Shown: in pieces, positions 1 to 64,000 of the stretch
Numbering within the stretch: position 1 is the first letter of the stretch
Layout of the letters: each line of letters opens with the position of its first letter
Origin: Myxococcales bacterium
GTDB taxonomy: Bacteria > Myxococcota_C > UBA6777
Assembly (NCBI GenBank): GCA_020632975.1
Contig: JACKEL010000001.1
Location: 151,983-215,982, forward strand
Direction of reading: 5' to 3'
Length of the DNA stretch: 64,000 nucleotides
Translations under genes and position numbers: made by a program
Notes under the pieces: model-generated
Database searches by the model: none
The model's input: only the letters and a program-made list of their open reading frames with translations
Told to the model about the DNA's origin: nothing

Positions 1-657
1 CTCGCCTTTTTTGTTCCAAGCCATCCACGCACCATGGCGTTTCCCTTCTTGGAAAGACCGTTGCAACCGCTTTTTTCCATCGCGGAAGAAGGAGAGAAGC
101 GCACCATGCAAACGACCTGCTTTGTAGTGGCGGACAAGACGGGGCTTTCCATTGCTATAGAAGCTCACCCACTCACCATCGCGTTTTCCATCTCGAAAGC
201 GATAAGTTTGGCGCTTTCCACCATGGCGGAAACGCAGAACCCCTTCTCGGTTGGGGCGACGCTTGGGAGAGCGCGCCTTCTTCCATGCCAGAATCTTCGC
301 TTTTCCAGCTTTTGCGAGAGGCTTCCGTGCGACTTTTTCTGACTTCGCTGTCCCCTTGCTTGTGGTGGCGTCGGGGAATGTGGGCTTGTCTTTGCTTTCG
401 AGTGCCGCTTCTTTGGGCTTTGTGGGCACCACTTTGGGGGTAAGGCTGTTTTCTTTTGCGTCAGCATTCTTTTTGGGCGAAACGGTTGAGACATCCTTGG
501 TAGCGGCCGAGATCACCGAGGGTTCGGTGGTTTGGGCCGCGACGCTTATCGGAGTCATCTTGCGCGTCTTGCAGCCTTGAAGGGCAAGCCCGTAGCTTCC
601 CAACAACCCCACAAGCCCCAGCGTCATCCACCGATGAAGTGTTTCCTTGGATTGCAT
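1..657 (-). CDS. MORN-repeat lipoprotein; 5' end (ATG at 657) inside window, 3' end beyond left edge
   Basis: Hand translation of the minus strand from ATG at 655-657 stays open to position 1. It is absent from the ORF track because it is edge-truncated. Sequence begins MQSKETLHRWMTLGLVGLLGSYGLALQGC (signal peptide with lipobox LQGC), then a Lys/Pro/Thr-rich linker, then MORN/YwqK-type repeats (GKRQTYRFRDGKRDGEWVSFYSNGK; YKAGRLHGALLSFFRDGKK; FQEGKRHGAWMAWNKKGE). AAGGAG lies about 8 nt upstream of the ATG. Confidence 0.5.
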   Translation of the reverse strand, partial: MQSKETLHRWMTLGLVGLLGSYGLALQGCKTRKMTPISVAAQTTEPSVISAATKDVSTVSPKKNADAKENSLTPKVVPTKPKEAALESKDKPTFPDATTSKGTAKSEKVARKPLAKAGKAKILAWKKARSPKRRPNREGVLRFRHGGKRQTYRFRDGKRDGEWVSFYSNGKPRLVRHYKAGRLHGALLSFFRDGKKRLQRSFQEGKRHGAWMAWNKKGE

Positions 658-1181
658 CTCTTTTCTCCTTCTTTACCATCTCTGGTCTTGCGGCTCGTTG
701 GCGTGATGGCTCCCTGCGTCTCGTAAAAAGAAGCGATCACACACACTCGAAAGCTCTGTGGTCCTCGATGAACTCGAAGAACCAACACGCTCTCTAAAGC
801 GCCGAGCCCGTTGAGCAGGCTTCTTGGCCTGACGACTACCAAGAAACACCCTCTCTGCGAAACCGTAACGCACAAAACATGAATAGATACCGAATGCTCG
901 ATGAAGTCGCCCCCTCGAACTTTCCGCATATTCTTGCCGAAAGATTCACAGGAACTTCATGCAGAAGCACCCCACCGCGACATATCATCTGCCCGATTCA
1001 TCGAAGCGTGCGCCATGTCACAAACGTGATTTGCGCTGACTCACATCCCTCGCTCCCCGTGAGAAAGACACCGCCCACCCTAACGAATGAATAAAACAAG
1101 GGAAATCATGTGTACTTCACAAGACATCCTCGCATCCCACACATCCCCAGCCCCAACGACGAGGGTCCAAGAGATGTTCGA

Positions 1182-1634
1182 TTATCTCGAACGCTCTAAG
1201 CGTTCCCCCTCGCGGCGAAGATGTGGACAGCGTTGGAGCAGAGCCTGCAAGAAAGCTTCGCGTTCTTTGGGGGAGATCAGGACCCCAAAGCCATCTTCGA
1301 CGTGGACATGTAAGCGATCCAAAGACAGTGCAGGACTCGACAAAGGATTGTTGCTAGGCTCCACCTTGGTGATCTTGGCGTAGGGAACGCGCGTTCGCAG
1401 CCAGCCACTACGCACCAACAACACATCTTGCTCGAGGTCGTAGTATATGGGGATGACCAAGCCAAAGGTCAGCAGCAAGACCAGCCCCAAACTCCCCATC
1501 ATGATCCATCGCTGCGCTGGGGGCGCGACAAACCAAAACAAGATCGTGGAGCCAACAAGCAACAACAACGAGCCAATCAAGACAACAGCCAACCATGTAT
1601 CGACTTTTGAAACGAAACGAGTACCCGATTCCAT
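1182..1634 (-). CDS. membrane-anchored bacterial PH-domain (bPH/YdbS-like) protein
   Basis: 150-aa ORF. Two N-terminal hydrophobic helices, then YYDLEQDVLLVRSGWLRTRVPYAKITKVE, typical of bacterial PH domains. AAAGGAG lies 6 nt upstream of ATG 1634. Confidence 0.5.
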   Translation of the reverse strand: MESGTRFVSKVDTWLAVVLIGSLLLLVGSTILFWFVAPPAQRWIMMGSLGLVLLLTFGLVIPIYYDLEQDVLLVRSGWLRTRVPYAKITKVEPSNNPLSSPALSLDRLHVHVEDGFGVLISPKEREAFLQALLQRCPHLRREGERLERSR

Positions 1635-1677
1635 GGCTTCTCCTTTGCAGCGAAACCTCTCTTAAAGCCTCTAGGCT

Positions 1678-2253
1678 CTAAGAAGAAGCACTTTGTTCTT
1701 TGACCAAAGCGACTTGATACCACGCATAATCCAAGATCGCCCACACAGAGGCGGGATACAGCAGCAAGAACGGCAGATGTAGCCAATGCATCACCTCATG
1801 CGTTTGCAGCCACGTTGCACGCGGCGTAAGCACAAACGAAACGACGCACAGAAACTGAATGGAGGTAACAATCTTTCCCGCAAGTCGGGCCTTAAAGCGC
1901 GTGCGGATCTTCTCCATATCCACACGCCCTCGAAACAGCCACAAAAAGAGCGGGATCGCGACCGCCACAAAAGCATCGCGCAAGACCAAGGCCACAATCA
2001 TCCAAGGCCAGAGCATCCCGCGCCACAGTGCCGCAATCAAAAAGAACAAGACAAACATCTTGTCTGCGATGGGGTCGAGTGCGACACCGATCCCCGTGCT
2101 TTGGTGGAGGCTGCGAGCGATCAAACCGTCTAAAAAGTCGGTCACAGCGGCAAAGATCCCCAACGCCAGTAAAAAAGGCAGAGAGTCAAAAGCCACCAAC
2201 ACCAGCGGGCTCACCAAGATCCTAGATAAAGTCAGTAGATTTGGGACTTGCAT
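1678..2253 (-). CDS. CDP-alcohol phosphatidyltransferase (PgsA-like)
   Basis: Signature D-G-x2-A-R-x8-G-x3-D-x3-D is present as TDFLDGLIARSLHQSTGIGVALDPIADK. The protein is multi-TM. Start chosen at the internal ATG 2253 (MQVPNLLTLSRILV...). The track ORF extends to 2394, so the start is uncertain. Confidence 0.6.
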   Translation of the reverse strand: MQVPNLLTLSRILVSPLVLVAFDSLPFLLALGIFAAVTDFLDGLIARSLHQSTGIGVALDPIADKMFVLFFLIAALWRGMLWPWMIVALVLRDAFVAVAIPLFLWLFRGRVDMEKIRTRFKARLAGKIVTSIQFLCVVSFVLTPRATWLQTHEVMHWLHLPFLLLYPASVWAILDYAWYQVALVKEQSASS

Positions 2254-2482
2254 GAGTTCTCGAAACAAAGCACGGCCTCCCTTGGCACGGCACGCAGCCA
2301 CTTCGGATATCTCTTCTTTGTGGGGAAGCCCGATATTGGCATCCCACGCTCTCCAAAGCAAGGATACCCCTCTTGCATAGAGGCGTCCTTTCACGATCCC
2401 TCCAACCCCGCGAGGTGCTTGCTAGGATAGACAAAACGCAATATCTTTTGGCGCGACTTTCCCAACCAACAGGAGCTTTCAG

Positions 2483-5062
2483 ATGTTCAAGCGGACACGG
2501 CAAATCTTTTTCTTGCTCTTGCCAGCGATCTTTTTGTTTTCGTCGATGACCCAAGCTTTTCATGATCACAAGCATTTCTTGGCCCCCTTCGCCCCCAAAG
2601 GCACAAAGCCCCGTTATGCCCGTGACCTCCCCTACCAGATCCAACACCTTCACCTTGAACTCACCATCGAACCGCAAAAAAAGCATATCAAAGGGCAAGT
2701 CACGTTGACGATGCGCCCCAATGCTCGGCCTCTTCGAGAGTTCACGTTGGATGCCGCAGAACTTCAGATCCAAGGCGTCTTTCTCAATGGCAAAAAGACG
2801 ACATGGCAAGGCGAAGGACACAAGCTCCATATCCAAACAGGCGCTCCCATCGCCCCTACGCAAACCTTTCAGGTACGCATCGCCTACCAAGCCACGCCGC
2901 GCGTGGGCTTACACTTCATCCTTCCTGACAAGGACTACCCCAACAAGCCTGTGACGGTCTTTTCGCAAGGAGAGAGCGAGAACAATCGCTTTTGGTATCC
3001 TTCTTTTGATACTACCAACATGCGTTTCACCAGCGAGACACACTTCACCGTCCCTTCGGGCTTTCAGGTCGTCACCAATGGTCGTTTGATCAGCAAGACC
3101 CCCAACAAGACATGGGTGACCTACCATCACAAGATGGAACAGACACACGTCAATTACCTGCTCTCTGTGGTGGTCGGGAAGTTTGCGACCTACACCCAAA
3201 CATGGGACGGCATCACCATCCGAAGCCTCGTTCCTCCCGCAGATATCGAAAAAGCCAAACGCTCGTTTCAGTACACCCCAGACATGATGAAGTTCTTCTC
3301 TGAAAAGATCGGTTTTCGCTATCCTTACGCCAAATACGACCAAGTCACCGTGCACGACTTTATCGCAGGCGGCATGGAAAATATCAGCGCGACCACACTG
3401 GCCCACAGAACACTCCATGATGCTCGCGCCCATCTGGACCGTCGCAGCGACGACTTGGTCGCTCATGAGTTGGCGCACCAGTGGTTTGGCGACCTTTTGA
3501 CCTGCAAAGACTGGAGCCACATCTGGCTCAACGAGAGCTTTGCGAGCTACTTCAATCAACTGTTCACAGAGCACAAGTTTGGCCAAGACGACTTTGACAG
3601 CCAGCGTTACCGCTCGCGAGATTACTATATGCACCATTCCACCTACAAACGCGCCATCGTCACCAAACGCTACTTTCATCCAGGCGATGTCTTCGATAGC
3701 CACAGTTATCCCAAAGGTGCCGCAGTCTTGCACATGATCCGACGTCGCCTTGGCGATGAACTTTGGTGGAAAGCCATCAACCACTACGTAAAGACCCATG
3801 CCTTCGGCCTTGTAGAGACCGTGGATCTTCGTCGTTCGCTCGAAGCTGTCAGTGGACTCAACTGGGAACCCTTCTTTGATCAGTGGATCTACCGTGCGGG
3901 TCACCCAAGCCTCGATGTTTCTTGGAAGTACGACGCCAAAAACAAACTTGTGACCGCCACCATCCAACAAAAAACCAAACAGCCTTATCACCTCGAAACA
4001 ACACTTACGATATCTGAAGATGCCAAAGTTCGCCGAACCATCGCGATCTCCATCCATAAAAAACGCGAGGTCTTTTCCTTCCCTGCAACCAAACGACCCA
4101 AGATGCTTGAATTTGACGCAGCCTATGACCTCCTCGCAGAGATTCGCCCCAAGAAGAGTTGGCAAGAGTGGCTTTTCCAGCTTCAACATGGAAGCAGCTT
4201 TTCCAGCCGTCTGCGCGCAGCCAAGGCCCTTCGCAAGTTCCCGAACCAACCCAGCATCCCCAAAGCCCTTCTCAACGTCCTACGCGACGAAACCCTCCAC
4301 TGGTATCTTCGGGAGACCGCTGTGGGCTCCCTCGCGCATCTGCGAAAAGACGAAAACTGTCGCGCCTTGCGCGATGCGCTGACCGTCAAAGAAGCCCGAA
4401 CCCGCGCAGCCATCGCACGTTCCCTCGGACAGTGCGGCAGCATCCATCCCCTCCCCCAACTGACCCAACTGCTACGCAAAGACATCAGCTACGCCGTCCG
4501 CATCGCGGCCACCAGCGCCATCGCCAAGTTGCGTTTCAAAGCTTCCTTCCCCCTCCTCGAAGAAGCCTACAAACAAGAACTCGACAACGGCAGCATCCGA
4601 ACCGCCGCACTCCAAGGGATGATCTCTCTCGAAGATCCTGGCGCTATCACCTATCTGAGAAAAGCCATCAAACGCGGTCAGCCTCGATTCGTCCGCCTCA
4701 ACGCCATCTCAGGCTTCGCAAGGATCGCCAAGCTGCTTCGCCGATCTCCCCAAATCGGCGACCTCAACGCACTGTTGCCCCATCTACAAGATCCCGACTC
4801 GTTTATTCGAAACACCACCGTGTATTCCCTCGGAATCCTCGGGGATACACGCGCGATCCCTCACTTGCGTCGCTATGCAGAGCAAGCCCCCACGCCCAAC
4901 CGCACCCGCGATGCACAACGCGCCATCGAAACCATCACCAAACAAGATGCCCTCAAACGCCGCTTGCAAAGCCTTGGAACCAGCCTAGAGTCCATCCGCA
5001 AAGAACAACGCAAACTCCTACAACGACTCGAAAAAATGGAACGTATTCGTCGCCATAAATAA
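2483..5062 (+). CDS. M1-family zinc aminopeptidase (aminopeptidase N-like) with C-terminal HEAT/PBS-lyase-like repeats; signal peptide
   Basis: GGMEN exopeptidase motif is present as FIAGGMENISA. HEXXH-x18-E is present as VAHELAHQWFGD...LNESFASY. The C-terminal ~300 aa are repeated alpha-helical HEAT-like units (LRDETLHWYLRETAVGSLAHL, AVRIAATSAIAKL...). N-terminal signal MFKRTRQIFFLLLPAIFLFSSMTQA. AGGAG RBS upstream. Confidence 0.85.
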   Translation: MFKRTRQIFFLLLPAIFLFSSMTQAFHDHKHFLAPFAPKGTKPRYARDLPYQIQHLHLELTIEPQKKHIKGQVTLTMRPNARPLREFTLDAAELQIQGVFLNGKKTTWQGEGHKLHIQTGAPIAPTQTFQVRIAYQATPRVGLHFILPDKDYPNKPVTVFSQGESENNRFWYPSFDTTNMRFTSETHFTVPSGFQVVTNGRLISKTPNKTWVTYHHKMEQTHVNYLLSVVVGKFATYTQTWDGITIRSLVPPADIEKAKRSFQYTPDMMKFFSEKIGFRYPYAKYDQVTVHDFIAGGMENISATTLAHRTLHDARAHLDRRSDDLVAHELAHQWFGDLLTCKDWSHIWLNESFASYFNQLFTEHKFGQDDFDSQRYRSRDYYMHHSTYKRAIVTKRYFHPGDVFDSHSYPKGAAVLHMIRRRLGDELWWKAINHYVKTHAFGLVETVDLRRSLEAVSGLNWEPFFDQWIYRAGHPSLDVSWKYDAKNKLVTATIQQKTKQPYHLETTLTISEDAKVRRTIAISIHKKREVFSFPATKRPKMLEFDAAYDLLAEIRPKKSWQEWLFQLQHGSSFSSRLRAAKALRKFPNQPSIPKALLNVLRDETLHWYLRETAVGSLAHLRKDENCRALRDALTVKEARTRAAIARSLGQCGSIHPLPQLTQLLRKDISYAVRIAATSAIAKLRFKASFPLLEEAYKQELDNGSIRTAALQGMISLEDPGAITYLRKAIKRGQPRFVRLNAISGFARIAKLLRRSPQIGDLNALLPHLQDPDSFIRNTTVYSLGILGDTRAIPHLRRYAEQAPTPNRTRDAQRAIETITKQDALKRRLQSLGTSLESIRKEQRKLLQRLEKMERIRRHK

Positions 5063-5077
5063 GCCCAAGGAGCCACC

Positions 5078-5587
5078 ATGCCCAAGGACTACACTTATTG
5101 TCCACAATGCAGCAAAGCATTGATCCAAGCCGAACGCGGCGGCCGCCAACGTGCGATCTGTCCTGATGAAACGTGTGGTTTTGTCCATTGGAACAACCCA
5201 ACCCCCGTGGTAGCCGCCATCGTCGAACACGAAGAAGGTATCATCCTTGTGCGAAACCAAGGATGGCCCGCTTCTTGGTTTGGTCTCGTCTCTGGCTTCC
5301 TTGAAGCTGACGAAACCCCAGAAGAAGGCATCTTACGCGAGATCAAAGAGGAACTTGCGATCGACGCACAGCTTGTCTCTTTTATCGGTGCATACGCCTT
5401 TTCCATGCGCAATGAACTGATCCTCGCCTACCATGTCAAAGCGCAAGGAGAGATCACCCTCAGCGAAGAGATCGCAGCCTACAAAGCCGTCCCCGCACAA
5501 AAGCTCAGACCTTGGCCTTTTGGGACAGGCGAGGCTGTTCGCGACTGGCTCACCCAACAAGGATTTTCTCATCATCTCGCTGAATAA
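5078..5587 (+). CDS. NUDIX hydrolase with N-terminal NudC-type zinc ribbon
   Basis: CPQC...CPDETC zinc ribbon. Nudix box GLVSGFLEADETPEEGILREIKEELAI (Gx5Ex7REUxEExGU). AAGGAG lies 5 nt upstream of ATG 5078. Confidence 0.8.
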   Translation: MPKDYTYCPQCSKALIQAERGGRQRAICPDETCGFVHWNNPTPVVAAIVEHEEGIILVRNQGWPASWFGLVSGFLEADETPEEGILREIKEELAIDAQLVSFIGAYAFSMRNELILAYHVKAQGEITLSEEIAAYKAVPAQKLRPWPFGTGEAVRDWLTQQGFSHHLAE

Positions 5588-5784
5588 AGCAAAAACCTCC
5601 CACCTGTTCCACCCCTCCCCTCAAAGCCTCAAACAATTTTTTCCCTCAAAGAAATATCTTGACACACTGCTTCGATTTCAGTTAGCAATAGCACAGCCCG
5701 CACCAGAAGTATCCTTCGAGAAGAGAGCCACTTAGCTCGATCCTTGGGGAATTATGACGCTTATTTTTTATGGAGTATGTTCTT

Positions 5785-6174
5785 ATGATCTCAAGCGCAC
5801 GTCATCCTCTTGTTTCTATTGTAAAAATCGTTGCCATGCTTAGCGTTGTTTTGGTGTTGGCTTATGCATGTGGCGTAGATGCTGTTTGTACGGGTGGTGG
5901 TTGTACCCAGACCTGCTCGGGTTCTTCTTGTCCTTACACATGCGCGGGCGGAAACTGCACCCAAACTTGTGCAAGTGGCGCAAACTGCAACTTCACTTGC
6001 GAAGGCGGCGGTTGCACCCAAACTTGCGCAAGCGGCGGAAACTGCAACTTCTCCTGTACAGGCGCAAACTGCGTGCAAAAATGTACCGCTGATAGCACGA
6101 CCTGTAACCTCGCTTGTTCGGGCACCAACTGTTCGCAAGACTGCGCAGGCAACGCCGTTTGCACTGCTGGCTGA
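5785..6174 (+). CDS. small secreted Cys-rich repeat protein (20 Cys, about 9-residue C-x3-C-x4/5 periodicity)
   Basis: Signal peptide ...IVKIVAMLSVVLVLAYA|CGVD (AxA cleavage site). The mature region is CTGGGCTQTCSGSSCPYTCAGGNCTQTCASGANCNFTCEGGGCTQTC... Alternative start ATG 5770. GGAG upstream. Confidence 0.5.
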   Translation: MISSARHPLVSIVKIVAMLSVVLVLAYACGVDAVCTGGGCTQTCSGSSCPYTCAGGNCTQTCASGANCNFTCEGGGCTQTCASGGNCNFSCTGANCVQKCTADSTTCNLACSGTNCSQDCAGNAVCTAG

Positions 6175-6271
6175 GTCCCCCTCTCCCCATGTATCCGTTC
6201 GCATCGCTCACTTGGGAAGCCTAGCTTCTCTTTCCCCACCCCCTTCCATCTCCCTCACCCAAGAAATATTC

Positions 6272-7474
6272 TTACTTTTTCTTTTGCTCTTTTTCCAAAG
6301 CCACAACGCGTAAAAATCTTTCTAGAGCATAAAGATACATCTGCCCTGAGGGACCAAACAAATTGGCTTCGCAGCCATGGCTTGCCCAAGGGATCTCCAA
6401 CAAGAAGTGCTTTACACCGTGTTCTTGGAGCTTTTTCGCGAGACGGCGGCTCTGCTTGTAAGACACCAACTCATCTCGAAACCCGTGAATCATCAGCGTT
6501 GGAGGGACATTTTTCTGCACAAGATACAGCGGAGAAGCCGCGTCGTAAGCCGCTTTCTTCTTCTTGGGCGTTCCTCCCAAAAACTCACCCAAGGTCCCAG
6601 GCGTGCTGATCACCCAAGGATTGGAGGGATGTCCCCAACTCCAGTTCATGTCCGTGGGTCCGTACAAATCCACAACGCCACGAACACCCTTGATCGCACC
6701 GCGATACCCCACCAACAAAGCAAGGTGCGCACCTGCGCTTCTTCCCAACAAGACGAGCTTTTGCGGATCGAACTGGAACTCTTTTGCCTTGCTTTGCAGC
6801 CAACGAATCGTGTGTTCTACATCATCGCGTTGTGCGGGGAACTGGTACTTGGGCGCCAAACGATACGTGATAGAAGCCACCGTAAAACCACGCGCCGCAA
6901 GATAATGATTGACTGCGGGGAGTTGGTGGATATCGCCTCGTTTCCAAGCACCGCCGTGGATCACCACCACCAAAGGTTGCACACCCGTCACATCCACACG
7001 ACGGTAGATCTCCAAAGGTAGCTTTTTTCCATCTCCAACGGTCACTTCTTCGCGGCGCACCCGCACTTTGGGGCTTCCCACCCCCCACAAACGACCCAAC
7101 ATCAAAGGACGTTCTTGGCCGAAAGCCCCTTGAACATGCAAGGGAGGCTGCTTTCCCCAAGCCTTCTCAAAAGCTTTTGGTAGCTCTCGACCCAACACAC
7201 TCGCTCGCATCCATGGACTCAAGAGCAGCAGCCCTGTGACGATCCCGATCCCCCACAAGCCATGTGAAAAAGTCGCACCACGCGCCAAGAAACAGCCCAC
7301 ACCCACCACCAAAACCAACCAATGCCCCCACTCGATCACCCCGACAGATAGCAACCACAAGATATTGGTAGGCGCCCGAAAGATCGACAACAACGACATC
7401 AAAGCCAATGGTAATAACAAGATCCACGCAGCCCATGCTTGCCATCCCATGCCTTTTGCTCCCTTTTTTTCCAT
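6272..7474 (-). CDS. membrane-anchored alpha/beta-hydrolase esterase/lipase (HGG oxyanion motif, GxSxG)
   Basis: N-terminal multi-TM segment. HGGAW oxyanion motif and GRSAG nucleophile elbow. Start ATG 7474 is preceded by AAGGAGG at 9-nt spacing. The track ORF begins with a TTG 9 nt further upstream. Confidence 0.75.
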   Translation of the reverse strand: MEKKGAKGMGWQAWAAWILLLPLALMSLLSIFRAPTNILWLLSVGVIEWGHWLVLVVGVGCFLARGATFSHGLWGIGIVTGLLLLSPWMRASVLGRELPKAFEKAWGKQPPLHVQGAFGQERPLMLGRLWGVGSPKVRVRREEVTVGDGKKLPLEIYRRVDVTGVQPLVVVIHGGAWKRGDIHQLPAVNHYLAARGFTVASITYRLAPKYQFPAQRDDVEHTIRWLQSKAKEFQFDPQKLVLLGRSAGAHLALLVGYRGAIKGVRGVVDLYGPTDMNWSWGHPSNPWVISTPGTLGEFLGGTPKKKKAAYDAASPLYLVQKNVPPTLMIHGFRDELVSYKQSRRLAKKLQEHGVKHFLLEIPWASHGCEANLFGPSGQMYLYALERFLRVVALEKEQKKK

Positions 7475-7628
7475 CCTGCACAACCTCCTTGTTTTTGATG
7501 CGACACCCTACCATACCTCCCACAGCTCCCGAAATATCCCGACCCCACAAAGAAGCGACCTCTCGCGCACCACATGGCCTCTCGCCTTCCACTCTGTTAT
7601 GCTCTGCCCAAAATCAAGGAGGTTGCAT

Positions 7629-8741
7629 ATGTTTTCTTTTTCTTCTCGTCGTCGGACACCCTTGTCGTGGTTTTCTCTCTACGTTTACTTGTGGGCCATC
7701 TCGACTTTGTTTGTTGGCTGCCCGCAGTCCCCATCGACCCAAGAGCCCTCATCCACCCAAGAATCCACAGCCGAAAAAGCAAAAGAACCAACGTTAGAAC
7801 ATCCACAAGAACCCATACAAACAGAACCTTTTGCCAAAGAAGAAGACATCTGGGATGCCTCGGCAGAACAGAGTCCAGAACGATCACCCGAAAAAGGCCC
7901 TGAACCTCGTCCAGAGCCAAGCCCAGCAGAAGAGGCACCACCAGAACAACCTGCACAAGAAGCCGCTCCACCCGAGTCGACGTGCGGCAACAAGCTGTGC
8001 GATCCTGGAGAGACAACAACCTCTTGTCCCCAAGACTGCCCACCGACGATCTGGAAACCCACCCCTGGCACCACGTGGCACTGGCAACTCACAGGGACGT
8101 TGGACACAAGCGTTAAAGCACAGATGTATGACATCGATCTCTTCGATCACACGGCCCAAACCATCGCTTCCCTCAAAGCGCAGCAAAAAGTGGTCATCTG
8201 TTATTTTAGTGCAGGATCTTACGAAGACTGGCGCCCAGACAAATCCGCCTTTACAGCTGCTGTCAAAGGCCAAAAGATGGATGGTTGGGATGAACTTTGG
8301 CTGGATATCCGCGCAACCAATGTCCGCGACATCATGAAAACACGCCTCGATCTCGCGAAACAAAAAGGCTGTGATGGCGTAGAGCCCGACAATGTCGATG
8401 GATACCAAAACAAAACGGGGTTCCCGCTCACCGCCCAAGATCAACTCGACTTCAATCGCTTCTTGGCATCCGAAGCCCATAAGCGCGGTCTATCCATAGG
8501 ATTGAAGAACGACCTTGATCAGATCAAACAACTTGTAGGTGACTTCGACTGGGCCTTAAACGAAGAGTGCCTTTCCTACAACGAATGCTCTATGCTCCAA
8601 CCTTTCCTAGATGCAGGAAAAGCCGTCTTCCACGTTGAGTACGACAAGACCAAAAGCCAAGTCTGCCCCAAAGTCCCCCAAGGCTTCAGCAGCATGATCA
8701 AACACTGGGATCTTGATGCTTGGGCCATCACCTGCTGGTAA
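7629..8741 (+). CDS. lipoprotein glycoside hydrolase family 114 (endo-alpha-1,4-polygalactosaminidase-like) with Pro/Glu-rich linker and a small Cys-knot module
   Basis: AGGAGG lies 8 nt upstream of ATG 7629. Signal MFSFSSRRRTPLSWFSLYVYLWAISTLFVGC (lipobox). PE-rich low-complexity linker. CGNKLCDPGETTTSCPQDCPP Cys module. GH114 TIM-barrel motifs VVICYFSAGSYEDWRPD, GWDELWLDIR and GCDGVEPDNVDGY. Confidence 0.75.
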   Translation: MFSFSSRRRTPLSWFSLYVYLWAISTLFVGCPQSPSTQEPSSTQESTAEKAKEPTLEHPQEPIQTEPFAKEEDIWDASAEQSPERSPEKGPEPRPEPSPAEEAPPEQPAQEAAPPESTCGNKLCDPGETTTSCPQDCPPTIWKPTPGTTWHWQLTGTLDTSVKAQMYDIDLFDHTAQTIASLKAQQKVVICYFSAGSYEDWRPDKSAFTAAVKGQKMDGWDELWLDIRATNVRDIMKTRLDLAKQKGCDGVEPDNVDGYQNKTGFPLTAQDQLDFNRFLASEAHKRGLSIGLKNDLDQIKQLVGDFDWALNEECLSYNECSMLQPFLDAGKAVFHVEYDKTKSQVCPKVPQGFSSMIKHWDLDAWAITCW

Positions 8742-8789
8742 CCCACCTCACAAAGACAGAAGCTTCTCAAAAGATTTGGGGAGCCACAA

Positions 8790-9100
8790 AGCCCCATCCA
8801 TCAGGCGGACACAGAGAAACCCTATCTATCGGGCAAACGCAGATCCCCATCTATCAGACAAACGCAGTTCCCCATCGAGTGAATAATCCCGTATATCGGA
8901 AAAAAACGAAGGACCGCCTATCGAGCAAGTGGTCAAACGCAGACCTATTGGACGGGCACAGAGCCCCATCTATCAGGCAAACGAAGATCCCCATCGAGTG
9001 AAGAGGCCCCATCCATCGGGCGGACGCAGAGGTTCACCAGACAGACACGAAGACCCGCCCTTGCACTAGCCCTAGTATCGGGCAATCTCTCACCCATCCT
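8790..9100. repeat. degenerate tandem array of about 11 units of about 26 bp (core CCCATCTATCAGGCAAACGCAGATC)
   Basis: Read directly. Unit copies include gccccatccatcaggcggacacagag, ccctatctatcgggcaaacgcagatc, cccatctatcagacaaacgcagttc, cccatctatcaggcaaacgaagatc and ccccatccatcgggcggacgcagagg. The array fills the whole convergent intergenic gap between 8741 and 9104. Confidence 0.6.
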
Positions 9101-9103
9101 TGA

Positions 9104-10105
9104 TTATGAGCGCTCGCTGTCGAGCATGTTCATTTGCCAAGCATCGTAGCGCGTCCCAGCAACGGCATCTTTGGGTACAGCCGCTTCGATGCGCGTGAGA
9201 TCATCAGCATCCAGCACAAGCTCCAAAGCCGCCAAAGCATCGGCAAGATGGCTACGTTTGCGTGCCCCAATCAAAGGGATGACATCTTCGCCTCGCGAAA
9301 TCACCCAAGCTGTAGCGATTTGTGCAACATTGGCCCCTTTCTCTTCAGCGATGCCGCGCAGGGCTTCGACCAACGCGAGATTCTTCTCAAGATTCTCTCC
9401 CTGAAAACGCGGCAGATGACCCCGAAACTCTCGTCCTGCCTGCGACGAGCGTTCGGGGGTCCAGTGCCCACTCAACAAACCACGAGACAACACACCATAC
9501 GCAGAGATCGCGATCCCAAGTTCCCTTGCGGTAGGCAAGATCTCTTCTTCGATATGGCGGCTCACCAAAGAATATTCGATCTGCAACTGCGCGATCGGAT
9601 GGACTTTTGAGGCTCTGCGCAAGGTGTCTGCACCTGCCTCCGAAAGTCCGATATGTCGGACATAACCAGCATCCACCATCTCTTTAATCGCCCCGACTGT
9701 ATCTTCGATCGGCACCTGTGGATCGACACGTGCGGGTTGGTACAAGTCCACATAGTCCGTGCCAAGGCGTTGTAAAGTGTAGGCTAGCGCATTTTTGACC
9801 GCAGCGGGCCGTGTATCGACGCCCAAGAAGCTGCGGTCGGGTGCGCGCAGTGCCCCAAACTTCACAGCGATAAACAGTTTTTCTCGTGGGATCGTCGCCA
9901 AAGCTTCGCGGATCAACAGTTCGTTGTGTCCCATCCCATAAAAATCGCCTGTATCCAAAAGCTGAATCCCCGCATCAACCGCAGCTTGGATCGTAGCCAG
10001 ACTCTCATTGCGATCTGCGGGACCATAAAAGTCTGACATCCCCATGCAGCCCAAGCCCAATGCAGAAACCATCGGTCCATTCGTGCCCAATTGCTTTTGT
10101 TTCAT
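9104..10105 (-). CDS. aldo/keto reductase family oxidoreductase
   Basis: [28 protein letters not shown]... is a typical AKR N-terminus on a TIM-barrel-length (333 aa) protein. GGGAG RBS lies 7 nt upstream of ATG 10105. The track ORF carries a spurious N-terminal extension. Confidence 0.85.
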
Positions 10106-10211
10106 CTGATTTCTCCCATCTGGTTTGTTTTTCATCTTCGTGCAACGGTACATAAATGAATGACGTCTGCCTTGATTTGAAGAGATCTTTCTGTAGAGGG
10201 GATATGCAAAA

Positions 10212-11111
10212 ATGAATAACAAGCCCGCCTCGCCGCATGGCACGCCTGCTTCCTGGGATGATCTGCGTATCTTTGCGCAGGTAGTCCAAAGCGGTAGCCT
10301 TTCCAAAGCAGCAGAGCACCTCAAGATGAGCCAACCCACGATCAGCCGTCATATCCGCTCTTTGGAGCAAAGTCTTGGGGGCCCGATCTTGCAGCGTAAT
10401 GCCACAGGTTGCCAAGCTACCGCGCGCGGCAAAGCCTTGCAACCTCTCATCGAACAGATGTCGCTTGCAGCCTCACACATCCAACGCATCGCCCACTTCC
10501 GTTCAAGCCATCTATCGGGCGTTGTGCGCATCGCTTGCGGGGAACTGATCGGCCGCAGCATCGCCCGAAAAACACCTCTTCTGATCGCAGGTGCACCCGA
10601 TATCCACATCGAGATCCTTGCAGGGATGAAGGACGTCAACTTGGAGCGCGGCGATGCACATATCGCGCTGCGCAACCGCAGACCCGAAACAGGAAACCTG
10701 TACTGTCGGCGTCTAGGCGAGACGCCCTTTGCGGTGTATGCCTCCGTTTCCTTTGCGGAGACCTACCCAGAAGCATGGACAGAAGAACGTTATCAACGCT
10801 GTCGTTGGGCGGCTTTTGTGCCCACCCTCGACCACCTACCAAGCATGCGTTGGTTGCTCCCGCGACTCAAAAAGAACCCACCCGTCTTACGCCTCAGTAC
10901 ATCCATGCTTATACTCGAAACCATCGCATCTGGCGCCGCTTTGGGTCTCTTACCTTTGTTTGTGGGCGACGATGATACGCGCCTTGTCCGCTTGACAGAC
11001 CCCCTCCAAGAACTCTCTCTCGATGCTTGGATGTTGATCCACCAAGATGCACGCGATCTCGAAACCGTGCGGTTGATCGCAGACCGCTTGGCAGAAACCC
11101 TCTACGCGTGA
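10212..11111 (+). CDS. LysR-family transcriptional regulator
   Basis: N-terminal wHTH ([39 protein letters not shown]). Length 299 aa. Divergently transcribed from the AKR gene, which is the classic LysR arrangement. Confidence 0.85.
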
Positions 11112-11122
11112 GGCATCCCGCG

Positions 11123-12388
11123 ATGAAAGTCACCTCTCCTCAACACCCCATCTTGCGGATCTTTTGGAAAGCGTGTCGAACGTTTTCCCTCTTCCTTTTC
11201 TCACTTGCGATCTTCAAGCTATCTTGGGTACTTTGGGCCTCGACGGATGCCAAAGCCCTGCTCAGAAAACAAGCCAGAAAAGACCTCTTTTCTCGAAAGA
11301 AGTATCTTCATCAGCGCCTCATCCAAAACCAACTGACGCCAGCCGACCTCCCAAGCTTTCTTCCACCTCGTTTTCGTGGAGAGTGGGCCTTGGTAGCTCA
11401 TTCGATGACGGTCGCTGCCATCACCAACTTGGCGTTTCTTTATCCAGACACCCAACCCACCGCCCAAAAAGAAGTCTCGCTCCTGATCAAAAGGATGTTC
11501 CACCCAAATATCCGCGCTTTTGACACAAGGGCGTGGAGAGAAGACCCCCTTCGTTCTTTGCAGAGCCAACATGGACACATCGGCTATCTGGGCCATCTCA
11601 ACTGGGCGCTAGCAGCACACCATCTTCTCGGCAGCAAGGAACATTCCAAGCTTTTTGAGCAGATCAGCCAAGCCTTGCTCAGAAGATTGAAGAACACCAC
11701 AACTTCCCATCTCGAAACCTACCCAAGAGAGACCTATATCCCCGACAATTCGGTCATCATGGCATCTCTAGCACTCTATGCGCGCATCCACAAACAGCCA
11801 CTCCCAACCGAAGTTCAACGTTGGCTGCGGACTCTCAACAAGCTACGCCACCCCAAGCTCAAACTTTTCCCTTTTTCGCTGAATGTACAAGGAAAAGTCT
11901 CGCAGGGACCGCGTGGAAGCGGCGCAACATGGGATGCGTTCTTTCTGTGCTTCATCGATCCAGCGCTCGCCAAAGCGCACTACCAACACATCAAGTCATA
12001 CTTTTTCGACCAACTTTGGTGGGGGATCGCAGGCATCCGCGAGTGGCCTCGTGGCATCCAAGGATACGGCGATGTTGACTCAGGTCCTGTCCTCTTTGGC
12101 CTAAGCCCCTCTGCCACGGGGTTTGCGATCGGAAGCGCGCACTTTCACAAAGATCAAAAAGTCTTACAAAAGCTCCTTCGCACGGCAGAGATGGCAGGAT
12201 TTACTTTTCAGTGGGGCGGCCAAAGATACTATCTAACCGCTCCCATCGTAGGAGACGCGATCTTGCTTGCGATGCAGAGTCATACACCATGGGATCGGCG
12301 TTTCCTTCACGAGACAAAAGCCTCCCCCACAGATTCGTCGCTCTCGCCAACCACCTCGCGCCCGATATCTTCCCCACTGCAACCTTGA
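11123..12388 (+). CDS. hypothetical membrane-anchored protein (no motif recognised)
   Basis: ATG 11123 is the first ATG in frame. The track ORF starts at an upstream TTG that overlaps lysR. N-terminal TM segment FSLFLFSLAIFKLSWVLWA. 421 aa. No recognisable catalytic motif. Confidence 0.4.
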   Translation: MKVTSPQHPILRIFWKACRTFSLFLFSLAIFKLSWVLWASTDAKALLRKQARKDLFSRKKYLHQRLIQNQLTPADLPSFLPPRFRGEWALVAHSMTVAAITNLAFLYPDTQPTAQKEVSLLIKRMFHPNIRAFDTRAWREDPLRSLQSQHGHIGYLGHLNWALAAHHLLGSKEHSKLFEQISQALLRRLKNTTTSHLETYPRETYIPDNSVIMASLALYARIHKQPLPTEVQRWLRTLNKLRHPKLKLFPFSLNVQGKVSQGPRGSGATWDAFFLCFIDPALAKAHYQHIKSYFFDQLWWGIAGIREWPRGIQGYGDVDSGPVLFGLSPSATGFAIGSAHFHKDQKVLQKLLRTAEMAGFTFQWGGQRYYLTAPIVGDAILLAMQSHTPWDRRFLHETKASPTDSSLSPTTSRPISSPLQP

Positions 12389-12434
12389 GAAGACTTCAAA
12401 CGTCAGACCCCATACCCCAAAACAGGAGCAAGGT

Positions 12435-13352
12435 ATGCCCTTTGTCGAAGCCCCCGCACTCCCCCACTGGATCGAAGAGATGATGCCCTTTCAACGCAAG
12501 GCTTTTTCTTTGCGTTATGACGGACGCATCGAAGGAACCATGCACTTTGTCGATCACGGATCGCCCCAAGCCCAACCGCTGCTGCTCGTCCATGGAAACC
12601 CTGCTTGGAGCTTTCTGTGGCGCAAGATCATTCAAGCACTCGATCCACAACGCTTTCGTTGTATCGCCCCAGATCTACTGGGCTTTGGAGCTTCCACAAA
12701 GCTCCCGAAGCTTGGGGACCATAGCCTCAAAGCCCATGTCGATGCAGTCACCCAACTCGTCGAAGCCCTCGATCTGAAGCAAGTCATCCTTGTCGGGCAA
12801 GACTGGGGAGGGCCGATCGCCACAGGTGTAGGAGCCCGCTGTCCCGAACGAATCGCAGGCATCGTCCTTGGTAACACATCTGTCCTTGCTCCCAAAAGAC
12901 CCAAAGGCACGCTCTTTCATCGCTTTGCGCAGCTCCCCATCCTCAGTAATTTGGTGTTTTACGGATTCAACTTTCCCCAAAGCATCCTGCAGCGCGTCCA
13001 AGGCGATCCCACATCGATCCAAAGAGAAGTCAAAAAAGCCTATCTCTGGCCTTTTCGCAGCTTTTCGTCTCGTTCCGCACCATTGGCTCTCGCACGCATG
13101 GTCCCCAATCATCCAGAACATCCGACCATGCAACCTCTCCAACAAATCGAAGCTTGGTTGCGCAGTTTTACGGGACCGATGGCGCTGGTCTGGGGAGAAC
13201 GTGACCCCGTCCTTGGAAAGGCCCTCAAACGACACACCCAAGCCTTTCCCCAAGCCACCGTCACGATCACACAAGCTGGGCACTTCCTCCAAGAAGAAGT
13301 CCCACAAGAGTTTGTCCTTGCCATCGAGCAGATCGCCAAGTCCTCCCTTTAA
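12435..13352 (+). CDS. alpha/beta hydrolase, haloalkane-dehalogenase-like
   Basis: LLVHGNPAWSFLWR and VGQDWGG motifs are typical of the HLD/DhaA family. AGGAG lies 7 nt upstream of ATG 12435. Confidence 0.75.
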   Translation: MPFVEAPALPHWIEEMMPFQRKAFSLRYDGRIEGTMHFVDHGSPQAQPLLLVHGNPAWSFLWRKIIQALDPQRFRCIAPDLLGFGASTKLPKLGDHSLKAHVDAVTQLVEALDLKQVILVGQDWGGPIATGVGARCPERIAGIVLGNTSVLAPKRPKGTLFHRFAQLPILSNLVFYGFNFPQSILQRVQGDPTSIQREVKKAYLWPFRSFSSRSAPLALARMVPNHPEHPTMQPLQQIEAWLRSFTGPMALVWGERDPVLGKALKRHTQAFPQATVTITQAGHFLQEEVPQEFVLAIEQIAKSSL

Positions 13353-13555
13353 CCCGCAAAGAACATAACCATGCACGCACAACCCAAACGCTCGCAAGTC
13401 TCCCCTTGCACACAACGTTTTCTCCCACAGAAAGCTCAGATCCTTTTCAAAACATCTCTCGTTGCCCCTGCACGCTTGCGTACAATCAACACTGCGAGTA
13501 GCGTTCACTGACGTGACTCTTCTTTTCAAGAAGCCCTTACCCTCTGGAGAAAAAC

Positions 13556-15079
13556 ATGAAACGACTCAAAACATGGTTGTTTTGGATCGCCGCCCTCGCT
13601 CTCATCGGCGTCCTGATATGGCAATGGCGAAAGCCCGATCCCAAGAAAGCAAAACGCGGACGCCGTGGTGGCGCAGTCGTCGTTGAAGTCACCAATGTTA
13701 AACGCGGCGAGATCGTCGATGAAGGCCAATACATCGGCTCTTTGCTACCTCGTTATCAATACACGGTCTCCCCCCAAATTGGTGGACGCCTCAACCTGCT
13801 CAAAGTCCGTGTAGGCGACAAAGTCAAACCCAACGATCTCCTCGCAACCATCGAAAACAACGAAGTGGTTCAGCAGGTTGAACAAGCGCTCGCAGAAGTA
13901 CGCGTCGCCAATGCCCAATTGGAAGAACAAAAAAGCCGACTGTCTAAGGCTTACAAAGATTATCAACGCACACGTACACTCAGCCAACGCAAACTCGTCT
14001 CACAAACCGACCGTGAAGCCGCTGAGTCCGCCTACAAGATCGAAGCAGCCAAGCTTAAAGTCGCACAAGCTTCTTTGTCGCAAAAACGCTCCCTCTTGCG
14101 CTCTGCACGTGTAAGACTTTCTTACACACGCATCACCGCACAGTGGGTCCGCAGACCACTCAGCCAAGCACGTCGCCGCGAACTCATGGAAGCAGGCGAA
14201 ACCATCGAAGCGCAAGAAGAGTCAAACGACAAAGCCAAAAATGGCAAAGCCAAAAATACCAAAAAGAATGGTAAAAATGGCAAAAAGACCAAAGCCAAGA
14301 AAACCAAAGCCAAAAAGAACGGTAAAAACGGAAAAACCAAAAATGGCAAAGCCAAAAATACCAAAAAGAATGGTAAAAATGGCAAAGCCAAAAATGGCAA
14401 GGCAGCCCCAGCCAAAGAAGCAGAGCAAGAGACCTTTCGCATGGTGGGCGAGCGCTTGGTGGACGAAGGCTCGTTGGTTCAACCCAACGCCCCGATGTTG
14501 ACGCTGCTGGATATCCGCTCGGTCATCGCCGTGATTTATGTAACCGAGAAAGACTATATCCGACTTCGTGTAGGACAACCTGCTTACGCTACAACGTATG
14601 TTTACAAAAACCGTACTTTTGCAGGAAAAGTCGTTCGCATCGCCCCCATGCTCAAAGAAAGCTCACGCCTTGCGCGCGTTGAGATCGAGATCCACAACGA
14701 AGATCTCGCACTCAAACCGGGGATGTTTGTGCGCCTCCGCGTAGAGTACGCACGTTATCCCAAGGCTACGTTGATTCCACGTATCGCCCTCGTCCAACGT
14801 GACGACAAGTCGGGCGTTTTCCACGTCGACCCCAAGAAAAAAGTCGCCTCTTTTCTCCCCCTCAAACTGGGTGTCCAAACCGTCAGCACAGTGCAGGTCC
14901 TCACGCCTCTCGCTGGCCAAGTCGTCACACTGGGCTATCACCTCTTGCGCAACGGTTCGAAGATCCAAATCGGTTCCAAGGACGCGAAAAAAGGCAAAAA
15001 AGGCAAGGGTGGAAAAAAGGGTAAAAAAGGCAAGGGCAAACGCAAGAACGGCAAAGATCGCCGCAAACAAGGAGGCTGA
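13556..15079 (+). CDS. RND efflux periplasmic adaptor (HlyD/MFP family) with Lys-rich repeat insertion and poly-Lys/Gly tail
   Basis: N-terminal TM anchor, coiled-coil hairpin, lipoyl-like and beta-barrel segments (RITAQWVRRP..., VQPNAPMLTLLDIRSVIAVIYVTEKD). The insertion is AKNGKAKNTKKNGKNGKKTKAKKTKAKKNGKNGKTKNGKAKNTKKNGKNGKAKNGK. The C-terminal tail is KKGKKGKGGKKGKKGKGKRKNGK. GGAG RBS. The gene directly precedes the RND pump. Confidence 0.8.
   Translation: MKRLKTWLFWIAALALIGVLIWQWRKPDPKKAKRGRRGGAVVVEVTNVKRGEIVDEGQYIGSLLPRYQYTVSPQIGGRLNLLKVRVGDKVKPNDLLATIENNEVVQQVEQALAEVRVANAQLEEQKSRLSKAYKDYQRTRTLSQRKLVSQTDREAAESAYKIEAAKLKVAQASLSQKRSLLRSARVRLSYTRITAQWVRRPLSQARRRELMEAGETIEAQEESNDKAKNGKAKNTKKNGKNGKKTKAKKTKAKKNGKNGKTKNGKAKNTKKNGKNGKAKNGKAAPAKEAEQETFRMVGERLVDEGSLVQPNAPMLTLLDIRSVIAVIYVTEKDYIRLRVGQPAYATTYVYKNRTFAGKVVRIAPMLKESSRLARVEIEIHNEDLALKPGMFVRLRVEYARYPKATLIPRIALVQRDDKSGVFHVDPKKKVASFLPLKLGVQTVSTVQVLTPLAGQVVTLGYHLLRNGSKIQIGSKDAKKGKKGKGGKKGKKGKGKRKNGKDRRKQGG
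14237..14385 (+). repeat. about 47-bp perfect direct repeat (2 copies, period about 102 bp) encoding KNGKAKNTKKNGKNGK within the MFP gene
   Basis: aaaatggcaaagccaaaaataccaaaaagaatggtaaaaatggcaaa occurs at about 14237-14284 and again at about 14339-14385. Confidence 0.7.
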
Positions 15080-15081
15080 GC

Positions 15082-18000
15082 ATGTCCATTGCAGGTCTCT
15101 CCGTACGCCGTCCAGTCCTTGTCTCGATGGCGACACTCATCGCGGTGTTGCTTGGGGCGGTTGCATTTTTCCGCCTCCCCGTGGACTTGATGCCTGACGT
15201 TAGTTACCCGACTCTTTCTGTGTCTTCGACCTACGAGAACGCAAGCCCCGAAGAGATCGAGCAGTTGTTGACGCGACCTCTCGAAGAAGCCCTCAACGCG
15301 GTCCCTGGCGTGCAAGAAGTCTCGTCTGTTTCAGTCGAAGGTAGCAGCCAGATCCGCGTCACCTTCGCTTGGGGCGTCGATCTTGAAGCCGCTGCCAACG
15401 ATATCCGCGACCGTATGGACCGCGTTATCGGGAAACTTCCCGAACAAGCGACACGACCGACGTTGCGCAAGTTTGACCCCGCGAGCCAACCGATCTTGAT
15501 CCTTGGTGTATCGAGCGAGATCCCGATGATGCAAGCCAAACGCATCATTGAAGATCAAGTCAAACAGCGCATCGAACGTGTTCCAGGCGTTGCATCACTC
15601 GATATCCTCGGTGGCGACGAGCGCGAGATCCACGTCGACATCTACACAGGCAAGATGCGCTCTTTGGGTTTGTCGTTGGATCAGCTTCTACAACGACTCA
15701 AGGCAGAGAACTTCAACTCTCCCGCAGGCCCCGTAGAACGCGGAAACATCGAAGTCAACATCCGCACGGTTGGGCAGTTCCAAAAGATCGAAGAACTCAG
15801 GAATACCGTAGTCTTCGTGCGTGATGGTGCCCCAATCTACCTCAAAACCATCGCTCGCGTCTCAGACACCCGCAAAAAGCGCGCACAAATCGTCCGCGTC
15901 AACGGCAAGCCAGGTATCCGCCTTGCCATCCAAAAACAAGCGGGAACCAACACGGTCGAAGTCGCCAAACGCGTCCTCAAAGAACTTGAGCTGATCAACC
16001 GCGATGTAACGGCCCTGACCATCGTCCCGATCATCGACAACTCCAAGTACATCCAGCGCTCCATCGACAACATCGGTGAGTCCGTTATCTTGGGTGGTGT
16101 GCTGGCGATCCTCGTGATCTTATTCTTCCTCCGAAACTTTGGTAGTACCGTCGTTATCGCGCTCTCCATTCCGATCTCGATCGTGTGTACGTTTGCCCTC
16201 GTTTATTTTGCAGGCTTTACACTCAACTTGATGACCTTGGGCGGTCTTGCGCTCGGGGTCGGGATGCTCGTGGACAACTCGATTGTTGTCTTGGAAAACA
16301 TCTATCGACACCGAGAGGACGGGCTTACCCCACGTGAAGCAGCGATCCGCGGAGGTGACGAACTCACAGCAGCGATCATCGCTTCGACTTTGACGACCTT
16401 GGTTGTCTTCCTCCCTTTGATCTTTGCACGCGGTGTATCGGGTGCTTTGTTCAAGCAGCTTGCTTATGTTGTGGCCTTCGCACTCGTCTGCTCGCTGGTT
16501 GTGGCGCTCACGCTGGTCCCGATGTTTGCAGCGAGACTGCTTTCGCACGACCTCAATGCCCCCCAAGATCCGAACAGTTGGAGCGTAAGACTCTTTGCAC
16601 TCAGTGAAAAGCTTTTTACAGGGCTCGAATCCTTTTATGGATGGGCTCTTCGAAAAACCCTGAATTCACCGAGTACATTGATGGGTTTGATCATCTTGGC
16701 ACTCTTGGCTTCGTTGCTTTGTATGCGCGGTATCGGCTTCGAGTTGATGCCCTCCGCAGACGAAGGTGAACTACGCCTGAGCCTCAAGATGGAACCAGGG
16801 ATCCGCCTTGGCATCATGGAAACCAAGATCAAACAAATCGAAGCTGTCGTGCGAAAAGAAATCCCCGAACTCGTCAACATGGAAACCCGCGTAGGTGGGG
16901 GAGGATGGCGGGGTGGTGGCAACAACTCAGGCGAGATCCGCATCACCCTGAGTTCTCGAACAAAACGCAAGCGCTCCTCTGATCAAGTCGCCGCTGCGCT
17001 GTTTCGTAAAGTCCGCAACATCCCTGGGATGACGGTGCGTGTACGCGTCAGCAAAGGTATGTTTATGTTGAAACGTGCCATGAGCGGCGGAGATGAAAAG
17101 ATCCAATTGGAGATCCAAGGCTTCGATCTCAAGCAGAGTGCGGCCCTTGCGCGCAAGATCCAAGATGTAGCCGAAGAGATCCCTGGCGTCACAGATGCCC
17201 AACTCAGCCAAAGCGCAGAAGCCACCAACCCAGAACAATTCTTACAAATTGATCGCCAACGCGCGGGAGAGATGAATCTGAGCGTCACTCAGATCGCAAA
17301 CCTCCTTCAGACGGTCTTTACGGGTAGCATCGTCGGTTATTATCGAGAGGGCGGAAAAGAATACCCCATCCGTGTTCAATTCCGTAATGCCACCAAACTT
17401 TCCCAAGACGAGATCGAAACCCTTACACTCACCAACAGCGCGAACCAAGTGATCCAGCTAGGAAGCATCCTGCGAACAGAAAGTCGCCGTGGGCCCGGAC
17501 GGATCGAACGCCGCGCACAACAACGTATCGTTACCCTTGCGGTCAACGTCGTTGGGCGCGACATCAGTTCTGTCGTCGAAGACCTTCGTCTCGCAATCAA
17601 CAACATCCCCAAACCAACAGGCGTTTACGTTGCCTTCACGGGAGACCTTGAAGAACAACGAGCAGCCTTCCTTGAGTTGGTGTTTAGCATCCTGCTCTCT
17701 CTCTTGTTGGTGTATATGGTGATGGCGAGCTTGTACGAAAACTTCGCAGACCCCTTCATCGTCATGGGCTCCGTTCCTCTCGCTGCCATCGGTGTTTTGG
17801 TAACACTTTACTTCACGGGCACCACGCTGAACATGCAGTCGATGATCGGTTGCATGATGCTTGGCGGGATCGTCGTCAATAACGCGATCTTGCTCGTCGA
17901 TACAAACAACCAACTGCGTATCGAACAACCCTTGCTCCCCTTGAGCGATGTGGTCCGCGAGTCTGCAACACGACGCCTCCGCCCCATCTTGATGACCTCG

Positions 18001-18231
18001 CTCACCACCATCCTTGGCCTTCTTCCGATGGCCATTGGTGCTGGTGAAGGTGGCGAAGCACAAGCACCACTCGCAAGAGCTGTGATCGGGGGCCTTCTCA
18101 GCTCCACGATGATCACGTTGTTCTTTATCCCTTCGTTCTATCAGATCTACTACCGCAACCGCCCTGCCCCCGAACCCATCGACGCAGGCACCCCACCCAC
18201 AACCTCACCCACGGCCTCACCCACGGCCTAA
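15082..18231 (+). CDS. RND efflux transporter permease (AcrB/HAE family)
   Basis: 1049 aa with 12-TM architecture and large periplasmic loops. The N-terminus [40 protein letters not shown] is AcrB-like. AGGAGG RBS. The gene overlaps the MFP stop region. No outer-membrane factor gene is adjacent. Confidence 0.9.
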
Positions 18232-20766
18232 CCCCCAGCCTTCTCGCCTTCTTCGTACCGCAAGCAACAAGAACAATCCAAACAAACCACCCAACCATGC
18301 GGTGCCTTCGACCGATTGGCAGCCCATCCGCATCAAAGGTGCGCAGTTCGGGCCTTCACAAGCCGCTTGCGAGACCTGACAGATCTCCTTCGAACTATCG
18401 CACAAATAAGAGCTTGTGCTTTTGGACTCTTCCAACCAAGAGATCGGTGCCCCTTCTTGGCAGACCCCTTGGTAACAAGATGCGCCATCTGCACAACCGC
18501 AGTCCGCAGCGCAACCAGAGCAGTCCTCACCAAAGCTACAGACACCATCGCCGCAACGCGGTGCTTGCTCGTTTTCGTTGCAGTATCCGAGACCTCCAGC
18601 CAAACTCACCTGACAAAATCGACCACTTGGACATCCATGGACCGCAGAGCATCCACAAAACCCTTCATTCGGCTTGTTTCCAGGGATCACACATGCGCCA
18701 CCAGTGACCGAACAACCACCAGCTTCGCCAGGAACACAAGGTTCCAAACAGACCGAACCTTCACTGAGGTTCGCGCAAACCAAACCTGTTGCACACGCAT
18801 CCAAGGCCGAACAACGCTCACCCACGCCACGCGCTCGGCGACAAACACACGCCGCGCTATTGACATGACAAGCCACATCTTTGCTTGCATCGCGGCAGGT
18901 GGTGCCCGCCATACAACCGACTTCACCTAGCGTAGGAGGAGGAGGCGCACATGCCCCGATATCTTTGCGGAAGATCTGTTGAAACAAACCCTTCTCACAA
19001 CGACCCGTTTTGCACTGGCTATCTTGTGAACACACGCAAGACTTCCCTACACCCGTGATGTTCATGCAGCTACCACCATTGGAACAGTCTGCGTCAACCT
19101 CACAACGCTGTGCAAAACAAACAGGCGAGGGATAACCGATATCCGCGCAAAATCCGCCCAAGCCACACGCACCATCTCGACAAAAAGATCCAGGTGTTCC
19201 CAAAGAACGCTCCAACGCTCGTTGGGCAGGAGCTCCACAAAGGCGCTGACAAACACGTTTGTTCTCGTGGTTGTAGGCACACTGCAATCCAGGGGCACAG
19301 GGATGTGCATCATCGCATGACTGCTCAAGAGCCCGACCTTTGGGCATTTGACACTGGCCCCCACGACAAACTTGGGAACCCGAACAGTCGCGATCACTTT
19401 GGCAACCACACATCCCGCTGACAGGTACGCAAGAACGACCGCCGCCGATCTCTTGGCAAGCATAACCCGAAGGACAAAAGACCCCAGCTTCACACGCTTG
19501 CAAACAACGAGAGGTCTCAGCACCCAACTTCACGCATCGCTGACCCACTGCACAAGTACCACTTTGACAAGCTCCACATGCCCCCGCAGCCACCGCCACA
19601 TCAGGAACAGAACACTTCCCAGAGCGACAGATCTCACCAGCACCGCAGTCATCATTTTTCTTACAAGTGGTTTCAGAACACGAGCCCGCCAAAGGCAAGC
19701 ATTGTTTGACACCTTGGATCGTTCCGCAAGCATAGCCCGCAGGACAAGCATCATCGCGTCCACAAGTCTGCAAACAACGATATCCTTCCGCCAAACGAGC
19801 ACAAAAATTCCCGTTTCCACCGCACTCTTGCGAGACAGAACAAGGACGACAAAGACGCCCATGACTCGCGGCTTCAGTCGGCACACAAACACCATCTCGA
19901 CACTGTGCCCCCACACCACACGAGCTATCTCCTTGGCACGCGGGGAACTCTTGCTGCTCGACTTGTTCCATCCAACTTCGATAGACATCCACGCGGAAAG
20001 CAACCGAACTACCGTCACAACGAGACTGTCCAGTATCGTCTTTGGTGCCCATCCCATAAGAGATCACACCTGCAACAACCAAACCTCCCGACTCTTGGAG
20101 CAAAACAGGACCGCCTGAGTCACCACTACAAGCACTGCGTCCCATCGCATAACCTTCGAGGCGATCCGCTTGCATCTTCAACAAAGGCAAGATCGCTTGA
20201 AAACGACGCTTCGCACCCACCACAAAAGGAGTCGTCTGCAACAGACCGTAGCCTGTCCACACCATCTCTGTACCAATCGCCAAAGAGTCCATCGGACGGG
20301 AAACAACAGGCAAAGGCTGCGCGTGATGAACCACACGATCCAAAAACAAAAGCCCCAGATCATTTTGCGGGACCTGTCCAAGCTCCGCTGACGAAGCGGG
20401 ATGCTCGATGGCTTTTGTGACTGTGTAATAGGCACTTGAGATCTCGCCATGGATGGGAAGATCCAAACGAAACTCCACGGGAGTCCCTGCTTTCATCAGG
20501 CGATGGATCTCTTGGATACAGTGGGCTGCCGTCAAAACGGTACGCCCTTGAATCAAAGCACCCGAACAAAAAGGAATGCCTCGTCGCGCAACCAAAGCCC
20601 CGACCCCTTGCATCCGCTCTGCGGGAACGCCCCCGATGATCTTTTTCTCCTGGACCCCGATCTCTTCGGGGCTATATTCGTTTGCACATCCCATCGCTAG
20701 GAGCGCCAAACCTACCAAACAAAACAAGCCTACCCAACGAAAAAGCCCGCTTCCGTGCCGCTTCAT
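18217..20766 (-). CDS. secreted trypsin-like (S1) serine protease lipoprotein with about 15 Cys-rich modules and C-terminal MYXO-CTERM-type sorting tail
   Basis: Start MKRHGSGLFRWVGLFCLVGLALLAMGC (lipobox). Catalytic triad His in TAAHC, Asp in QNDLGLLFL, Ser in GDSGGP. Repeated C-x3-DC-x2-G-x2-C-x3-G-x-C modules follow. The C-terminus is ...[36 protein letters not shown] (GC, hydrophobic span, Arg cluster). Confidence 0.8.
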   Translation of the reverse strand: MKRHGSGLFRWVGLFCLVGLALLAMGCANEYSPEEIGVQEKKIIGGVPAERMQGVGALVARRGIPFCSGALIQGRTVLTAAHCIQEIHRLMKAGTPVEFRLDLPIHGEISSAYYTVTKAIEHPASSAELGQVPQNDLGLLFLDRVVHHAQPLPVVSRPMDSLAIGTEMVWTGYGLLQTTPFVVGAKRRFQAILPLLKMQADRLEGYAMGRSACSGDSGGPVLLQESGGLVVAGVISYGMGTKDDTGQSRCDGSSVAFRVDVYRSWMEQVEQQEFPACQGDSSCGVGAQCRDGVCVPTEAASHGRLCRPCSVSQECGGNGNFCARLAEGYRCLQTCGRDDACPAGYACGTIQGVKQCLPLAGSCSETTCKKNDDCGAGEICRSGKCSVPDVAVAAGACGACQSGTCAVGQRCVKLGAETSRCLQACEAGVFCPSGYACQEIGGGRSCVPVSGMCGCQSDRDCSGSQVCRGGQCQMPKGRALEQSCDDAHPCAPGLQCAYNHENKRVCQRLCGAPAQRALERSLGTPGSFCRDGACGLGGFCADIGYPSPVCFAQRCEVDADCSNGGSCMNITGVGKSCVCSQDSQCKTGRCEKGLFQQIFRKDIGACAPPPPTLGEVGCMAGTTCRDASKDVACHVNSAACVCRRARGVGERCSALDACATGLVCANLSEGSVCLEPCVPGEAGGCSVTGGACVIPGNKPNEGFCGCSAVHGCPSGRFCQVSLAGGLGYCNENEQAPRCGDGVCSFGEDCSGCAADCGCADGASCYQGVCQEGAPISWLEESKSTSSYLCDSSKEICQVSQAACEGPNCAPLMRMGCQSVEGTAWLGGLFGLFLLLAVRRRREGWGLGRG

Positions 20767-20843
20767 CGCACTTCTCCCGTCCCGCATCCCTTGCAGGAAT
20801 TATTCAGAAAAATTCTTAGATGAGATATGCCATCAAGGAGAGA

Positions 20844-23024
20844 TTAGGAGGCGATTTCCAAAGCCACGATCTCGTCCGAAAGATGGCGATGAAGGGAAGA
20901 CTTTTGCTCAGAAAAAGCTGTATTTTTTCGTTGAGAGAGCACCAATGAGGTCGCATCTTCTTCGTACAACGGCCGCGAAAAATAATATCCTTGGCCCATA
21001 CGACATCCGTCTTCCCAAAGAAGCCGATGTTGGCGCGCTGTCTCGATGCCTTCCGCGATCACACCCAACTTGAGATGGCTCGCAAGAGACAAGATCATGT
21101 GGATGATAGACCGCCCACCTTCTCGTTCTTCCATGTTCCTAACAAATGAACGGTCGATCTTGATCGCATCTATAGGGAATTGATGAAGATAACTCAAAGA
21201 AGAGTATCCTGTCCCAAAGTCATCCATGCAGATCTCAACCCCTAAACCCCTGAATTGATGAAGTAAATCAATCGCAACTTTGGTATCTTCCATCAAGATA
21301 CTTTCTGTGATCTCGATCTTCAACCAAGAGGCATCGATCCCTGTTTCTCGAATCAAGTCCGACAAACGCTCGACCAAAGCTGGCGTCGCAAACTGCTTGC
21401 TCGAAAAGTTCACATGCAAAGAGAGGATATCCTCCCGACTTCTCATGCGATTCCACTCTGCAATCTGCTTGCAGGACTGCTCCAAAACCCACCAACCGAT
21501 CTTGACGATCGCTCCTGTCGCCTCCGCCAACGGAATAAACTCAACAGGTGAGATCATCCCTCGTTCTGGATGGTGCCAGCGCAACAGAACCTCAAATCCC
21601 TTCAAATCGCCCTTGTCTAGGGAAACAAGCGGTTGGTACATCAACACCAGCTCACCTCGATCACTGGCTCCCCAAAGATCTTGCTCAAGTTGAAGGCGCG
21701 AACGAAAGCGTTGTTGTGCTTCTGCATCGAAAACTCGATAAGTTCCAGGGCTTTCGTCTTTGACCTGACGCAACGCCAAGTGCGCAGCAGCCAGCAACTC
21801 ATCCGCAGTGGAACACTGCTCGTGAAGATAAGAGATCCCACAACTGATGCTCGGATGATACTCGAACCCACCCAGATCCACAGGATCGTTGAGATGGCCC
21901 AAACAGTCTTGCGCAGCCAAACAACTCTCTCCTACAGAGCCTGTACCACGAAAGACCACCGCAAACTCATCGCTGCCCAAACGACCGAGGAAAAGACTGC
22001 GCGGTGTACACTTCAACAGCCTTTGCGCAAGCGTTCGCAACAAACGATCGCCCGTCGAAATCCCCCAAGTATCGTTGACTTTAGAAAAGCGATCCACGTC
22101 AAACAAAAACAATGTACAGCCATTTTCAGGTTGTATACCCTGCTGACACTCCCGTCGCAGCGACTCCATAAACGCTTCTCGATGCAACAAACACGTCAGC
22201 AGATCATGTTGGGCACGCAAACTCACATGTTGATCTGTTTTCATTCGGCGTTTGATCGCTGACATCGTGCCAATCACACGCAAAGGACGACGAGCGGGGC
22301 CATACACACAAAGACCGCGAAGTTGTACCCACAAACGCTTCCCATCCTTCGAAAGAAAACGCAGCTCGTGGAAGAAAGATTGCTCACCGCGCTCCAACAT
22401 CCGGGAGATCAAACGTTGAAGCTCAGTTCTTTCCTCTGGATGAGAAAGCCGCAACCACTCCTGAAAAGACATCACGCCCGTATCCCCAGGAAGATAGCCC
22501 AACAAACGCTCGCAACCCGAATACATCTTGACCTGGTGAGTCTCGCAGTCCCACTCCCACAAGTGATCTCCCGAACTCTGCGCCAACAAAGCACGCACAC
22601 GCTGGATACGATGTTGCCTGTCTGCACCATCGCGCTCCTGTTGCGCAGCACGCAAAAACAAACGCAGCGTCTCGCTTGTTAACCACTTGAGCGGGATCCC
22701 CAAAGAGATCTCAGACCACATCTCTTGGGGGATGTTCTCAACGTTCAACCCTCCCAACAAAACAATGCTAAAGGACTGATATTGTTGGAGACACAAACGA
22801 TACAGCTTCGCATAATCATAAAAGTCATGCGTCGAAAGAAACAACACAGTAAACTCTGATCGCCCCAGTGCTTCCATCTCCTTCAAATCTGAAACAAAAT
22901 GAAGAACACTTTGGATGGCTGGGTCTTCTGGCCAACGCTGACGCAAGGCTTCAAACTCCCCAACGTCTTTCCCAAGAAAAACAGAAAGAAAAATAGAAGG
23001 TTCATAGTTTACATTTTCTGGCAT
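20844..23024 (-). CDS. PAS-GGDEF-EAL c-di-GMP turnover protein (GGDEF variant RLGSDEF; EAL variant EVLLR)
   Basis: PAS-like region WEWDCETHQVKMYSGCERLLGY. GGDEF domain with RLGSDEFAVVF. EAL domain with EVLLRWHHPERGMISPVEFIPLAE and DDFGTGYSSL. ATG 23024. It lies 77 bp upstream of the protease gene on the same strand. Confidence 0.85.
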   Translation of the reverse strand: MPENVNYEPSIFLSVFLGKDVGEFEALRQRWPEDPAIQSVLHFVSDLKEMEALGRSEFTVLFLSTHDFYDYAKLYRLCLQQYQSFSIVLLGGLNVENIPQEMWSEISLGIPLKWLTSETLRLFLRAAQQERDGADRQHRIQRVRALLAQSSGDHLWEWDCETHQVKMYSGCERLLGYLPGDTGVMSFQEWLRLSHPEERTELQRLISRMLERGEQSFFHELRFLSKDGKRLWVQLRGLCVYGPARRPLRVIGTMSAIKRRMKTDQHVSLRAQHDLLTCLLHREAFMESLRRECQQGIQPENGCTLFLFDVDRFSKVNDTWGISTGDRLLRTLAQRLLKCTPRSLFLGRLGSDEFAVVFRGTGSVGESCLAAQDCLGHLNDPVDLGGFEYHPSISCGISYLHEQCSTADELLAAAHLALRQVKDESPGTYRVFDAEAQQRFRSRLQLEQDLWGASDRGELVLMYQPLVSLDKGDLKGFEVLLRWHHPERGMISPVEFIPLAEATGAIVKIGWWVLEQSCKQIAEWNRMRSREDILSLHVNFSSKQFATPALVERLSDLIRETGIDASWLKIEITESILMEDTKVAIDLLHQFRGLGVEICMDDFGTGYSSLSYLHQFPIDAIKIDRSFVRNMEEREGGRSIIHMILSLASHLKLGVIAEGIETARQHRLLWEDGCRMGQGYYFSRPLYEEDATSLVLSQRKNTAFSEQKSSLHRHLSDEIVALEIAS

Positions 23025-23305
23025 GGTAATTCCCTTTCTGCTTACAAGGATGCAACTGTTTTTCTGAAACAAAAAGAGAGGACAATGTTGCATATTTTCC
23101 CGAAAGCCCGAACTCGACAGAACAAGATGTGTGAGAAAGATAAAGAATGAAATATCATTTATCTTTCAAGAGATAAGCGCAAATATCACTTCTTTCTGGT
23201 ACGAACAAACAAGAAAGAAGCTGCGATCTTCTGTTTGCGTATGGGATAGAACGTCTACCGTGATAAAACCTTTAGACCCTTTCCATACATATCCCCAAAG
23301 ACAAC

Positions 23306-23546
23306 GATATCCAGGATAGATTCGGGCGGACATGGAGGTCCGCCACAGATACGGGATATCCAGGATAGGTTTGGGCGGGCCTCCGTGCCCGCCTCTATCT
23401 GCCCCCGCGTAGGCCTGAGATCATCTATCCCGATCAAGGGCGAGCCTCCGTGCCCGCCTCTATCTGCCCCTGCGTAGGCCTGAGATCATCTATCCCGATC
23501 AAGGGCGGGCCTCCGTGCCCGCCTCTATCTGTCCCCCGCGTAGGCC
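23306..23546. repeat. REP-like palindromic repeat cluster: about 4 units, each carrying hairpin GGCGGGC-CTCCGT-GCCCGCC (one inverted copy GGCGGAC-ATGGAG-GTCCGCC), unit about 65 bp
   Basis: Direct reading shows gatatccaggataga...gggcggacatggaggtccgcc, then gatatccaggataggtttgggcgggcctccgtgcccgcctctatctgcccccgcgtaggcctgagatcatctatcccgatcaa, repeated about 2.7 times. The cluster sits in the divergent region between the GGDEF/EAL gene and the PilZ gene. Confidence 0.7.
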
Positions 23547-23678
23547 AAACCAAAAATATTTCAAAAAAGCCTTAAGGAGCATCCCTCTTCGTCGTATTGT
23601 TTTTTACAGAAACGAAAAGCCATCAAGTCCTCAAGACGAGGGCGATATTTTCAACAATATTTTCATGGAAGAAAAACA

Positions 23679-24836
23679 ATGTTGGATCATCACAAAGAAC
23701 CTACCCAAGACGTACAGTTAGTCCACCAATCCAAAAGTGCTTACAAAGCAGCGAACTACAATCACATGCTTGATCGAGCAAGCGAGGTAAAACAACCCGA
23801 AAAAGAATTACAACGTTTGACCACACAACGTAGAAAACTTTACGATCACTACCGAACTTTCGAAGCTCATCGCCAAGTAGATCCTGAAAGCATCCAAGAG
23901 ATGCACAATATGTTGTTGCGTATCTTTGCCAAACCTCACGATCTTCCATCGCTTTATACGCAACTTGAAGAAGAGTGCGAAAAAGAACTCGCACAAATAG
24001 AAGAATTATTTACAAAGTGCCAAAAAACCCTAGCGATGTGGACAAAAGTAAGCGACGAGATTCGCCATCGCTTGCGGCTTTTGGACTCTTTAGAGATCCG
24101 CCTAACTCTTTTTGCACAGAAAAAAGAGGCAGCGGAAAAAAATCAAAAAAAAGCGACTGAAAAAAACCAACAGAAAAAAGAACGACTGGATATTGGGAAT
24201 TGGCAAGCAAACCCCACAGACACAATTCCTGATCTCCCAGCAGCGACCGAAAGTTCGAGAACGCAAATGAAAACGCACCAAACCATAAACCTAGGCAGCC
24301 CAGTCACACATACGGCTGAATACGCAGCGGCTGCGGCCCCAGCTCCACAGTTGTACCAGTTCCAACAACCACTGGTACCTCCAAAGTTGCCTGAGGCTCC
24401 CCCAAAAACGGTTCAAGCCAAAGCGCCGTCACCCATGCAAACCTCAACACCAAGCGAGCAAGCAGGCGCAGAACGCAGACGCGCTCCTCGGTTGCGCCTT
24501 GCTTCGGATATCACCATCGGAAGAGAGGAACACTGCTTCTTTACAGGATTTTCCGAGAACATCAGTTCAGGTGGAGTCTTCATCGCAACCTATGAAGCTC
24601 TTCCCAAAAAAGGCTCGATTTATGAGCTTTGTTTCTCCCTTCCTACGGGTGAGATCATCCAAAGCGAAGTCGAAGTGATGTGGTCACGTGACTTCAACGA
24701 ACAAACGCCCGAGATCTCCCCAGGATTTGGCTGTCGCTTTCGACAGCTCAAAAAAGCCGATCAAGAACGCATCGATCAATACATCGCCAAGGAAGGCTCT
24801 CTCTTCATGCTTGAAGAAGAAGAGTTGGCGGCTTGA
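23679..24836 (+). CDS. PilZ-domain c-di-GMP-binding protein with N-terminal coiled-coil region
   Basis: C-terminal PilZ signature RRRAPRLR...DITIGREEHCFFTGFSENISSGGVFI (RxxxR plus D/NxSxGG). Long coiled-coil, Lys/Glu-rich N-terminal half. Confidence 0.75.
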   Translation: MLDHHKEPTQDVQLVHQSKSAYKAANYNHMLDRASEVKQPEKELQRLTTQRRKLYDHYRTFEAHRQVDPESIQEMHNMLLRIFAKPHDLPSLYTQLEEECEKELAQIEELFTKCQKTLAMWTKVSDEIRHRLRLLDSLEIRLTLFAQKKEAAEKNQKKATEKNQQKKERLDIGNWQANPTDTIPDLPAATESSRTQMKTHQTINLGSPVTHTAEYAAAAAPAPQLYQFQQPLVPPKLPEAPPKTVQAKAPSPMQTSTPSEQAGAERRRAPRLRLASDITIGREEHCFFTGFSENISSGGVFIATYEALPKKGSIYELCFSLPTGEIIQSEVEVMWSRDFNEQTPEISPGFGCRFRQLKKADQERIDQYIAKEGSLFMLEEEELAA

Positions 24837-24859
24837 CACTCCAAGAAAGGACCGCAACC

Positions 24860-25228
24860 ATGAACAGCATCACTGAATTTCCCGAAGAGCGTTTGTCAGA
24901 TCATATCACCCCTTCTCAGGAGATCTTCATGAGCGAAACTTCCGAGAATTTGGATCGCAGCTATCACCCTGACTTTGTCCGAAAACAATCTGTGCGTGTT
25001 CGTGTCCTCTTGACCAACGGCAAAAACTGCATCGGAAACTGCCATGTCCTTTGGCCCGATGGCCGTGTCAGCGATGTCGTCAACGACGATCGCAGCTTCT
25101 TGATCATCACAGATGCGTCCGTTGAAGGCGAAGCCCAATCCTACAGCGTGCTCACCCTCAACAAAACCCAAATCGCGATGCTTTTTGAGATCCACAACGC
25201 CGCCAACATCCAAGAAGAGTCGGCATAA
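24860..25228 (+). CDS. hypothetical small protein, likely co-transcribed with the PilZ gene
   Basis: ATG 24860 with AAAGGA 9 nt upstream, 24 nt after the PilZ stop. 122 aa. No recognised motif (VRVLLTNGKNCIGNCHVLWPDGRVSDVV...). Confidence 0.4.
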   Translation: MNSITEFPEERLSDHITPSQEIFMSETSENLDRSYHPDFVRKQSVRVRVLLTNGKNCIGNCHVLWPDGRVSDVVNDDRSFLIITDASVEGEAQSYSVLTLNKTQIAMLFEIHNAANIQEESA

Positions 25229-25264
25229 ACCTCAGAAAAAGTCTTACAAACAAGCGATCCCAAC

Positions 25265-26278
25265 CTATCGGCTTTTGCGCAGAGGAAACACCTTGGGATC
25301 TCCAGCTGACCAAGCCCACATCGAGCCCGCATAATTCTTCACTTCTTTTGCCCCCAAAACATGCAAGACAGCCACCATCCAAGCTGATCGCACACCTCCT
25401 GTACAATAAGCGACGATCGGTTGGCGAAGAGAGAGCCCATGTCCCTGCATGATCCGCAAAAGCTCTTTCCGAGAACGCAAGCGACCATCCTTCCGTAAAA
25501 ATCGCCGATAATACAATGAAACAGCCTTGGGGAGATGCCCCCCTCGTGACTCTCCATAAGGCGTTTCCCCTCGAAACTCACGTGGTTCCCGAACATCCAC
25601 GATCTGCAACTTCTCTTTTCCTGCCAAGCGTGCCACCAGTCGCTCGCGCAAAACTTTCGTAGAGATCGACCAACGCTTCACTGTCTGCCACGATGTTCGC
25701 TCAGATCTTTTCGTGGGTAAGGGCTTTGCGCGTTGGGGTCTTTTGTGTGTAGGTTTCCCGCCTTCCCATGCCTCTTTTCCCAGAGAAGCCCGCAAAAAAG
25801 GCATCCCACCATCCACAAAAGCTACGCGTCGATGACCAAGCGACCGCAGCATCCAAACGATCCGCCCTTCTTCCCCCCAGCCTCGTAATGGATCACCGAC
25901 GACGATCACCACGCGCTGTTTCGAGATCCCGATCTGCTCAAAAGACCGAACCAACCGTCGAACAGAGGCCAGTTCACCACGCCAAGGCTTGCGCTTTCGA
26001 GAAAAGTCCAACCACTCCACACACACAGAACCACGCACATGTAGACGAAGCCATGCGGACTTACCACGAACATCAAGGACCAAAGCCCCTCGACGAATCC
26101 ACAAAGCCCCCTCTTTTGCTGAGACCACCCAAGGAATCTCAGCAACCGCGATGGCCCACTTCATCCCGCCCAGCCACACAAAACTTGCCAAACCGCACAA
26201 CAAGATCGCTCGTTTCAATGGGATACTCCTCTCACAAACACCAAAGCATCGGGCAAAAACGACACACGCCATCTCCAT
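25265..26278 (-). CDS. tandem rhodanese-domain sulfurtransferase (C-terminal domain with active Cys)
   Basis: Second domain carries AYCTGGVRSAW (the CxGGxR rhodanese active-site loop). The first domain lacks Cys. An N-terminal hydrophobic segment is present. The start is uncertain: ATG 26278, 26272 or 26164. Confidence 0.7.
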   Translation of the reverse strand: MEMACVVFARCFGVCERSIPLKRAILLCGLASFVWLGGMKWAIAVAEIPWVVSAKEGALWIRRGALVLDVRGKSAWLRLHVRGSVCVEWLDFSRKRKPWRGELASVRRLVRSFEQIGISKQRVVIVVGDPLRGWGEEGRIVWMLRSLGHRRVAFVDGGMPFLRASLGKEAWEGGKPTHKRPQRAKPLPTKRSERTSWQTVKRWSISTKVLRERLVARLAGKEKLQIVDVREPREFRGETPYGESRGGHLPKAVSLYYRRFLRKDGRLRSRKELLRIMQGHGLSLRQPIVAYCTGGVRSAWMVAVLHVLGAKEVKNYAGSMWAWSAGDPKVFPLRKSR

Positions 26279-26588
26279 CCAACAAAAAAAGCCAATACGA
26301 CCACCGCTTCATGCCCACTGTAGGCCTGCTCTCTCCCCAAAGGAAGAGCAACGCATCCTCCTCTCCCTCCAACGCAACACAAAACGACGCAGGACTCGTT
26401 CGTTCGTCCAAGAAACCCCGCCAACAAACGCTGAACCAACGAGAAGTCGCTTCACACCCGCAAGGTTTCGTGCCAAGATAGCCAAAACGATCATCCACGG
26501 GGACAAAAGAACTATAGATATCAGCTACTTTTATCCCCCCAAAAGAAAAGAATGCGCACAGCGCGCCAAAAGCATAAAGGAGCGAGCC

Positions 26589-29500
26589 TTGTTGGGGTCA
26601 TGGAGACAAGCAGGAAAGTTTTGGGGCCTGTTGTTTGGATTATGTTTTTTGGGGGCTTGTTTTTCGAACGCGCCAGCTCCCGAACAACTCAAACACAAAC
26701 AACAAGCCATCATCGGAGGCCAACCCGATCTGCGCTATCCAGGCGTAGGTGCGCTGACCGTCAACCGCTCCTCTTTTTGCACGGGAACCTTGATCGCCAA
26801 ACGCGTTGTATTGACGGCGGCTCACTGCGTGGACGCGGCCAACAGTTATCGCGGAGCATCTGTGGAGTTTCGCATCGATACGCCCGATGCCAACGCATCT
26901 TCGGGTTACCAAACCAATTACTTTGTCTTTGATCCCGACCTCTTCAAAACACATCCCATCTGGAACACCAATCTCTCCAATGGCGGTGATCTTGGGATCG
27001 GGATCTTAAAACAAAGCGTCACGGTTGCCCAAACCATCCCCGTGAACTTCAACACCAATGCTGGTCTTTGGTCCAACAAAAGCCCGCTTTTCCTAGGTTA
27101 TGGACTCTTACAAAGTACACCCACACGGATCTCCGCAGATCGTAAATATGGGGTAGAGATCCCGATCGTGCAGGTCAATACGGATCGCTTTACGCACCAA
27201 GCCAACGGAAAAAGCGTTTGTCACGGAGACTCAGGTGGTCCTGCTTTGGTCCTCGTCGATGGAAAAGTCCGCGTGATCGGCGTCAACTCCTATGTATCCG
27301 CAGCATCCGTCCCTGGCGCCAACCCACCTCGCTCAAGTTGCACGGGCTCGGGAACCTCTATGCGGACGGATACTTACAGCACTTTCGTTCAATCGGTACT
27401 CTCTAGCTATGGTGATGGTCCTGAACCTTGCACACAAGACGAAAACTGCGGTGTTTGCCGTCGCTGCGGTGCCAACAAGTTTTGCGAAGGGGTACCCATC
27501 CAAGTCTCCCCCAGCATCTGTGGGGCTTGCTTGGCAGACAAAGACTGCCCTGGGGGTGGCTGTTATCGCTTCCCTGAAGGCAACCGCTGCTTGCTTCAGT
27601 GTGACACCCAAAACTGCTGTCCTGACGGTCATTATTGCACGACTGTACAAACCTCCTCAGGGCTCAATAAAGTCTGTATGCCTTTTGAAGGTGCCTGTCC
27701 TCCCCTTCAATGTAAGACATCTTCTGACTGTGGCGCAGGAGAGTTTTGCGAAAATCAAAAGTGCCAACCCAAGCCTGTCGCCCGAGCAGCCGACCTTTGC
27801 AAACCTTGCCAAACCCAAGCAGACTGCCAAACCACAGGAGGGTACTGTCTTGGCTTGGAAGGACATCGCTATTGCACACAACCCTGTAACGCTGGGGATT
27901 TCTGCCCTGCAGGATACGCATGCCAAGAAGCCTACCCAGGCATCCCCAGACAGTGCTTGCCAGAAAATGGCGCTTGCCAAGTGCCTTGTATGTTCGACAT
28001 CCACTGCCCAACAGGACAAACTTGTGTAGGTGGCGTTTGTGCAGAGCCACAAGGCGGAGATGCCGGGGCATCTTGCGACCCTGTCCCATGCAAAGAACCC
28101 CTTTCTTGTGTCTCCACCCTAAGCGGAAAACGCTGCCTTTCGACTTGCGGCGCCCCCCCCTCCAAACCCGGAAGCGCTTGCGCTGATGGGACGCGATGTG
28201 ATGCGCCCATGTCTTGCTACAGTATCTCTTCCACCCAACAGATCTGTCTCCACCCCTGCAACGCTGACGAAGACTGCAACAAAGTGGGGGGTGGCTTTTG
28301 TTACCAAAGCGTCTGCGCTTGCCAAAAAAGCCAAGACTGTGGACAAGACTTTATCTGCAACACAAGCTCAGGTGTGATCGGGGCTTGCGTCTCCAACAAA
28401 GACATCCAATCCTGCGAAAACAGCGACGCTTGCGACGCCTTCCAAGGTCAAAGTTACTGCATCCAACCCAACCCCGGTACACGCGCCTTGGGGCAGTCTT
28501 GTGACCCTCTCAACCGCTGCAAAGAAGGGCTTGTCTGCACCAAAAGCAACGATGGATATTTCTGCGCAGAAGACTGTAGCCAAACCCAAGCCTGCAAGTT
28601 TGGCGGATACTGCGGAAAACCCAACACACAAGTTGACATCTGTTATTGTGCGGAAGACAAAGACTGCGGCCCAGATTACACTTGTAGCCGCGTATTTCGG
28701 CCTTTTGGTATCTGTGTAGGAAAGCTCCTCAACAATCCCTGCCAAAGTGACGGTGCCTGTCCCCCTGGATTTGCTTGCCGTGAAGGTCGATGCCTATCCC
28801 CCACAGAACTCGAACAGTGGAAACCCGAACCTGCTCCACCCGATGCAGGCCCCGAATCCCCCACAGAGTCCGCGCTCGAAGCAGTGCAAGAGTCCCCCAA
28901 AGAAGCGACCCCCGAACCCCAAGTGGAGCCTACCCCCGAAAGACAAGCCGAGGCACCCGCAGAGATCGCACCCGAACAAACCAAACCAGGATGCGGTTGT
29001 CAGTCTTCTCCTACACCATCCACACCCTTTTCATGGGGACTTTTGATGCTCTTCGCCTTGCTCTGGCTCCCTCGCCCCAAAAAACGCGAGATCCGCCTAA
29101 AAGAAATACTCCCTACTCTGGCTTTCTTTTTTCTTACAGGCTGCCCCAATCCTTCGGTCCCTTGTAGCCAAGACACAGAGTGCCCAACCAACCAGCGCTG
29201 CCAAAGCGGGACTTGCCAAGCTGGCTCCTCGGAAACCACCACCCCAGAAAAAACCACAGAGCCCCAAACAGAGTTGACCCCCGAACGCACGCCCGAACCG
29301 ACCTCCGAGCCTCAAGCAGAGCCGAGACCAGAACCTCAAGTGGAGCCTGCCCAAGAAGCGTCCCCAGAACCTCAACCCGAGGCAGGACCCGAACCTCAAC
29401 CCGAGCCTTTACCCGAACAACTCACAGATATCGCCCCAGGCCAACGCCCCAACCCCTGCGCCCACACCAACGATCCGACATGTTGTTCTCCCACCATTTT

Positions 29501-32500
29501 ACAAAGACGTTGGGAAGCTTTTAACGACAACAACAGTCGTTTGGGCATCATCCGCATCGCGCTCAGTCCAGACGGAAAATGGATGGCGTCCGTCAACGAT
29601 GAAGGCCGCATCGTCCGCATCTGGGATATCGACAAAGGGCAACTCAAGTACACTTTTGTCGAGCCCAGCAGCACCATGCAAGCGGTCTCTTTTAGTCCTG
29701 ATAGCCAAGTCGTCGCAGCAGTCGGTAGTGATCGCGTCGTGCGGCGATGGAGCCTCAGCGATGGAACGACACTGCCCTTACTCCAAGGACACACAAGCAC
29801 CGTCTATGCGGTGGCTTTTAGCCCAGACGGTCAGTGGATCGCGAGTGCAGGCGCAGATCGCGTGATTCGCTTATGGAAAGTAAGCGACGCAAGCCTTACC
29901 TTCGAGATGAAGGGACACACCAGCACGATCTGGACCTTGGTTTTTGCCCCCGACAACAAGACGCTATACTCCGCATCCAGCGACCAAACCATCCGTTACT
30001 GGGACGTCAGCACAGGAAAAGAAACCCAACAATACAAGCTACATACCGCAGCAATCCGCGGTTTAGCGATCAGTCCAGATGGAAAAACACTCGCTTCTGT
30101 CGCTCTATCTCCCGATCGCACCGCAAAGTTGATCGAGGTCGCCACAGGAAAAGAACTCCGCTCATGGCAAGCCCACGGAAGCAGTTCATTGTACGGCGTC
30201 GCTTTCAACCACGATGGAACGCGTCTCGCGACCGTCGCAACCGATCGCTATGTTCGTGTGTGGAATGCCAATACAGGGCAGATGCTCTACCAACATCGTG
30301 CAGACGCAACGCCCTACAGTGTCTCTTTTCACCCGGATAAAACGAGGATTTTTGTCGCCTCATCCGATCAACATGTACGCATCTTCAATGATACCAGCGG
30401 ACAAGTGACACAAACGCTCCACACAAACTTCGACCGTGTTTCAAGCGTTGCGATCTCACCTGACGGAAAAGTCGTTGCTTTTGCCAACGCTCGCATCAAC
30501 AACATCCAGCTTTGGGATCGCCAAACCAAACAGCTTCTGCGCACACTTCAAGGACATACGCATGGGGTTCGCGCCCTCTCCTTTAGCGCCAACGGACAAT
30601 ATCTCGCCTCCGCCTCGACAGATCGCAGCGCACGGATCTGGAATCTTTCGGATGGAAGCCTCGTTCGCGCGCTAGACGCCCATCCCATGGTCGTAAGCAG
30701 CGTCGTACTCAGCGCCAATGGAGAAACCGCCGCAACAGGTTCATGGGACGGCAAGATCCGCATCTGGAAGATCGCTGACGGCTCTCTCTTGCGCACACTC
30801 GAAGGACACACCAGAGAGATCGTCCATCTCGCCCTATCTTCGGATGAAAGTGTATTGGTCTCTTCTTCGATCGATCAAACAGCGCGTTTGTGGCAGTGGT
30901 CAGATGGCGCCCCCCTGCAAACCGTACAAGCCAACGCACCAGTCTACGGTTGTGCGATCTCTCCAGACAAAAACACCCTTGCTGTCGGCGATTGGGAGGG
31001 GCGTATCCTCCTTTGGCAAGCTAGCACGGGCATGTTGCAAAGCACACTCCAAACCCACAGCGCCAATGTCCGCAGCCTCGCCTTCGACGAACAAGGTGCG
31101 TGGCTGGCCTCTGCTTCTTATGATCGTACCGTTCGGATATCGCGGGTCAGTGATGGAGCGCTCCTCCAAACCTTGCGACCACGCAACCAATACGTCACAA
31201 GCGTTGTCATCCAAAAAGAGACACTGGCAACCGCAGGAGCGGACGGAAACGCCGACATCTGGGACTTTCAACCCGTCCCGCCGGTCACGAGTCTGGCAGA
31301 ACAAAAGAGCCCCATCCTCGCTCTCTCTCTCAGTGCGGACGGCAACCTGATCGCAACAGGGACAGCCGACCATCAGGTCCGTGTATGGGACCGAACCCAA
31401 AAGACGTGGCTTCACACCCTGTCAGGCCCACAAGATGCGATCAATGCACTCGCAATAAGCCCTGACCAACGCTTTTTGGCCGTTGCATCGGCCGATCGTT
31501 CGATCTACGTCTGGAGCCTCGCAGATGGCAAGCTTTTGCGCGCCTTCCAAGGACAACAAGATCAACCATCCTCTGTCTCGTGGAGTCCAGACAGCAACGT
31601 CTTGGCTGTGGGTGCTTGGGACGGTAGTGTCCGAACTTGGGCTTGGCGCTCAGGACTCAACCAAAGAACCTTTCTTACAAACAACAGCCGAACCTTGAGC
31701 GTGGCCTTTAGCCCTGACGGAAACAACCTAGCAGCGGGACTTTTCAATCAAGAGATCATGATCTTTGAAGTCGCTTCAGGCAAACATCTCCGCACGCTCC
31801 AAGGACATACAGGCGGCGTAACGCATCTGCTGTTTTCAAGAGATGGAAAAAGCCTTTATTCGGCCTCTTACGATCAAACCATACGCATCTGGGACAGCAG
31901 CGCAGGAAACCTCCGCAACACACTCCAAGGACACAGCAACACGGTCCAACAAGTCAGCCTGAGCCTCGACGAAAGTCTCCTTCTATCAGTATCTTGGGAT
32001 GGGACACTACAGATCTGGGATCTTGCCAATCTTCAAATGCTTCAAAGAATCCATCTTGACCAAGGCGCCCTCTACAGCGCAGCTTTGAGCGCAGACAGTC
32101 GCTTTTTGGTTGCAGGTGGCGCAGATGGCGAGCTACGCAGCTGGGACCTTTTGCGCGATCCTCGACAACAGATCCTCGAACGTAATCCCCTCAGCGTCCG
32201 CGCATTGGCCTTCAGCATAGACGGAAACTACTTGATCTCAGGCAACGACAACGGTCTCGGACGCATCGATCGTCGTAGTGACTGGCGCTGGCTTCACTCG
32301 ATCTACAGCCACAGCGCAGACCTTCGCGCCATCGCGATGAGCCCCGACAGTTCGCGCTTTGCGACAGTGGGTGCAGACAAGCGCGTCCGCGTCGCAAGCA
32401 CCAGCGACAACAAAGAACAATTCAACGACAACAAACAACACACAGCCCCCCTCCACGCCGCAACCTTCAGCCCAAATGGTCAAACTTTGGCCACCGCAGG

Positions 32501-33041
32501 CGAAGACAAGCAGATCCTCCTTTGGTCGATGAGCACCAATCAAGTGACCCAAACCCTCACCGGACACACCCAAACCATCACGGCTCTGGCCTACCACCCC
32601 AAAACAAACTGGCTCGCATCTTCTTCGCTCGACCAAAGCATCCGACTTTGGGACCCCACCAACGCCACGATCCTCCGAACCCTTTCAGGACACACCCAAG
32701 GCGTCATCAGCTTGGATGTCCACCCCCAAGGAAACGTGCTCGCATCTGCCGATCAAGGCGGAGAGATCCGCATCTGGGATACACAACAAGGCACCACCCT
32801 ACAGACTCTCACCTCCAACGTCGCCCCCACCCAACTGCGTTTCAGCCCCAACGGACACTGGCTTGCCATCGCTTACATCGACGGGCACGTTGAACTTCGA
32901 GAGACGATCTCTTACAAAGTCTCCCACACCTTGCAACTCCAACGCATCCCAACCTACGCCCTTGCGTGGTCCGCGGATGCCCAAACAATCGCCCTTGGCG
33001 ACCAAGCCGCAGGGATCTCGCTGTTCACTTGCAGCCCCTAA
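26589..33041 (+). CDS. giant lipoprotein: S1 serine protease, then Cys-rich modules, a PE-rich linker, an internal MYXO-CTERM-like segment, a second lipoprotein-like signal, and about 28 WD40 repeats
   Basis: TTG 26589 is preceded by AAGGAG at 6-nt spacing. The track ORF from 25989 would overlap the rhodanese gene. Signal [25 protein letters not shown]. Triad TAAHC / NGGDLGI / GDSGGP. More than 15 Cys modules, then ...[36 protein letters not shown], then [18 protein letters not shown], then WD40 units ([30 protein letters not shown]... repeated to 33041). Confidence 0.8.
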   Translation: [2150 protein letters not shown]

Positions 33042-33089
33042 CACCACAAAAATCCTCCTGCAACCGCACATTTGAAGGAAGAAGGCCCC

Positions 33090-34019
33090 ATGCCATCCAT
33101 CTTAGCCAACCAAATCCACCTCGAATACGAAACCTTTGGCGACCCAGCACACCCCAGTGTGCTCTTGATCATGGGCTTGTATATGCAGATGCTCGGATGG
33201 CCCGAGGCATTCTGCCAACAGCTCGCGGATCAAGGCTTCCATGTCATCCGATTTGATAACCGAGATACTGGGCTTTCTGACAAGTTTCACGGTATGCAAA
33301 CCCAACCCATCTGGCGCATGTGGCTCCTTCAACGCCTTGGATTGCAGCTATCCTCTCCCTACACACTGCACGACATGGCACTCGACGCAGTGGGGCTTTT
33401 GGATGCACTCGATATCTCAACAGCTCACGTCGTTGGCGCCTCCATGGGCGGCGCCATCGGCCAGATCCTCGCAGCACAACACGCAAATCGCGTTCGCAGC
33501 TTCACATCCATCATGTCTTTTTCGGGAGATCCAAGGATACGCATCGGAGACCCCCGGATACTGCTGTCTTTTATGAATCGCCCTCGCACCCCTGAAGCTG
33601 TCCTTCAAAATGCTGTCCGCTTTTGGCAGATGATCGATAGCCCCAACAACCGCATCCCCGACGAGGAGCTACGCCAACGCGTGCAGAGTGCTTTCGAACG
33701 CTCTTTTTATCCCCAAGGCTTCCGCAGGCATCTCGCTGCGATCCTCGCCTCAGGAGATCGTTCTGCATTGCTGCGACAGATCCGCGTCCCCACGCTGGTC
33801 CTGCATGGCAAGGATGATCGCCTTGTGTACCCAGATGGAGGACGCGACACTGCAAGCAAGATCCCCGACGCACGCTTCCATCTCATCGAAGGCATGGGGC
33901 ATCTTCTTCCCCCCAATCGCTACACTGCTATCTCTCGTATGATCGCGCAGCACGCGCAAGAAGCAGATGCTCGTTACCAAGAGCGCCGCCTCCAACACCA
34001 TATCCGCTACCCCTTTTGA
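33090..34019 (+). CDS. alpha/beta-fold hydrolase
   Basis: Nucleophile elbow VVGASMGGAIG. C-terminal HGKDDRLV...MGHLLP. GAAGGAAG RBS before ATG 33090. Confidence 0.75.
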   Translation: MPSILANQIHLEYETFGDPAHPSVLLIMGLYMQMLGWPEAFCQQLADQGFHVIRFDNRDTGLSDKFHGMQTQPIWRMWLLQRLGLQLSSPYTLHDMALDAVGLLDALDISTAHVVGASMGGAIGQILAAQHANRVRSFTSIMSFSGDPRIRIGDPRILLSFMNRPRTPEAVLQNAVRFWQMIDSPNNRIPDEELRQRVQSAFERSFYPQGFRRHLAAILASGDRSALLRQIRVPTLVLHGKDDRLVYPDGGRDTASKIPDARFHLIEGMGHLLPPNRYTAISRMIAQHAQEADARYQERRLQHHIRYPF

Positions 34020-34039
34020 ACGAGCCCCCCCTCAAAGTC

Positions 34040-34810
34040 TCAAAATGATTCAAAATCATCTTTCGTGTCTCGTACAGAGAACCAAGCACGCCCAATCTGC
34101 GACCGATCATCCATCATCAATATCAAGGCAGTATCTCGATGTGAAACGATTTCGAGAAAGCAGTAAGCCCCGCCCACAGACAAAAAGTACTCTTCGACAT
34201 CATTTTTGCCTTGCGCTTCCTCTTGCAAAAACGGTCGCAAGGGATTGTCCAAACAAATCCGTAAGATATCTGACGCAAAGTTCGCAACACTTTTGGGTGT
34301 GGCTTCTTCTTCTTTGATATCTTGCAGGTAGATCCCCCGCAGCTTTCGTGTAGAGATGCTAAAGACCGCAGCAGCGGCCGAACCATCCATCTCTGTCGCC
34401 ATCCTTTTGCAAAGACGGCTGATCAACTGCATCTCTTGGAGAGAGCGACGCTGTTCCGAAGACGCCTCATTCGATGGAGAGGATGAGATCTGGAGCTTTT
34501 CTTCCTCGAAAGGTGCGTAAAGCAACAACCCTCTAGGAGACGAAACGGGCGCGGCAGACAACTCGTCGCTGCTCTCCCTTCGTACAGGCTCCGCGATCTC
34601 TTCGTTCCCAAACAACAAAGACGCAGGTGGCACAATCTTGCCGAAAGTCCCAATCTCCGTATTGGTCTCTCGACCCTCGCCTTCAAACAAAACCTTTAAA
34701 CTTGCTCGGAGGATATCGTTCACTGTCATTTTAGCCCCCAGCTCTGATGTCGTTCTCATCTGCGCACCATCCATAGTAAGCATAGACGGATGTTGTGCGT
34801 TTACATCCAT
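34040..34810 (-). CDS. hypothetical protein; C-terminal about 120 aa possibly Roadblock/LC7 (MglB-like) fold
   Basis: The C-terminal pattern AAAAVFSISTRKLRGIYLQD...YFLSVGGAYCFLEIVSHRDTALILMMDDRSQIGRAWFSVRD resembles a roadblock strand-helix-strand core. The start is uncertain: ATG 34810, 34783, 34774 or 34729. Confidence 0.3.
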   Translation of the reverse strand: MDVNAQHPSMLTMDGAQMRTTSELGAKMTVNDILRASLKVLFEGEGRETNTEIGTFGKIVPPASLLFGNEEIAEPVRRESSDELSAAPVSSPRGLLLYAPFEEEKLQISSSPSNEASSEQRRSLQEMQLISRLCKRMATEMDGSAAAAVFSISTRKLRGIYLQDIKEEEATPKSVANFASDILRICLDNPLRPFLQEEAQGKNDVEEYFLSVGGAYCFLEIVSHRDTALILMMDDRSQIGRAWFSVRDTKDDFESF

Positions 34811-35107
34811 CTATACCTGTCTTTTTTCGGCAAAAAAATCTTCAAGAGATCTTGTCTCTTGTAAAAAATCACGTTCTTGGAAAGCTATACGGACGCTAGT
34901 CAGCAAACTCCACACAAAAAGTGCAAAATGTTGCAGATGTATATCTATCCATAAATAGAATTCATACAGTAGAGAAAGGACATCATGAGCAAAAACAACC
35001 AGCGATAAACCATTCCCAAACTGTTCGACCCACGCTGTTGGATTTGTTCCTGACAGTGTGAGACATGTCAGGCATATCAAAGATCATGCCACCCCCTGTA
35101 AGATCCC

Positions 35108-35914
35108 CTAGAGCTTCACGTCGCAGTGTCCCTCACCATCGATGTGCCCCAAGGTGCGACTAAGGTGCTCAACAAAGGCTCGCAGATCTTTCACTTCTGC
35201 AAATCTCCCCACACCATAATGCGCCAAGCCCGCAAAATCCGCCCCATTGACGGCCGCAAGCTCCTCCAAGGTGATCTTACCATCGTTGTCTTTGTCTGCG
35301 TCTGCGATCGTTTGGAAACGTACCTTGGCATCGGGATCTTCGAGATCATCATAGAAGAAGTGGTCTGCATGGATGGTGAGCTGCGTCTTGGCGGTCGCGC
35401 CCACTTGCACAACAGCCCGCTCTGACTTGCATCCTGTGTATTGTGTGTTTGTCTTGAACCCCCAAGCAAAAGTCTTGCTTTGACCGTCTTTCCGCGCGGT
35501 ACCTTCCAAGTAGATCGAATAGCCCGCATCCTTCATCATCTTTGCATCTTCAGCGCTCGCGTTACCAACTTGTGTTTCTGCGTTGGCGGGCGAAACAGAG
35601 TACGCCAAACGATCCCATGTCCCCGAAGGAATCACGAACTCGCTTAAAAGCTGCTCACCTTTTTCTCGGAGATTGAAGACCTTAAACCCCGCAACACTCG
35701 GTCCTGTAGCCCCTGCCGCAGAGCCTGTCTCAATGCCTCCAACCACCACAAGAAACTTCGTAAACTCGATCTCCCAACCATCCACAACCTCTGTCGCAGG
35801 GATCTTTTCCTCGATAAAGGCCTCTCCCCACACGGATACAGCGAGTTTTCCATCGCCACCACATCCCACAACACCCAAGAAGAACAATGTCCCCAGAAGC
35901 ATGATCTTACGCAT
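35108..35914 (-). CDS. lipoprotein with canonical EF-hand Ca2+-binding loop
   Basis: Signal MRKIMLLGTLFFLGVVGC. DKDNDGKITLEE matches the 12-residue EF-hand loop (D1, D3, D5, G6, I8, E12). Confidence 0.55.
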   Translation of the reverse strand: MRKIMLLGTLFFLGVVGCGGDGKLAVSVWGEAFIEEKIPATEVVDGWEIEFTKFLVVVGGIETGSAAGATGPSVAGFKVFNLREKGEQLLSEFVIPSGTWDRLAYSVSPANAETQVGNASAEDAKMMKDAGYSIYLEGTARKDGQSKTFAWGFKTNTQYTGCKSERAVVQVGATAKTQLTIHADHFFYDDLEDPDAKVRFQTIADADKDNDGKITLEELAAVNGADFAGLAHYGVGRFAEVKDLRAFVEHLSRTLGHIDGEGHCDVKL

Positions 35915-35954
35915 ACAAATGCCCTTTCTCCATCAAGAGAATTCCTAAAAAATC

Positions 35955-36686
35955 TCAATAAAAAAGCGAATAAGAGGTGCTTTGAAGCACCGCTTTTCGC
36001 AGGATATTGGTTTGTGTCTCATCAGGACGCTTACGAGAAGGAACTTTCTCATCTTGAGAAAATGCCGAAAAGTCCGTCAACTCGAACCAATGCGCGAGCT
36101 GCACAGAAAACGTGACTGGCTTTTCCCCAGAGCTGATCGCATGTTCAAACGCAAGCCCTGACAGAGAACGTTTCTCCAAAGCGATCTCGCAGGCAAACTT
36201 GACCTCCACACCATCTTTTGAAGCGGTGCCACGGAGGGTTGCGAGATCGGTCGCCTCAAAGGTAAACTCCGCCGCGCCGTAATCGCCCGTAAAAGCATCC
36301 ATCTTTCCGACTTCTTGATCGCCTGTTCCTAGAAGATCGAGCGGTTTGGCCGCGATCCACTCTGCTTTCACAGAGCCACCTTCAAAGTGCCCAGGATGCG
36401 CCCAAGCGGTCCCCACAAGACTGTCCGCAAGATGGCGCAATCCCCAACGCGGCAACGTCCGCAAGCTGTAGGCGGGCGTCCCTTCGTACAGACGAAAAGC
36501 TTGGAAACTGACTTGGGCTTGTTCCAAATCGATCTTCCACCCCGAAGCCGCCACAAAAGACGACGCTGTCGGGCGATATTGTAAGGTCAGTGTGATCGGC
36601 GAAACCTTGGGTGCCCCACAAGCCACTCCAAACAGCCACAGCCCCACCACCATCAGCCCCATCCCTGTAAGGAAACGAATACGCAT
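35955..36686 (-). CDS. hypothetical lipoprotein
   Basis: MRIRFLTGMGLMVVGLWLFGVAC lipobox. No catalytic motif. It lies immediately downstream of the TonB-dependent receptor gene on the same strand. Confidence 0.45.
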   Translation of the reverse strand: MRIRFLTGMGLMVVGLWLFGVACGAPKVSPITLTLQYRPTASSFVAASGWKIDLEQAQVSFQAFRLYEGTPAYSLRTLPRWGLRHLADSLVGTAWAHPGHFEGGSVKAEWIAAKPLDLLGTGDQEVGKMDAFTGDYGAAEFTFEATDLATLRGTASKDGVEVKFACEIALEKRSLSGLAFEHAISSGEKPVTFSVQLAHWFELTDFSAFSQDEKVPSRKRPDETQTNILRKAVLQSTSYSLFY

Positions 36687-36700
36687 CACTTCACCTCGTC

Positions 36701-41019
<4,319 letters not shown>

Positions 41020-41026
41020 GAGGCCC

Positions 41027-41377
41027 ATGGAAGATCCGAAAACAAAGCCGAGCTCTGTGCCTTCCTCTCCTTCGAAGCCTTGGCCCGAACATGTGGGACA
41101 CCGCGAACAAAGAAAGCTGCGCGCACGCCAAGAGGGGCGACCTCATGTCTGGTTTGGCTTGGGGATGTTCGGGCTGATCGGTTGGTCGATTGCGCTTCCA
41201 ACCGTGTTGGGCGCTCTGTTGGGGGTTTGGATCGACCACAGATGGCCGAGTCGTTTTTCTTGGACGCTGACTCTGATCTTTTTGGGCCTTCTGTGGGGCT
41301 GCAACCAAGCTTGGTACTGGATCACCAAAGAAAGCCACCAACAACAAACCCAAAAACCACCCAACGAGGACAACTAA
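41027..41377 (+). CDS. atpQ: N-ATPase accessory membrane protein (AtpQ/AtpZ-like, 2 TM)
   Basis: Small protein with two TM helices (VWFGLGMFGLIGWSIALPTVLGALLGVWI; WTLTLIFLGLLWGC). Its position between atpC and atpB fits the N-ATPase gene order. Confidence 0.5.
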   Translation: MEDPKTKPSSVPSSPSKPWPEHVGHREQRKLRARQEGRPHVWFGLGMFGLIGWSIALPTVLGALLGVWIDHRWPSRFSWTLTLIFLGLLWGCNQAWYWITKESHQQQTQKPPNEDN

Positions 41378-41381
41378 TCCC

Positions 41382-41705
41382 ATGTTACCGCTTACTTTTT
41401 GGGGTTTAACCTTTTCTTTTGTTGCAGGGCTGTTCATCGGCGGCATCTACTTTTGGGGCCTGTGGTGGACCACCCAACGACTGCCTCATCTACGCAGCCC
41501 GGGCGTTTGGCTGCTTGGGAGCTTTGCGCTTCGCATGGGGCTTGCATTGGTGGGCTTTTATCTGGTGATGCAAGGGCGCCCAGAGCGGTTGTTGTTGTGT
41601 ATGGTTGGCTTTTGGATCGCCCGCCTTGCATCTGTTCGTATGGTCCCAGCCTCTCCACCTCGATCCCCCTCGAAGCCCCCTGAAACCTCGGAGGAATCGG
41701 TATGA
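41382..41705 (+). CDS. atpR: N-ATPase accessory membrane protein with Arg in TM helices (AtpR-like)
   Basis: 107 aa with 2-3 TM helices carrying Arg (SFALRMGLALVGFY; FWIARLASV). Directly precedes atpB. Confidence 0.5.
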   Translation: MLPLTFWGLTFSFVAGLFIGGIYFWGLWWTTQRLPHLRSPGVWLLGSFALRMGLALVGFYLVMQGRPERLLLCMVGFWIARLASVRMVPASPPRSPSKPPETSEESV

Positions 41706-42406
41706 ACACGACTCCAGACGTGCTTGTCCTTTGGCAGTGGGGACCGATCACCCTCAATGCCACGCTGCTTTGGACTTGGTTGGTCATGGCTTTGTTGGTG
41801 ACTGTCGCGTGGTGGTTGGGGCGTAACCTCTCTAGTGGCGTCCAAATCTCCCGAGGGCAGGCTTTTTTAGAGAGCTTGCTGGTTCTCTTGCTGCGTCAAA
41901 TCGAAGACGTAAGCCAGCAAAAGCCCCGTCCCTTCTTGCCTTTCGTTGGAACGCTTTTTCTTTTTGTCGCCACATCCAACCTCTTGTCGATCATCCCAGG
42001 TTATATCCCTCCCACAGCTTCGCTTTCCACGACGACAGCGCTTGCTTTGTGCGTCTTTGTAGCTGTGCCCATGTATGGCATCCAACGACAAGGTGTCGCA
42101 CAATACTTTCGCCAATATCTCCGTCCTTCGGTCTTTATGCTCCCATTCAACATCATTGGAGAGTTTTCTCGCACGCTGGCCCTCGCGGTGCGCCTCTTTG
42201 GGAATGTGATGAGCGGGCGCATGATCATTGGGAGTTTGTTGGTGGTTGTGCCCTTCTTTTTTCCGATCATTATGGACCTATTTGGCTTACTTACAGGGAT
42301 GATTCAAGCTTATATCTTTGCGGTCCTTGCGATGGTTTACATCGCTTCTGCAACGCAAGCCCAACCCCCATCCCCACCATCACCGCCCACGTCTCCCACG
42401 ACGTGA
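41702..42406 (+). CDS. atpB: ATP synthase Fo subunit a
   Basis: Conserved stator arginine region LAVRLFGNVMSGRM. Five TM helices. Confidence 0.85.
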   Translation: MNTTPDVLVLWQWGPITLNATLLWTWLVMALLVTVAWWLGRNLSSGVQISRGQAFLESLLVLLLRQIEDVSQQKPRPFLPFVGTLFLFVATSNLLSIIPGYIPPTASLSTTTALALCVFVAVPMYGIQRQGVAQYFRQYLRPSVFMLPFNIIGEFSRTLALAVRLFGNVMSGRMIIGSLLVVVPFFFPIIMDLFGLLTGMIQAYIFAVLAMVYIASATQAQPPSPPSPPTSPTT

Positions 42407-42428
42407 CCACAAAAAAGGAGTTCCTCTC

Positions 42429-42719
42429 ATGACAACACTGGGACTTATCGCGAGCGTTTCGATCTTTACAGCAGGACTCACCATCGGCCTCGGTTCCATC
42501 GGCCCCGCACTTGGGGAAGGCCGTGCTTTGGCCCAAGCCCTTCAGTCCATCGCCCAGCAGCCTGACGAAGCCAACACCATCACACGCACGCTCTTTGTGG
42601 GCCTTGCAATGGTCGAATCCACCGCAATCTACTGCTTTGTGGTCTCGATGATCTTGTTGTTTGCCAATCCCTTTTGGAACTATGTCCTGACCCAAGCCGC
42701 CAAAACGGTTGGAAAGTAA
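42429..42719 (+). CDS. atpE: ATP synthase Fo subunit c with Na+-type ligand set (E-S-T-x2-Y)
   Basis: AAGGAG lies 9 nt upstream of ATG 42429. Hairpin c subunit sequence MTTLGLIASVSIFTAGLTIGLGSIGPALGEGRALAQALQSIAQQPDEANTITRTLFVGLAMVESTAIYCFVVSMILLFANPF. Confidence 0.85.
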   Translation: MTTLGLIASVSIFTAGLTIGLGSIGPALGEGRALAQALQSIAQQPDEANTITRTLFVGLAMVESTAIYCFVVSMILLFANPFWNYVLTQAAKTVGK

Positions 42720-42763
42720 GCAGAACATCCGAAACAACCGCACATTGCGCAAAGGAGCCGTTC

Positions 42764-43543
42764 GTGAATATCGACTGGTTTACTGTTGGGGCGCAGATCG
42801 TCAACTTCTTGATCCTCATCGCCTTACTCAAACGCTTTCTCTATCAGCCTCTTTTGACCGCGATGGACAAACGAGAACAAACCATCGCTGCGCGGTGGGA
42901 AGAAGCCGAACATACCAAAAACGAAGCGCAGAGTTTGCTTGAGGAAAATGAGCGGCAGCGCAAAGAGTTACGCGATACCAAAGAAAGCTCGCTCACCAAG
43001 ATCCGCGAAGAAGCCGAGACCCAAAAACAGCACCTCCTCCAAGAGGTCCGTACAGACATCCAACAACGCAAAGAACAGTGGCGTAAGTCCCTTGAACGAG
43101 AACAAGAAGACTTTCTCCGCGACCTACAACGCCGCGTTGGACAAGAAACACTTGCGATCGCACGACGCGCTCTCCAAGATCTCGCAGACACCGAGCTTGA
43201 GCAGGCTGTGGCACGTACCTTTCTGCAAAAACTTCAGTCCCTCACCGCCGAAGAAAAGAAGACTCTTTCTGAAGCCATCCAAGACTCTGACTTACACATC
43301 ACGCTTCAAAGCAGCTTCCCGCTTGCTGAAGAACAAAAGCAGCAGATCGCAGAAGAACTCCACCAACTCGCCCAAGCCCAAGTGCAAGTCGAAACCCAAG
43401 AAGATCCCGATCTGTTGTGCGGTATCTTGCTCAAAGCCGAGCAATACCAGTTGTCTTGGCATCTTCGACAATATCTCGAAACCCTCTCCCAACGCTTTCT
43501 CGAAACCCTTTCGGATAGCAATCGTGAGGCCCAAGCGTCATGA
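42764..43543 (+). CDS. atpF: ATP synthase Fo subunit b (long, 259 aa)
   Basis: GTG 42764 with AAAGGAG at 6-nt spacing. Single N-terminal TM ([17 protein letters not shown]) followed by a long charged coiled coil. Confidence 0.7.
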
Positions 43544-45138
43544 CAGAACCCCTCACTCCTCCAGCAACCAACGAAACAGCCCAAGAGACGGACTTTTTGC
43601 GCCAACGCGTCTTGGACCCAGCACTCGCGATCTTACAAAGTTCACGTGAGGGCGTCGCACTGCGTCCGCAGCTCCGCGAAGTCGGGCGCATCAGAGAAGT
43701 ACAACGCGGCGTTGTGCGGATCACAGGACTCCCAGGCGCACGCATGGGAGAAGAGATCCACTTTGCGGATGGTTCACGGGGGATGGTGCTTCGTCTCACG
43801 CCTGAAGATATCGGGGTCGCGCTGATCGAAGAAACGGGCCAACTCCACGCAGGATTAGAAGCCTATCGAAGTGGCGAACTCGTCGATGTTCCCGTAGGAG
43901 ACGGCATATTGGGTCGCGTGGTCGATGCAACAGGCGTTCCTCTCGATGAGATGGGGCCTATCCGCGCAAGCCAACGCTATCCTCTCGAACGCCTCGCGCC
44001 TCCGATTATGCACCGCGCCCCCGTGCATCAGCCCCTACAAACGGGCATCAAAGTCATTGATGCGATGTTTCCCATCGGCCGAGGCCAACGAGAGCTGATC
44101 CTAGGAGACCGTCAGACGGGTAAAACCGCCATCGCGATCGACACCATCCTCAACCAACGCGACCAAGACGTCATCTGCATCTATTGCGCGATCGGACAAC
44201 GCAGCACTGCCGTGGCACGCGTCATCGAAACCCTCCGTCAATCGGGAGCGATGGGGTATAGCGTCGTGGTGGTAGCAAGCGGTGATGCCCCCGCAGGACT
44301 CCAATACATCACCCCTTATGCCGCCACGAGCATGGCCGAATACTTTATGGAACATGGCCGCGATGTCCTGATTATCTATGATGATCTCACCCGACACGCT
44401 CGATCTTACCGCGAACTCTCTCTGCTTTTGCGCCGCCCTCCCGCGCGCGAAGCCTTCCCTGGCGACATCTTCTACATCCACTCGCGACTGCTCGAACGTT
44501 CGACCCACTTGCGCAAAGAGTACGGTGGAGGTTCGCTCACAGCCCTTCCCATCGTCGAAACCGAAGCACAAAACCTCTCCGCTTACATCCCAACCAACCT
44601 CATCTCTATCGCGGACGGCCAGATCTATCTCTCGCCCGACCTCTTTCAAAAAGGGATGTTGCCCGCCGTCGAGATCGGACGCTCAGTGTCTCGGGTGGGT
44701 GGAAAGACCCAACTACCCGCATATCGTGCTGTCGTGGGGATGTTGCGCTTGACCTATACCCAGTTTGAAGAACTCGAATCCTTCTCGCGTTTTGGTGCGC
44801 GCCTCGATGAAACCAATCGACAAGTCCTTACACGTGGTCGCAGGATCCGCGAAGTCCTCAAGCAAAAACAATACGAAACACTCGCAGCAGCCGACCAGAT
44901 CGCGATCTTGCTTGCGCTGACCCAAGGACTGTTCGATACCCTTTCGCTCCCTCGCTTAGAAGAAGCCCAACGCGAAGTCAGAACCCATACAAGAAAACAA
45001 CTTCCCCTTCTCGTCGAAAAGATCGAGCGTGGCGAAAAGCTCACACAAGATGAGATCGAGCGATTTGTTGAGGTCCTTCAAAAGGTCCTACAGCTCGAAC
45101 AACAAGAGGATGGCGATGTCCACGCTCGAAGAGATTAA
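43540..45138 (+). CDS. atpA: ATP synthase alpha subunit
   Basis: P-loop [22 protein letters not shown] overlap with the atpF stop. Confidence 0.9.
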
Positions 45139-46087
45139 AAAGAAGCTCAACAACACCCAAGCCCTTCATACCATCGTCAAGACCATGAAGTCGCTTGCGG
45201 CTGTGAGCATCCGTCAATACGAACGCGCGGTCTCCTCGCTCCAAGACTACCACCGCACCTTGGAATTGAGCTTTCGCATCGTCTTGCGGCAACATGGGAT
45301 CGAAGCACTCACCCACCGCGACAAGCCCATCCACCTCATCGCTGTGGTCTTTGGCTCTGATCAAGGACTTTGTGGAACACTCAATGAAGTGATCGCCAAC
45401 CACGTCGAAAGCACCGTGCTCACGCAAGATGCGTCTCCCTTGCAACGACTTGCAGCCCAACAACCCAAACAGGATCTAAGCCAAGATCCCGATGGCGTCG
45501 AAGCCATCGAAAAGATCGTCAACTACGGTCCTTATCAAAGCCGCACCCTCTTTGGCGTAGGAGAACGCGCTGCGGTACAACTCGAAGACCGCGGGTGGAA
45601 CCTGCAACAAGTCTTTCCAGTTCCTGTTTCCATCGCGGGCGTCACGCCTGTCATGCAAGAATTGCTTTTTGCCCTCGAAGAAAAACGCCAGTCCCTTGAG
45701 CCCGTCCAGATCTTGCTTTTTCACAATCGCCCCGTTGATACCGCGAGTTTTACACCCGTCTGCACCCCTCTTTGGCCTGTTGATCAAGCATGGTTGGGAA
45801 CCCTCGAAAAGAAGCCTTGGCCCACTCGCCAGCTTCCGGGCTTCGATCTCCCATGGCGCACGCTCTTTGCGAGCTTGCTCCAACAGCATCTGTTTGTTTC
45901 GTTGTATCGATCTTGCGTAGAGTCCCTTGCGAGCGAGTTTGCAAGCCGCCTTGCTTCCATGCAGTCCGCAGAAAAAAACATCGAGCGATTACTCGACGAC
46001 CTTGGGCTATCGTTTCAACAACAACGCCAAGACGCCATCACCTCAGAACTCCTCGATATCGTCGCAGGTGCGGAAGCACTGCGCTAA
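45116..46087 (+). CDS. atpG: ATP synthase gamma subunit
   Basis: [38 protein letters not shown] is a typical gamma N-terminus. GAGGA lies 6 nt upstream of ATG 45116. The gene overlaps the atpA 3' end. Confidence 0.8.
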
Positions 46088-46109
46088 TCACCCCCAAAGA
46101 GAAGACACA

Positions 46110-47069
46110 TTAAGCGTTTGCTTGCTGCTCCTTAAATCGACGCTTTTTCACAGCAAAAGCAAGCCCTTGTGCGTTGAGCATGATGTCGATTTCACAAAGC
46201 TTTCTGCGTTCATCTTCTAACGAAAACCCCAAAGATGTCATCCTTTGCGCAAACTCCCCTCGGACTTTTTCTACAAAAAAGGCATCCAAAGCATCTTCAG
46301 CGAGCCCAGCACTGTAGGCTTCTTCGAGCCATGCTTGGTAGAGCGAAAGTTGTTCGCGCAAAGACGCGGCAGTTTCGGCAAGTTCGCGGACTTCTCCATA
46401 GTGGGTAGGGAACACCCTTTTTGCGCCCACAGCCAAGATCTTGTCGATGCTTTGCAAAGCGGCATCCGCGTCAAAGTCCGTTGGAGGGCTCGAAGGGAAC
46501 ACAAATCGACCATACTCTTGGAGGGCTGGATACGTGATGCCAAAGTTATCGCCCGCAAAGACGGCGTCGAGCGCATCATCATGGATGCAAAAGTGGTGGT
46601 TGGCGTGGCCACGGGTATAAAAAAACCGCAGACGCCGCGCTCCAAAAACCAAGACCTCGCCATCCTCCATGATCCGCACACGCTCCGCAGGGACGGGAAG
46701 AAGCGTGCCATACAGTGCGGCAAATTGTTCTTCTCCGTAGATCTGCGTGGCGCTCGCGATCAATTTATCAGGCTGGATCATGTGTGGCGCACCGCGAGGA
46801 TGCACAAGCAGCGTTGCATGAGGACAAGCCTGCATCAAAGCCCCCGCACCACCAGCATGATCCAAGTGGATATGCGTCAGGATGATGTAGCGCACTTGCT
46901 CTGGATTCAGGCCCTCTTCTTCTAGGCCCTTCAACAAGTGAGGCAAAGCCAAGTTGGTGTTGGTCTCGATAAATGCGGCCTCATCGCCTTCACGCAACAG
47001 ATACGCCGCAGCGACTCCCTGATGTCCTGTGTAATCGCAATCAATGACCTTTGGACCCAAACTCGACAT
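46110..47069 (-). CDS. MBL-fold metallo-hydrolase
   Basis: HxHxDH motif in ILTHIHLDHAGGAGAL. AAGGAG lies 6 nt upstream of ATG 47069. Confidence 0.75.
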   Translation of the reverse strand: MSSLGPKVIDCDYTGHQGVAAAYLLREGDEAAFIETNTNLALPHLLKGLEEEGLNPEQVRYIILTHIHLDHAGGAGALMQACPHATLLVHPRGAPHMIQPDKLIASATQIYGEEQFAALYGTLLPVPAERVRIMEDGEVLVFGARRLRFFYTRGHANHHFCIHDDALDAVFAGDNFGITYPALQEYGRFVFPSSPPTDFDADAALQSIDKILAVGAKRVFPTHYGEVRELAETAASLREQLSLYQAWLEEAYSAGLAEDALDAFFVEKVRGEFAQRMTSLGFSLEDERRKLCEIDIMLNAQGLAFAVKKRRFKEQQANA

Positions 47070-47131
47070 GCTTTTCTCCTTCGTGCTGTGTCGCAAGATA
47101 CCCGAACCATGCGCACCATGAAACAACTCTC

Positions 47132-47773
47132 TTAGGACGCAAGACCTTCCTTCAGTTTTCGTTCAAAACGAAGCTCGCCATCCACTTCCGCAACCCGTGT
47201 AAAGCCCATCTTTTGCAGATAGCGGGCGTGTGCATCGCTTCGTGCTTCTGCAAGGAGTCTATAAACCCCCATCTCTCGGAAGATAGCAACACTTTCCTCG
47301 AAGAGAAAGTGCCCAGCTTTGTAGTCACGGTAGGCCGGCGGAACATAATCCAAAAGGATATGAAAGTCTTTTTCATCTTCTACACGACCAAGCAAAACCC
47401 CTGCGATTTGTAGATCGCGCAACACGTAATAGCCCGTCAGTCCGTCCACTTCTGTAGAACGAAAGACTGGAAAATACTGACGAATATCTTCTTCATAATG
47501 CTGCAAAAAATATTGTAAATAAGGGCTATGTGTGGACATCGGCAACAAGCAAAACTTGGCTTTGTTGCGGAAAAGTCGCGTCAAGAAGATCACATTCAAG
47601 GTCATCGTCAAAGAGTTTAATAAAACAACAGGATACGCCCCAATCAACAAACCATAGGTCGCAAAAAGGCAAGCACCACACAAATTGATCAAACGCAGAC
47701 GCACGATGGAAGTCATCGTTAAAGACAACGCAATCACCGCACTCGCAAGATAACCTAACCAGACCACAGACAT
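47132..47773 (-). CDS. inner-membrane YgjV-like domain fused to a C-terminal GNAT-like domain (tentative)
   Basis: N-terminus MSVVWLGYLASAVIALSLTMTSIVRLRLINLCGACLFATYGLLIGAYPVVLLN (3 TM). The soluble C-terminal half (YRDYKAGHFLFEESVAIFREMGVYRLL) is weakly acetyltransferase-like. Confidence 0.4.
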   Translation of the reverse strand: MSVVWLGYLASAVIALSLTMTSIVRLRLINLCGACLFATYGLLIGAYPVVLLNSLTMTLNVIFLTRLFRNKAKFCLLPMSTHSPYLQYFLQHYEEDIRQYFPVFRSTEVDGLTGYYVLRDLQIAGVLLGRVEDEKDFHILLDYVPPAYRDYKAGHFLFEESVAIFREMGVYRLLAEARSDAHARYLQKMGFTRVAEVDGELRFERKLKEGLAS

Positions 47774-48032
47774 CGAAGATCACCTAATTTCTCGCCCACC
47801 AAGGGCTTGGCTCATAAACAATCCCCCAAAGCGCAGAAGAGATAACACCAAAACACACAAAGGCAAGCCTTTTCAGCCCCACCACCACAGGACCCACCTG
47901 CCAAAGCGCCGCCCTCACTTTGCCAAAGCCTCGCCTGTAGAAAAAGATGCACCCCCCCCCAAATTACCGAAAAAAAGAAGAGATGACATCGACAAAAAAA
48001 GACGACAACGCAAAAGGAAGGGAGTGAGCGAC

Positions 48033-48848
48033 TTATGTGCGTGTCAGCATCACTTCGTCGATGGCATCGAGCGCATCAGCAGCCCCCATCGTGATGGCGA
48101 TCGGCTCATCGTAATGTTCGTGCGTGCTCGGATCGGGATTGATGCTGATGACTTGTGGTTTATGTTGCATCTCTTCGGGCCAAGAAAACCATAGCGTGGT
48201 GCCGATCACCACGTAGGCATCGACATCTCCGCGTCCAAGGAAGTTTTGATAAAACTGCCATGCGGGCTCTCGCTCGATAAAGTCAGGGTCATGCTCCATC
48301 TGCATCCGAGGTCGTGCCAAGTCCCCGCAGAAAGGGCAACGTGGAAAGTTATGTGCTTCCATTGTCTCAAGATCCAAGTCGCAAAGCTCGACCCGTTTTT
48401 CAGGCCACCAATGACCCGTGCAACGCGAAAGGCACTGGAGTTCCCAGATGTTTCCATAGCGCTCCCACATCAAACTGTCAGGAACGCCCGCACGACGGTG
48501 CAAATCATCAACATTGGTCGTCAGCAAAAAAGCATCCGGGATCACATCCAAAAGCCAACGTGTGATCACAGGATATCCCTTGTGCAAGGGCGCTTTTCCC
48601 ATCTGGCGTCTCATATATTCCGCAAAAGCCCAAGCATACTGCGGTCTCTCTCGATAACCGGGAGGATTCGAAAAGTCTGCGGGGCGTAATCCCAGACGCG
48701 TAAAAGGCTGAAAGTCCCGCCAACGGCCTTCTTTGTCGCGATAGGTTGGGATGCCCGAGTCCGCGGACATCCCAGCCCCCGTACTCACGAGCACCCGCTT
48801 GGCTCCCAACAAAGCATCTGCGGCCTGTTCAATCGATGTGTCGCTCAC
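48033..48848 (-). CDS. Sir2-family (sirtuin-like) NAD-binding protein; Tyr at the position of the catalytic His
   Basis: GAGMSADSGIPTYR, TTNVDDLHRRAG and a Zn ribbon (CLSRCTGH...CPFCG). The segment aligning to sirtuin V-I-E-L-H-G-N reads W-E-R-Y-G-N. The gene lies 28 bp downstream of the kinase gene on the same strand. Confidence 0.8.
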   Translation of the reverse strand: MSDTSIEQAADALLGAKRVLVSTGAGMSADSGIPTYRDKEGRWRDFQPFTRLGLRPADFSNPPGYRERPQYAWAFAEYMRRQMGKAPLHKGYPVITRWLLDVIPDAFLLTTNVDDLHRRAGVPDSLMWERYGNIWELQCLSRCTGHWWPEKRVELCDLDLETMEAHNFPRCPFCGDLARPRMQMEHDPDFIEREPAWQFYQNFLGRGDVDAYVVIGTTLWFSWPEEMQHKPQVISINPDPSTHEHYDEPIAITMGAADALDAIDEVMLTRT

Positions 48849-48875
48849 CCGAACCCCCTCGCTTTGGTGGATGTT

Positions 48876-51800
48876 TTATGGAGTGCTCTTCATCTTTTCA
48901 AGGAGACGCCGAGCTTGTGCTAACAAGCGATCACGCATGGGACTTTTGGGAAAATGCAACAACTTTTCAACACGCATCTCCAAGGTCTTCAGCAATTGTT
49001 TTCGCTGCGCTTCCTGCTTTCGTTGCGCTTCCTGCTTTTGCTGCGCTTCCTGCTTTTGCTGGGCCTCCTGCTTTCGCGGCCTTTCCTCCTGGAGCCTCAC
49101 TTCGTTTGCCACGGTGCCTCTAAAAGAGAGCGACTTCCCCTTGCGAAGAGAACCATTGTGGCGAGAAAACCGCCGCTCCGCCAAAAGCTTGATATCTGGC
49201 TTGCGTGGCTGAGCTTTCTTTTCTGTAGGGCCCTTTGCCTTGGGCTTTGCTCTTCCTCCCCAGTCTGCTGCTGCCCCAGGCTGGTTACTTTGTTGAGGGA
49301 CGTTTTCTTGCTCAGGCATCGGTGGCTTTTGGATAGCCTTTTGATCGTCGACAGGGGCATCTTGTTTGGCAAGCCCAAGTTCACGAGGAAGAGGTGGAGG
49401 CGAAGCACTTTCTTGTTTACGAGGCTCTACAACTTCCGTAGGGACGGGTGTTTGCATCGCAACCATCGAAACTTCAAGCAGCGCAGCATGAGCATCAAAG
49501 AAGTCAGACTTTTTCTGAATCGAAGAAGACAGCAGCTTCTCTGCCAAGCGCAGCTTTTGAAGGCGTAGCTCTGGCTGATCTTGTAGCTTCTTGGCGGCCA
49601 AAAGCATCGTTCGACCTGCCACATACAACGCCCAAGGTGCGCGAGACTGCGTATCAGAGATCTGTTTCATCAGTTCGGCGATTTGTTGGCTTTGAAAGAC
49701 GGCATCTTGGGAGCCTGTCTTTTTCGACCACTCCACCAAACCCATCCACATATACCCGATCGCCAACTGTCCAAGACCATCAGGAAGCACCTGATGAACA
49801 GGTTTGAGTTGCTTGAGACCCAACTGAAACCACTTCACAGGTGAGCGTCCTTGTTGGCTTTCCTGTTGTCCCCGCAGATAGGAGAAAAGTCCTTCAAAAG
49901 CTTGTATGTACTTTTGCGGAAAGCGACCCAGCGGACTCTTTGGATCTTTGAGCCTTTGCAGCAGTTTGTCTCCGCGTTGTAGGAACAGACGAGGCTCTGC
50001 GCGGTAGCGGATCTGGTGATAAGCACACAACCATGTCCCATAAAGATACGGAAGTGCCGTTCCCATCGGCTCTAGGTGAAAAGCTCGCTCGTACAAATCC
50101 AACGATTGACGACAGTTTTGTCCAGGCGCTTCCCCCTGCCACATCGACTGTTCAGCCAAAGTAGAATGAACCATCGCACTTTCCAAAAGCAAAGCGCTAT
50201 CTTGTGGATAAAGCGCCAAAGCCTTTTCGCTGTGTTGAATCGAGGTCTTGAGATAAGACGCGCTCTCTTTTTGGTGAAGCTCAAAGGCACGACGCCCACG
50301 AAACCCTTGCAAAAGCGTCAACAAAAGATGGGCACGCTGGGTATCAGGTCGCACGACCAAGGCTTTCTCGCAAGAAGCGATACCTTTCTCGACCACACCG
50401 CCCGAATACATCTGAAGACTTTCCGCCACCCGCGCATACACAGCATAAGCAAAGCAAAGTGACTCGTACAAAGCCGCATCACTGGGAGCGATCTTCAAAG
50501 CCCGACGAAGCTGGCCAACAGCCTTGTCGTAGTGGACTTTTGCTTGATCCAGGTGTTCTTTGCGACGACTTTTGTCGGCCTTTTGGTAAAGACGAAGATG
50601 CAGCGCCACACGGCTCCAATGGATGTGCGCTTGCAAACGCAAAAGCTCATACATCCAAGGATGCTCCGCAAAGTTCTTTTGCAACACCTCCAAAGCACGT
50701 GCCCAAGCACCATCAGCAACAAGTCGCATCGCCTGTAACACCGCAACATCCGCAGGATCGCGGCCTGCCTGAGAAAGCTTTCCTCCACCTTGAAAACTGC
50801 TCAACTGTCGACGCAAACGCTCGGCCTTTGGCTTTTTGAGCATGTGGCGCTGACCCGCATGAATCCAATAATCTTCCCATCCCATATAGGCCAACATCGG
50901 CCCCGCTGCTCGTTCACCCAACGACCAAGCCCGTCGCAGATGCTCCTTGGCTTCGCCCCGCTGTCCCAAGCGCAGATAAACCATCCCTACGCTGTATTGG
51001 GCAAAACCACGCAAGATCTCATCGACTTTTTCTGCATCACGACGCAAGCTATCGAGGATCGACTTGGCTTTGCCTCGTTCAGGACTCGTGTCATGCAATG
51101 GAAGCATCGAAGATAGCCGCATCAACGACGTCACTTTTTGAGAGCGCTCTTGCAACGACAACGTCCAAAAACGCACTTTGTGTGCCTGTGCCAAGGCCGC
51201 TTGTTGCTGCTTTTGCTTCTCCAAAAGCGCACGCTCACGCTCTTGATGGCGTTTCCATGCTTGAAACCCCAAGCCTCCCAACGCCACGCTCAACAACAAC
51301 ACCGTCCCCATGATCCAGCGATGTTGGTACAAACGCTTGCGAAAACGATATGCCCATCCCGTCCTCGCTTCGACGGGCTCTCCCTCCAAAAAGCGTGTAA
51401 GATCCGCCACCAACGCTGCTGCTGACAAGTAACGCTGCGCGGGGACTTTGGCCAAGCATTTGCGCACGATGGCATCCAGATCGCGAGGAACACCAAAACG
51501 ACGAAGAGATGGCGGTTTTTCTCGCAAGATCTGTGTAAACAACTCCACGCCTTGGTATTGAAAAGGAGGCGTCCCCGCAAGGCACTCATAAAAAGTCACA
51601 CCGAGCCCGTAAACGTCGGTAGGACGGTCAAGATGTGTAGGGTCTCCTAAGATTTGTTCAGGCGACATATAAAGCGGAGTCCCAACAAGGGACTTTCCGC
51701 TGCTTACGTGGTTTTGCGTGAGCTCGTGTGCGATCCCAAAGTCCAAGATATAAGGATGCCAAGCCCCTTCTTCATCTCGTTGGACCAAGATATTGGAAGG

Positions 51801-52328
51801 TTTGATATCGCGGTGGAGCAACCCTTGGCGATGCGCGGCGTGAATTGCGTCTGCAAGCTTTCGAAAGACCTCGACTTTTTGCTGCAAGGTCATCTTGAGA
51901 GAGGCCTTGTCTAAGGTCTCTCCTTTGATGTGTTGCATCGAGATATAAGGGAACCCCTCATAGGTCCCCACTTCATAAACCTTACAGATATTCGGATGAT
52001 CCGCCCTCGCTTGCGCTTGCGCTTCCCACAACAAACGCTCCAAACGCTTTGCATCACACCGCTGGATAAACTTGAGGGCCGTGACACGGCGCAGTGTCTC
52101 GTCGAACACCCGAAACACCAAGCCCGCGCCCCCCTTGCCCAAGGTCCCATGGAAAGAATAACGCGGCCAATCATCGAACAATGCCTCGCCGATCTCCATA
52201 GGTGCTTCAGGAGACGCCACCCACTCACCAGTAGGGGGCAAAGCCACCTCATTCACGGTCTCGGTTTCATCGAGGGTTCCTTCGCGGAACAACAACGTCT
52301 CTTTGGTATGAAAAGACAACTCGCTCAA
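48876..52328 (-). CDS. membrane Ser/Thr protein kinase with extracytoplasmic TPR-repeat region and C-terminal Lys/Gln/Glu-rich repeat tail
   Basis: Kinase motifs GKGGAGLVFRV...ALK, HRDIKPSNILV, DFGIA and GTPLYMSPE. TM segment WIMGTVLLLSVALGGLGF. About 600 aa of TPR-like helices. Tail (QKQEAQ)x4. TTG start 52328 with AAAGGA at 8-nt spacing. Confidence 0.8.
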   Translation of the reverse strand: MSELSFHTKETLLFREGTLDETETVNEVALPPTGEWVASPEAPMEIGEALFDDWPRYSFHGTLGKGGAGLVFRVFDETLRRVTALKFIQRCDAKRLERLLWEAQAQARADHPNICKVYEVGTYEGFPYISMQHIKGETLDKASLKMTLQQKVEVFRKLADAIHAAHRQGLLHRDIKPSNILVQRDEEGAWHPYILDFGIAHELTQNHVSSGKSLVGTPLYMSPEQILGDPTHLDRPTDVYGLGVTFYECLAGTPPFQYQGVELFTQILREKPPSLRRFGVPRDLDAIVRKCLAKVPAQRYLSAAALVADLTRFLEGEPVEARTGWAYRFRKRLYQHRWIMGTVLLLSVALGGLGFQAWKRHQERERALLEKQKQQQAALAQAHKVRFWTLSLQERSQKVTSLMRLSSMLPLHDTSPERGKAKSILDSLRRDAEKVDEILRGFAQYSVGMVYLRLGQRGEAKEHLRRAWSLGERAAGPMLAYMGWEDYWIHAGQRHMLKKPKAERLRRQLSSFQGGGKLSQAGRDPADVAVLQAMRLVADGAWARALEVLQKNFAEHPWMYELLRLQAHIHWSRVALHLRLYQKADKSRRKEHLDQAKVHYDKAVGQLRRALKIAPSDAALYESLCFAYAVYARVAESLQMYSGGVVEKGIASCEKALVVRPDTQRAHLLLTLLQGFRGRRAFELHQKESASYLKTSIQHSEKALALYPQDSALLLESAMVHSTLAEQSMWQGEAPGQNCRQSLDLYERAFHLEPMGTALPYLYGTWLCAYHQIRYRAEPRLFLQRGDKLLQRLKDPKSPLGRFPQKYIQAFEGLFSYLRGQQESQQGRSPVKWFQLGLKQLKPVHQVLPDGLGQLAIGYMWMGLVEWSKKTGSQDAVFQSQQIAELMKQISDTQSRAPWALYVAGRTMLLAAKKLQDQPELRLQKLRLAEKLLSSSIQKKSDFFDAHAALLEVSMVAMQTPVPTEVVEPRKQESASPPPLPRELGLAKQDAPVDDQKAIQKPPMPEQENVPQQSNQPGAAADWGGRAKPKAKGPTEKKAQPRKPDIKLLAERRFSRHNGSLRKGKSLSFRGTVANEVRLQEERPRKQEAQQKQEAQQKQEAQRKQEAQRKQLLKTLEMRVEKLLHFPKSPMRDRLLAQARRLLEKMKSTP
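49006..49077. repeat. 4 x 18-bp tandem repeat (gcgcttcctgcttt[tc]g[ct]t) encoding (QKQEAQ)n in the kinase C-terminal tail
   Basis: Read directly at 49006-49077. Confidence 0.6.
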
Positions 52329-52701
52329 AGCTCGATCCTTTCTTGCACAGCGATTTTGGCTACAGGTCCATCATGATAGAAACAACCTGCGACACAAGCA
52401 AGCACAACATAGAGATACGGCTGTTCCGTCCCCGAGATCTGGACGTCAGGTGATCTCTCGCCAAAAAAAATCAAACGCGAGACTAAAGCCTTCCCACGAC
52501 CCGTCGTTCTAGATACATGTCGGCAAGAAACAGCATCAAGGACGAAGCTGGCCACCCAAAAGAAAACCGCACGGATGCGGTTGATTCTTTTGAACTTCTT
52601 TGCCTCTCCTCGCATCAACACGATGCCATTTTTTAAACATTATTTCATTTGATCCTGCTCCACGGATGGAGCAGATCTTCAAGAAAGAAGAGGATCACCC
52701 C

Positions 52702-52974
52702 ATGTCTATCTTCTCTACACAACAACAAGAACGCGTATTTTTCCGTGATGTTACCCGTGATGACTTACTCTCCGCACAACACATTAATATCTCACAGCTT
52801 CCAACGCTGATCTTGCCCGCTGCACGGAAAAAACGCAAAATCGAAACCATTTACCTCGGACAAAAACCTACGCAAGAAGAAAATATCTCCACACGTATCG
52901 ACCTTCCACAAGCACAGATGACACAAGAGTTTGGGGCATCTTGGCCGATTATCGAAGAAGATCATCATAAATAA
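52702..52974 (+). CDS. hypothetical 90-aa protein in an AT-richer segment
   Basis: GAAGAGGA lies 7 nt upstream of ATG 52702. It is preceded by a perfect 8-bp inverted repeat CTGCTCCA-cgga-TGGAGCAG at 52656-52675 and followed by a hairpin plus T-run at 53039-53071. Confidence 0.35.
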   Translation: MSIFSTQQQERVFFRDVTRDDLLSAQHINISQLPTLILPAARKKRKIETIYLGQKPTQEENISTRIDLPQAQMTQEFGASWPIIEEDHHK

Positions 52975-53038
52975 GATCGATCTCTCGTCGTACATCCCTT
53001 CCAAGACGATAGCATCAAGGATGATGCACTTTCCGCCC

Positions 53039-53071
53039 AAAAAGGGAGATGCAAGGATGCTCTCCCTTTTT
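53039..53071 (+). terminator. hairpin aaaagggaga-N11-tctcccttttt (terminator-like, could act in both directions)
   Basis: 10-bp stem whose distal arm runs into TTTTT. Located 65 nt after the 52702-52974 ORF. Confidence 0.3.
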
Positions 53072-53221
53072 GGATATTTCCCGTCTACAAAAAGAAGGAG
53101 TCTGTAAAAGAAAAAGCAAAATTCTCACTTTTCCACTTTTTTCTCAATGACAAACAGCTCGACTTCACAGCAAGAACGCATCATGGATGATGCAAGCTCC
53201 TAGGAAAAGGAGGGTTCGATT

Positions 53222-54247
53222 ATGCCCAGAACCAAAAAAAAACGAGAAAAAGTCGTATTTGTTGACGTCACAGACGAATACCCCAAGATCAAATCACCCA
53301 CAGCATCACCCGAGCCCCCAAAACAAATGGCCACAACACCAGCCTTCCCACATGCCAACTTTCCGCCCCTCCCCAAGTTTCCTCCTTTGCTCAGGGAGTC
53401 GCAACCACCGCCTTTTCAGGCCAAGCCACTTCCCACGCCACCACCTTTTCAACCGCTCCCCCATTTCCCACCCCTGCTCCAGCAAGCTACCCCTGCTTTG
53501 TCAGGTACTTTCGCGCAAGCCTTATCAGGTACTTTCGCACAAGCCCTGTCGGGCACTTTCGCACAAGCTCTGTCGGGCACTTACAGCCAAGTGTTACTTG
53601 CTGCCCAGTCCTTCTTGCTCCATTCAACAGAAAAACTCCACCGCACCTCCCGTTTCTGGATTCGCGCTGCTGATATCTTTTTTTCACTCGCCGCGATCAT
53701 TGTCTTTGGACCCGTTCTTTTGGGGATCGCCTTGATGATCAAACTGACCTCCAAAGGACCTGTATTCTTTAAACAAAAACGAGCTGGCGCACGCGGGAAA
53801 CCTTTTTGGATCTTTAAGTTTCGAACCATGCACACACAAGCTGAACAGCAAAAACAACAACTTCTCGAACAAAACGAACAAAAAGGCGGCGTGATCTTCA
53901 AAATGAAAAAAGACCCTCGCGTTACATGGTTTGGGCAGTTTCTGCGCCGCTGGTCCTTGGATGAACTTCCACAGATCCTCAACATCTTGCGCGGTGAGAT
54001 GTCCATCGTTGGGCCTCGCCCTCACCCCCTCGAAGAAGTAAGAAAATATCCTATACAAGCCTTCGAGCGACTTGCGATCAAGCCCGGTCTTACAGGGCTT
54101 TCCCAAGTCAATGGCCGCTCTGACCTCTCCTTTGAACAAACGGTTCGCTTTGATGTCGATTACATCCACGACTACAGCCTCAAGTCCTATATTTGGTTGA
54201 TCATCCGCACACCCCTCGTCGTCCTGACAGGCCGCGGTGCCTACTAA
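53222..54247 (+). CDS. polyisoprenyl-phosphate hexose-1-phosphate transferase (bacterial sugar transferase, WbaP/PssY C-terminal-domain type) with Pro-rich repeat N-terminus
   Basis: AAGGAGGG RBS. The C-terminal 200 aa contain KGPVFFKQKRAGARGKPFWIFKFRTM, WFGQFLRRWSLDELPQILNILRGEMSIVGPRPHP and ERLAIKPGLTGLSQVNGRSDLSFEQTVRFDVDYI. The N-terminus contains PLPKFPPLL..., then (SGTFAQAL)x4, then a single TM. Confidence 0.8.
   Translation: MPRTKKKREKVVFVDVTDEYPKIKSPTASPEPPKQMATTPAFPHANFPPLPKFPPLLRESQPPPFQAKPLPTPPPFQPLPHFPPLLQQATPALSGTFAQALSGTFAQALSGTFAQALSGTYSQVLLAAQSFLLHSTEKLHRTSRFWIRAADIFFSLAAIIVFGPVLLGIALMIKLTSKGPVFFKQKRAGARGKPFWIFKFRTMHTQAEQQKQQLLEQNEQKGGVIFKMKKDPRVTWFGQFLRRWSLDELPQILNILRGEMSIVGPRPHPLEEVRKYPIQAFERLAIKPGLTGLSQVNGRSDLSFEQTVRFDVDYIHDYSLKSYIWLIIRTPLVVLTGRGAY
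53501..53596. repeat. 4 x 24-bp tandem repeat (tcaggtactttcgcgcaagcctta) encoding SGTFAQAL units
   Basis: Read directly. Copies 1-3 are near-identical. Copy 4 has diverged (SGTYSQVL). Confidence 0.65.
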
Positions 54248-54744
54248 GCCAATCCTCCCAACACACCAAGCCTTGTAGCCCACACACAACACGCCAGACC
54301 ACTTCTTGCCCCGTTCATCCCGACATCCTCTTCCCAAAAGAAACATCCTATTCATCGTTTTTTCTCGTATTATCCGAAGAGATTCCCCTTCCTTTCCCAC
54401 GCCACCTCCAATCCCCAACCTCGGCATCCATGGCTATCCCACAACAACGCTAGGCACACCATCCCACACGATACAAACCTCCGAAGAGCTCACACCCCCC
54501 TCGCAAATGCCGAGATCTCCAGCAATACCACGTCGTCCAAAACATAAAGGACTCCATCTCCTTGCAGCGTGGAGCAAACAAAGACAGAGAAGACCACCTA
54601 GAAGAAAGCGAAGAAGAAGAGGCAGTTGAGAAACACGTCGGGAAACAAAAAGGTAGATCGTTGGAGGCATAAAGATGGAAAGATGAAGGTGACTGGGTGG
54701 AAGAAGAAAGACCAAGGAAGAGGAACGCACGCGAAGAGGAGGGT

Positions 54745-57700
54745 TTAGGGCTGACACCACTCTGACGTTAGCATCGCAGTGGCCGAACGCGGCTGCCTTT
54801 GAAGCAAGTCGTTGGAAGGAGACCAACCCGTCCCCATCAGAGCCCCTGTAACAATCGCCGCATCGCTCATGGTTTCCCAAACAACAGGCTCCATCACAGC
54901 AGGCGAAGCATCTTCAAGAAGAACAAGTCTTCTCCATACGGGAACTTTTTCGTACAATTTATCACGCACCTGTTGTTCGGTCATACCTGGTTGAATCCAA
55001 GCAGGCGGAAGCTGGGGGGTTTGTGCACCAGGATAACCATAAGAAGGATCAGCATTTTCAAACTGACCATAGACCCAGTTGGCGGCCTGCCAAGGGATGA
55101 GGCTGGACCAACCAGGCATCACCAAACCAGGGACAGCCTCTTGGATGTTGTCTGCAGAAGACCAAAGGTGCAAGATCGCAGAGACCGTGTTTTGACCGAG
55201 GCCCGAGCTATGCAAGCGACCTTGCGGGTTGGTTCCCATCAGCCAATCGACGCCCAACAAAGCACCCGTACGATACGAAGAATTCTGTGTAAGACGCCAT
55301 GCTGTGATCAAAAACTTGATCGGGCGGTACTGACTGTTCCCGTAGCCACTCAAGAGAAAGTAACCATGCGTCTCGGGGTACCAGACATGACGATAGGGAT
55401 TTTGCTCTTGCCAAACCAACCGTTCATCGGCCAGCGCAAGGATGCGGGTTTGCGCACTTGAGGCCCATCCAGCGGGAAAGGACGAAGGTTGTTGGGCGAT
55501 CTCCAAATAGTCAAATGGAGTGCCTTGGTAATGCAAACGATTCAATTGATCTTGGAAGACACTTGCCATCTCCGCATCATCAAGGGCATCGCGATAAGAC
55601 TGCTGACCCGTCGCCAACCACAATTGCACCAAGGCATCGAATCTTCTGCTCGCAGAAGGTTGCGCGGCCTCTGTCCAAGTGTAGTTTTGCCCTTCGTATG
55701 AAAAGCTGATCGAGATGGGTGTGCCACCATTTGTCGCAAAGTTGTAGGCTTGTTGTGCGCTTTGTAAAAAGAGACTGGCACGTGTGGTATCACCCGCTTG
55801 GGAAAGCGCCCGACTCAACAAGGCCGCAGCTGCGGCATAATGCAAACTCGAATTGCGTGTCGCGAGCGCCAGATAATAGGGTTGGTAATCTTGGACACTG
55901 TGATGGCTGGTGGACTCGATGGCTGTAGGAACACGACCATCTACCCCTTGTGCACGACGCAGCACATCAAGACCCCAGACAGCTTCGTCGAGCATGTCAG
56001 GAACACTGTTCCCACTTTCGGGGAGTTTTAGCTGGCTATCCGAAAAGTTACCTGAAAATTGTAAGAAAAGATGTGAAAGGTCTTTTACGATACCGAGGTG
56101 AAAAGGTCTTTGATCGAAGTCAGCCGCATCAAACCACCCTCCAGAGACATTGTTTGCGATCTGGTTGGTCTTTGTGATCTCTACCATTTGGAATCGACTG
56201 AAAGAAACATATTGTCCTTGGCTATCGCGGATCCCCCATCCAGCGCTTGCATGATCAGCGTAGTCATCCTCATCAGGCGGGAAGGCCGCGACATAGACTT
56301 GTGTATGACCTGCGGGGCGCTCCCAAGGCGTATAGGTCGAAGTCATCGCCATCCCTGCACGCTGGTGAAAAAGTCCTCGCATGTAAGTGTAAAAAGACTT
56401 ACCCAGCCAATCTTTTCCTACCTCAAAAGACCACGAACGCCCCATCCCTGGGATTCTTAGATAATATCGCCCAGGTTCTGTCACAGCAGAAAAGTCCAGT
56501 TGGTAGATGCTCTCCCCATAAACAGGTTGCTGGCTTGTGGTCAGACGATCATTGCTGCGAAAAGTAATTTGACCTTGAAAAGCAACGCTTTGGTCGCTTT
56601 CTTTTACGACTTGGAAAGACTGCCCAGAAAAAGAAGCTAGATCCAACGTCGCACCCGACCCCAACCAACTGCCAAGATAAGCGTACTTTTTCCCAGCATC
56701 ATCGAGATAACCTTCTTGGTTGGTTTTGATCGCCCAGGAGATCGTATTGTTTTCGTCGTACACAAAGCTTTGCTGGTTTCCCCAGCGATCGCGCAAAGTG
56801 TAAGTCGCTCCAGGCACGAGCGGAGAAGAAAGTTTTATATACGAAAAATACACGAGATTGGCTGCTTCCATCCGCAGGGTGGGAGGATTGACAGCCGTGA
56901 GTGTCTTCCACTTCATCTCACGTGTTGCTTGAGGCCAGACACCCAAAAGAGCCGTTGTAGAAGTCGACTGATCGGGCGCAACCAACGTAAGATGTGTGGA
57001 TTCTGATAGAGCTTGTAAGAGCTGTGGGCGGTAATGAAACGTACCTTCTTTTGCAGAGTATTTGTAATAACGCTCATAGAGCCAGTCTTGCACACTTGCG
57101 CGATTTTGTTCCAAAGCTTGTAAGAAAGCACCGCAATCGGGTCCCAAGACCCTCGACTTCAACCAATCATTGGCATCTGTCACAACCGCCAAGGTGTCTT
57201 GTGTTAACACACGCACACCCAGTTGAAGCTGTGGGGAAGGCAACCCACCCACAAACTGACAGCGTTGTCCAGGTGCCCAACTTGGCACGACTTCTAGATT
57301 GCATCGCTGCCCAGAACCTTGGTGTTGATGAAGGCTTCCCACTTCTTGCGCAGACAAAGCACGAGACCAGACACGCACCTCATCGACGCGCATCTTGCTC
57401 GCGCTGCTGTAAGAAAACTCACCAATACGAAAAGGCTGACCAAAGACCGTTTGGTTGACGATGGAAGGACCACCCGTCGCAGAACGCAAGATCCGCTCGT
57501 AAGCGATCTCTTCACCATCCACGTAAAACTTCCATTCACCACCTGATTGGAAGTTTGCGGGTAAAACAACAGCAACATGATGCCAGCATTTATCTCCTAC
57601 TCTTTTATATAAAAGTGCTGTTTGTTGGTTACCAATGCTGAACATTAGATATCCCCAAGAGGCAAAGACCCCCATGTGCGGGACACCCCAACGCGACTCT

Positions 57701-58173
57701 CCAAAAGAAAAGAGATTCCCGCCCGTGCTGTTGTCAGGCATCCATACCCAACCTTCAAGCGTGATCCCTGTATGATTTTGGATCGTCGTAAAAGAAGCGG
57801 CTTGTGCCCCATTTTGCGAGCCTTCGCCTGTGGGACCATAAGCGTAATTTTCGCCCGCCCGCGTAAAAAGATCAGCCTGAAAACCACCCGCTCGCTGCGG
57901 AACCATCGTGTGTTGACCAGTGGCATCATCCCATGTTTGGTCAAGCGTCCAGTAAGCCTCCAAACCCTGCGCAGAGATCGGCAAACCATAATCATCCGCC
58001 GCACTCAAAGCTTGCTTGCTTTTGCCGAGGCTGGTTGGGTTGGGTGAATCTGTGGTACTGGGCGCACACCCCATTAGATACAAACACGCTAAAAAGAGTG
58101 CTCCCCACCAAATCACCTGCTGTTCCCAGTCTTTTGTCATCCGAATAACGTGTGCTCTGTGTACCCTTCTCAT
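54745..58173 (-). CDS. 1142-aa lipoprotein: N-terminal LamG/ConA-like lectin domain, Ig-like region, C-terminal GH9-like (alpha/alpha)6 glycoside hydrolase domain
   Basis: ATG 58173 with AAGGA at 7-nt spacing. Signal ...WWGALFLACLYLMGC. LamG-like strands (LFSFGE...WHHVAVV...FYVDGEE...VDEVRVWSRALS). GH9-like SGGWFDAADFDQRP (compare GGWYDAGDH) and MGTNPQGRLHSSG (compare GxNPPxRPHHR). Confidence 0.5.
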   Translation of the reverse strand: MRRVHRAHVIRMTKDWEQQVIWWGALFLACLYLMGCAPSTTDSPNPTSLGKSKQALSAADDYGLPISAQGLEAYWTLDQTWDDATGQHTMVPQRAGGFQADLFTRAGENYAYGPTGEGSQNGAQAASFTTIQNHTGITLEGWVWMPDNSTGGNLFSFGESRWGVPHMGVFASWGYLMFSIGNQQTALLYKRVGDKCWHHVAVVLPANFQSGGEWKFYVDGEEIAYERILRSATGGPSIVNQTVFGQPFRIGEFSYSSASKMRVDEVRVWSRALSAQEVGSLHQHQGSGQRCNLEVVPSWAPGQRCQFVGGLPSPQLQLGVRVLTQDTLAVVTDANDWLKSRVLGPDCGAFLQALEQNRASVQDWLYERYYKYSAKEGTFHYRPQLLQALSESTHLTLVAPDQSTSTTALLGVWPQATREMKWKTLTAVNPPTLRMEAANLVYFSYIKLSSPLVPGATYTLRDRWGNQQSFVYDENNTISWAIKTNQEGYLDDAGKKYAYLGSWLGSGATLDLASFSGQSFQVVKESDQSVAFQGQITFRSNDRLTTSQQPVYGESIYQLDFSAVTEPGRYYLRIPGMGRSWSFEVGKDWLGKSFYTYMRGLFHQRAGMAMTSTYTPWERPAGHTQVYVAAFPPDEDDYADHASAGWGIRDSQGQYVSFSRFQMVEITKTNQIANNVSGGWFDAADFDQRPFHLGIVKDLSHLFLQFSGNFSDSQLKLPESGNSVPDMLDEAVWGLDVLRRAQGVDGRVPTAIESTSHHSVQDYQPYYLALATRNSSLHYAAAAALLSRALSQAGDTTRASLFLQSAQQAYNFATNGGTPISISFSYEGQNYTWTEAAQPSASRRFDALVQLWLATGQQSYRDALDDAEMASVFQDQLNRLHYQGTPFDYLEIAQQPSSFPAGWASSAQTRILALADERLVWQEQNPYRHVWYPETHGYFLLSGYGNSQYRPIKFLITAWRLTQNSSYRTGALLGVDWLMGTNPQGRLHSSGLGQNTVSAILHLWSSADNIQEAVPGLVMPGWSSLIPWQAANWVYGQFENADPSYGYPGAQTPQLPPAWIQPGMTEQQVRDKLYEKVPVWRRLVLLEDASPAVMEPVVWETMSDAAIVTGALMGTGWSPSNDLLQRQPRSATAMLTSEWCQP

Positions 58174-58248
58174 CGTAACATCCTTGTTTTGCAGTAAAAA
58201 GGCCACCAGTCCGTGGTAGCCTTCAAGTGAAAGAATCTCTCTTTTTTC

Positions 58249-59043
58249 TTAGAGGATTGCGCCTTCTTTTCTTAGATAATTCTCGAAGTTCTTATCCACT
58301 TTTGCCCCCCGAAAGTCAGCCCCTTTGACTTGTGTTTGTGTGGTCCACTTTGCACCGCGCAAGTCAGCATCCGCAAAGTTTGCACCCGACAAGTTGGCAT
58401 GGCGCAAATCCGCACCTTGAAGATTCGAACGGACCACCATCGCCCCAGAAAGATCCGCCCCATACAAAGTAGCGCCTGCCAAGCGTGCATCGTGCATCAC
58501 CACATCGCGAAGGTCCAACTTGGTCAAGTCTGTTCCTCGCAAGTCCACATAGCGAAGTTGCGCGTATCGCAACTGCGCACCCGACAAGTTGGCACCGCGC
58601 AAAACACAGCGATTCAACACCGCGTGACGAAGATCCACCGAACGAAGATCCGCATCTTGCAAGCTCGCTCGCGAAAGATTCGCTTTTCTCAACTGCGCAG
58701 CCCAACGCGCATCAAAGGCCCCCAACACTGCCCCTCGCAAGTTTGCGCTTCGCAAGTCTGCTTCTTCAAGTACCGCAGCACGAAGATCCGCATTATAAAG
58801 ATCTGCATCGCGAAGTTTGGCACGTACCAACGAAGCCCGAATCATCCGCGCATGACGAAGTTTGGATGCATGCAACTTCGCACCTTCAAGGCTTTTATCA
58901 GAGAGATCTGCTTGTGAAAGATCACAACGAACACAGTGCTTTTCGTTCTCTGCTTTTGCTTTATGTGTTGCATCAAAAGCCGAAGCGTTCGAGGAAACCA
59001 GAACCAAACAAGCAACCAAAGCGCGACGAACAAACGTTTTCAT
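58249..59043 (-). CDS. secreted pentapeptide-repeat protein
   Basis: Signal MKTFVRRALVACLVLVSSNASA. More than 35 A(D/N)LxX pentapeptides (ADLRSANLRGAVL, ANLSGAQLRYAQLRYVDLRGTDL...). GAGGGAG RBS. Confidence 0.8.
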   Translation of the reverse strand: MKTFVRRALVACLVLVSSNASAFDATHKAKAENEKHCVRCDLSQADLSDKSLEGAKLHASKLRHARMIRASLVRAKLRDADLYNADLRAAVLEEADLRSANLRGAVLGAFDARWAAQLRKANLSRASLQDADLRSVDLRHAVLNRCVLRGANLSGAQLRYAQLRYVDLRGTDLTKLDLRDVVMHDARLAGATLYGADLSGAMVVRSNLQGADLRHANLSGANFADADLRGAKWTTQTQVKGADFRGAKVDKNFENYLRKEGAIL

Positions 59044-59391
59044 AAGGAGACTCCCTCTGTCACCGACAGGAATATTTTTATATTTTTTGCGATTTGATAT
59101 GGAGAAAAAACGCCGCAGATAGATATCCTATTTTTCCCTTTTTAGGATGATGTTTTGTTGTCCAAGAAAGTGTTGTTTGGTCACATCATCACAAGGTTTT
59201 TTGGAGCGTTTTTGCCAGTCGTGAGTTTTTGAAGAAAACTTTGAAGAGAAGCTTTTCTCACCAACACAAAAAACAAACGACCCCAAAAAGAATGCCTTTA
59301 GCTTTTTCTCAAAAAGAGACGAAAAATCTTCAGGATACAAGAGCCTTTCAACGATTGCAGTCTCAAAAAGAGACACAAATCGTGTTGTGAT

Positions 59392-60357
59392 TTATGGGAA
59401 CCGTAGCGTAAGCACCCACTTTTCCCAGTCCGCTTGGAAAGCTTTCATATCTTTGGTTTGTAGGAGCTGTTGAAGGGTCTTGTAGCCTGTGGGATCTTGG
59501 GCTTGTTGTTGGAAAAAGGATTGATAATAGCGCACAAGCAAGCCTTTTTCTTGAAGGAAGTAACACAAATACCGAGCTTGCGCGTAATTTGTACCAGGAT
59601 CTTTATCGTAGAAGTCGTTGTTCTTCGTGCCCATCATCTTCGCAAAGGGCGGAAGTGTCTTCTTTTGGATGGCTTCTTGAAGCCCAGCAAGTCGCCAGTT
59701 GGTCAGCCCAACGATCTGACCACCGCGCTCGGCAGACTGCTCGTACAAAGAGCCCAACCCTTCGTTGAACCAATCGGGTACATGAGGAAAGTTCGACTCC
59801 ATAAAAGGGTGAACGATCTCATGTACGAGGGTGCCACCACCTGTTGCGATATTCATGACCAAGGCCCGTTTATCCGAAGAATAATAACCATAGGGCGTAT
59901 CAGGACGATGACCAAAGAGCGCGTAAGTGTGTTTTTGGTAGCTCGCGCGATCTTTGAACAGCCAAACCTCCAAAACCTGGTTTGGATCTTTTTGAAAATA
60001 CAATTTTTTCAGATGCTGAACAGCCCAACGTACCGTGCCTTTCGCATAAGCCCGTACGCGTTCAGGTGTATCGTCTCCCAACACCACAAAAGGCGGCTCG
60101 ATCACATAAGTGAAGCCTTGGGGCCAAGAGGCTTTCTTGGCTTCGATATGTTGTTGGATGCTCGTCGTACTCAACGTATGTCCTCCCCTCATCACTCCCT
60201 CCCGACGGCGCTTTGGTGTCACGGCATCTCGCTTTGGCGGTGCCCTCTTCAAAGCTTGTGTATCCCGCGAAGGATGCCGAACCGCCGAGTCTTGGCATCC
60301 TACCAACAAGAGACCCGCCAACAAACCAAATCCGATCTTTTGTGCGTGCTTCTCCAT
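59392..60357 (-). CDS. lipoprotein with HExxH zincin-like motif (putative metallopeptidase)
   Basis: GGAGG lies 9 nt upstream of ATG 60357. Signal MEKHAQKIGFGLLAGLLLVGC. HEIVHPF motif, then a downstream NEGLGS, which is a possible third-ligand Glu. Confidence 0.5.
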   Translation of the reverse strand: MEKHAQKIGFGLLAGLLLVGCQDSAVRHPSRDTQALKRAPPKRDAVTPKRRREGVMRGGHTLSTTSIQQHIEAKKASWPQGFTYVIEPPFVVLGDDTPERVRAYAKGTVRWAVQHLKKLYFQKDPNQVLEVWLFKDRASYQKHTYALFGHRPDTPYGYYSSDKRALVMNIATGGGTLVHEIVHPFMESNFPHVPDWFNEGLGSLYEQSAERGGQIVGLTNWRLAGLQEAIQKKTLPPFAKMMGTKNNDFYDKDPGTNYAQARYLCYFLQEKGLLVRYYQSFFQQQAQDPTGYKTLQQLLQTKDMKAFQADWEKWVLTLRFP

Positions 60358-60507
60358 CGATAGAAACCTCCTATACATGGACTGTTGCGTCACTTTGGAG
60401 AAAGCAACACAAGTCCAGCCAAACGAAAGCCTATCTAACCAGACGAGAAAGACACACTGAGGTCTCAGCCTAGAAGAAACAACACCCTCAGAGCCAAGGA
60501 GAGAGGA

Positions 60508-61980
60508 TTACTTTTTGCCACCAAAGAGAGAAAACATACTCCCTGCAAGACCACGTGCGCGCAGTGTCAACGACGGCCCACCTTGTTCAAGTTCAGACAA
60601 GATCTGCTCCAAACGCTCTGCGATCGCCTCGACCTCTTGGGGTCGTTTGTCAGGGTCCAGCGACATACACTCAAGCGTCAGATTCGCCAAAGAGCTTGGC
60701 GTATCGGGCCGCAAGGTTCGTGGATCAGGGGGAGGAGACTTGAGCCGTGAGATCAACAGGTCCATCAAGTTTTCTTCGTTGGCAGCGGGCTGTCCTGTAA
60801 GCATCTCATAAAGGATGGCCCCCAAAGCAAAGATATCCGCGCGATGATCGACCTTTCCGTTCAAGGTGATCTGTTCAGGAGCCATGTAAGCAGGAGTCCC
60901 CAAAACACTCCCATCCATCGTCTTGAAGGCTTCTTTGTCAGCTTCCCTTCTTGCGATTCCAAAGTCCGAGATCACGACGCGGCCATTTTGATCCATCAAC
61001 AGGTTTTCAGGCTTGAGATCGCGGTGCACCACGCCCACTTCGTGGGCCACTTGCAGTCCCAAACAGACCGCACGAAGCATCCGACAAACCTGCTCAAAAG
61101 GCAAAGGTCCTTTTTCGATCAGCGCATCCAAAGAGCGCCCTTCGATAAACTCCATCGTGAGAAAATAACGCTTGCCGATCCGCCCCATATCGAAGATGCG
61201 CGCGATATTTTTGTGCGTCACTTGACGAGAAAGCCGCACTTCCCGACGAAACCGCTCAAGGTTATCCTTTTTCTGGCTGTGTTTTTCAGAGAGCAACTTC
61301 AGTGCGATCACATCGCCCACTTCGAGATCGCGGACACGAAAAACTTCTCCTGAAGCACCTTCACCCACCTTCTCTAAAACCGCGTATCGATCGGCAAGAA
61401 CGCGATGTCCTTGTTGTGCTTTTTGCACTCTTTCTGCACGCCACATCGAAGGAGAAGGCACAGCCCCCAAGTCACCCGAAGACTCGTCTCGCGTCTTGAA
61501 AAGCGACTGCGCGTCCAAGTCACCCGAAGACTCCATGCGCAAAAGCTCTTTGACCTGTTCATCCATGGTGTAAGCAGAAGTGTTGATCCCCCATGGATCG
61601 GCCACATCTTCCACAACCTTCGAGGAGATCGATGGACTCGGCTCACCCTTTTCTTGCGCCTTTGCGAGAAAGCTCGACATCTCAATCGTCGCGCCCTCTT
61701 CTGGATCTTCGGAAAAGTCAGGAAGGACGGCATCTTGCACTGATGGAGGAGCTTGTTGGGTTTGGGTGTCTTGTTGTTCTTGGGGGGTCTCGGGCTGCGC
61801 AAAAGGACTGACGACAGCATGATCTTCGGACAAAGTACCATCCAAAGAAAGCACGGTCTCGTCTCCAGAAAGCACTGGAAGGATCGGTTGGTTGCTTTCG
61901 TTAAACGTCTGCAACAGATGTTCCCCTGATGTGTAAAGAGACCGCGTACCGCTCTCTTTTTTTTGTTTTGCGTCTGTCAT
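60508..61980 (-). CDS. Ser/Thr protein kinase with acidic disordered N-terminal region
   Basis: AAGGAG lies 9 nt upstream of ATG 61980. C-terminal kinase motifs VGEGASGEVFRV...ALK, HRDLKPENLLMD, DFGIAR and GTPAYMAPE. The N-terminal about 190 aa are Glu/Asp/Ser/Pro-rich. Confidence 0.85.
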   Translation of the reverse strand: MTDAKQKKESGTRSLYTSGEHLLQTFNESNQPILPVLSGDETVLSLDGTLSEDHAVVSPFAQPETPQEQQDTQTQQAPPSVQDAVLPDFSEDPEEGATIEMSSFLAKAQEKGEPSPSISSKVVEDVADPWGINTSAYTMDEQVKELLRMESSGDLDAQSLFKTRDESSGDLGAVPSPSMWRAERVQKAQQGHRVLADRYAVLEKVGEGASGEVFRVRDLEVGDVIALKLLSEKHSQKKDNLERFRREVRLSRQVTHKNIARIFDMGRIGKRYFLTMEFIEGRSLDALIEKGPLPFEQVCRMLRAVCLGLQVAHEVGVVHRDLKPENLLMDQNGRVVISDFGIARREADKEAFKTMDGSVLGTPAYMAPEQITLNGKVDHRADIFALGAILYEMLTGQPAANEENLMDLLISRLKSPPPDPRTLRPDTPSSLANLTLECMSLDPDKRPQEVEAIAERLEQILSELEQGGPSLTLRARGLAGSMFSLFGGKK

Positions 61981-62520
61981 CGATGGGGGCTCCTTGCGTG
62001 AAACGTCGTTAAAGCAGAAGCGTCTTTTATACACAAAATGAAACCGCTCCACTACCCCCTACAACCCCCTAACTTTCCTGTGTATGCGTTGAAACCAAGG
62101 GACGCTTGACGCACTGCTACCCAACAAACAACCTCATCCGTCCACCCTGCCCGCTTTTCTCTGGGCGACTGCACCGTTTTTCCCTCGAATGGTCTCTCCA
62201 CCCAAGAGACAGCGACGCACGCCCAAAAAGTGCATGGCTTTCTCCTTTAAAGCCCGTGACCAAGGAGGTTTTACGAAGATGGATCAATGGGGCATCTTTA
62301 TTTTTATTGGGATCTATTTGGCTTTGCAGCTATGGATCCTCCCCAAGATGGGGGTCTCGACCTGAATGCGCGGTGCATGTTCTCCGTCGGAGAACAAAAA
62401 AACGCCCCCCAAAAAAGGCGAAGATCCCCCATCATCGAAGAAAACCGACACACCCTAAACACAAAGAGCCTCCTCGCACCTTTGTTGAGAGGAGGCTCTT
62501 TTTCCATAGAGGAAGCACCC

Positions 62521-62754
62521 ATGTCAAAAGCCTTTTTCCCCTTTGCATTGGGAGTTTTTTCTCTCTTGCATCCACATCTTTGGCAAAAACTTCAGATGCT
62601 GCGAGATTATCTCACGCACAGCCATTACCAGTTTTGGACCACCTTTCAACCCATGGACGTCTTTGATCTCTTGATGCACGCGGCCTTCCCCATCGTCTTC
62701 TTTACGTGGGGCGTCCTCCAACTCCGTTCTCCAGAGCCTTCCACTCACGCGTAA
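62521..62754 (+). CDS. possible small membrane protein (77 aa)
   Basis: GAGGAAG lies 6 nt upstream of ATG 62521. Two hydrophobic helices (FFPFALGVFSLL; AAFPIVFFTWGVL). Weak call. Confidence 0.25.
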   Translation: MSKAFFPFALGVFSLLHPHLWQKLQMLRDYLTHSHYQFWTTFQPMDVFDLLMHAAFPIVFFTWGVLQLRSPEPSTHA

Positions 62755-62845
62755 CCTTCCCCAACACAGCCCAATGCCATAGAATCGACCTCTTTGCTCT
62801 AAACTTCTTGTTCATCAAGACTTTTTCTAAAAGGAAAGACTTCTC

Positions 62846-64000
62846 ATGGCCCAAAGCCCTTCTCTCCCTTTGCTCTCCGAAGAACAACGAGGCGAGCGGA
62901 TCAACATCCGAGGCATTGTGCAAGGCGTGGGTTTTCGCCCAACCGTCGCTCGTCTAGCATCCATCCAAGGTCTGCGAGGTTGGGTAAAAAATGGGCCTTC
63001 TGGGGTCACGATCCTTTTGGCAGCCAACAAAGAAGCTTGTGATCGCTTTCTATCCTCCTTGCAAGACGCCTTGCCTCCCCTCGCCCGCATCGCATCACTC
63101 GAACGTATCGAGGTAACCACCACAGAAGAAGAACGCCAACACTTCACGATCCACAAAAGCCAACCAGGTCCCCTCCAAACCATGGTCCCCCCCGATGCTG
63201 CGGTATGTTCCGCGTGTATAGCAGAGATCCATGACCCACAGGCCCGACGCTATCGCTATGCTTTCACCTGTTGTACGCACTGTGGCCCGCGTTATTCAAT
63301 CATCCAAAAGATGCCTTACGACCGCCCTTACACGACAATGCAAGCTTTTTCGATGTGCCAAGCTTGTAAAGAAGAGTACGAAGACCCGCAAGATCGGCGG
63401 TATCATGCACAACCCATCGCTTGTCCCGCGTGTGGTCCGCAACTTTCGCTCGAATCCATGCCGCTTTGCCTCGAAAGTGAAGAGCTTTCTCACCTTGTCT
63501 TCTCCTCAAAAGAAACCATCCCAAAAGCCCAAGACCTCCTTGCTGCGGGTGCTATCCTCGCCATCAAGGGACTTGGCGGATATCAACTTTGCTGTGATGC
63601 AACGCAGCCAGAAACAGTCGCGAAACTGCGAAAGCGAAAACAACGCTCGTTCAAGCCTTTCGCGATCATGGTCCATTCCGTCGAGACGATCGAGTCGTAT
63701 GCCCATCTCAACACGACAGCCCAACAACAACTCACAAGCCCAGCTGCTCCCATCGTGCTCTTAGAGAAAAAGTCTCATGCGGACTCCTCAGAGTATGTCA
63801 TCCCGCTCGCCTTGGACGTGGCTCCTTGGCAAAACAAGCTTGGGGTGATGCTTCCCACGACACCACTTCATCATCTTTTGTTGCGTGATTATCCCCGTCC
63901 CATCGTCTGTACGAGCGGAAACCTCACAGGAGAGCCACAGTGCACCAAAGCAGAAGAAGCACGTAACCGGCTTGGGCGCATCGCGGACATCTTGCTCACA
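62846..64000 (+). CDS. hypF: [NiFe]-hydrogenase maturation carbamoyltransferase HypF (5' part; continues past window end)
   Basis: AAGGAAAG RBS before ATG 62846. Acylphosphatase domain (INIRGIVQGVGFRPTV...GWVKNGPSGV). Two Zn-finger pairs (CSACIAEI...CTHCGPRYS; CQACKEEY...CPACGPQLS). YrdC-like region begins LAIKGLGGYQLCCDA. Confidence 0.85.
   Translation, partial: MAQSPSLPLLSEEQRGERINIRGIVQGVGFRPTVARLASIQGLRGWVKNGPSGVTILLAANKEACDRFLSSLQDALPPLARIASLERIEVTTTEEERQHFTIHKSQPGPLQTMVPPDAAVCSACIAEIHDPQARRYRYAFTCCTHCGPRYSIIQKMPYDRPYTTMQAFSMCQACKEEYEDPQDRRYHAQPIACPACGPQLSLESMPLCLESEELSHLVFSSKETIPKAQDLLAAGAILAIKGLGGYQLCCDATQPETVAKLRKRKQRSFKPFAIMVHSVETIESYAHLNTTAQQQLTSPAAPIVLLEKKSHADSSEYVIPLALDVAPWQNKLGVMLPTTPLHHLLLRDYPRPIVCTSGNLTGEPQCTKAEEARNRLGRIADILLT

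Follow-up and report, generated by a model that had tools for sequence, protein, structure and literature searches.

A small cysteine-repeat protein of Myxococcota, predicted to be a disulfide-stapled beta-solenoid lipoprotein of the cell envelope

The gene and its surroundings

The stretch of DNA analysed here, called the window throughout, is 64,000 nucleotides long and comes from a Myxococcales bacterium. It contains a short gene for a cysteine-rich mini-protein, hereafter the window protein, which lies between a NUDIX gene and a convergent gene for a BD-FAE/alpha-beta-hydrolase esterase (Table 1). The translation of the reading frame is 129 residues long and reads MISSARHPLVSIVKIVAMLSVVLVLAYACGVDAVCTGGGCTQTC...AGNAVCTAG. 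An earlier note on this DNA had given the peptide from C35 to C126, and the translation agrees with it letter for letter. In an exact-sequence look-up of both start variants (see below), neither was on record.

Table 1. Features at the locus of the cysteine-repeat gene, in window coordinates.
Feature	Position	Strand	Basis
NUDIX gene, upstream neighbour	5078-5587	+	
TTGACA hexamer, without a matching -10	5659..5664	+	sequence and promoter scan
GGAG Shine-Dalgarno-like element, 9 nt before ATG 5785	5772..5775	+	read in sequence
Coding sequence, 129-aa pre-protein, stop included	5785..6174	+	ORF list and translation
Signal peptide, residues 1-28, ending L-A-Y-A ahead of C29	5785..5868	+	charged n-region, uncharged h-region
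C29 codon, probable lipid-modified +1 cysteine, lipobox A-Y-A-C	5869..5871	+	homologue alignment
Cys-repeat domain C35-C126, ~4.75 coils of 18-20 residues	5887..6162	+	spacing analysis, family consensus, AF2
Tandem duplication of 57 nt (19 codons), 1.9 copies, 84% matching, coils 2+3	5956..6064	+	Tandem Repeats Finder
BD-FAE/alpha-beta-hydrolase esterase gene, convergent neighbour	6272-7483	-	

An additional in-frame ATG is present upstream at 5770, with no Shine-Dalgarno-like element. Because GGAG precedes only the ATG at 5785, we favour the latter as the start. The signal peptide consists of a charged n-region with R6 and K14 and an h-region of 14 uncharged residues (I15-A28), and it can be aligned with the signal peptides of 29 homologues. 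The earlier note had also pointed to a good -35 element upstream of the gene. The TTGACA hexamer is indeed present, but no acceptable -10 hexamer lies downstream of it, and a promoter scan of positions 5400-6500 returned 0 sites. The promoter and terminator scan found neither a sigma-70 site nor a terminator for the mini-protein gene. The frame is intact across homologues from other phyla. Disruption of the frame in relatives had been proposed as a check; the relatives available for it were only 41-53% identical, and in these the frame is intact as well. Judged from the sequences, 5785-6174 is a real, conserved gene, and its product is probably a membrane-anchored envelope protein with a predicted size of about 10 kDa.

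The wider neighbours encode an M1 peptidase, a GH114 protein, an aldo-keto reductase, a LysR protein, a CDP-alcohol phosphatidyltransferase and a bPH protein, and RND/HlyD efflux genes lie 7-12 kb from the mini-protein gene. The alternate F1F0 ATPase alpha subunit encoded in the window is 81% identical to a protein (P0208) labelled 'Myxococcota bacterium', in line with an origin in an unclassified member of Myxococcota. The NUDIX neighbour was otherwise seen only on a 2-kb Logan contig. We compared the neighbourhoods by all-against-all BLAST of the flanking ORFs from the window and 14 related loci, and examined three further contexts from called-gene tables. No gene neighbour was conserved among the compared loci, and the description of the gene as standing alone between the NUDIX and esterase genes was correct. 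Acyl-CoA dehydrogenase was the one flanking family that loci had in common, lying 1-4 kb away in four of them, which we judged to be coincidental. Antisense and other-frame ORFs over the region have no signal peptides, and their similarity between loci mirrors the conservation of the sense frame.

The cysteine repeat and its family

The window protein contains 21 cysteines, at positions 29, 35, 40, 44, 49, 53, 58, 62, 68, 72, 77, 81, 87, 91, 96, 100, 107, 111, 116, 120 and 126. They make up 21% of the mature chain, which has only 3 Asp. From C29 on, the spacings are 6, 5, 4, 5, 4, 5, 4, 6, 4, 5, 4, 6, 4, 5, 4, 7, 4, 5, 4 and 6; the minimum is therefore 4, and no C-C, C-x-C or His motif occurs. 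When 21 cysteines were placed at random in 101 residues, all gaps fell within 4-7 in 0 of 200,000 placements. The earlier count of 20 cysteines holds for the repeats (C35-C126), but the mature chain has 21, with C29 as the extra one. The strict 9-residue period described at the same time was not borne out, as half-units of 9 and 10 residues alternate. Since the spacing alternates 4 with 5-7, the true repeat is a double unit of 19 residues (18, 19, 19 and 20 in the window protein).

The unit of the window protein, C-x-G-G-x-C-x-Q-x-C-x-x-G-x-x-C-x-F/L-x, fits the consensus of 400 family units, which is C-[SAD]-G-G-[GND]-C-[TS]-Q-[TV]-C-x-x-G-[AS]-[TS]-C-x-[FL]-[TS]. Among 30 aligned sequences, the columns of the cysteines, G75 and Q79 are invariant.

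A word-indexed homologue search with the single protein as the query gave one match (P0001), from a hydrothermal-vent metagenome. This protein has the same architecture as the window protein, and their alignment is interrupted by a 19-residue gap, roughly the length of one coil, at the site of the 57-nt duplication. An exhaustive HMMER search with a profile built from these two proteins (A1) yielded 360 cluster representatives at E<=1e-3, of which 44 passed E<=1e-10. The best match reached an E value of 4.7e-30; for the coral and multidomain members E ranged from 1e-18 to 1e-21. The closest relatives (P0001/P0002 and L016) are 41-53% identical to the window protein and have an unchanged architecture. 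L016 is a full-length look-alike of 132 aa that is 50% identical over the domain (pairwise E 4e-27); in the case of P0006, the pairwise E was 8e-17. A genome scan added 12 loci. A metagenome scan aimed at close relatives found none, whereas one run with the profile gave 28 loci that are more distant. Related loci were found in Nannocystis sp., N. pusilla, and MAGs of Nannocystaceae, Kofleriaceae and Bradymonadales. The named members are all annotated as 'hypothetical protein'; where a taxon is given, it is Kofleriaceae, Sandaracinaceae or Myxococcota.

The window protein matched no model in Pfam (E<=1) or NCBIfam (E<=10). When 30 members were scanned individually, no model of either collection matched the Cys-repeat region at E<=0.1, and the models TIGR02232, DUF4215, chlamydial Cys-rich OMP and DUF3060 matched this region neither in the window protein nor in the 30 members. 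Searches of PDB sequences with the single-protein and profile queries gave nothing below E 0.88, and a literature search found no description of the Cys-repeat. The Cys-repeat domain is thus a large family that neither Pfam nor NCBIfam covers and that has no solved relative.

Most members have the layout of lipoproteins: their signal peptide ends in L-[AV]-[AG]-C, a long stretch of low complexity often follows, and the Cys domain occupies the C-terminus. In the window protein this layout is reduced to a minimum, since its mature part is a single copy of the domain, beginning six residues past the lipobox cysteine. In larger proteins, the Cys domain lies C-terminal to an OmpA peptidoglycan-binding domain (P0191), after an outer-membrane beta-barrel and a Pro-rich hinge (P0056), or after NHL repeats (P0051) or CARDB (P0025). 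In two Thermomonas proteins (P0038/P0175), DUF3060 is fused directly upstream of it. The ectodomain of an adhesion GPCR from the coral Stylophora pistillata (XP_022790917.1) is also built of the Cys repeat, with 41% identity over 94 residues (E 8e-17). These fusion contexts are all extracytoplasmic or extracellular, which speaks for an envelope location.

Predicted fold, disulfides and lipid anchor

With two sequences, AlphaFold2 gave an unconvincing model (pLDDT 63). With 30 homologues, the mean pLDDT rose to 85; residues 41-120 reached 91-97, compared with 85 at residues 31-40 and 72 at residues 121-129. Structure prediction had been proposed earlier as a check, and the model obtained with the homologues is a confident all-beta repeat. 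Its strands are of two types: the T-Q-T-C type at residues 41-44, 59-62, 78-81, 97-100 and 117-119, and the C-N-F-T-C type at residues 49-53, 67-72, 86-91 and 106-111. By unit position, Q8 (54%) and the hydrophobic residue 18 are kept along with the cysteines that flank them, and positions 7, 9, 17 and 19 are polar and variable. Such alternating conservation is expected of strands with one buried face.

A Foldseek search of the model against the PDB found nothing significant (best E 0.27, all TM-scores <0.4), and the BFVD viral structure library gave no match. All of the weak PDB matches (34/34) were beta-helix or solenoid proteins, namely DUF3494 ice-binding proteins, the SV2 luminal domain, bactofilin, the CAP C-terminal domain, SufD, TBCC, hemolysin A, an alginate lyase and an LRR protein. 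As the weak matches are all beta-helices and none is significant, the model points to a beta-solenoid without a close solved relative. The window protein is predicted to be a two-sheet beta-solenoid of alternating short strands.

The pairing of the cysteines was examined with a co-loss test, in which the register of each coil was fixed by successive GG turns. Among the in-register coils, 208 had all cysteines, 14 lacked both C10 and C16 (numbered by position in the unit), and, apart from one-residue register shifts, 0 lacked only one of the two. Since C10 and C16 are lost only together, they are likely partners, and their bond would close the xxGxx turn. The two cysteines of a C-x3-C pair within one strand are too far apart to form a disulfide. 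The domain opens with a turn pair (C35-x4-C40) and closes with another (C120-x5-C126); thus, the remaining bonds should join C1 and C6 across the xGGx turn. We infer ten intramolecular disulfides between nearest neighbours, each closing one turn.

The number of cysteines agrees with this pairing. A lipobox-like signal is present in 121 of 178 family proteins, and 111 of these 121 (92%) have an even number of cysteines beyond that of the lipobox. The window protein, with C29 followed by 20 cysteines, fits this parity. An even count is what full pairing of the domain would give if the +1 cysteine is kept for the lipid.

All 30 aligned sequences have Cys in the column of C29, and in the majority of them it belongs to a canonical L-[AV]-[AG]-C lipobox. 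In the window protein the sequence is A-Y-A-C. Position -1 of this sequence fits the lipobox [LVI][ASTVI][GAS]-C, whereas Y at -2 and A at -3 are atypical; a relaxed PROSITE-style rule accepts the sequence. As a signal peptidase I site, A-Y-A is good as well. Because the atypical A-Y-A-C could be used by signal peptidase I, lipidation of C29 is probable but not certain, and a soluble periplasmic or secreted product is a possible alternative. The earlier note had called the protein secreted; 'probable lipoprotein' is the better description.

Interpretation and comparison with known systems

Taking these observations together, we think it probable that the window protein is a small envelope lipoprotein of Myxococcota with the predicted fold of a disulfide-stapled beta-solenoid, and that it serves for binding or as a scaffold. 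The pre-protein would be exported via Sec; C29 would then receive a diacylglycerol group and the signal peptide would be removed, both through the Lgt/LspA lipoprotein pathway. In the periplasm, the 20 remaining cysteines would be oxidised to ten consecutive nearest-neighbour disulfides, each closing a glycine-containing turn: C35-C40, C44-C49, C53-C58, C62-C68 and C72-C77 in the first half, and C81-C87, C91-C96, C100-C107, C111-C116 and C120-C126 in the second half. The product would be a two-sheet beta-solenoid rod of about five 19-residue coils, about 2.4 nm long. The disulfides, a Gln ladder and a Phe/Leu/Tyr ladder would form its core, and its two flat outer faces would be polar, one with Thr-x-Thr and the other with Asn-x-Thr/Ser. 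Such a rod would most likely serve at the membrane surface as a rigid binding or scaffold module that resists proteases and heat. In envelope proteins the domain stands at the end of the chain, in some cases at positions where a periplasmic peptidoglycan-binding domain is usual, and this favours a rigid binding or scaffold module. From these domain architectures, we infer the binding or scaffold role with moderate confidence. Most likely, the protein neither works as an enzyme or metal store nor diffuses freely as a peptide.

Several other readings were weighed. Long overlapping ORFs in other frames and on the other strand, together with the lack of a promoter consensus, could mean that the frame is a spurious ORF in a GC-rich DNA repeat that yields no protein. 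However, only the 5785-6174 frame has a start with a Shine-Dalgarno-like element, a signal peptide and the conserved Cys/Gly/Gln register, and this register is conserved at 40-55% identity in hundreds of sequences from different phyla; we therefore regard a spurious ORF as practically dismissed. The earlier note had also thought of bacteriocin-like products. The protein is small and rich in Cys and Thr/Ser, as the precursor of a RiPP would be, whether a bacteriocin, a lanthipeptide (Ser/Thr and Cys) or a lipidated DAG-RiPP. Recent work has described RiPP precursors that carry a lipobox (PMC13056109), and for this reason the absence of maturation enzymes matters. The roughly 7 kb to each side of the gene contain no RiPP, lanthipeptide or MNIO-type maturation enzyme (MNIO/DUF692, radical-SAM, LanB/C/M or YcaO) and no dedicated transporter, no such enzyme occurs in eight other genomic contexts, and, as described above, the neighbourhood is not conserved. 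In addition, the domain forms part of large multidomain envelope proteins and of an animal receptor, and a well-folded globular domain is predicted. A RiPP precursor is accordingly highly improbable. The architecture of a small Cys-rich lipoprotein would also suit an envelope cross-linker, which would stiffen the outer membrane or spore coat through intermolecular disulfides in the manner of Chlamydia OmcA. Myxococcota remodel their envelope during sporulation, which we counted in its favour. However, there is no Pfam match to the chlamydial OMP families, and the even parity, the pairwise loss and the self-contained, confidently predicted fold favour intramolecular pairing, so that we consider cross-linking unlikely.

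The high cysteine content of the mature chain and the presence of the RND/HlyD efflux genes would suit a thiolate metal binder, that is, a metallothionein-like periplasmic buffer of Cu, Zn or Cd with reduced cysteines, and metal-binding peptides had been listed among the first suggestions. This reading does not agree with export to an oxidising compartment or with the lack of C-C, C-x-C and His motifs. Pairwise loss of cysteines and an even count in 92% of members are predicted by disulfides and not by metal clusters, the confident beta-strand model has conserved Gly turns, and no linkage to metal genes is conserved. We judge metal binding to be quite unlikely. Ice binding, in which stacked outward Thr-x-Thr rungs order water as in TmAFP and other insect antifreeze proteins (AFPs), was also considered. 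The C-T-Q-T-C strands at 40-44, 58-62 and 77-81, followed by V-Q-K and S-Q-D, place Thr at 6 of 10 outward positions on one face, the frequency of Thr at outward positions in the family is 22-24%, and many ice-binding proteins are among the weak Foldseek matches. Disulfide-braced AFPs with short solenoid coils are also known (PMC13080227). Nevertheless, these Foldseek matches are insignificant and reflect the beta-helix class alone, the regular rungs number only 3-4, and the outward positions are not conserved, being often charged or otherwise replaced (D, K, E, N and V) in the closest homologues. The homologues were found in mesophilic myxobacteria of soil (Nannocystis) and in the metagenome of a hydrothermal vent, and a membrane-anchored periplasmic site is ill-suited to an antifreeze protein. 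Thus, an antifreeze function is very unlikely.

The stapled envelope lipoprotein therefore remains our preferred reading, and the family to which it belongs has wider interest. For its hundreds of sequence clusters, in bacteria and animals, there is no Pfam or NCBIfam model, no relative of solved structure and no functional annotation. The window gene encodes nearly the smallest self-contained example, with about 95 residues and ten predicted disulfides, and would be convenient for structure determination and disulfide mapping. If the turn-stapled solenoid is correct, it would represent a new way of stabilising a beta-solenoid, in which covalent staples replace Ca2+ or a hydrophobic core, and would offer a compact, hyperstable scaffold for protein engineering. 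Myxococcota include predatory and social species. The occurrence of the domain in the Myxococcota envelope and in a coral receptor hints at a conserved role in extracellular recognition, and transfer of the domain between kingdoms is possible. We also put forward a broader proposal: that the repeat defines an undescribed fold family of two-sheet beta-solenoids in which every turn is closed by a disulfide, with two staples per 19-residue coil, shared by Myxococcota lipoproteins and the ectodomains of cnidarian adhesion GPCRs; that the window protein is its minimal natural form; and that the fold acts as a hyperstable recognition surface, whose periodic ligand could be, for example, ice, a mineral or a strand of glycan. 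This proposal is tentative, and we would put its chances somewhat below even.

Among known proteins, the earlier note had likened the window protein to the disulfide-laddered beta-solenoids of insect AFPs. As a structural analogy this is supported by the AlphaFold2 model, the Foldseek matches, and the co-loss and parity of the cysteines. Like TmAFP, the window protein is small, exported and predicted to be a very thin beta-solenoid with short coils, a disulfide-rich interior and outward Thr-x-Thr. As a statement of family membership, however, the comparison fails. In TmAFP each coil spans 12 residues (TCTxSxxCxxAx) and contains a single disulfide, whereas the window protein has 19-residue coils with two predicted turn-closing disulfides. 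Unlike TmAFP, it also has Gln and Phe ladders, is bacterial and probably lipid-anchored, and has no evident ice-related context. No sequence or Pfam match to TmAFP was found, and TmAFP was absent from the Foldseek matches.

The AFP of midges (Chironomidae) has a repeat spacing of C-x4-C-x4 and carries a Tyr ladder, and is the closest in Cys spacing to the window protein, in which the spacing is C-x4-C-x3 / C-x5-C-x3. [quoted passage not shown] The midge protein has a single 10-residue coil as its repeat, whereas each 19-residue coil of the window protein comprises two non-equivalent half-units (xQx and xFx), and no homology between the two was detected.

The RTX beta-roll and region IV of the Marinomonas primoryensis AFP (a 19-residue Ca2+-bound beta-helix) are two-sheet structures with coils of 18-19 residues and Gly-rich turns. 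Their turns are stabilised by Ca2+ bound to Asp in GGxGxD motifs. In contrast, the turns of the window protein are xGGx and xxGxx, without Asp and flanked by Cys pairs, so that covalent staples would take the place of Ca2+; the window protein has no Pfam HemolysinCabind match. DUF3060 (PF11259), which is bacterial, bears a signal peptide and is built of repeats that span about 19-20 residues and have G-x-x-N motifs in their turns, is similar in these respects but has no cysteines.

Tandem disulfide-rich repeats are also used as a rigid extracellular stalk or module in TraA, a surface receptor of Myxococcus, and in the Myxococcus cysteine-rich repeats (models TIGR02232 and DUF4215). These differ from the window repeat in length and Cys pattern. 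As predicted for the window protein, OmcA is a cysteine-rich envelope lipoprotein of about 9-10 kDa. It is unrelated in sequence and forms intermolecular disulfides, whereas parity and co-loss in our family indicate intramolecular pairs. TmAFP, the midge AFP, the Ca2+ beta-rolls and DUF3060 are structural analogues, and none of them is a homologue. Since every test with curated models failed, we assign the window protein to a family outside Pfam and NCBIfam, whose predicted fold is a disulfide-braced beta-solenoid.

The Cys repeat in coral and eukaryote-like proteins

The 19-20-residue Cys repeat of the window domain was also found in the ectodomain (residues ~28-260) of a coral protein, the adhesion GPCR XP_022790917.1 of Stylophora pistillata (P0006), which carries a 7tm_2 domain; P0006 and the window domain are 41% identical over 94 aa (E 8e-17). 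Further matches were to four large Cys-repeat proteins (P0003, P0039, P0043, and P0047), whose sequences have a eukaryotic appearance. Taken together, the coral and eukaryotic-looking matches suggest at the sequence level that the Cys-repeat domain is a cross-kingdom domain, or else that a transfer event occurred. As the ATP-synthase alpha subunit encoded in the window is 81% identical to Myxococcota proteins (NCBI name 'alternate F1F0 ATPase'), we assigned the window to Myxococcota.

Other features of the window

Apart from the Cys-repeat gene, Cys-rich segments occur in a 2350-aa ORF and in a trypsin-domain protein, and the genome seems to be rich in disulfide-rich exported proteins. A further Cys-rich ORF on the + strand (CASCFRCASCF...) was rejected as spurious, since it is made by the 18-bp repeat within the Ser/Thr kinase gene; it is an example of a false positive created by a DNA repeat. 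The GH114 gene is located past the esterase gene, ~1 kb from the mini-protein gene, and the gene for the GH9/Laminin_G_3 protein is more distant; in other genomes, neither gene showed conserved linkage with the Cys-repeat gene. GC skew was negative in all 2-kb bins (-0.04 to -0.25; cumulative value, -4.6) with no switch across the window (1-64000), the + strand being C-rich throughout.

Features of the window and of locus L045
Feature	Position	Strand	Remark
GH114 glycoside hydrolase	7236-8741	+	Pro/Glu-rich N-terminal region
Trypsin-domain protein	18217-20787	-	Cys-rich stretch
GGDEF/EAL gene	20844-23093	-	flanks 65-bp repeat
65-bp repeat	23373-23546		x2.7, 95% identity, intergenic
PilZ gene	23679-24836	+	other flank of repeat
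2350-aa ORF	25989-33041	+	CGACLADKDCPGGGC...; pattern unlike Cys repeat
ATP-synthase genes	38930-46087		alpha/beta-family subunit, b/delta fusion, alpha subunit
ATP-synthase alpha subunit	43540-45138		
Ser/Thr kinase gene	48876-52328	-	
18-bp repeat	49000-49077		x4.3
GH9/Laminin_G_3 protein	54745-58206	-	
LGT gene	L045 7264-8016		Sandaracinaceae MAG, GCA_046351195.1

Neighbors and linkers of family members

A gene for LGT (prolipoprotein diacylglyceryl transferase) lies ~2 kb from the family member in L045, the locus of one relative; this proximity, seen at that single locus, is probably a coincidence. The window protein, which contains no 'DGVKAGGVEV'-like linker, differs in this respect from many family lipoproteins, in which the lipobox is separated from the Cys domain by a long low-complexity linker of such repeats (loci L003, L004, L005, L008, and L017).

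Follow-up and report, generated by a model that had tools for sequence, protein, structure and literature searches.

Our analysis covered a window of 64,000 nucleotides from the metagenome-assembled genome of an uncultured Myxococcales bacterium, in which two S1 protease genes, here called protA (minus strand) and protB (plus strand), form an inverted, divergent pair approximately 5.8 kb apart, on either side of a set of c-di-GMP genes (table 1). The elements reported by a first-pass annotation of this DNA were all recovered where it had placed them. This includes the orientation of the two proteases, which are transcribed in opposite outward directions, and a divergent region described as filled with repeats, where tandem and partial copies of a 65-nt unit are indeed located. 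Its gene inventory was correct for the genes it listed but had overlooked the rhodanese-domain gene. The same gene order, namely MFP, RND, protease, PAS-GGDEF-EAL, and then divergently PilZ, DUF6812 and a protease fused to a WD40 protein, was found in genome GCA_964267905.1 (locus L088). Collinearity between the two genomes extends from a GH114 gene to the first gene past the large protB reading frame, that is over at least 27 kb, and includes the RND pump, an unrelated gene that is 84% identical between the genomes; its MFP neighbor is 74% identical. The MFP/RND pair lies within this collinear block, with no evident functional tie to the remaining genes. The rhodanese gene is missing from the corresponding block of L088 and appears to be a lineage-specific insertion. 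Each 65-nt repeat unit carries a GC hairpin (GGGCGGGCCTCCGTGCCCGCC; fold z-score -5.1). Since this hairpin also occurs elsewhere in the window (38918-38988) and is not present in the homologous L088 region, it is best regarded as a dispersed lineage-specific element and not as a conserved regulatory site.

Table 1. Features of the protease locus (coordinates within the 64-kb window).
Feature	Position	Strand	Evidence or remark
MFP and RND (AcrB-type) efflux pair	13556..18231	+	Pfam ACR_tran 7e-258, HlyD; convergent with protA
protA, 849 aa: predicted lipobox, S1 protease, Cys-rich region, MYXO-CTERM	18217..20766	-	Pfam Trypsin E 1.9e-18, 67.5 bits
protA C-terminal sorting tag	~18220-18348	-	TIGR03901, TIGR03382
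protA protease domain	~19972-20640	-	Pfam Trypsin
PAS-GGDEF-EAL protein, 726 aa, no TM segment	20844..23024	-	Pfam EAL 2.3e-73, GGDEF 4.2e-30, PAS_3 3.4e-13
EAL domain	~20970-21674	-	Pfam
GGDEF domain	~21753-22214	-	Pfam
PAS domain	~22263-22529	-	Pfam
REP-like repeats in divergent intergenic region	23306..23567		2.7 tandem 65-nt units and related partial units
PilZ protein, 385 aa, with N-terminal coiled-coil-like conserved region	23679..24836	+	PF07238 E 7.2e-12
PilZ domain	~24471-24788	+	PF07238
DUF6812 protein	24860..25228	+	Pfam DUF6812 1.8e-11
Rhodanese-domain gene	25265..26278	-	Pfam Rhodanese 3.1e-22; between DUF6812 gene and protB
protB part of 2150-aa ORF (aa 1-834): predicted lipobox, S1 protease, Cys-rich region, PE-rich linker, internal tag	26589..29090	+	Pfam Trypsin 4.7e-18
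protB S1 protease domain	~26712-27398	+	Pfam Trypsin, 66.3 bits
protB internal tag (PGCGCQ...)	28986-29090	+	TIGR03901, TIGR03382
Junction: basic stretch and short hydrophobic segment ending in putative lipobox (FLTG-C)	29091..29144	+	Equivalent segment starts separate WD40 genes of L001, L085, L086
WD40 part: one Cys module, PE-rich linker, ~28 WD40 blades (~29538-33038)	29145..33041	+	Pfam WD40 1.5e-194

Both proteases score well above the curated cut-off of Pfam PF00089 (Trypsin, 20.6 bits), and NCBI protein P0085 matches protA at 100% identity. The two belong to a family with a common plan: a predicted lipoprotein signal, a short propeptide up to the IIGG motif, the S1 domain, a disulfide-rich region, a Pro/Glu-rich linker and a MYXO-CTERM tag. 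In an alignment of 24 members of the family, the two window proteins among them, C27, H82, D136, S217 and about 60 cysteines are invariant, the His/Asp/Ser triad (TAAHC, D, GDSGGP) is intact in every member, and Cys27 always follows a hydrophobic stretch. The putative lipoboxes are non-canonical (LAMG-C, FLGA-C and, for the internal one, FLTG-C). An AF2 model of protA showed pLDDT values of mostly 80-96 across the protease domain and matched plasmin, chymotrypsin, elastase and factor D in Foldseek (E ~1e-15, TMt 0.7-0.8). With the full protA model, Foldseek matches were restricted to the protease domain, and the fold of the Cys-rich region had no match. A scan of contigs with the family alignment returned 80 loci, of which only four (L004-L006 and L010) hold family members; most of the others are unrelated S1 proteases, because the generic motifs GDSGGP and TAAHC drove the scan.

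Two described systems resemble these proteins in design. VesB of Vibrio cholerae is an S1 serine protease with a GlyGly-CTERM that is processed by rhombosortase and secreted by the T2SS (PMC6219818). It shares with the window proteases the chymotrypsin fold, a signal and propeptide at the N-terminus, and a three-part sorting tag (motif, TM helix, basic cluster) at the C-terminus; in VesB this tag retains the enzyme at the cell surface once the T2SS has exported it. Unlike VesB, the window proteases carry MYXO-CTERM tags (invariant Cys, myxosortase), with no GlyGly-CTERM model among their NCBIfam matches. They furthermore have a predicted lipobox, a Cys-rich region of about 500 aa and a PE-rich linker, and one clade of them has a WD40 lipoprotein partner, either adjacent or fused. 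The second system, TraA (MXAN_4924) of Myxococcus xanthus, consists of a signal, a PA14 head, Cys-rich repeats (TIGR04201) and a MYXO-CTERM (PMC3325183, PMC11980579), and its Cys-rich region has been interpreted as a stalk (PMC3325183). Here the likeness lies in the head domain, the long Cys-rich region (a proposed rigid stalk), the MYXO-CTERM and the common phylum, and for TraA the sorting pathway has been demonstrated. The window proteins differ in having an S1 protease instead of a PA14 head, a predicted N-terminal lipobox and, in fused forms, an internal tag. This is a resemblance of design only, as the TraA-like repeat TIGR04201 scores 18.3 bits in protB against a cut-off of 25 and has no match in protA. 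By analogy to TraA and other MYXO-CTERM proteins, the Cys-rich region of the family proteases would serve as a stalk.

The first-pass annotation had regarded protA and protB as paralogs, and pairwise alignment bears this out: in BLASTP, 712 aa align at 35% identity (E 6e-88), and both proteins have the same IIGG...GVGAL...TAAHC start. By region, identity is 38.3% in the protease domain and 34.6% in the Cys region, the latter dropping to 22.7% without the Cys columns. In the tree of the protease family the two fall into deeply separated clades, and each has closer relatives elsewhere (53% for protB-P0001 and 41% for protA-P0074, vs 35% between protA and protB). The split between them is ancient, as had been proposed, although the accompanying idea of an inverted duplication in place around a regulatory core found no support. 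According to this idea, both genes were born locally, around the regulatory genes, and have been kept there since; full-length colinear paralogs that lie inverted at about 5.8 kb, in an arrangement that is identical in L088, would fit such an origin. We nevertheless regard it as improbable, given the deep separation of the clades with each paralog nearer to genes of other genomes, the unrelated contexts of closer relatives' genes in the genomes covered, where the other paralog is not nearby, the occurrence of family members on three different contigs of MAG M3003, and the absence of an inverted repeat at the DNA level.

MYXO-CTERM tags are defined by a motif with an invariant Cys, a TM helix and a basic cluster at the C-terminus, and the tagged proteins take the MrtX/T2SS pathway (PMC11980579). 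Both window proteases had been predicted to be sorted to the surface, and both tags do pass the HMM cut-offs (20 bits for TIGR03901 and 15.85 bits for TIGR03382). The protA tail reaches 20.5 and 18.0 bits, respectively; the protB tag reaches 28.1 and 22.3 bits as an isolated segment and 19.5 bits in full-length context. While the protA tag is truly C-terminal, with the protein ending 9 aa past RRRR, the protB tag is not: there is no stop after the tag and 1316 residues follow. The tag is likewise internal in L088 and in four further proteins, P0247-P0250. No CPBP-family gene (myxosortase) was detected among the annotated ORFs of the 64-kb window.

The residues following the protB tag constitute a WD40 protein. 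What the first-pass annotation had described as a single mega-protein with a protease start is an uninterrupted 2150-aa ORF (26589-33041, plus strand), annotated as one gene by NCBI; the ORF and its protease start are confirmed, and the whole is better described as two proteins fused in frame, a protease (aa 1-834) and a putative WD40 lipoprotein (aa 835-2150). The WD40 part matches PF00400 with 622.8 bits in 16 stretches, and many other beta-propeller families match as well. Its repeat period of about 42 aa over about 1175 aa gives approximately 28 blades, which is consistent with four 7-bladed propellers. It is 37% identical over the full length to a separate 1340-aa gene in L001 and 62% identical to the fused protein of L088. 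In three relatives the unit is split: next to the protB ortholog comes a WD40 lipoprotein gene of its own, to which it is coupled in translation. The overlap between them is ATGA in L001 and L086/L087, and in L085 they are spaced by 1 nt; every separate WD40 gene is equipped with an RBS and an ATG, and the WD40 identity of the partner was confirmed. The corresponding protB orthologs (P0001, P0002, P0003) terminate where the internal tag of protB ends.

Relatives with two genes, together with a homopolymer just ahead of the join (CCCCAAAAAA, an A6 run near 29075), raise the question whether a lost stop or a frameshift at this run has artificially joined two genes during assembly or sequencing; deletion of one A would in fact lead to a stop (PKNARSA*). 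A WD40 gene corrected in this way would, however, have neither an ATG/GTG/TTG start nor an RBS. Moreover, L088, an independent assembly from a different species (72%/62% identity), is open across an unrelated 45-aa linker, and the four further fused representatives have identities below 55%. We reject an artefact as very improbable, because the downstream part would be without start codon and RBS and because five other fused proteins exist. A first search for protB homologues had returned nothing above 1190 aa, and the possibility that the fusion is unique to the window was ruled out by an exhaustive search of 50%-identity representatives. From this search came P0247-P0250 (2162-2275 aa), in addition to the fused ORFs of the window and of L088 (2215 aa).

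Fused and split forms interleave in the protB tree. Split P0002 and P0003 group with fused P0247 (bootstrap 96%), and the fused forms of protB and L088 group with split P0001 (86%). A different protease-WD40 combination was identified in P0073 and P0083, where a single WD40 propeller is inserted within the Cys-rich region; this combination is independent of the protB fusion. A literature search for MYXO-CTERM together with WD40 returned no papers. Beta-propeller-assisted serine proteases such as tricorn protease and prolyl oligopeptidase are known, in which the propeller may gate or recruit substrates. The association of a propeller with a serine protease is a likeness that is taken as a lead only; the window protein differs in its classical WD40 repeats, approximately 28 blades and location on a separate or fused lipoprotein.

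All fused ORFs have a common junction, consisting of a GC(x)C motif, a hydrophobic helix, a basic cluster, a variable linker of 10-55 aa and a hydrophobic segment ending in Cys, which is kept in L088 as well as in P0247-P0250. The junction segment corresponds to what was once the lipoprotein signal peptide of the WD40 gene and has become internal in the fusion. We infer that the 2150-aa precursor would enter the inner membrane as a hairpin, so that both large parts come to lie outside the cytoplasm. Myxosortase would then cleave after the tag Cys and signal peptidase II before the lipobox Cys, resulting in two lipid-anchored envelope proteins, the same pair as from the split genes, with the WD40 propellers possibly acting as a partner for docking or for bringing substrates to the protease. 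The window protein has only about 12 residues in its second hydrophobic segment and about 10 in the loop, so a stable hairpin is not certain. Alternatively, the WD40 part could be made from an internal start rather than by cleavage of a precursor. In-frame Met codons are indeed present ahead of the second signal in L088, P0247, P0248 and P0249, but they are absent from the window.

Between the two proteases lies a small set of genes for cytoplasmic c-di-GMP proteins. The domain identities proposed for the PAS-GGDEF-EAL and PilZ proteins agree with their Pfam matches. In the former, the EAL domain (PF00563) scores 246.9 bits against a cut-off of 31.3 and its motifs are complete (EVL, HVN, EITE, DDFGTGYSS, KID, AEGIE, GQGY). 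The GGDEF domain (PF00990) reaches 105 bits, but its signature is GSDEF and not GG[DE]EF, in the window as well as in L088, and no RxxD I-site was found in the window domain. The protein is probably a c-di-GMP phosphodiesterase and not a cyclase. Its best NCBIfam match is DibA (NF045675), with which it shares the domain order, the degenerate GGDEF and the complete EAL motifs. It differs from DibA in scoring 381 bits, under the 980-bit equivalog cut-off, and in an extra N-terminal domain of about 140 aa without a family match. The PilZ protein exceeds the PF07238 cut-off of 22.5 with 46 bits and reaches 57 bits for TIGR02266. Its binding motifs RRAPR (RxxxR) and NISSGG (NxSxxG) are intact and kept in the L088 ortholog (56% identity), and on the basis of profile and motifs the protein is a predicted c-di-GMP receptor. 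A small ORF coupled to PilZ had been noted earlier; it is present and encodes the DUF6812 protein, but its start is a conserved ATG at 24860, 23 nt past the PilZ stop, and not an overlapping TTG at 24833. The protein shares 74% identity and an MN.IT start with its L088 ortholog. The pair of PilZ followed by DUF6812 recurs in L094/L095 and L096. A metagenome scan with DUF6812 gave only one locus, L091, where sugar transferases and an M10 peptidase are encoded but no PilZ, and a literature search on DUF6812 alone returned no papers. The PAS-GSDEF-EAL protein and the PilZ-DUF6812 pair appear to form a recurrent unit of their own.

Control of a periplasmic protease by a c-di-GMP receptor is known from LapD-LapG, a case of c-di-GMP control outside the cytoplasm. 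The window is similar in that a GGDEF-EAL protein is encoded near a protease gene. Unlike LapD, however, this protein lacks TM, periplasmic and HAMP parts, its EAL motifs are intact, and the LapD model scores 103 bits vs 1020; unlike LapG, a cysteine protease, the window proteases are S1 enzymes. The first-pass annotation had suggested that the GGDEF-EAL, PilZ and DUF6812 genes are a c-di-GMP module by which the flanking proteases are controlled in their expression or their deployment at the surface. Such control could work either through co-transcription of protA with the EAL gene or through an action of PilZ on secretion. As the annotation had stated, the PAS-GGDEF-EAL gene shares the strand of protA, from which it is separated by 77 bp on the upstream side. 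This gap contains an RBS and no terminator-like site was found in it, and a co-transcript across it is possible in this genome. In L088, by comparison, the gap between the GGDEF-EAL and protease genes is 463 bp and holds a GC hairpin, and alignment of the divergent intergenic DNA of the window and L088 did not reveal a conserved motif in the promoter region.

Conservation of the neighborhood was to be expected under this suggestion, and the whole arrangement does recur, with the c-di-GMP genes beside both proteases and the PilZ binding motifs intact, albeit in one collinear relative only. L088 cannot be counted as an independent observation, because its collinearity with the window spans at least 27 kb and takes in unrelated genes. 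Furthermore, GGDEF, EAL, PilZ and DUF6812 were all missing from the flanks of eight other substantial family-protease loci (about 150 kb in total), and the PilZ-DUF6812 loci L094-L096 are without a tagged S1 protease. Genes for c-di-GMP proteins are numerous in Myxococcota genomes, so finding one nearby by chance is not rare. On the other hand, in the distant lineage of L093 a REC-GGDEF-EAL gene, PilZ and DUF6812 are located within 8.5 kb of an M10 peptidase with an internal MYXO-CTERM, so a functional link with tagged peptidases might be real. The PilZ-DUF6812 pair of L096 also adjoins an MshEN-type T2SS/T4P ATPase, and MYXO-CTERM proteins use the T2SS (PMC11980579). Taken together, we consider c-di-GMP control of these proteases unlikely, and the position of the c-di-GMP genes beside them is explained most simply by inherited synteny. 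For the c-di-GMP question the lesson is a negative one: adjacency in two collinear genomes is no evidence of regulation.

The conserved unit at this locus is protB with its WD40 lipoprotein, and not the proteases with the c-di-GMP genes. The reading that we favour, with moderate confidence, combines inherited synteny of the c-di-GMP genes with this conserved unit, whose fused precursor would be cut into two lipid-anchored proteins. More tentatively, the junction might represent a self-resolving polyprotein, in which an internal MYXO-CTERM and an internal lipoprotein signal together yield a surface protease and its WD40 lipoprotein partner in a fixed 1:1 ratio, with MYXO-CTERM serving as an internal endoproteolytic sorting signal.

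Sorting tags such as LPXTG, PEP-CTERM, GlyGly-CTERM and MYXO-CTERM are defined by their extreme C-terminal position. In the protB clade, a complete MYXO-CTERM and a lipoprotein signal lie back to back in the middle of ORFs of 2150-2275 aa. That close relatives retain both parts as overlapping genes suggests an ability of myxosortase to act on tags inside a protein, and it also suggests that fusion and fission of the protB and WD40 genes are neutral while both sorting signals survive. Our analysis delineates, within the Myxococcota, a family of S1 proteases that sit at the surface on a putative Cys-rich stalk and are joined with extracytoplasmic WD40 propellers in several ways (adjacent gene, fusion, inserted propeller). 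This partnership of protease and propeller possibly has a role in predation or cell-surface remodelling. If the proposed processing is true, the repeated switching between overlapping genes and a single ORF in the protB clade would be a natural experiment on internal MYXO-CTERM tags, and the internal tag of the L093 M10 peptidase would point to a more general habit of these Myxococcota.

Our analysis revealed a single ORF of 2150 aa that joins an S1 protease (protB, its first 834 residues) to a WD40 lipoprotein part. No stop codon follows the MYXO-CTERM sorting tag of protB, and the frame continues through a Cys module and a PE-rich linker into about 28 WD40 blades. The window matches contig JACKEK010000005.1 of the MAG GCA_020633035.1 ("Myxococcales bacterium"); the corresponding locus (L089), reached by way of the EAL protein, has the opposite orientation to the window. 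The ORF starts at TTG 26589, with AAGGAG just before it. A start at TTG 25989 was rejected, since the resulting extension (25989-26588) overlaps the opposite-strand rhodanese gene, is not used by NCBI and is not found in the ortholog of the collinear relative L088 (GCA_964267905.1).

Protease genes and their surroundings in the window, mapped from ORF listing, translation and Pfam/NCBIfam scans
Feature	Position	Strand	Domain hit
MFP	13556-15079	+	
RND pump	15082-18231	+	
protA (S1 protease)	18217-20766	-	Pfam Trypsin, E 1.9e-18
PAS-GGDEF-EAL	20844-23024	-	
Divergent region, 654 bp	23025-23678		
PilZ	23679-24836	+	
DUF6812	24860-25228	+	
Rhodanese	25265-26278	-	
Single 2150-aa ORF (protB part and WD40 part)	26589-33041	+	protB part: Pfam Trypsin, E 4.7e-18

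The same two parts occur as separate genes elsewhere. In three loci from other genomes (L001, L085 and L086/L087) the protB orthologs stop right after the tag (48-51% identity, BLASTP), and a separate WD40 lipoprotein gene of 1340-1371 aa with its own RBS lies downstream, either in an ATGA overlap with the protease stop or 1 nt past it; the neighbours of these split pairs are otherwise unrelated. The fused form was found in L088 (2215 aa), and an exhaustive search of 1.84 billion representatives gave four more fused proteins of 2162-2275 aa. In each fused protein a GC(x)C motif is retained together with a hydrophobic helix and a basic cluster; after a linker that varies between 10 and 55 aa comes a hydrophobic stretch with a terminal Cys. 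The tree mixes fused with split forms: the split orthologs P0002 and P0003 group with the fused P0247 (bootstrap 96%) and the fused protB and L088 proteins with the split P0001 (bootstrap 86%), and therefore the state has changed at least twice. We also considered that the fusion might be an artefact at the A6 run before the join, where a 1-nt deletion would lead to a stop. This was rejected, as the downstream part would then have neither start codon nor RBS and the frame is open in five other fused proteins from different species. Independently of this cassette, two relatives (P0073 and P0083, 1190 aa) carry a single WD40 propeller of about 290 aa that interrupts the Cys-rich region midway, and their protease and both stalk halves are otherwise colinear with protB. 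No paper linking MYXO-CTERM with WD40 was found in the literature searched.

A second case of an internal sorting tag, unrelated to the protease-WD40 ORF, was observed in an M10 (matrixin) peptidase (L093 3454-5010, also L091 748-2376). Its MYXO-CTERM-like tag (TCSTQG, hydrophobic stretch, ARRRQ; TIGR03901 21.1 bits) is followed by a signal-peptide-like segment and a further domain of about 230 aa, and in L093 the gene adjoins DUF6812, FHA-GGDEF, REC-GGDEF-EAL and PilZ genes.

The first-pass annotation had described protA and protB as paralogs, which was confirmed by 35% identity over 712 residues (E 6e-88). Some 90 full-length relatives (780-940 aa) came out of a search of 5.8 billion proteins, and almost all of them belong to MAGs of Myxococcota or "Deltaproteobacteria". 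The 24 that were aligned have in common an invariant Cys27 preceded by a hydrophobic N-terminus (a putative lipobox), a closely following IIGG, invariant H82, D136 and S217, about 60 invariant cysteines, a Pro/Glu-rich linker and a GCGC, hydrophobic, RRRR tail. In the family alignment the protease domains of protA and protB are 38% identical and their Cys-rich regions 35%, or 23% with the Cys columns taken out. Taken in isolation, the tails score above the MYXO-CTERM model cut-off of 20 bits (protA 20.5, protB 28.1). The AlphaFold model of protA (mean pLDDT 74) matched chymotrypsin-fold enzymes at TM 0.7-0.8. Arg/Lys specificity would not be expected, because both proteins have Ser at position 189 (chymotrypsin numbering). 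In its layout of head domain, Cys-rich stalk and MYXO-CTERM the family parallels TraA (PMC3325183); a further parallel is VesB, likewise an S1 protease whose sorting tag is C-terminal (PMC6219818).

The duplication that gave rise to protA and protB is ancient. The two fall into deeply separated clades in neighbour-joining trees and are only about 35% identical to each other, whereas protB is 53% identical to P0001 and 73% to its L088 ortholog; for protA the figures are 41% (P0074) and 56% (L088 ortholog). In other MAGs, several paralogs of the family are spread over different contigs. We see no sign of the inverted duplication in place around a regulatory core that had been proposed.

The neighbourhood itself is kept in one relative, L088, in identical gene order: MFP, RND, protease and PAS-GGDEF-EAL, then divergently PilZ, DUF6812 and the protease-WD40 fusion, with identities of 51% to 84%. 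The expected genes between the proteases are present, the small ORF being DUF6812, but the rhodanese gene had been missed, and the DUF6812 start is the conserved ATG 24860 rather than a TTG overlapping PilZ. The EAL gene and protA are indeed separated by 77 bp on the same strand; this gap holds a GGGAG ribosome-binding site, and a terminator-like hairpin was not found there. Although the conserved order might speak for c-di-GMP control of the two proteases, we regard such control as possible but unsupported, and rather unlikely, because collinearity with L088 reaches well past this gene set, starting at GH114 (67% identity) and ending with the gene that follows the 2150-aa ORF, with small insertions as the sole differences, because the EAL-protease gap in L088 measures 463 bp and contains a GC hairpin, and because no GGDEF, EAL, PilZ or DUF6812 genes were found at eight further family-protease loci (about 150 kb in total). 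The further loci were L001, L002, L004 (a short 2.2-kb contig), L005, L006, L010, L084, L085 and L086.

The c-di-GMP genes form a recurrent unit of their own, since the PilZ-DUF6812 pair is conserved in L088, L094/L095 and L096, and L093 has REC-GGDEF-EAL, PilZ and DUF6812 genes within 8.5 kb. The EAL protein is probably a phosphodiesterase: it has complete EAL catalytic motifs and, like its L088 ortholog, GSDEF instead of GG[DE]EF, and neither I-site nor TM segment was seen in its sequence. The PilZ protein retains the RRAPR and NISSGG motifs. No mention of DUF6812 was found in the literature searched. In L096 (12287-14653) the pair is surrounded by genes for an MshEN-domain T2SS/T4P-type ATPase, an HD-GYP-type response regulator and an FHA-GGDEF protein, a context which hints that it serves to control a secretion or pilus ATPase through c-di-GMP. 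L092 and L093, two population variants of one marine Myxococcales contig, have an FHA-GGDEF / REC-GGDEF-EAL / PilZ cluster in common and differ upstream of position 5522, where one has DUF6812 plus the M10 peptidase and the other a 1079-aa lipoprotein with MopE-like Cys-rich and WD40 repeats.

The divergent region does hold repeats, namely 2.7 tandem 65-nt units and partial copies, each with a GC hairpin. These appear to be a dispersed REP-like element rather than a specific operator, because the hairpin GGGCGGGCCTCCGTGCCCGCC is present at two places in the window, in intergenic regions unrelated to each other (23306-23567 and 38918-38988), and the homologous region of L088 lacks it. A separate 12-nt tandem repeat, CACCCACAGCCT x4 at 18194-18241, sits where the ends of the convergent RND and protA genes overlap by 15 bp and codes for the GWGLGRG tail of protA.

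Elsewhere in the window, an ATP synthase operon at 38930-46087 (+) has an atypical order (beta first, then a, b-delta fusion, alpha, gamma), which presumably resembles that of N-type ATPase operons. Other envelope and signalling genes (2483-5062, 48876-52328, 54745-58206, 60508-62052) encode an M1 peptidase with HEAT repeats, a pair of Ser/Thr kinases, one of them with TPR, and a glycoside hydrolase with GH9 and laminin-G; they showed no tie to the protease finding. Strand asymmetry is very strong: GC skew is negative in all 2-kb bins of 1-64000 (-0.04 to -0.25), third-codon-position skew (plus-strand letters) is -0.08 to -0.47 for genes of either strand alike, and the plus strand is C- and A-rich irrespective of gene direction, a pattern suggestive of an unusually strong mutational bias of the replication type.

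Overall, the genes and the paralogy were as first described, and the c-di-GMP/duplication interpretation was borne out in part only. The parts are of known kinds: an S1 protease with sorting tag, a TraA-like stalk, and EAL and PilZ genes. What appears to be new is a protease-WD40 cassette with recurrent fusion, whose junction holds an internal MYXO-CTERM tag and a putative lipobox. In the proposed pathway, the tag helix anchors MYXO-CTERM proteins, their Cys carries the lipid, the myxosortase MrtX cuts distal to this Cys, and the T2SS exports them (PMC11980579). For the fused ORF we infer a hairpin in which the tag helix would lead inwards and the former signal peptide back outwards, so that the basic loop would lie in the cytoplasm and both large parts outside it, with the caveat that the second hydrophobic segment of the window junction is short. 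Since some fused relatives have an in-frame Met ahead of the second signal, the WD40 part could also possibly be made from an internal start. Under the hairpin model, the WD40 part may serve as a docking or substrate-recruiting partner, and cuts by myxosortase and signal peptidase II would yield the same two products as the split genes, which would explain why fusion and fission are tolerated.

Follow-up and report, generated by a model that had tools for sequence, protein, structure and literature searches.

REP-class hairpins in two divergent intergenic regions of a Myxococcales genome: probable relics amplified in place

The window, that is, the whole stretch of 64,000 nucleotides of Myxococcales DNA analysed here, contains a small family of GC-rich hairpins: six full copies and one truncated copy of GGCGNNC-CTCCGT-GNNCGCC, gathered in two divergent intergenic regions (23325-23523 and 38923-39054; Table 1). 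We consider it somewhat better than an even bet (a probability of about 0.55) that these hairpins are relic REP-class palindromes which were amplified in situ and have no conserved regulatory role. The arrays belong to an ordinary class of genomic repeats, although some details are unusual; they are not a new system.

Table 1. Hairpins, repeats and flanking genes of the two loci, with the possible decayed block, in window coordinates
Feature	Positions	Strand	Evidence and details
Possible decayed relatives: ~25-nt units CCCCATCTATCRGGCRRACRCAGAK, including GGGCGGAC-GCAGAG-GTTCACC at 9018	8790..9070	+	Repeat families D5 and D13
Left gene of locus 1, PAS-GGDEF-EAL protein	20844..23024	-	Pfam EAL 2.6e-73, GGDEF 4.5e-30; 726 aa; start codon adopted from the sister MAG gene call
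Local flank motif GATATCCAGGATAG, copy 1	23306..23319	+	Upstream of hairpin L1c1; read directly
Hairpin L1c1, GGCGGAC-ATGGAG-GTCCGCC	23325..23344	.	ssDNA fold -8.3 kcal/mol, z-score -4.2
Local flank motif GATATCCAGGATAG, copy 2	23355..23368	+	Upstream of hairpin L1c2
65-bp tandem array, unit = hairpin + linker TCTATCTGCCCCCGCGTAGGCCTGAGATCATCTATCCCGATCAA	23373..23546	+	Tandem Repeats Finder: period 65, 2.7 copies, 95% matches, score 325
Hairpin L1c2, GGCGGGC-CTCCGT-GCCCGCC, perfect	23374..23393	.	0 mismatches; ssDNA fold -9.4 kcal/mol
Hairpin L1c3, GGCGAGC-CTCCGT-GCCCGCC, one stem A.C mismatch	23439..23458	.	1 mismatch; weak fold, -4.2 kcal/mol
Hairpin L1c4, GGCGGGC-CTCCGT-GCCCGCC, perfect	23504..23523	.	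20-mer search
Right gene of locus 1, PilZ-domain protein	23679..24836	+	Pfam PilZ 7.2e-12
Left gene of locus 2, TonB-dependent receptor	36701..38794	-	Pfam Plug, TonB_dep_Rec; 697 aa
Hairpin L2c1, truncated, CTAC-GGGC-CTCCGT-GCCCGCC, 5' arm mostly missing	38923..38938	.	Sequence and 20-mer search
Hairpin L2c2, GGCGGGC-CTCCGT-GCCCGCC, perfect	38969..38988	.	ssDNA fold -11.1 kcal/mol
Orphan duplicate of the 3' arm (TGCCCGCCCC), then CCAGATATAT linker, same as after L2c1	38998..39007	+	Read directly
Hairpin L2c3, GGCGACC-ACGGAG-GGTCGCC	39035..39054	.	ssDNA fold -9.7 kcal/mol
Right gene of locus 2, ATP synthase beta subunit, opening an N-ATPase-type operon	39182..40576	+	Pfam ATP-synt_ab

All copies of locus 1 lie inside an intergenic gap of 654 bp (23025-23678), where region 23306-23546 holds four hairpins: three direct (23374, 23439 and 23504) and one with a flipped loop (23325). 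The initial annotation had spoken of three to four tandem units of about 65 bp. The period is correct, and the repeat search places the unit starts at 23373, 23438 and 23503, with the units 95-97% identical to one another; however, the array amounts to three direct hairpins and two full linkers, and not to four units. The upstream copy at 23325 is just as it had been described: its loop is inverted with respect to its neighbours, being their near reverse complement, and one stem pair is compensated, from G-C to A-T. The motif GATATCCAGGATAG, which had been placed before every copy, turns out to precede the first two hairpins only (at 23306 and 23355), while the other two are preceded by CATCTATCCCGATCAA. 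The repeat search accordingly pairs 23306-23344 with 23355-23393 (family D8).

The copies of locus 2 are likewise enclosed in a single intergenic gap (38795-39181, 387 bp). A recurrence of the hairpin at 38921-39060 had been announced, and three copies are indeed there (38923, 38969 and 39035), the first of them without most of its 5' arm. The stem of L2c2 reaches 8 bp when the outer G-C pair is counted. L2c3 has two compensated stem pairs and a loop that is exactly the reverse complement of CTCCGT. The orphan 3' arm at 38998..39007 is a small local duplication.

A third place deserves mention. At 8790-9070, where a GH114 gene and an aldo-keto reductase gene converge, the gap is filled with degenerate units of ~25 nt, CCCCATCTATCRGGCRRACRCAGAK; two of them contain GGCGGAC followed by ACAGAG or GCAGAG and look like decayed hairpin copies. 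The match to L1c1 is 16/21 by hand count, near chance level for one site, and the membership of this block in the hairpin family is uncertain.

How solid is the family itself? When the 20-mer GGCGGGCCTCCGTGCCCGCC is searched with at most three mismatches, the window yields six matches, at 23325 (minus strand), 23374, 23439, 23504, 38919 and 38969; 0.01 are expected by chance, and none of 100 shuffles reaches six. The seventh copy, at 39035, comes on top of these. The repeat family formed by the window hairpins is real and non-random. Scanning all of the window for hairpins disclosed no further member, nor did the window contain, besides this family, any recurrent hairpin with a perfect stem of at least 8 bp.

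Stems of 7-8 bp and loops of 6 nt are common to the window copies, and the loops contain CCTCC or GGAGG. The four copies free of stem mismatches fold as single-stranded DNA with energies of -8.3 to -11.1 kcal/mol and z-scores of -3.3 to -4.2. The stems covary: two stem pairs (three cells) are altered on both sides, 89.6% of the cells are paired against 37-52% in slid controls, and three different compensated stem variants occur among the six full copies. A fold of the whole array as RNA gives long-range pairing of the flipped copy with the direct ones and is not informative. By loop orientation each locus has one inverted pair, 23325/23374 (L1c1/L1c2, with a 29-nt spacer) and 38969/39035 (L2c2/L2c3), and the remaining copies are direct. 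Each locus has one copy with an inverted loop although the flank of that copy directly repeats the flank of its neighbour, and it is the same two copies that carry compensated stem variants.

The linkers tell how the arrays have grown. At locus 1, L1a and L1b are homologous (score 13, against a null mean of 3.1 and maximum of 8), and at locus 2 the same holds for L2a with L2b and L2c (scores 13-14; null maximum 9-10). The alignments between the linkers of the two loci give chance-level scores and no homology, and on this ground a unit of a ~50-nt linker plus hairpin shared across the loci was ruled out. Because the linkers are not shared, only the ~20-22-nt hairpin is common to both loci, and for the same reason the 65-bp unit is a local duplication and not a dispersed element. 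The 49-nt and 65-nt periodicities are local duplications that carried the hairpin along.

The window can also be compared with a close companion. Its PilZ protein is 100% identical to a protein on contig JACKEK010000005.1 of GCA_020633035.1, a Myxococcales bacterium MAG which is a sister assembly of the same species, distinct from the window and 99.1-99.9% identical to it over an overlap of ~52.7 kb (L185, L119, L189). At locus 1 the sister MAG has one extra unit of 66 bp, and hence four direct units and five hairpins where the window has three direct units. This extra unit carries the stem variant of L1c3 and is the sole indel of more than 1 bp in the ~52.7 kb, while locus 2 and the 8790-9070 block are identical in the two assemblies. 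Because near-identical assemblies differ by one unit, the locus 1 array gains or loses units over very short evolutionary times, with the proviso that the copy-number difference may partly be repeat collapse in short-read assembly. In these respects, that is, in the 95-97% identity of its units and in the one-unit difference between almost identical genomes, locus 1 is like the VNTR-like intergenic arrays; unlike them, its unit embeds a dispersed hairpin, present at a second locus and in other phyla.

Some familiar categories can be set aside at this point. Regularly spaced palindromic repeats bring a CRISPR array to mind, and at 38964-39000 Rfam gives a CRISPR direct repeat a weak score of 19.6 bits, below its gathering score of 39; however, the "spacers" between the hairpins are themselves 95-97% identical copies, and a CRISPR array is rejected, as it had been from the outset. 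A MITE-like element, which had been entertained, is rejected as well: there are no terminal inverted repeats or target-site duplications, and the linkers are unshared between the loci. An intrinsic terminator is rejected since no window hairpin has a T-run after its stem and the terminator scan is silent, and an assembly artefact since the array is present in two independent assemblies. We give these readings practically no credence.

What kind of palindrome is it, then? GTAG-tagged REPs and REPINs are mobilised by RayT (TnpA-REP, a Y1 HUH transposase, Pfam PF01797; PMC2817692, PMC3733652, PMC3116915, PMC6006769). When one genome per GTDB species was scanned with GGGCGNNCCTCCGTGNNCGCC, at least 118 loci (L001-L118) matched. 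Among the matches listed, most belong to Pyrinomonadaceae, Blastocatellia and other Acidobacteriota; the others listed come from Desulfobacterota/"Deltaproteobacteria", Chloroflexota, Planctomycetota, Armatimonadota, Elusimicrobia and Bacteroidota. In the family form, GGGCGNNC-CTCCGT-GNNCGCC(C) is immediately preceded on its 5' side by GTAG (or GGTG), and an inverted partner often lies at a distance of 30-90 nt. Among the matches listed, 145 sites in at least 118 loci, GTAG stands immediately 5' in 85/145 and GGTG in 9/145, and a nearby inverted partner is found in 54/145. Over the same 145 listed sites the two inner stem pairs covary, with nine Watson-Crick or wobble combinations, and the loop orientation relative to the head is essentially fixed (101 canonical versus 1 flipped among the matches listed). 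As an observation in its own right, GTAG-GGGCGNNC-CTCCGT-GNNCGCC is a very abundant REP/REPIN family in Pyrinomonadaceae, Blastocatellia and several further phyla, with an invariant loop, and its sequence had no occurrence in the literature searched. The core of the window copies, GGCGGGCCTCCGTGCCCGCC, is letter for letter one variant of this cross-phylum family.

Two Acidobacteriota genomes tie the family to its transposase. In L095 (2700-3900), an ORF with HUH and Y motifs lies between several family REPs and REPINs (Pfam Y1_Tnp, 4.1e-06); its homologues are annotated "REP element-mobilizing transposase RayT", and a search with the protein returned relatives that are all at least 71% identical, the few named ones being Acidobacteriota. 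In L193 (2960-3830) a second RayT has a REP upstream and a REPIN downstream. Because its members flank RayT genes in both genomes, the GTAG-CTCCGT hairpin class is a RayT-associated REP family.

The window copies share with such elements their form and their place, as they are short GC-rich stem-loop palindromes in extragenic positions. What they lack is the GTAG/GTGG head at the hairpin foot, which in the canonical definition of PMC6006769 (citing PMC3733652) stands 0-2 nt 5' of the foot. No GT[AG]G was found within 0-2 nt of the stem in any of 14 flanks (seven window copies, both strands), and the 5' flanks in CTCCGT orientation, GTTT, TCAA, TCAA, CCAC, ATTT and CTGT, have no consistent tetranucleotide. 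The 6-nt loop is also one longer than the 2-5 nt of the "short hairpins" (PMC6006769). The window copies are therefore filed as REP-class hairpins without the head and, judged from sequence, are only candidate RayT substrates.

The likenesses to the GTAG REPs and REPINs go beyond the stem-loop and the identical 20-nt core: the same two inner pairs covary, the copies are clustered, and each window locus has one inverted pair as judged by loop orientation. The differences are that the window copies are without GT[AG]G and mostly head to tail in tandem with locus-specific linkers, that the loop flips relative to direct flanks, that the gaps are divergent promoter gaps, and that no RayT is found in ~73 kb. 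Enterobacterial BIMEs also combine several REP hairpins and short conserved linkers in one intergenic region, with stem variants mixed, but they alternate orientation regularly and have linker motifs that recur genome-wide, whereas the window copies are mostly direct and their linkers are not common to both loci. Of the REP/BIME-type reading proposed initially, the first half stands for the hairpin itself, thanks to a core identical to that of the RayT-flanking GTAG-REP family, although the head of canonical REPs is absent; the BIME half is doubtful, as most copies stand in direct tandem and not in BIME or REPIN alternation.

Perhaps the hairpins are still on the move: a lineage-specific REP/REPIN-like population, dozens to hundreds of copies strong and still transposing, would be served by a RayT that is encoded elsewhere in the genome and accepts another 5' guide or a relaxed one. 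The core identical to RayT-associated REPs elsewhere speaks for it, as do the inverted pair at each locus and the three compensated stem variants in six full copies, which match the variable inner pairs of the canonical family; moreover, RayT subclasses with atypical feet have been published (PMC6006769). However, the stems have no consistent adjoining tetranucleotide, and the window loop flips within direct-repeat flanks where the canonical orientation is fixed at 101:1 among the matches listed. In addition, neither a RayT nor a further hairpin appears in the ~73 kb of this species that were examined (the window and, in L185, the 8.8 kb upstream of it), which contain two clean hairpin loci and one doubtful or decayed one; tblastn with the E. 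coli RayT and with the RayT of L095 found none in these ~73 kb, and the 8.8 kb upstream are free of further hairpins. A metagenome scan with CCTCCGTGCCCGCCNNTATC returned only chance coding matches and canonical REPs of other lineages, none from this species. An active population is quite possible, although on balance much less likely than relics.

Could the hairpins instead have been born where they stand? Loop inversion with perfectly compensated stems is a known signature of intra-strand template switching, and this signature is seen here, with flanks that stay direct while the loops flip. Quasi-palindromes made and perfected by replication template switching, and then duplicated, would resemble REPs by convergence. 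However, a 20-nt identity to the REPs of many phyla, including the 6-nt loop, is very unlikely to be reached by convergence, and the same hairpin is present at two loci 15.5 kb apart whose flanks are unrelated. An independent local origin is highly improbable.

The genomic setting raises another question, that of function. Both clean loci sit between divergently transcribed genes. Downstream of the beta-subunit gene at 39182..40576 there are gene calls for ATPase_gene1 and AtpR, and the region directly downstream of locus 2 (39182-46087) is a complete N-ATPase-type operon: beta, epsilon, ATPase_gene1 (AtpQ), AtpR, a, c, b/delta, alpha and gamma. Searches for known signals gave nothing: the whole window is without a match in Rfam 15, c-di-GMP riboswitches included, at gathering thresholds, a relaxed Rfam search of the two gaps produced sub-threshold, chance-level matches only, and promoter and terminator consensus scans returned nothing above shuffles and did not flag the hairpins.

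The wider neighbourhood has features of its own. GC skew on the plus strand is negative (-0.04 to -0.25) in every 2-kb bin of 1-64000, whatever the gene orientation, and AT skew is positive in all bins but three; these one-sided skews suggest strong strand asymmetry and a position of the whole window on a single replichore. A pair of paralogous genes at 18217-20787 (-) and 25989-33041 (+) encodes secreted trypsin-like proteases that have long Cys-rich repeat regions and share 34% identity over ~750 aa; in the second, the protease is joined to a giant WD40/beta-propeller protein of ~2150-2350 aa. Tandem repeats also occur in frame within coding sequences (14224-14416, 49000-49077, 53495-53566 and 5937-6064); an HlyD-like gene has Lys-rich repeats of 15/51 nt and a Ser/Thr kinase gene has repeats of 18 nt, and there are repeats of 24 nt close to the beginning of a sugar transferase gene and of 57 nt in a small ORF (129-134 aa).

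Relatives outside the species offer a further comparison. GCA_964267905.1 (L192), a more distant relative, keeps the gene order: giant WD40 protein, DUF6812, PilZ, GGDEF-EAL, trypsin, AcrB. The trypsin-like proteins of L192 and of the window share 56% identity, and the protease pair is kept in synteny. The L192 spacer between the PilZ and GGDEF-EAL genes measures 312 bp, compared to the 654 bp of the window gap, and is hairpin-free, as is the whole 22.6 kb of L192; the other relatives inspected (L194, L120-L123) have no hairpins either. Because it is absent from the relatives, the locus 1 array was inserted and expanded specifically in this lineage and is not a conserved promoter element. As for the neighbouring gene, the closest PilZ homologue outside the species (44% identical over 37% of the query), found in marine Myxococcales (L120-L123), adjoins GGDEF and GGDEF-EAL genes, and in one of these four places a DUF6812 gene is near the PilZ homologue. 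PilZ may therefore have a conserved association with c-di-GMP enzymes, in contrast to the hairpin array, which is not conserved.

These comparisons bear on a regulatory reading, in which the hairpin would be a host cis-acting device, either an operator for a dimeric DNA-binding protein or a 5' UTR RNA hairpin, arrayed in the divergent promoters of c-di-GMP genes and of the N-ATPase operon, with the repeat number tuning expression. Operators typically consist of inverted repeats such as two arms of 7-8 bp around a 6-bp spacer, a geometry that the window hairpins fit; the location of both clean loci in divergent promoter regions, the variation of copy number between strains, and the CCTCC or GGAGG within the loops agree with this reading too. 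Nevertheless, the element is missing from the orthologous PilZ/GGDEF-EAL spacer of the syntenic relative, an absence that also leaves the binding-site array suggested by the initial annotation unsupported, and the same 20-mer is a transposase-associated repeat in unrelated phyla. Symmetric compensated changes in the stem favour hairpin pairing over the reading of half-sites by sequence, mixed loop orientation within one array speaks against a loop-specific RNA role, and neither the promoter and terminator scans nor Rfam lends the hairpins an identity. We regard a dedicated regulatory device as quite doubtful.

The reading we prefer, that of relic REP-class palindromes, can be told as a sequence of events. 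Hairpins of the kind spread by RayT (TnpA-REP) tyrosine transposases would have reached two, possibly three, intergenic regions of this lineage, from a RayT/REP system that may have been inherited or acquired horizontally. The sites then grew by tandem duplication in place, as is shown by the linker homology within each locus and by the difference in copy number between strains; the repeats would have multiplied by slippage during replication or by recombining unequally with one another. As the GT[AG]G guide tetranucleotide is missing, the present copies are probably immobile relics. The flipped loops and compensated stems may have come about in situ, when a hairpin inverted or the template was switched across its palindromic stem; or, two REP variants may have formed an inverted pair at the outset, which duplication of the flanks then obscured. 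Any effect on the flanking divergent promoters would be incidental, by way of cruciform or hairpin formation, altered promoter spacing, or a 5' UTR hairpin.

Several points weigh against this same relic-REP reading. None of the 14 flanks has the head, the window and the extra 8.8 kb have no RayT, and the clean loci are only two in ~73 kb. The copies are mostly in direct tandem and not in inverted pairs. REPs tend to lie at the 3' ends of genes, so that gaps between divergent genes, where both clean loci are located, are unusual for them.

A bolder version of the story is also conceivable, although we think it very unlikely: a "headless" offshoot of a horizontally spreading RayT/REP system with the invariant CTCCGT loop would have been taken over, in the divergent promoters of c-di-GMP signalling genes and of the N-ATPase operon, as copy-number-variable spacers or insulators. 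If this were true, the gain and loss of units and the in-situ inversion of loops would change expression.

The relic-REP reading has more modest consequences. What is mildly unusual about these arrays is that their copies are headless and amplified in direct tandem, that loops flip, that both loci lie at divergent promoters, and that copy number changes at the level of strains. For annotation, the arrays are to be read as repeat relics and not as CRISPRs, riboswitches or operators, and the locus 1 array is a strain-variable marker.

Two broader points follow for the family, neither of which upsets current views of REPs and RayT. If the window copies are relics, REP copies can persist and amplify locally after the loss of the GTAG guide, with loop inversions inside otherwise direct duplicates. 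Finally, from Acidobacteriota to Desulfobacterota and Myxococcota one meets the same hairpin, its CTCCGT loop invariant, its outer stem conserved and its inner pairs free to covary, and this recurrence across phyla suggests either a very constrained recognition module or horizontal spread.

Follow-up and report, generated by a model that had tools for sequence, protein, structure and literature searches.

A protease and WD40 mega-protein of a marine myxobacterium: an in-frame gene fusion whose product is probably still cut into two lipoproteins

In the genome of a marine myxobacterium, positions 26589 to 33041 (forward strand) of the window, as we call the whole 64-kb stretch of DNA analysed here, translate as one unbroken ORF of 2150 codons, whose product is identical to GenBank entry MCB9641566.1 (2150 aa). 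The protein carries, in order, a lipoprotein signal (SP1), an S1 protease domain, a stalk with 70 cysteines, a Pro/Glu-rich linker, an internal MYXO-CTERM sorting signal, a basic loop of 11 residues, a second lipoprotein signal (SP2) and 28 WD40 repeats (Table 1). A hydropathy scan of the regions involved in secretion and anchoring gave only three strongly hydrophobic segments, namely SP1, the MYXO-CTERM helix and the SP2 core. The same scan gave a weak stretch within the WD40 region, around residue 1370 (maximum 1.85).

An initial annotation, based on the letters of the sequence, had listed most of these modules, and its reading holds, each listed element lying at the coordinates given for it. 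The trypsin-like triad is intact, with H79, D134 and S215 invariant in a 17-member alignment, and Cys24 of the first lipobox is invariant among 17 homologues. The more than 15 Cys-rich modules correspond to the four-Cys units of the stalk, for which a profile search returned weak matches to Dickkopf_N, DUF7107 and Myxo_Cys_RPT, all under cutoff. Both linkers are rich in Pro and Glu, and the roughly 28 WD40 repeats are exactly 28 by iterated HMM, which suffice for four 7-bladed propellers. The segment that had been called MYXO-CTERM-like does score as such: isolated, from GCGC to WLPRPKKRE, it reaches 26.2-26.3 bits with TIGR03901 (cutoff 20) and 20 bits with TIGR03382 (cutoff 15.85), and scored within the 834-aa N-terminal part it gives 19.6 and 17.4 bits, respectively. 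The proposed second lipoprotein signal fits the lipobox pattern in its PROSITE-type and in its classical version, and its lipobox Cys is conserved across all fused and unfused orthologues. An AlphaFold2 model of the junction, run on the single sequence, shows two helices at low confidence (pLDDT 58).

Table 1. Features of the fused gene and of its unfused paralogue in the window
Feature	Position	Strand	Basis
Shine-Dalgarno (SD) AAAGGAG of fused gene	26576..26582	+	sequence reading; anti-SD duplex -7.9 kcal/mol
Fused protease-WD40 gene	26589..33041	+	TTG start, TAA stop 33039-33041; 2150 aa
SP1, residues 1-23, and lipobox Cys24 (FLGAC)	26589..26660	+	hydrophobic segment; PROSITE-type lipobox match
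S1 (trypsin-like) protease domain	26709..27407	+	PF00089, residues 42-239, E = 4.7e-18
Catalytic triad codons	H79 26823-26825; D134 26988-26990; S215 27231-27233	+	alignment
Cys-rich stalk, residues 274-739, 466 aa	27408..28805	+	70 Cys, ~17 four-Cys units
Pro/Glu-rich linker 1, 61 aa	28806..28988	+	Pro/Glu = 28/61 residues
Internal MYXO-CTERM sorting signal	28989..29090	+	TIGR03901/TIGR03382 scores; hydropathy
Parts of internal MYXO-CTERM	GCGC 28989-29000; helix (residues 814-827) 29028-29069; basic cluster PRPKKRE 29070-29090	+	
A6 homopolymer	29079..29084	+	same run in independent read assembly and second MAG
SP2, residues 835-851, and lipobox Cys852 (29142-29144)	29091..29144	+	lipobox patterns
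Cys module of WD40 half	29142..29225	+	same module after lipobox in unfused gene-2 products
Pro/Glu/Thr-rich linker 2, 72 aa	29226..29441	+	Pro/Glu = 35/72 residues
Conserved CAHT..CC..L.RRWEAF segment ahead of first propeller	29442..29540	+	76% identical to L002
28 contiguous WD40 repeats, residues 981-2150	29529..33038	+	iterated HMM, exactly 28 domains; Pfam WD40 and beta-propeller families
Unfused paralogue, 856 aa: S1 protease, Cys-rich region, truly C-terminal MYXO-CTERM	18217..20787	-	same window; TIGR03901 20.0 bits

Fused and unfused forms of the gene pair

The same two genes occur separately in related loci. In L001, L161 and L162, gene 1 is followed by a Shine-Dalgarno site, an ATG and a gene in another frame with 24-26 detected WD40 repeats, and in L163, which probably has the same two-gene layout, the contig ends after gene 1 and the first part of the gene that follows it. 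The two genes of the closest unfused relatives overlap or sit one base apart, with ATGA in two cases. This comparison directly bears out the first of the readings offered initially, that two genes have fused in frame: judged from it, neighbouring protease-MYXO-CTERM and WD40-lipoprotein genes, formerly coupled in translation, have truly been joined in one frame. The product of the ancestral gene 1 would have been a lipoprotein whose S1 protease sat on a Cys-rich stalk and which ended in a MYXO-CTERM anchor, and that of gene 2 a lipoprotein with 28 WD40 repeats. With the gene-1 stop overlapping or directly adjoining the gene-2 ATG, as in the ancestral arrangement, one base gained or lost near the 3' end of gene 1 would be enough to carry the reading frame on into gene 2. 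When single bases were inserted or deleted in silico within the final 60 nt of gene 1 in the unfused loci, 224/228 insertions and 43/62 deletions opened a reading frame longer than 1900 aa.

Fused genes are found in several lineages. L002, from another species and 70% and 61% identical in its two halves, shares the in-frame architecture, and an exhaustive phmmer search detected four more fused lineages (2162-2275 aa), each with a single terminal stop at the DNA level and several of them recovered from two or more contigs or samples. The six junctions are 35-41% identical in sequence and their loops, of 11-51 aa, are unrelated, as expected from independent fusion events. In a neighbour-joining tree of the gene-1 part only, the window and L002 join the unfused P0001 (90% bootstrap) and the fused P0123 joins the unfused P0002/P0003 (74%); fused and unfused forms interleave, and monophyly of all fused forms was recovered in 0% of replicates. 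Fusion appears to have occurred several times independently in the protease/WD40 family.

The reverse direction, where the fused gene was ancestral in the WD40-partnered clade and repeated fission gave the two-gene forms, is arguable but rather unlikely. Counted on the neighbour-joining tree, 3-4 fissions are about as parsimonious as 3-4 fusions. However, a fission requires that stop, start and Shine-Dalgarno site arise together, and all four unfused junctions have a canonical strong site with ATG, whereas fusion needs only one single-base indel in a target of ~40-60 nt. The lack of any common loop sequence or length among the fused junctions also argues against fission, as does the absence of a WD40 partner in more distant relatives.

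Topology and processing of the fused protein

All six fused forms retain the three parts of the sorting signal (Cys motif, helix, basic cluster), followed by the SP2 core and lipobox Cys, and the loop is net positive in every one (+3 to +7). Of the internal segments, four of six exceed the TIGR03901 cutoff, with scores equal to or above those of the genuine C-terminal tails in unfused relatives, while P0124 and P0125 fail the MYXO-CTERM model; the PROSITE-type lipobox core is present in five, L002 having Pro at -4 and Phe at -2. The presence of both signals and a net-positive loop in all six forms fits a membrane hairpin.

Two adjoining signals of complementary topology may explain how the fusion was tolerated. 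SP1 would begin Sec export of the protease half, the MYXO-CTERM helix would halt transfer (outside to inside), the short net-positive loop would remain cytoplasmic, and the hydrophobic core of SP2 would restart export (inside to outside). Such a hairpin would place both cleavage sites, the GCGC cysteine and Cys852, on the periplasmic face, where Lgt and LspA could free the WD40 half as a ~142 kDa lipoprotein and myxosortase (MrtX), which is described as cleaving MYXO-CTERM (PMC11980579), could free a ~82 kDa protease half for surface display via the type II secretion system, leaving behind a hairpin peptide of ~5.6 kDa. If this model is true, the fused gene and the two-gene form end up with the same pair of mature proteins, made by the fused gene in a fixed 1:1 ratio. 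The split precursor proposed in the initial annotation as the alternative to a fusion is compatible with one, and it is the mechanism that we prefer and infer here. From the retained signals and by analogy with known systems, the cell is probably still able to cut the fused protein into the original two. We give a probability of roughly 0.62 to the joint explanation of an in-frame fusion with its signals kept and cleavage by myxosortase and Lgt/LspA into two lipid-anchored proteins. The 64-kb window holds no myxosortase, Lgt or LspA gene, and a word search of the literature, which is weak evidence, returned no account in which LspA processes a lipobox located behind a transmembrane helix.

It is unlikely that the product of a real fusion stays uncut at one or both internal signals, as a single protein which the helical hairpin (and the N-terminal lipid) would anchor in the inner membrane and which would hold protease stalk and WD40 propellers together in the periplasm. 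In favour of this reading, the topology would be that of the cleavage model, cleavage in this family is so far a prediction, two internal segments are poor matches to MYXO-CTERM and one lipobox departs from the usual pattern. Moreover, in the relatives P0073 and P0083 a WD40 propeller is a permanent part of the protease stalk, which shows that the two modules can be joined covalently. However, the invariant GC-motif Cys and the lipobox Cys were kept in all six fused lineages while their surroundings diverged freely, which would not be expected if hydrophobic anchoring alone mattered, and the repeated interchange of fused and unfused forms in the tree suggests equivalent end products. The internal sorting signal of HVO_0405 (see below) is also cleaved.

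Translation and reading frame at the junction

The ATG starts of unfused gene 2 have Shine-Dalgarno strengths of -8.5 to -11.4 kcal/mol. The corresponding values are +1.9 (window, ATC 29091) and -0.1 (L002) for the ATC codons of fused junctions, and -0.4 to -5.6 for the SP2 Met codons retained in P0122-P0124; on these values, the strong gene-2 site is lost in every fused form. The junction had initially been described as devoid of in-frame stops and canonical starts, which is correct for the stops but not for the starts: TTG 29043, ATG 29046 and TTG 29058 are in frame, all inside the MYXO-CTERM helix, and no ATG, GTG or TTG lies between the basic cluster and Cys852. Separate production of the WD40 half, additionally or mainly, by internal initiation at ATG 29046, at ATC 29091 or at the SP2 Met that P0122, P0123 and P0124 keep, is nevertheless very unlikely. 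ATG 29046 has an SD-like GGGGA (-5.5 kcal/mol) and its equivalent in L002 reaches -7.0 (roughly the 5th percentile of the in-frame background), but these runs derive from conserved Trp-Gly codons, and a start at 29046 would give an atypical 32-residue leader without a basic N-region. ATC 29091 is without a Shine-Dalgarno site, none of the retained Met codons has the strength of the unfused starts, and the stop of gene 1 is missing, so ribosomes on gene 1 must run on into the WD40 half regardless.

A one-base error, for example in A6, could in principle have joined two ordinary genes, since with one A fewer gene 1 ends in ...PKNARSA at the +1-frame TAA (29098-29100) correctly noted in the initial annotation, resembling the ...QEARS end of the unfused P0001, but this artefact is effectively refuted: a second MAG (2147/2150 residues identical, no gaps) and an independent Logan assembly of raw reads (3 mismatches/6093 nt, no indel) keep the same junction and frame, the three assemblies agree on A6, L002 has no nearby alternative-frame stop able to restore two genes, four further lineages are fused through quite different junction sequences, and gene 2 after the hypothetical correction has neither start codon nor Shine-Dalgarno site. 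The stop plus start that reads or orthologues might have revealed is thus absent from the second MAG, the Logan assembly and L002. The A6 run and the +1 TAA could be a vestige of the frame used before the fusion.

Comparison with known systems

An S1 protease with a sorting signal is known in Vibrio cholerae VesB, which has another signal (GlyGly-CTERM) and enzyme (rhombosortase), without Cys-rich stalk, partner gene or fusion. A parallel in gene layout is the TraA/TraB pair of Myxococcus xanthus, described as a MYXO-CTERM surface protein gene with a Cys-rich stalk that lies upstream of, and overlaps, the gene of an envelope partner (PMC11980579). This is the layout of the unfused orthologues, although TraA bears a recognition domain instead of a protease, TraB is OmpA-like and not a WD40 lipoprotein, and no homology is detected beyond a weak Cys-repeat similarity (TIGR04201 18.3 bits, below the cutoff of 25).

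Internal sorting signals in gene fusions have precedents, and the initial statement that no protein of such architecture was known is too strong in view of the accounts of HVO_0405 (PMC7157517) and MXAN_5598 (PMC11980579). HVO_0405 of Haloferax volcanii is described as a two-gene fusion with a central PGF-CTERM-type tripartite signal (Abdul Halim et al. 2017, via PMC7157517), whose cleavage by archaeosortase ArtA was experimentally shown; as proposed here, a signal of C-terminal type became central and its enzyme still cuts. In contrast, HVO_0405 is an archaeal Tat substrate, its PGF-CTERM is served by a Cys transpeptidase-like archaeosortase rather than by a CPBP glutamic protease, its fusion is strain-specific instead of recurrent, and the description in PMC7157517 mentions no second lipoprotein signal. 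The internal MYXO-CTERM of MXAN_5598 was attributed by Guo, Haft and Wall (mBio 2025; PMC11980579) to a two-gene fusion, where the N-terminal part was proposed to be still processed and surface-anchored. As in our case, its C-terminal part is described as belonging to the envelope and likewise has to pass the inner membrane, and its unfused equivalent, TraA/TraB, has overlapping ORFs. That fusion joins an adhesin to an outer-membrane beta-barrel/OmpA protein, whereas here an S1 protease stalk is joined to 28 WD40 repeats. Compared with the MXAN_5598 junction, as far as its description goes, the sorting signal is followed here by a lipobox-bearing signal of the lipoprotein (SPase II) type, so both halves would be lipid-anchored, and the protease/WD40 fusion is found in at least six lineages, beside unfused orthologues.

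A composite reading frame and its two internal signals

The fused gene is a single open reading frame without internal stops on translation, which begins with TTG at 26589, six bases downstream of an AAAGGAG ribosome-binding site, and whose product is exactly the GenBank entry MCB9641566.1, “trypsin-like serine protease [Myxococcales bacterium]”. Re-reading the frame confirmed the parts listed in the initial annotation, that is, protease, Cys modules, linkers, sorting segment, lipobox and WD40 repeats (see table below). The S1 triad is intact (H79 in TAAHC, D134, and S215 in GDSGGP) and invariant among the homologues aligned. The WD40 model PF00400 scores 643.9 bits in the fused protein, and 28 repeats are 4 x 7, a multiple that could close four propellers. 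Pipeline labels such as “trypsin-like serine protease” or “MYXO-CTERM domain-containing protein” for the whole frame conceal this composite nature. No stop interrupts the same frame over the 600 nt before the real start, which would give 2350 aa from a TTG at 25989; this stretch has a strong bias towards C and A (GC skew -0.38, AT skew +0.40), overlaps an opposite-strand rhodanese gene and is probably non-coding on the plus strand.

Within the secretion and anchoring regions, the only strongly hydrophobic segments are the N-terminal lipoprotein signal (SP1), the MYXO-CTERM helix and the core of the internal lipoprotein signal (SP2), and the hydropathy scan detected one further weak stretch within the WD40 region. 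The GCGC signature (residues 801-804, 28989-29000), whose C802 and C804 are invariant in 17 homologues, precedes a helix at residues 814-827 with an 11-residue Kyte-Doolittle maximum of 2.55 and then a basic cluster. As an isolated piece of 67-69 aa, the segment scores 26.2-26.3 bits with TIGR03901 (cutoff 20) and 20.0-20.1 bits with TIGR03382 (cutoff 15.85), in agreement with the MYXO-CTERM-like character first proposed for it; within the 834-aa N-terminal part, it scores 19.6 bits with TIGR03901, just under the cutoff, and 17.4 bits with TIGR03382, above it. The segment has all the sequence attributes of a MYXO-CTERM except the extreme C-terminal position, as 1316 residues come after it in the frame; in the unfused orthologues and in the paralogue within the window, the segment does occupy that position.

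A similar situation applies to SP2, the lipoprotein-type signal also recognized at the outset. It shows a basic n-region (R836, K838), an uncharged h-region of ten residues and a lipobox, LTGC, ending in Cys852, and matches both the PROSITE-type core and L-[ASTVI]-[GAS]-C. SP2 has every sequence attribute of a lipoprotein signal save its N-terminal position, since the cysteine, usually some 15-35 residues from the start, is residue 852. SP1, whose lipobox ends in Cys24 and matches the PROSITE-type core, lies in that range, as do the signals of unfused gene-2 products (WD40-repeat lipoproteins), with Cys at positions 23-36. Because both signals fit in sequence and not in position, we call them internal MYXO-CTERM-type and internal lipoprotein-type, names that assert no processing. 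An AlphaFold2 model of the 91-aa junction, obtained from a single sequence and with a low mean pLDDT of 58, places helices at 813-826 and 837-849, joined by a 10-residue loop, and at this confidence contributes little. The statement that the junction has no canonical start holds between the basic cluster and the lipobox, but not further upstream, where in-frame TTG 29043, ATG 29046 and TTG 29058 all sit within the MYXO-CTERM helix.

About 6 kb upstream of the fused gene, on the opposite strand, lies an unfused paralogue without a WD40 partner, which faces a gene for an RND efflux permease. The presence of this second, terminal MYXO-CTERM protein suggests that the MYXO-CTERM pathway exists in the host; the window ORFs scanned include no CPBP-family (myxosortase) gene. 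Cyclic-di-GMP signalling genes, that of the DUF6812 protein among them, immediately precede the fused gene, in a neighbourhood not common to the other loci examined. Further downstream there are large Ser/Thr kinase and GH9-type genes, which are typical Myxococcota gene content.

Features of the fused gene and of its surroundings (residue numbers refer to the fused protein)
Feature	Position	Remarks
Fused ORF	26589-33041 (+)	2150 codons
SP1 lipoprotein signal peptide	residues 1-24	lipobox Cys24, invariant in 17 homologues
Trypsin domain (Pfam PF00089)	residues 41-273	E = 4.7e-18; 66.3 bits, cutoff 20.6
Cys-rich region	residues 274-739	466 residues, 70 Cys
Pro/Glu-rich linker 1	residues 740-800	61 residues
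Internal MYXO-CTERM-type segment	residues 801-834	GCGC, 14-residue hydrophobic helix, PRPKKRE
SP2, internal lipoprotein-type signal	residues 835-852	18 residues; PROSITE-type and classical lipobox patterns both matched
Cys module, Pro/Glu/Thr linker 2, CAHT..CC segment	residues 852-984	linker of 72 residues; CAHT..CC segment conserved
WD40 repeats	residues 981-2150	exactly 28, contiguous (iterated HMM)
Unfused paralogue	18217-20787 (-)	856 aa, 34% identical; S1 protease, Cys-rich region, true C-terminal MYXO-CTERM
PAS-GGDEF-EAL protein	20844-23093 (-)	cyclic-di-GMP
PilZ-domain protein	23679-24836 (+)	cyclic-di-GMP
DUF6812 protein	24833-25228 (+)	
Rhodanese gene	25265-26278 (-)	
Open frame upstream of start	25989-26588 (+)	probably non-coding on this strand
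Genes between fused gene and ATPase operon	33072-38866	alpha/beta hydrolase, EF-hand protein, TonB-dependent receptor
Alternate (N-type) F1F0 ATPase operon	38930-46087 (+)	beta, A, alpha match TIGR03305, TIGR03306, TIGR03324 above cutoffs
Ser/Thr kinase	48876-52328 (-)	1150 aa
GH9 cellulase-like protein	54745-58206 (-)	1153 aa, with Laminin_G_3 domain
Second Ser/Thr kinase	60508-62052 (-)	

Two-gene relatives and the recurrence of the fused state

The first gene belongs to a family of about 85 relatives of 815-940 aa, each with an S1 protease, a Cys-rich region and a terminal MYXO-CTERM. Directly downstream of the protease gene, and on its strand, the four closest unfused relatives carry a second gene. 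In three of them (loci L001, L161 and L162) it encodes, in another frame, a signal peptide ending in Cys, the Cys module and linker known from the fused protein, and WD40 repeats, of which 24-26 were detected; the contig of the fourth (L163) stops about 90 bases into gene 2. The stop of gene 1 and the ATG of gene 2 overlap as ATGA in L001 and L162, and read TAAcATG in L161 and ATGtaTAA in L163. All four junctions have a strong Shine-Dalgarno sequence within the gene-1 tail (-8.5 to -11.4 kcal/mol, against a background for in-frame positions with a median of -2.4 and a first percentile of -9.2 kcal/mol). Both this sequence and the ATG are lost at the junctions of the window and of L002, a fused locus from another species, where the values for ATC codons are +1.9 and -0.1 kcal/mol, respectively. 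Paralogues at a greater distance (36-44% identity) lack a WD40 gene next to them. Separate, adjacent orthologous genes thus exist in L001, L161, L162 and probably L163, which supports the interpretation of the window ORF as an in-frame fusion of two neighbouring genes, one of the two readings offered at the start.

The fused state is not unique to the window. A word-indexed protein search returned only unfused relatives of 815-940 aa, missing both the 2150-aa protein and the other fused forms in the same collection, and a fusion confined to the window and L002, the picture drawn from that search, was overturned by an exhaustive phmmer search (query residues 1-985, 1.84 billion representatives), which recovered this 2150-aa protein together with four more fused ones: P0122 (2243 aa, 48% identity to the window), P0123 (2275 aa, 49%), P0124 (2197 aa, 44%) and P0125 (2162 aa, 44%). 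The DNA shows in every case one ORF whose single stop is terminal; P0123 is identical in two JGI samples, P0124 is present both in an NCBI MAG and among Logan assemblies, and P0125 is a member of a four-member cluster. A scan of metagenome contigs with generic trypsin motifs gave, among the matches listed, one distant orthologue (L081). All fused junctions follow the same order of Cys motif, helix, basic cluster, loop, hydrophobic core and lipobox Cys, with loops of 11-51 residues whose sequences are unrelated. The longest of them, that of P0123 (L167, 5590-5740), ends in an intact M-QHRW signal-peptide head and resembles an old gene-1 tail, or intergenic DNA, that has come to be read in frame, which would indicate a fusion event unlike that of the window.

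When the gene-1 part is analysed by neighbour joining (816 columns, 200 bootstraps), the proteins with a WD40 partner come out as one clade (82%). The window and L002 group with the unfused protein P0001 (90%), the fused P0123 with the unfused P0002 and P0003 (74%), and P0122 with P0125 (84%), while monophyly of all fused forms occurs in 0% of the replicates. This interleaving of fused and unfused forms requires at least three or four changes of state, which could have gone in either direction. Repeated fission of an ancestral fused gene would demand that a stop codon, a start codon and a ribosome-binding site appear together, whereas fusion needs only a one-base indel: in silico, 224 of 228 one-base insertions within the final 60 nt of gene 1 of L001 and L162, and 43 of 62 one-base deletions in that of L161, give an ORF of more than 1900 aa. 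Fission also sits poorly with fused junctions that have only their logic in common and with outgroups that lack the WD40 gene. On these three grounds, repeated fusion is the probable direction and repeated fission the less favoured one.

Continuity of the junction

An A6 run at 29079-29084, together with the +1-frame TAA at 29098-29100, made a one-base assembly error a fair suspicion. A second MAG (GCA_020633035.1, MCB9638203.1) encodes the same 2150-aa protein with three substitutions, no gaps and an identical junction, and a Logan contig assembled from the SRR12358675 reads, which spans window positions 28934-35026 with three mismatches, matches the junction base for base and carries no indel. 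L002 (JAKLKB010000140.1, Myxococcota MAG.451), the nearest other species among the GTDB genomes, is 70% and 61% identical over the two halves and has a single ORF of 2173 codons with the parts in the same order and no stop near the junction in either alternative frame. A conserved ATPase gene downstream at both loci (88% identity) shows that they are orthologous. The ATPase operon lies directly 3' of the fused gene in L002, and about 5.9 kb downstream of it in the window. The stop plus start that the initial annotation had envisaged in orthologues, as the mark of two ordinary genes, does not appear in the second MAG, the Logan read assembly or L002, which all share the in-frame junction; the explanation as an artefact is therefore refuted.

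Initiation at ATC 29091 as a non-canonical start, a codon kept in L002, was rejected as the main route because it lacks a Shine-Dalgarno sequence in both the window and L002 and because the equivalent codon is absent from the other fused lineages. Programmed frameshifting was dropped, since a continuous ORF has no need of it. The +1 frame of both the window and L002 reads ARS, comparable with the EARS-stop tail of P0001, and hints at an ancestral one-base insertion, a three-residue match being too short to serve as evidence.

Proposed processing and known systems

Signal peptides cross the membrane from inside to outside, with their basic n-region in the cytoplasm. The MYXO-CTERM helix, in the published model, runs inwards from the outer face, and its basic tail stays in the cytoplasm (PMC11980579). 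Placed head to tail, the MYXO-CTERM helix and SP2 would form a helical hairpin with a cytoplasmic connecting loop, and the junction loops of all six fused forms have a net positive charge (+3 to +7), as the positive-inside rule expects of a cytoplasmic loop. Both cleavage sites would then be periplasmic, as in the two-gene form, so that neither pathway should be disturbed by the fusion. Lgt and LspA would release the WD40 half as a lipoprotein of about 142 kDa starting at Cys852, and a myxosortase cut at GCGC would yield a protease half of about 82 kDa for display via the type II secretion system, leaving the hairpin as a remnant of about 5.6 kDa. Sec insertion as a hairpin, the two cleavages, the two lipidations and the final location are proposed from the sequence and from established membrane-insertion rules.

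Indirect support for this model comes from the way in which the junction has evolved. Between the window and L002, the MYXO-CTERM is 41% identical and SP2 35%, against 26% for SP1, so the junction has diverged as fast as SP1, which is certainly functional; despite this divergence, every fused lineage retains both key cysteines, a pair of uncharged hydrophobic stretches and the basic residues. The internal segments pass the TIGR03901 cutoff in four of the six fused forms, and match or exceed on this model the true C-terminal tails of unfused relatives (11.8-17.7 bits). A split-precursor mechanism is plausible. The most far-reaching reading, with a probability of about 0.4, is that the fused gene is a selectively maintained membrane polyprotein, inserted as one Sec hairpin and cut by two machineries that each lipidate as well as cleave, myxosortase at the MYXO-CTERM Cys and Lgt/LspA at the lipobox Cys, to give two lipid-anchored envelope proteins in a fixed 1:1 ratio; its several independent origins would follow from the overlapping-gene layout, in which one base change suffices.

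Two related proteases, P0073 (1190 aa) and P0083 (1189 aa), have their Cys-rich stalk interrupted midway by some 300 aa of WD40 repeats, probably a single propeller, and their MYXO-CTERM is normal and terminal. They represent a second, independent joining of S1 stalk and WD40, which argues that the modules act together; such repeated covalent joining of protease and WD40 partners points to joint work at the cell envelope. A conserved gene pair is defined in uncultured Myxococcota, consisting of a stalked S1 protease with MYXO-CTERM and a WD40 lipoprotein with four predicted propellers. Recurrent fusions that keep both signals suggest that a C-terminal tag and an N-terminal lipoprotein signal may work when internal, and the complementary topology of the two would make fusion near neutral. 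If the polyprotein reading is true, these genes would provide natural evidence of LspA and the myxosortase MrtX acting on internal signals, and a ready-made reporter for the MYXO-CTERM lipidation step. The sizes of the uncut (about 230 kDa) and cut (82 + 142 kDa) forms would suit studies of both the myxosortase and this lipidation, and the fused protein could probe whether LspA accepts a lipobox after a transmembrane helix. For specialists in protein sorting, it is a natural experiment and a test substrate, which overturns no current view.

A word search of the literature found nothing for bacteria on an internal lipobox as an LspA substrate or on internal SPase II processing, and the one conceptual parallel that emerged was a tandem precursor from mitochondria, Arg5,6, which MPP cuts (PMC8734313). 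Two proteins with a central sorting signal are among the closest known systems. MXAN_5598 is a probable fusion of two genes like TraA and TraB, whose N-terminal part is proposed to be still processed (PMC11980579), and in HVO_0405 an archaeosortase cuts at a central signal (PMC7157517). As in these, a tripartite sorting signal is kept at the fusion point, here in all six fused lineages; cleavage at the central signal, demonstrated for HVO_0405 and proposed for MXAN_5598, is predicted here. The gene-1 product resembles TraA in its Cys-rich stalk and MYXO-CTERM, and the unfused gene 2 recalls TraB as an overlapping partner gene (PMC11980579). The initial annotation knew of no described protein with this architecture: the principle is in fact known from MXAN_5598 and HVO_0405, but the family and the lipoprotein-type signal directly after the sorting tag are new, as are the one-base mutational path and the repeated occurrence of the fusion, which is seen beside unfused orthologues in at least four to six lineages.
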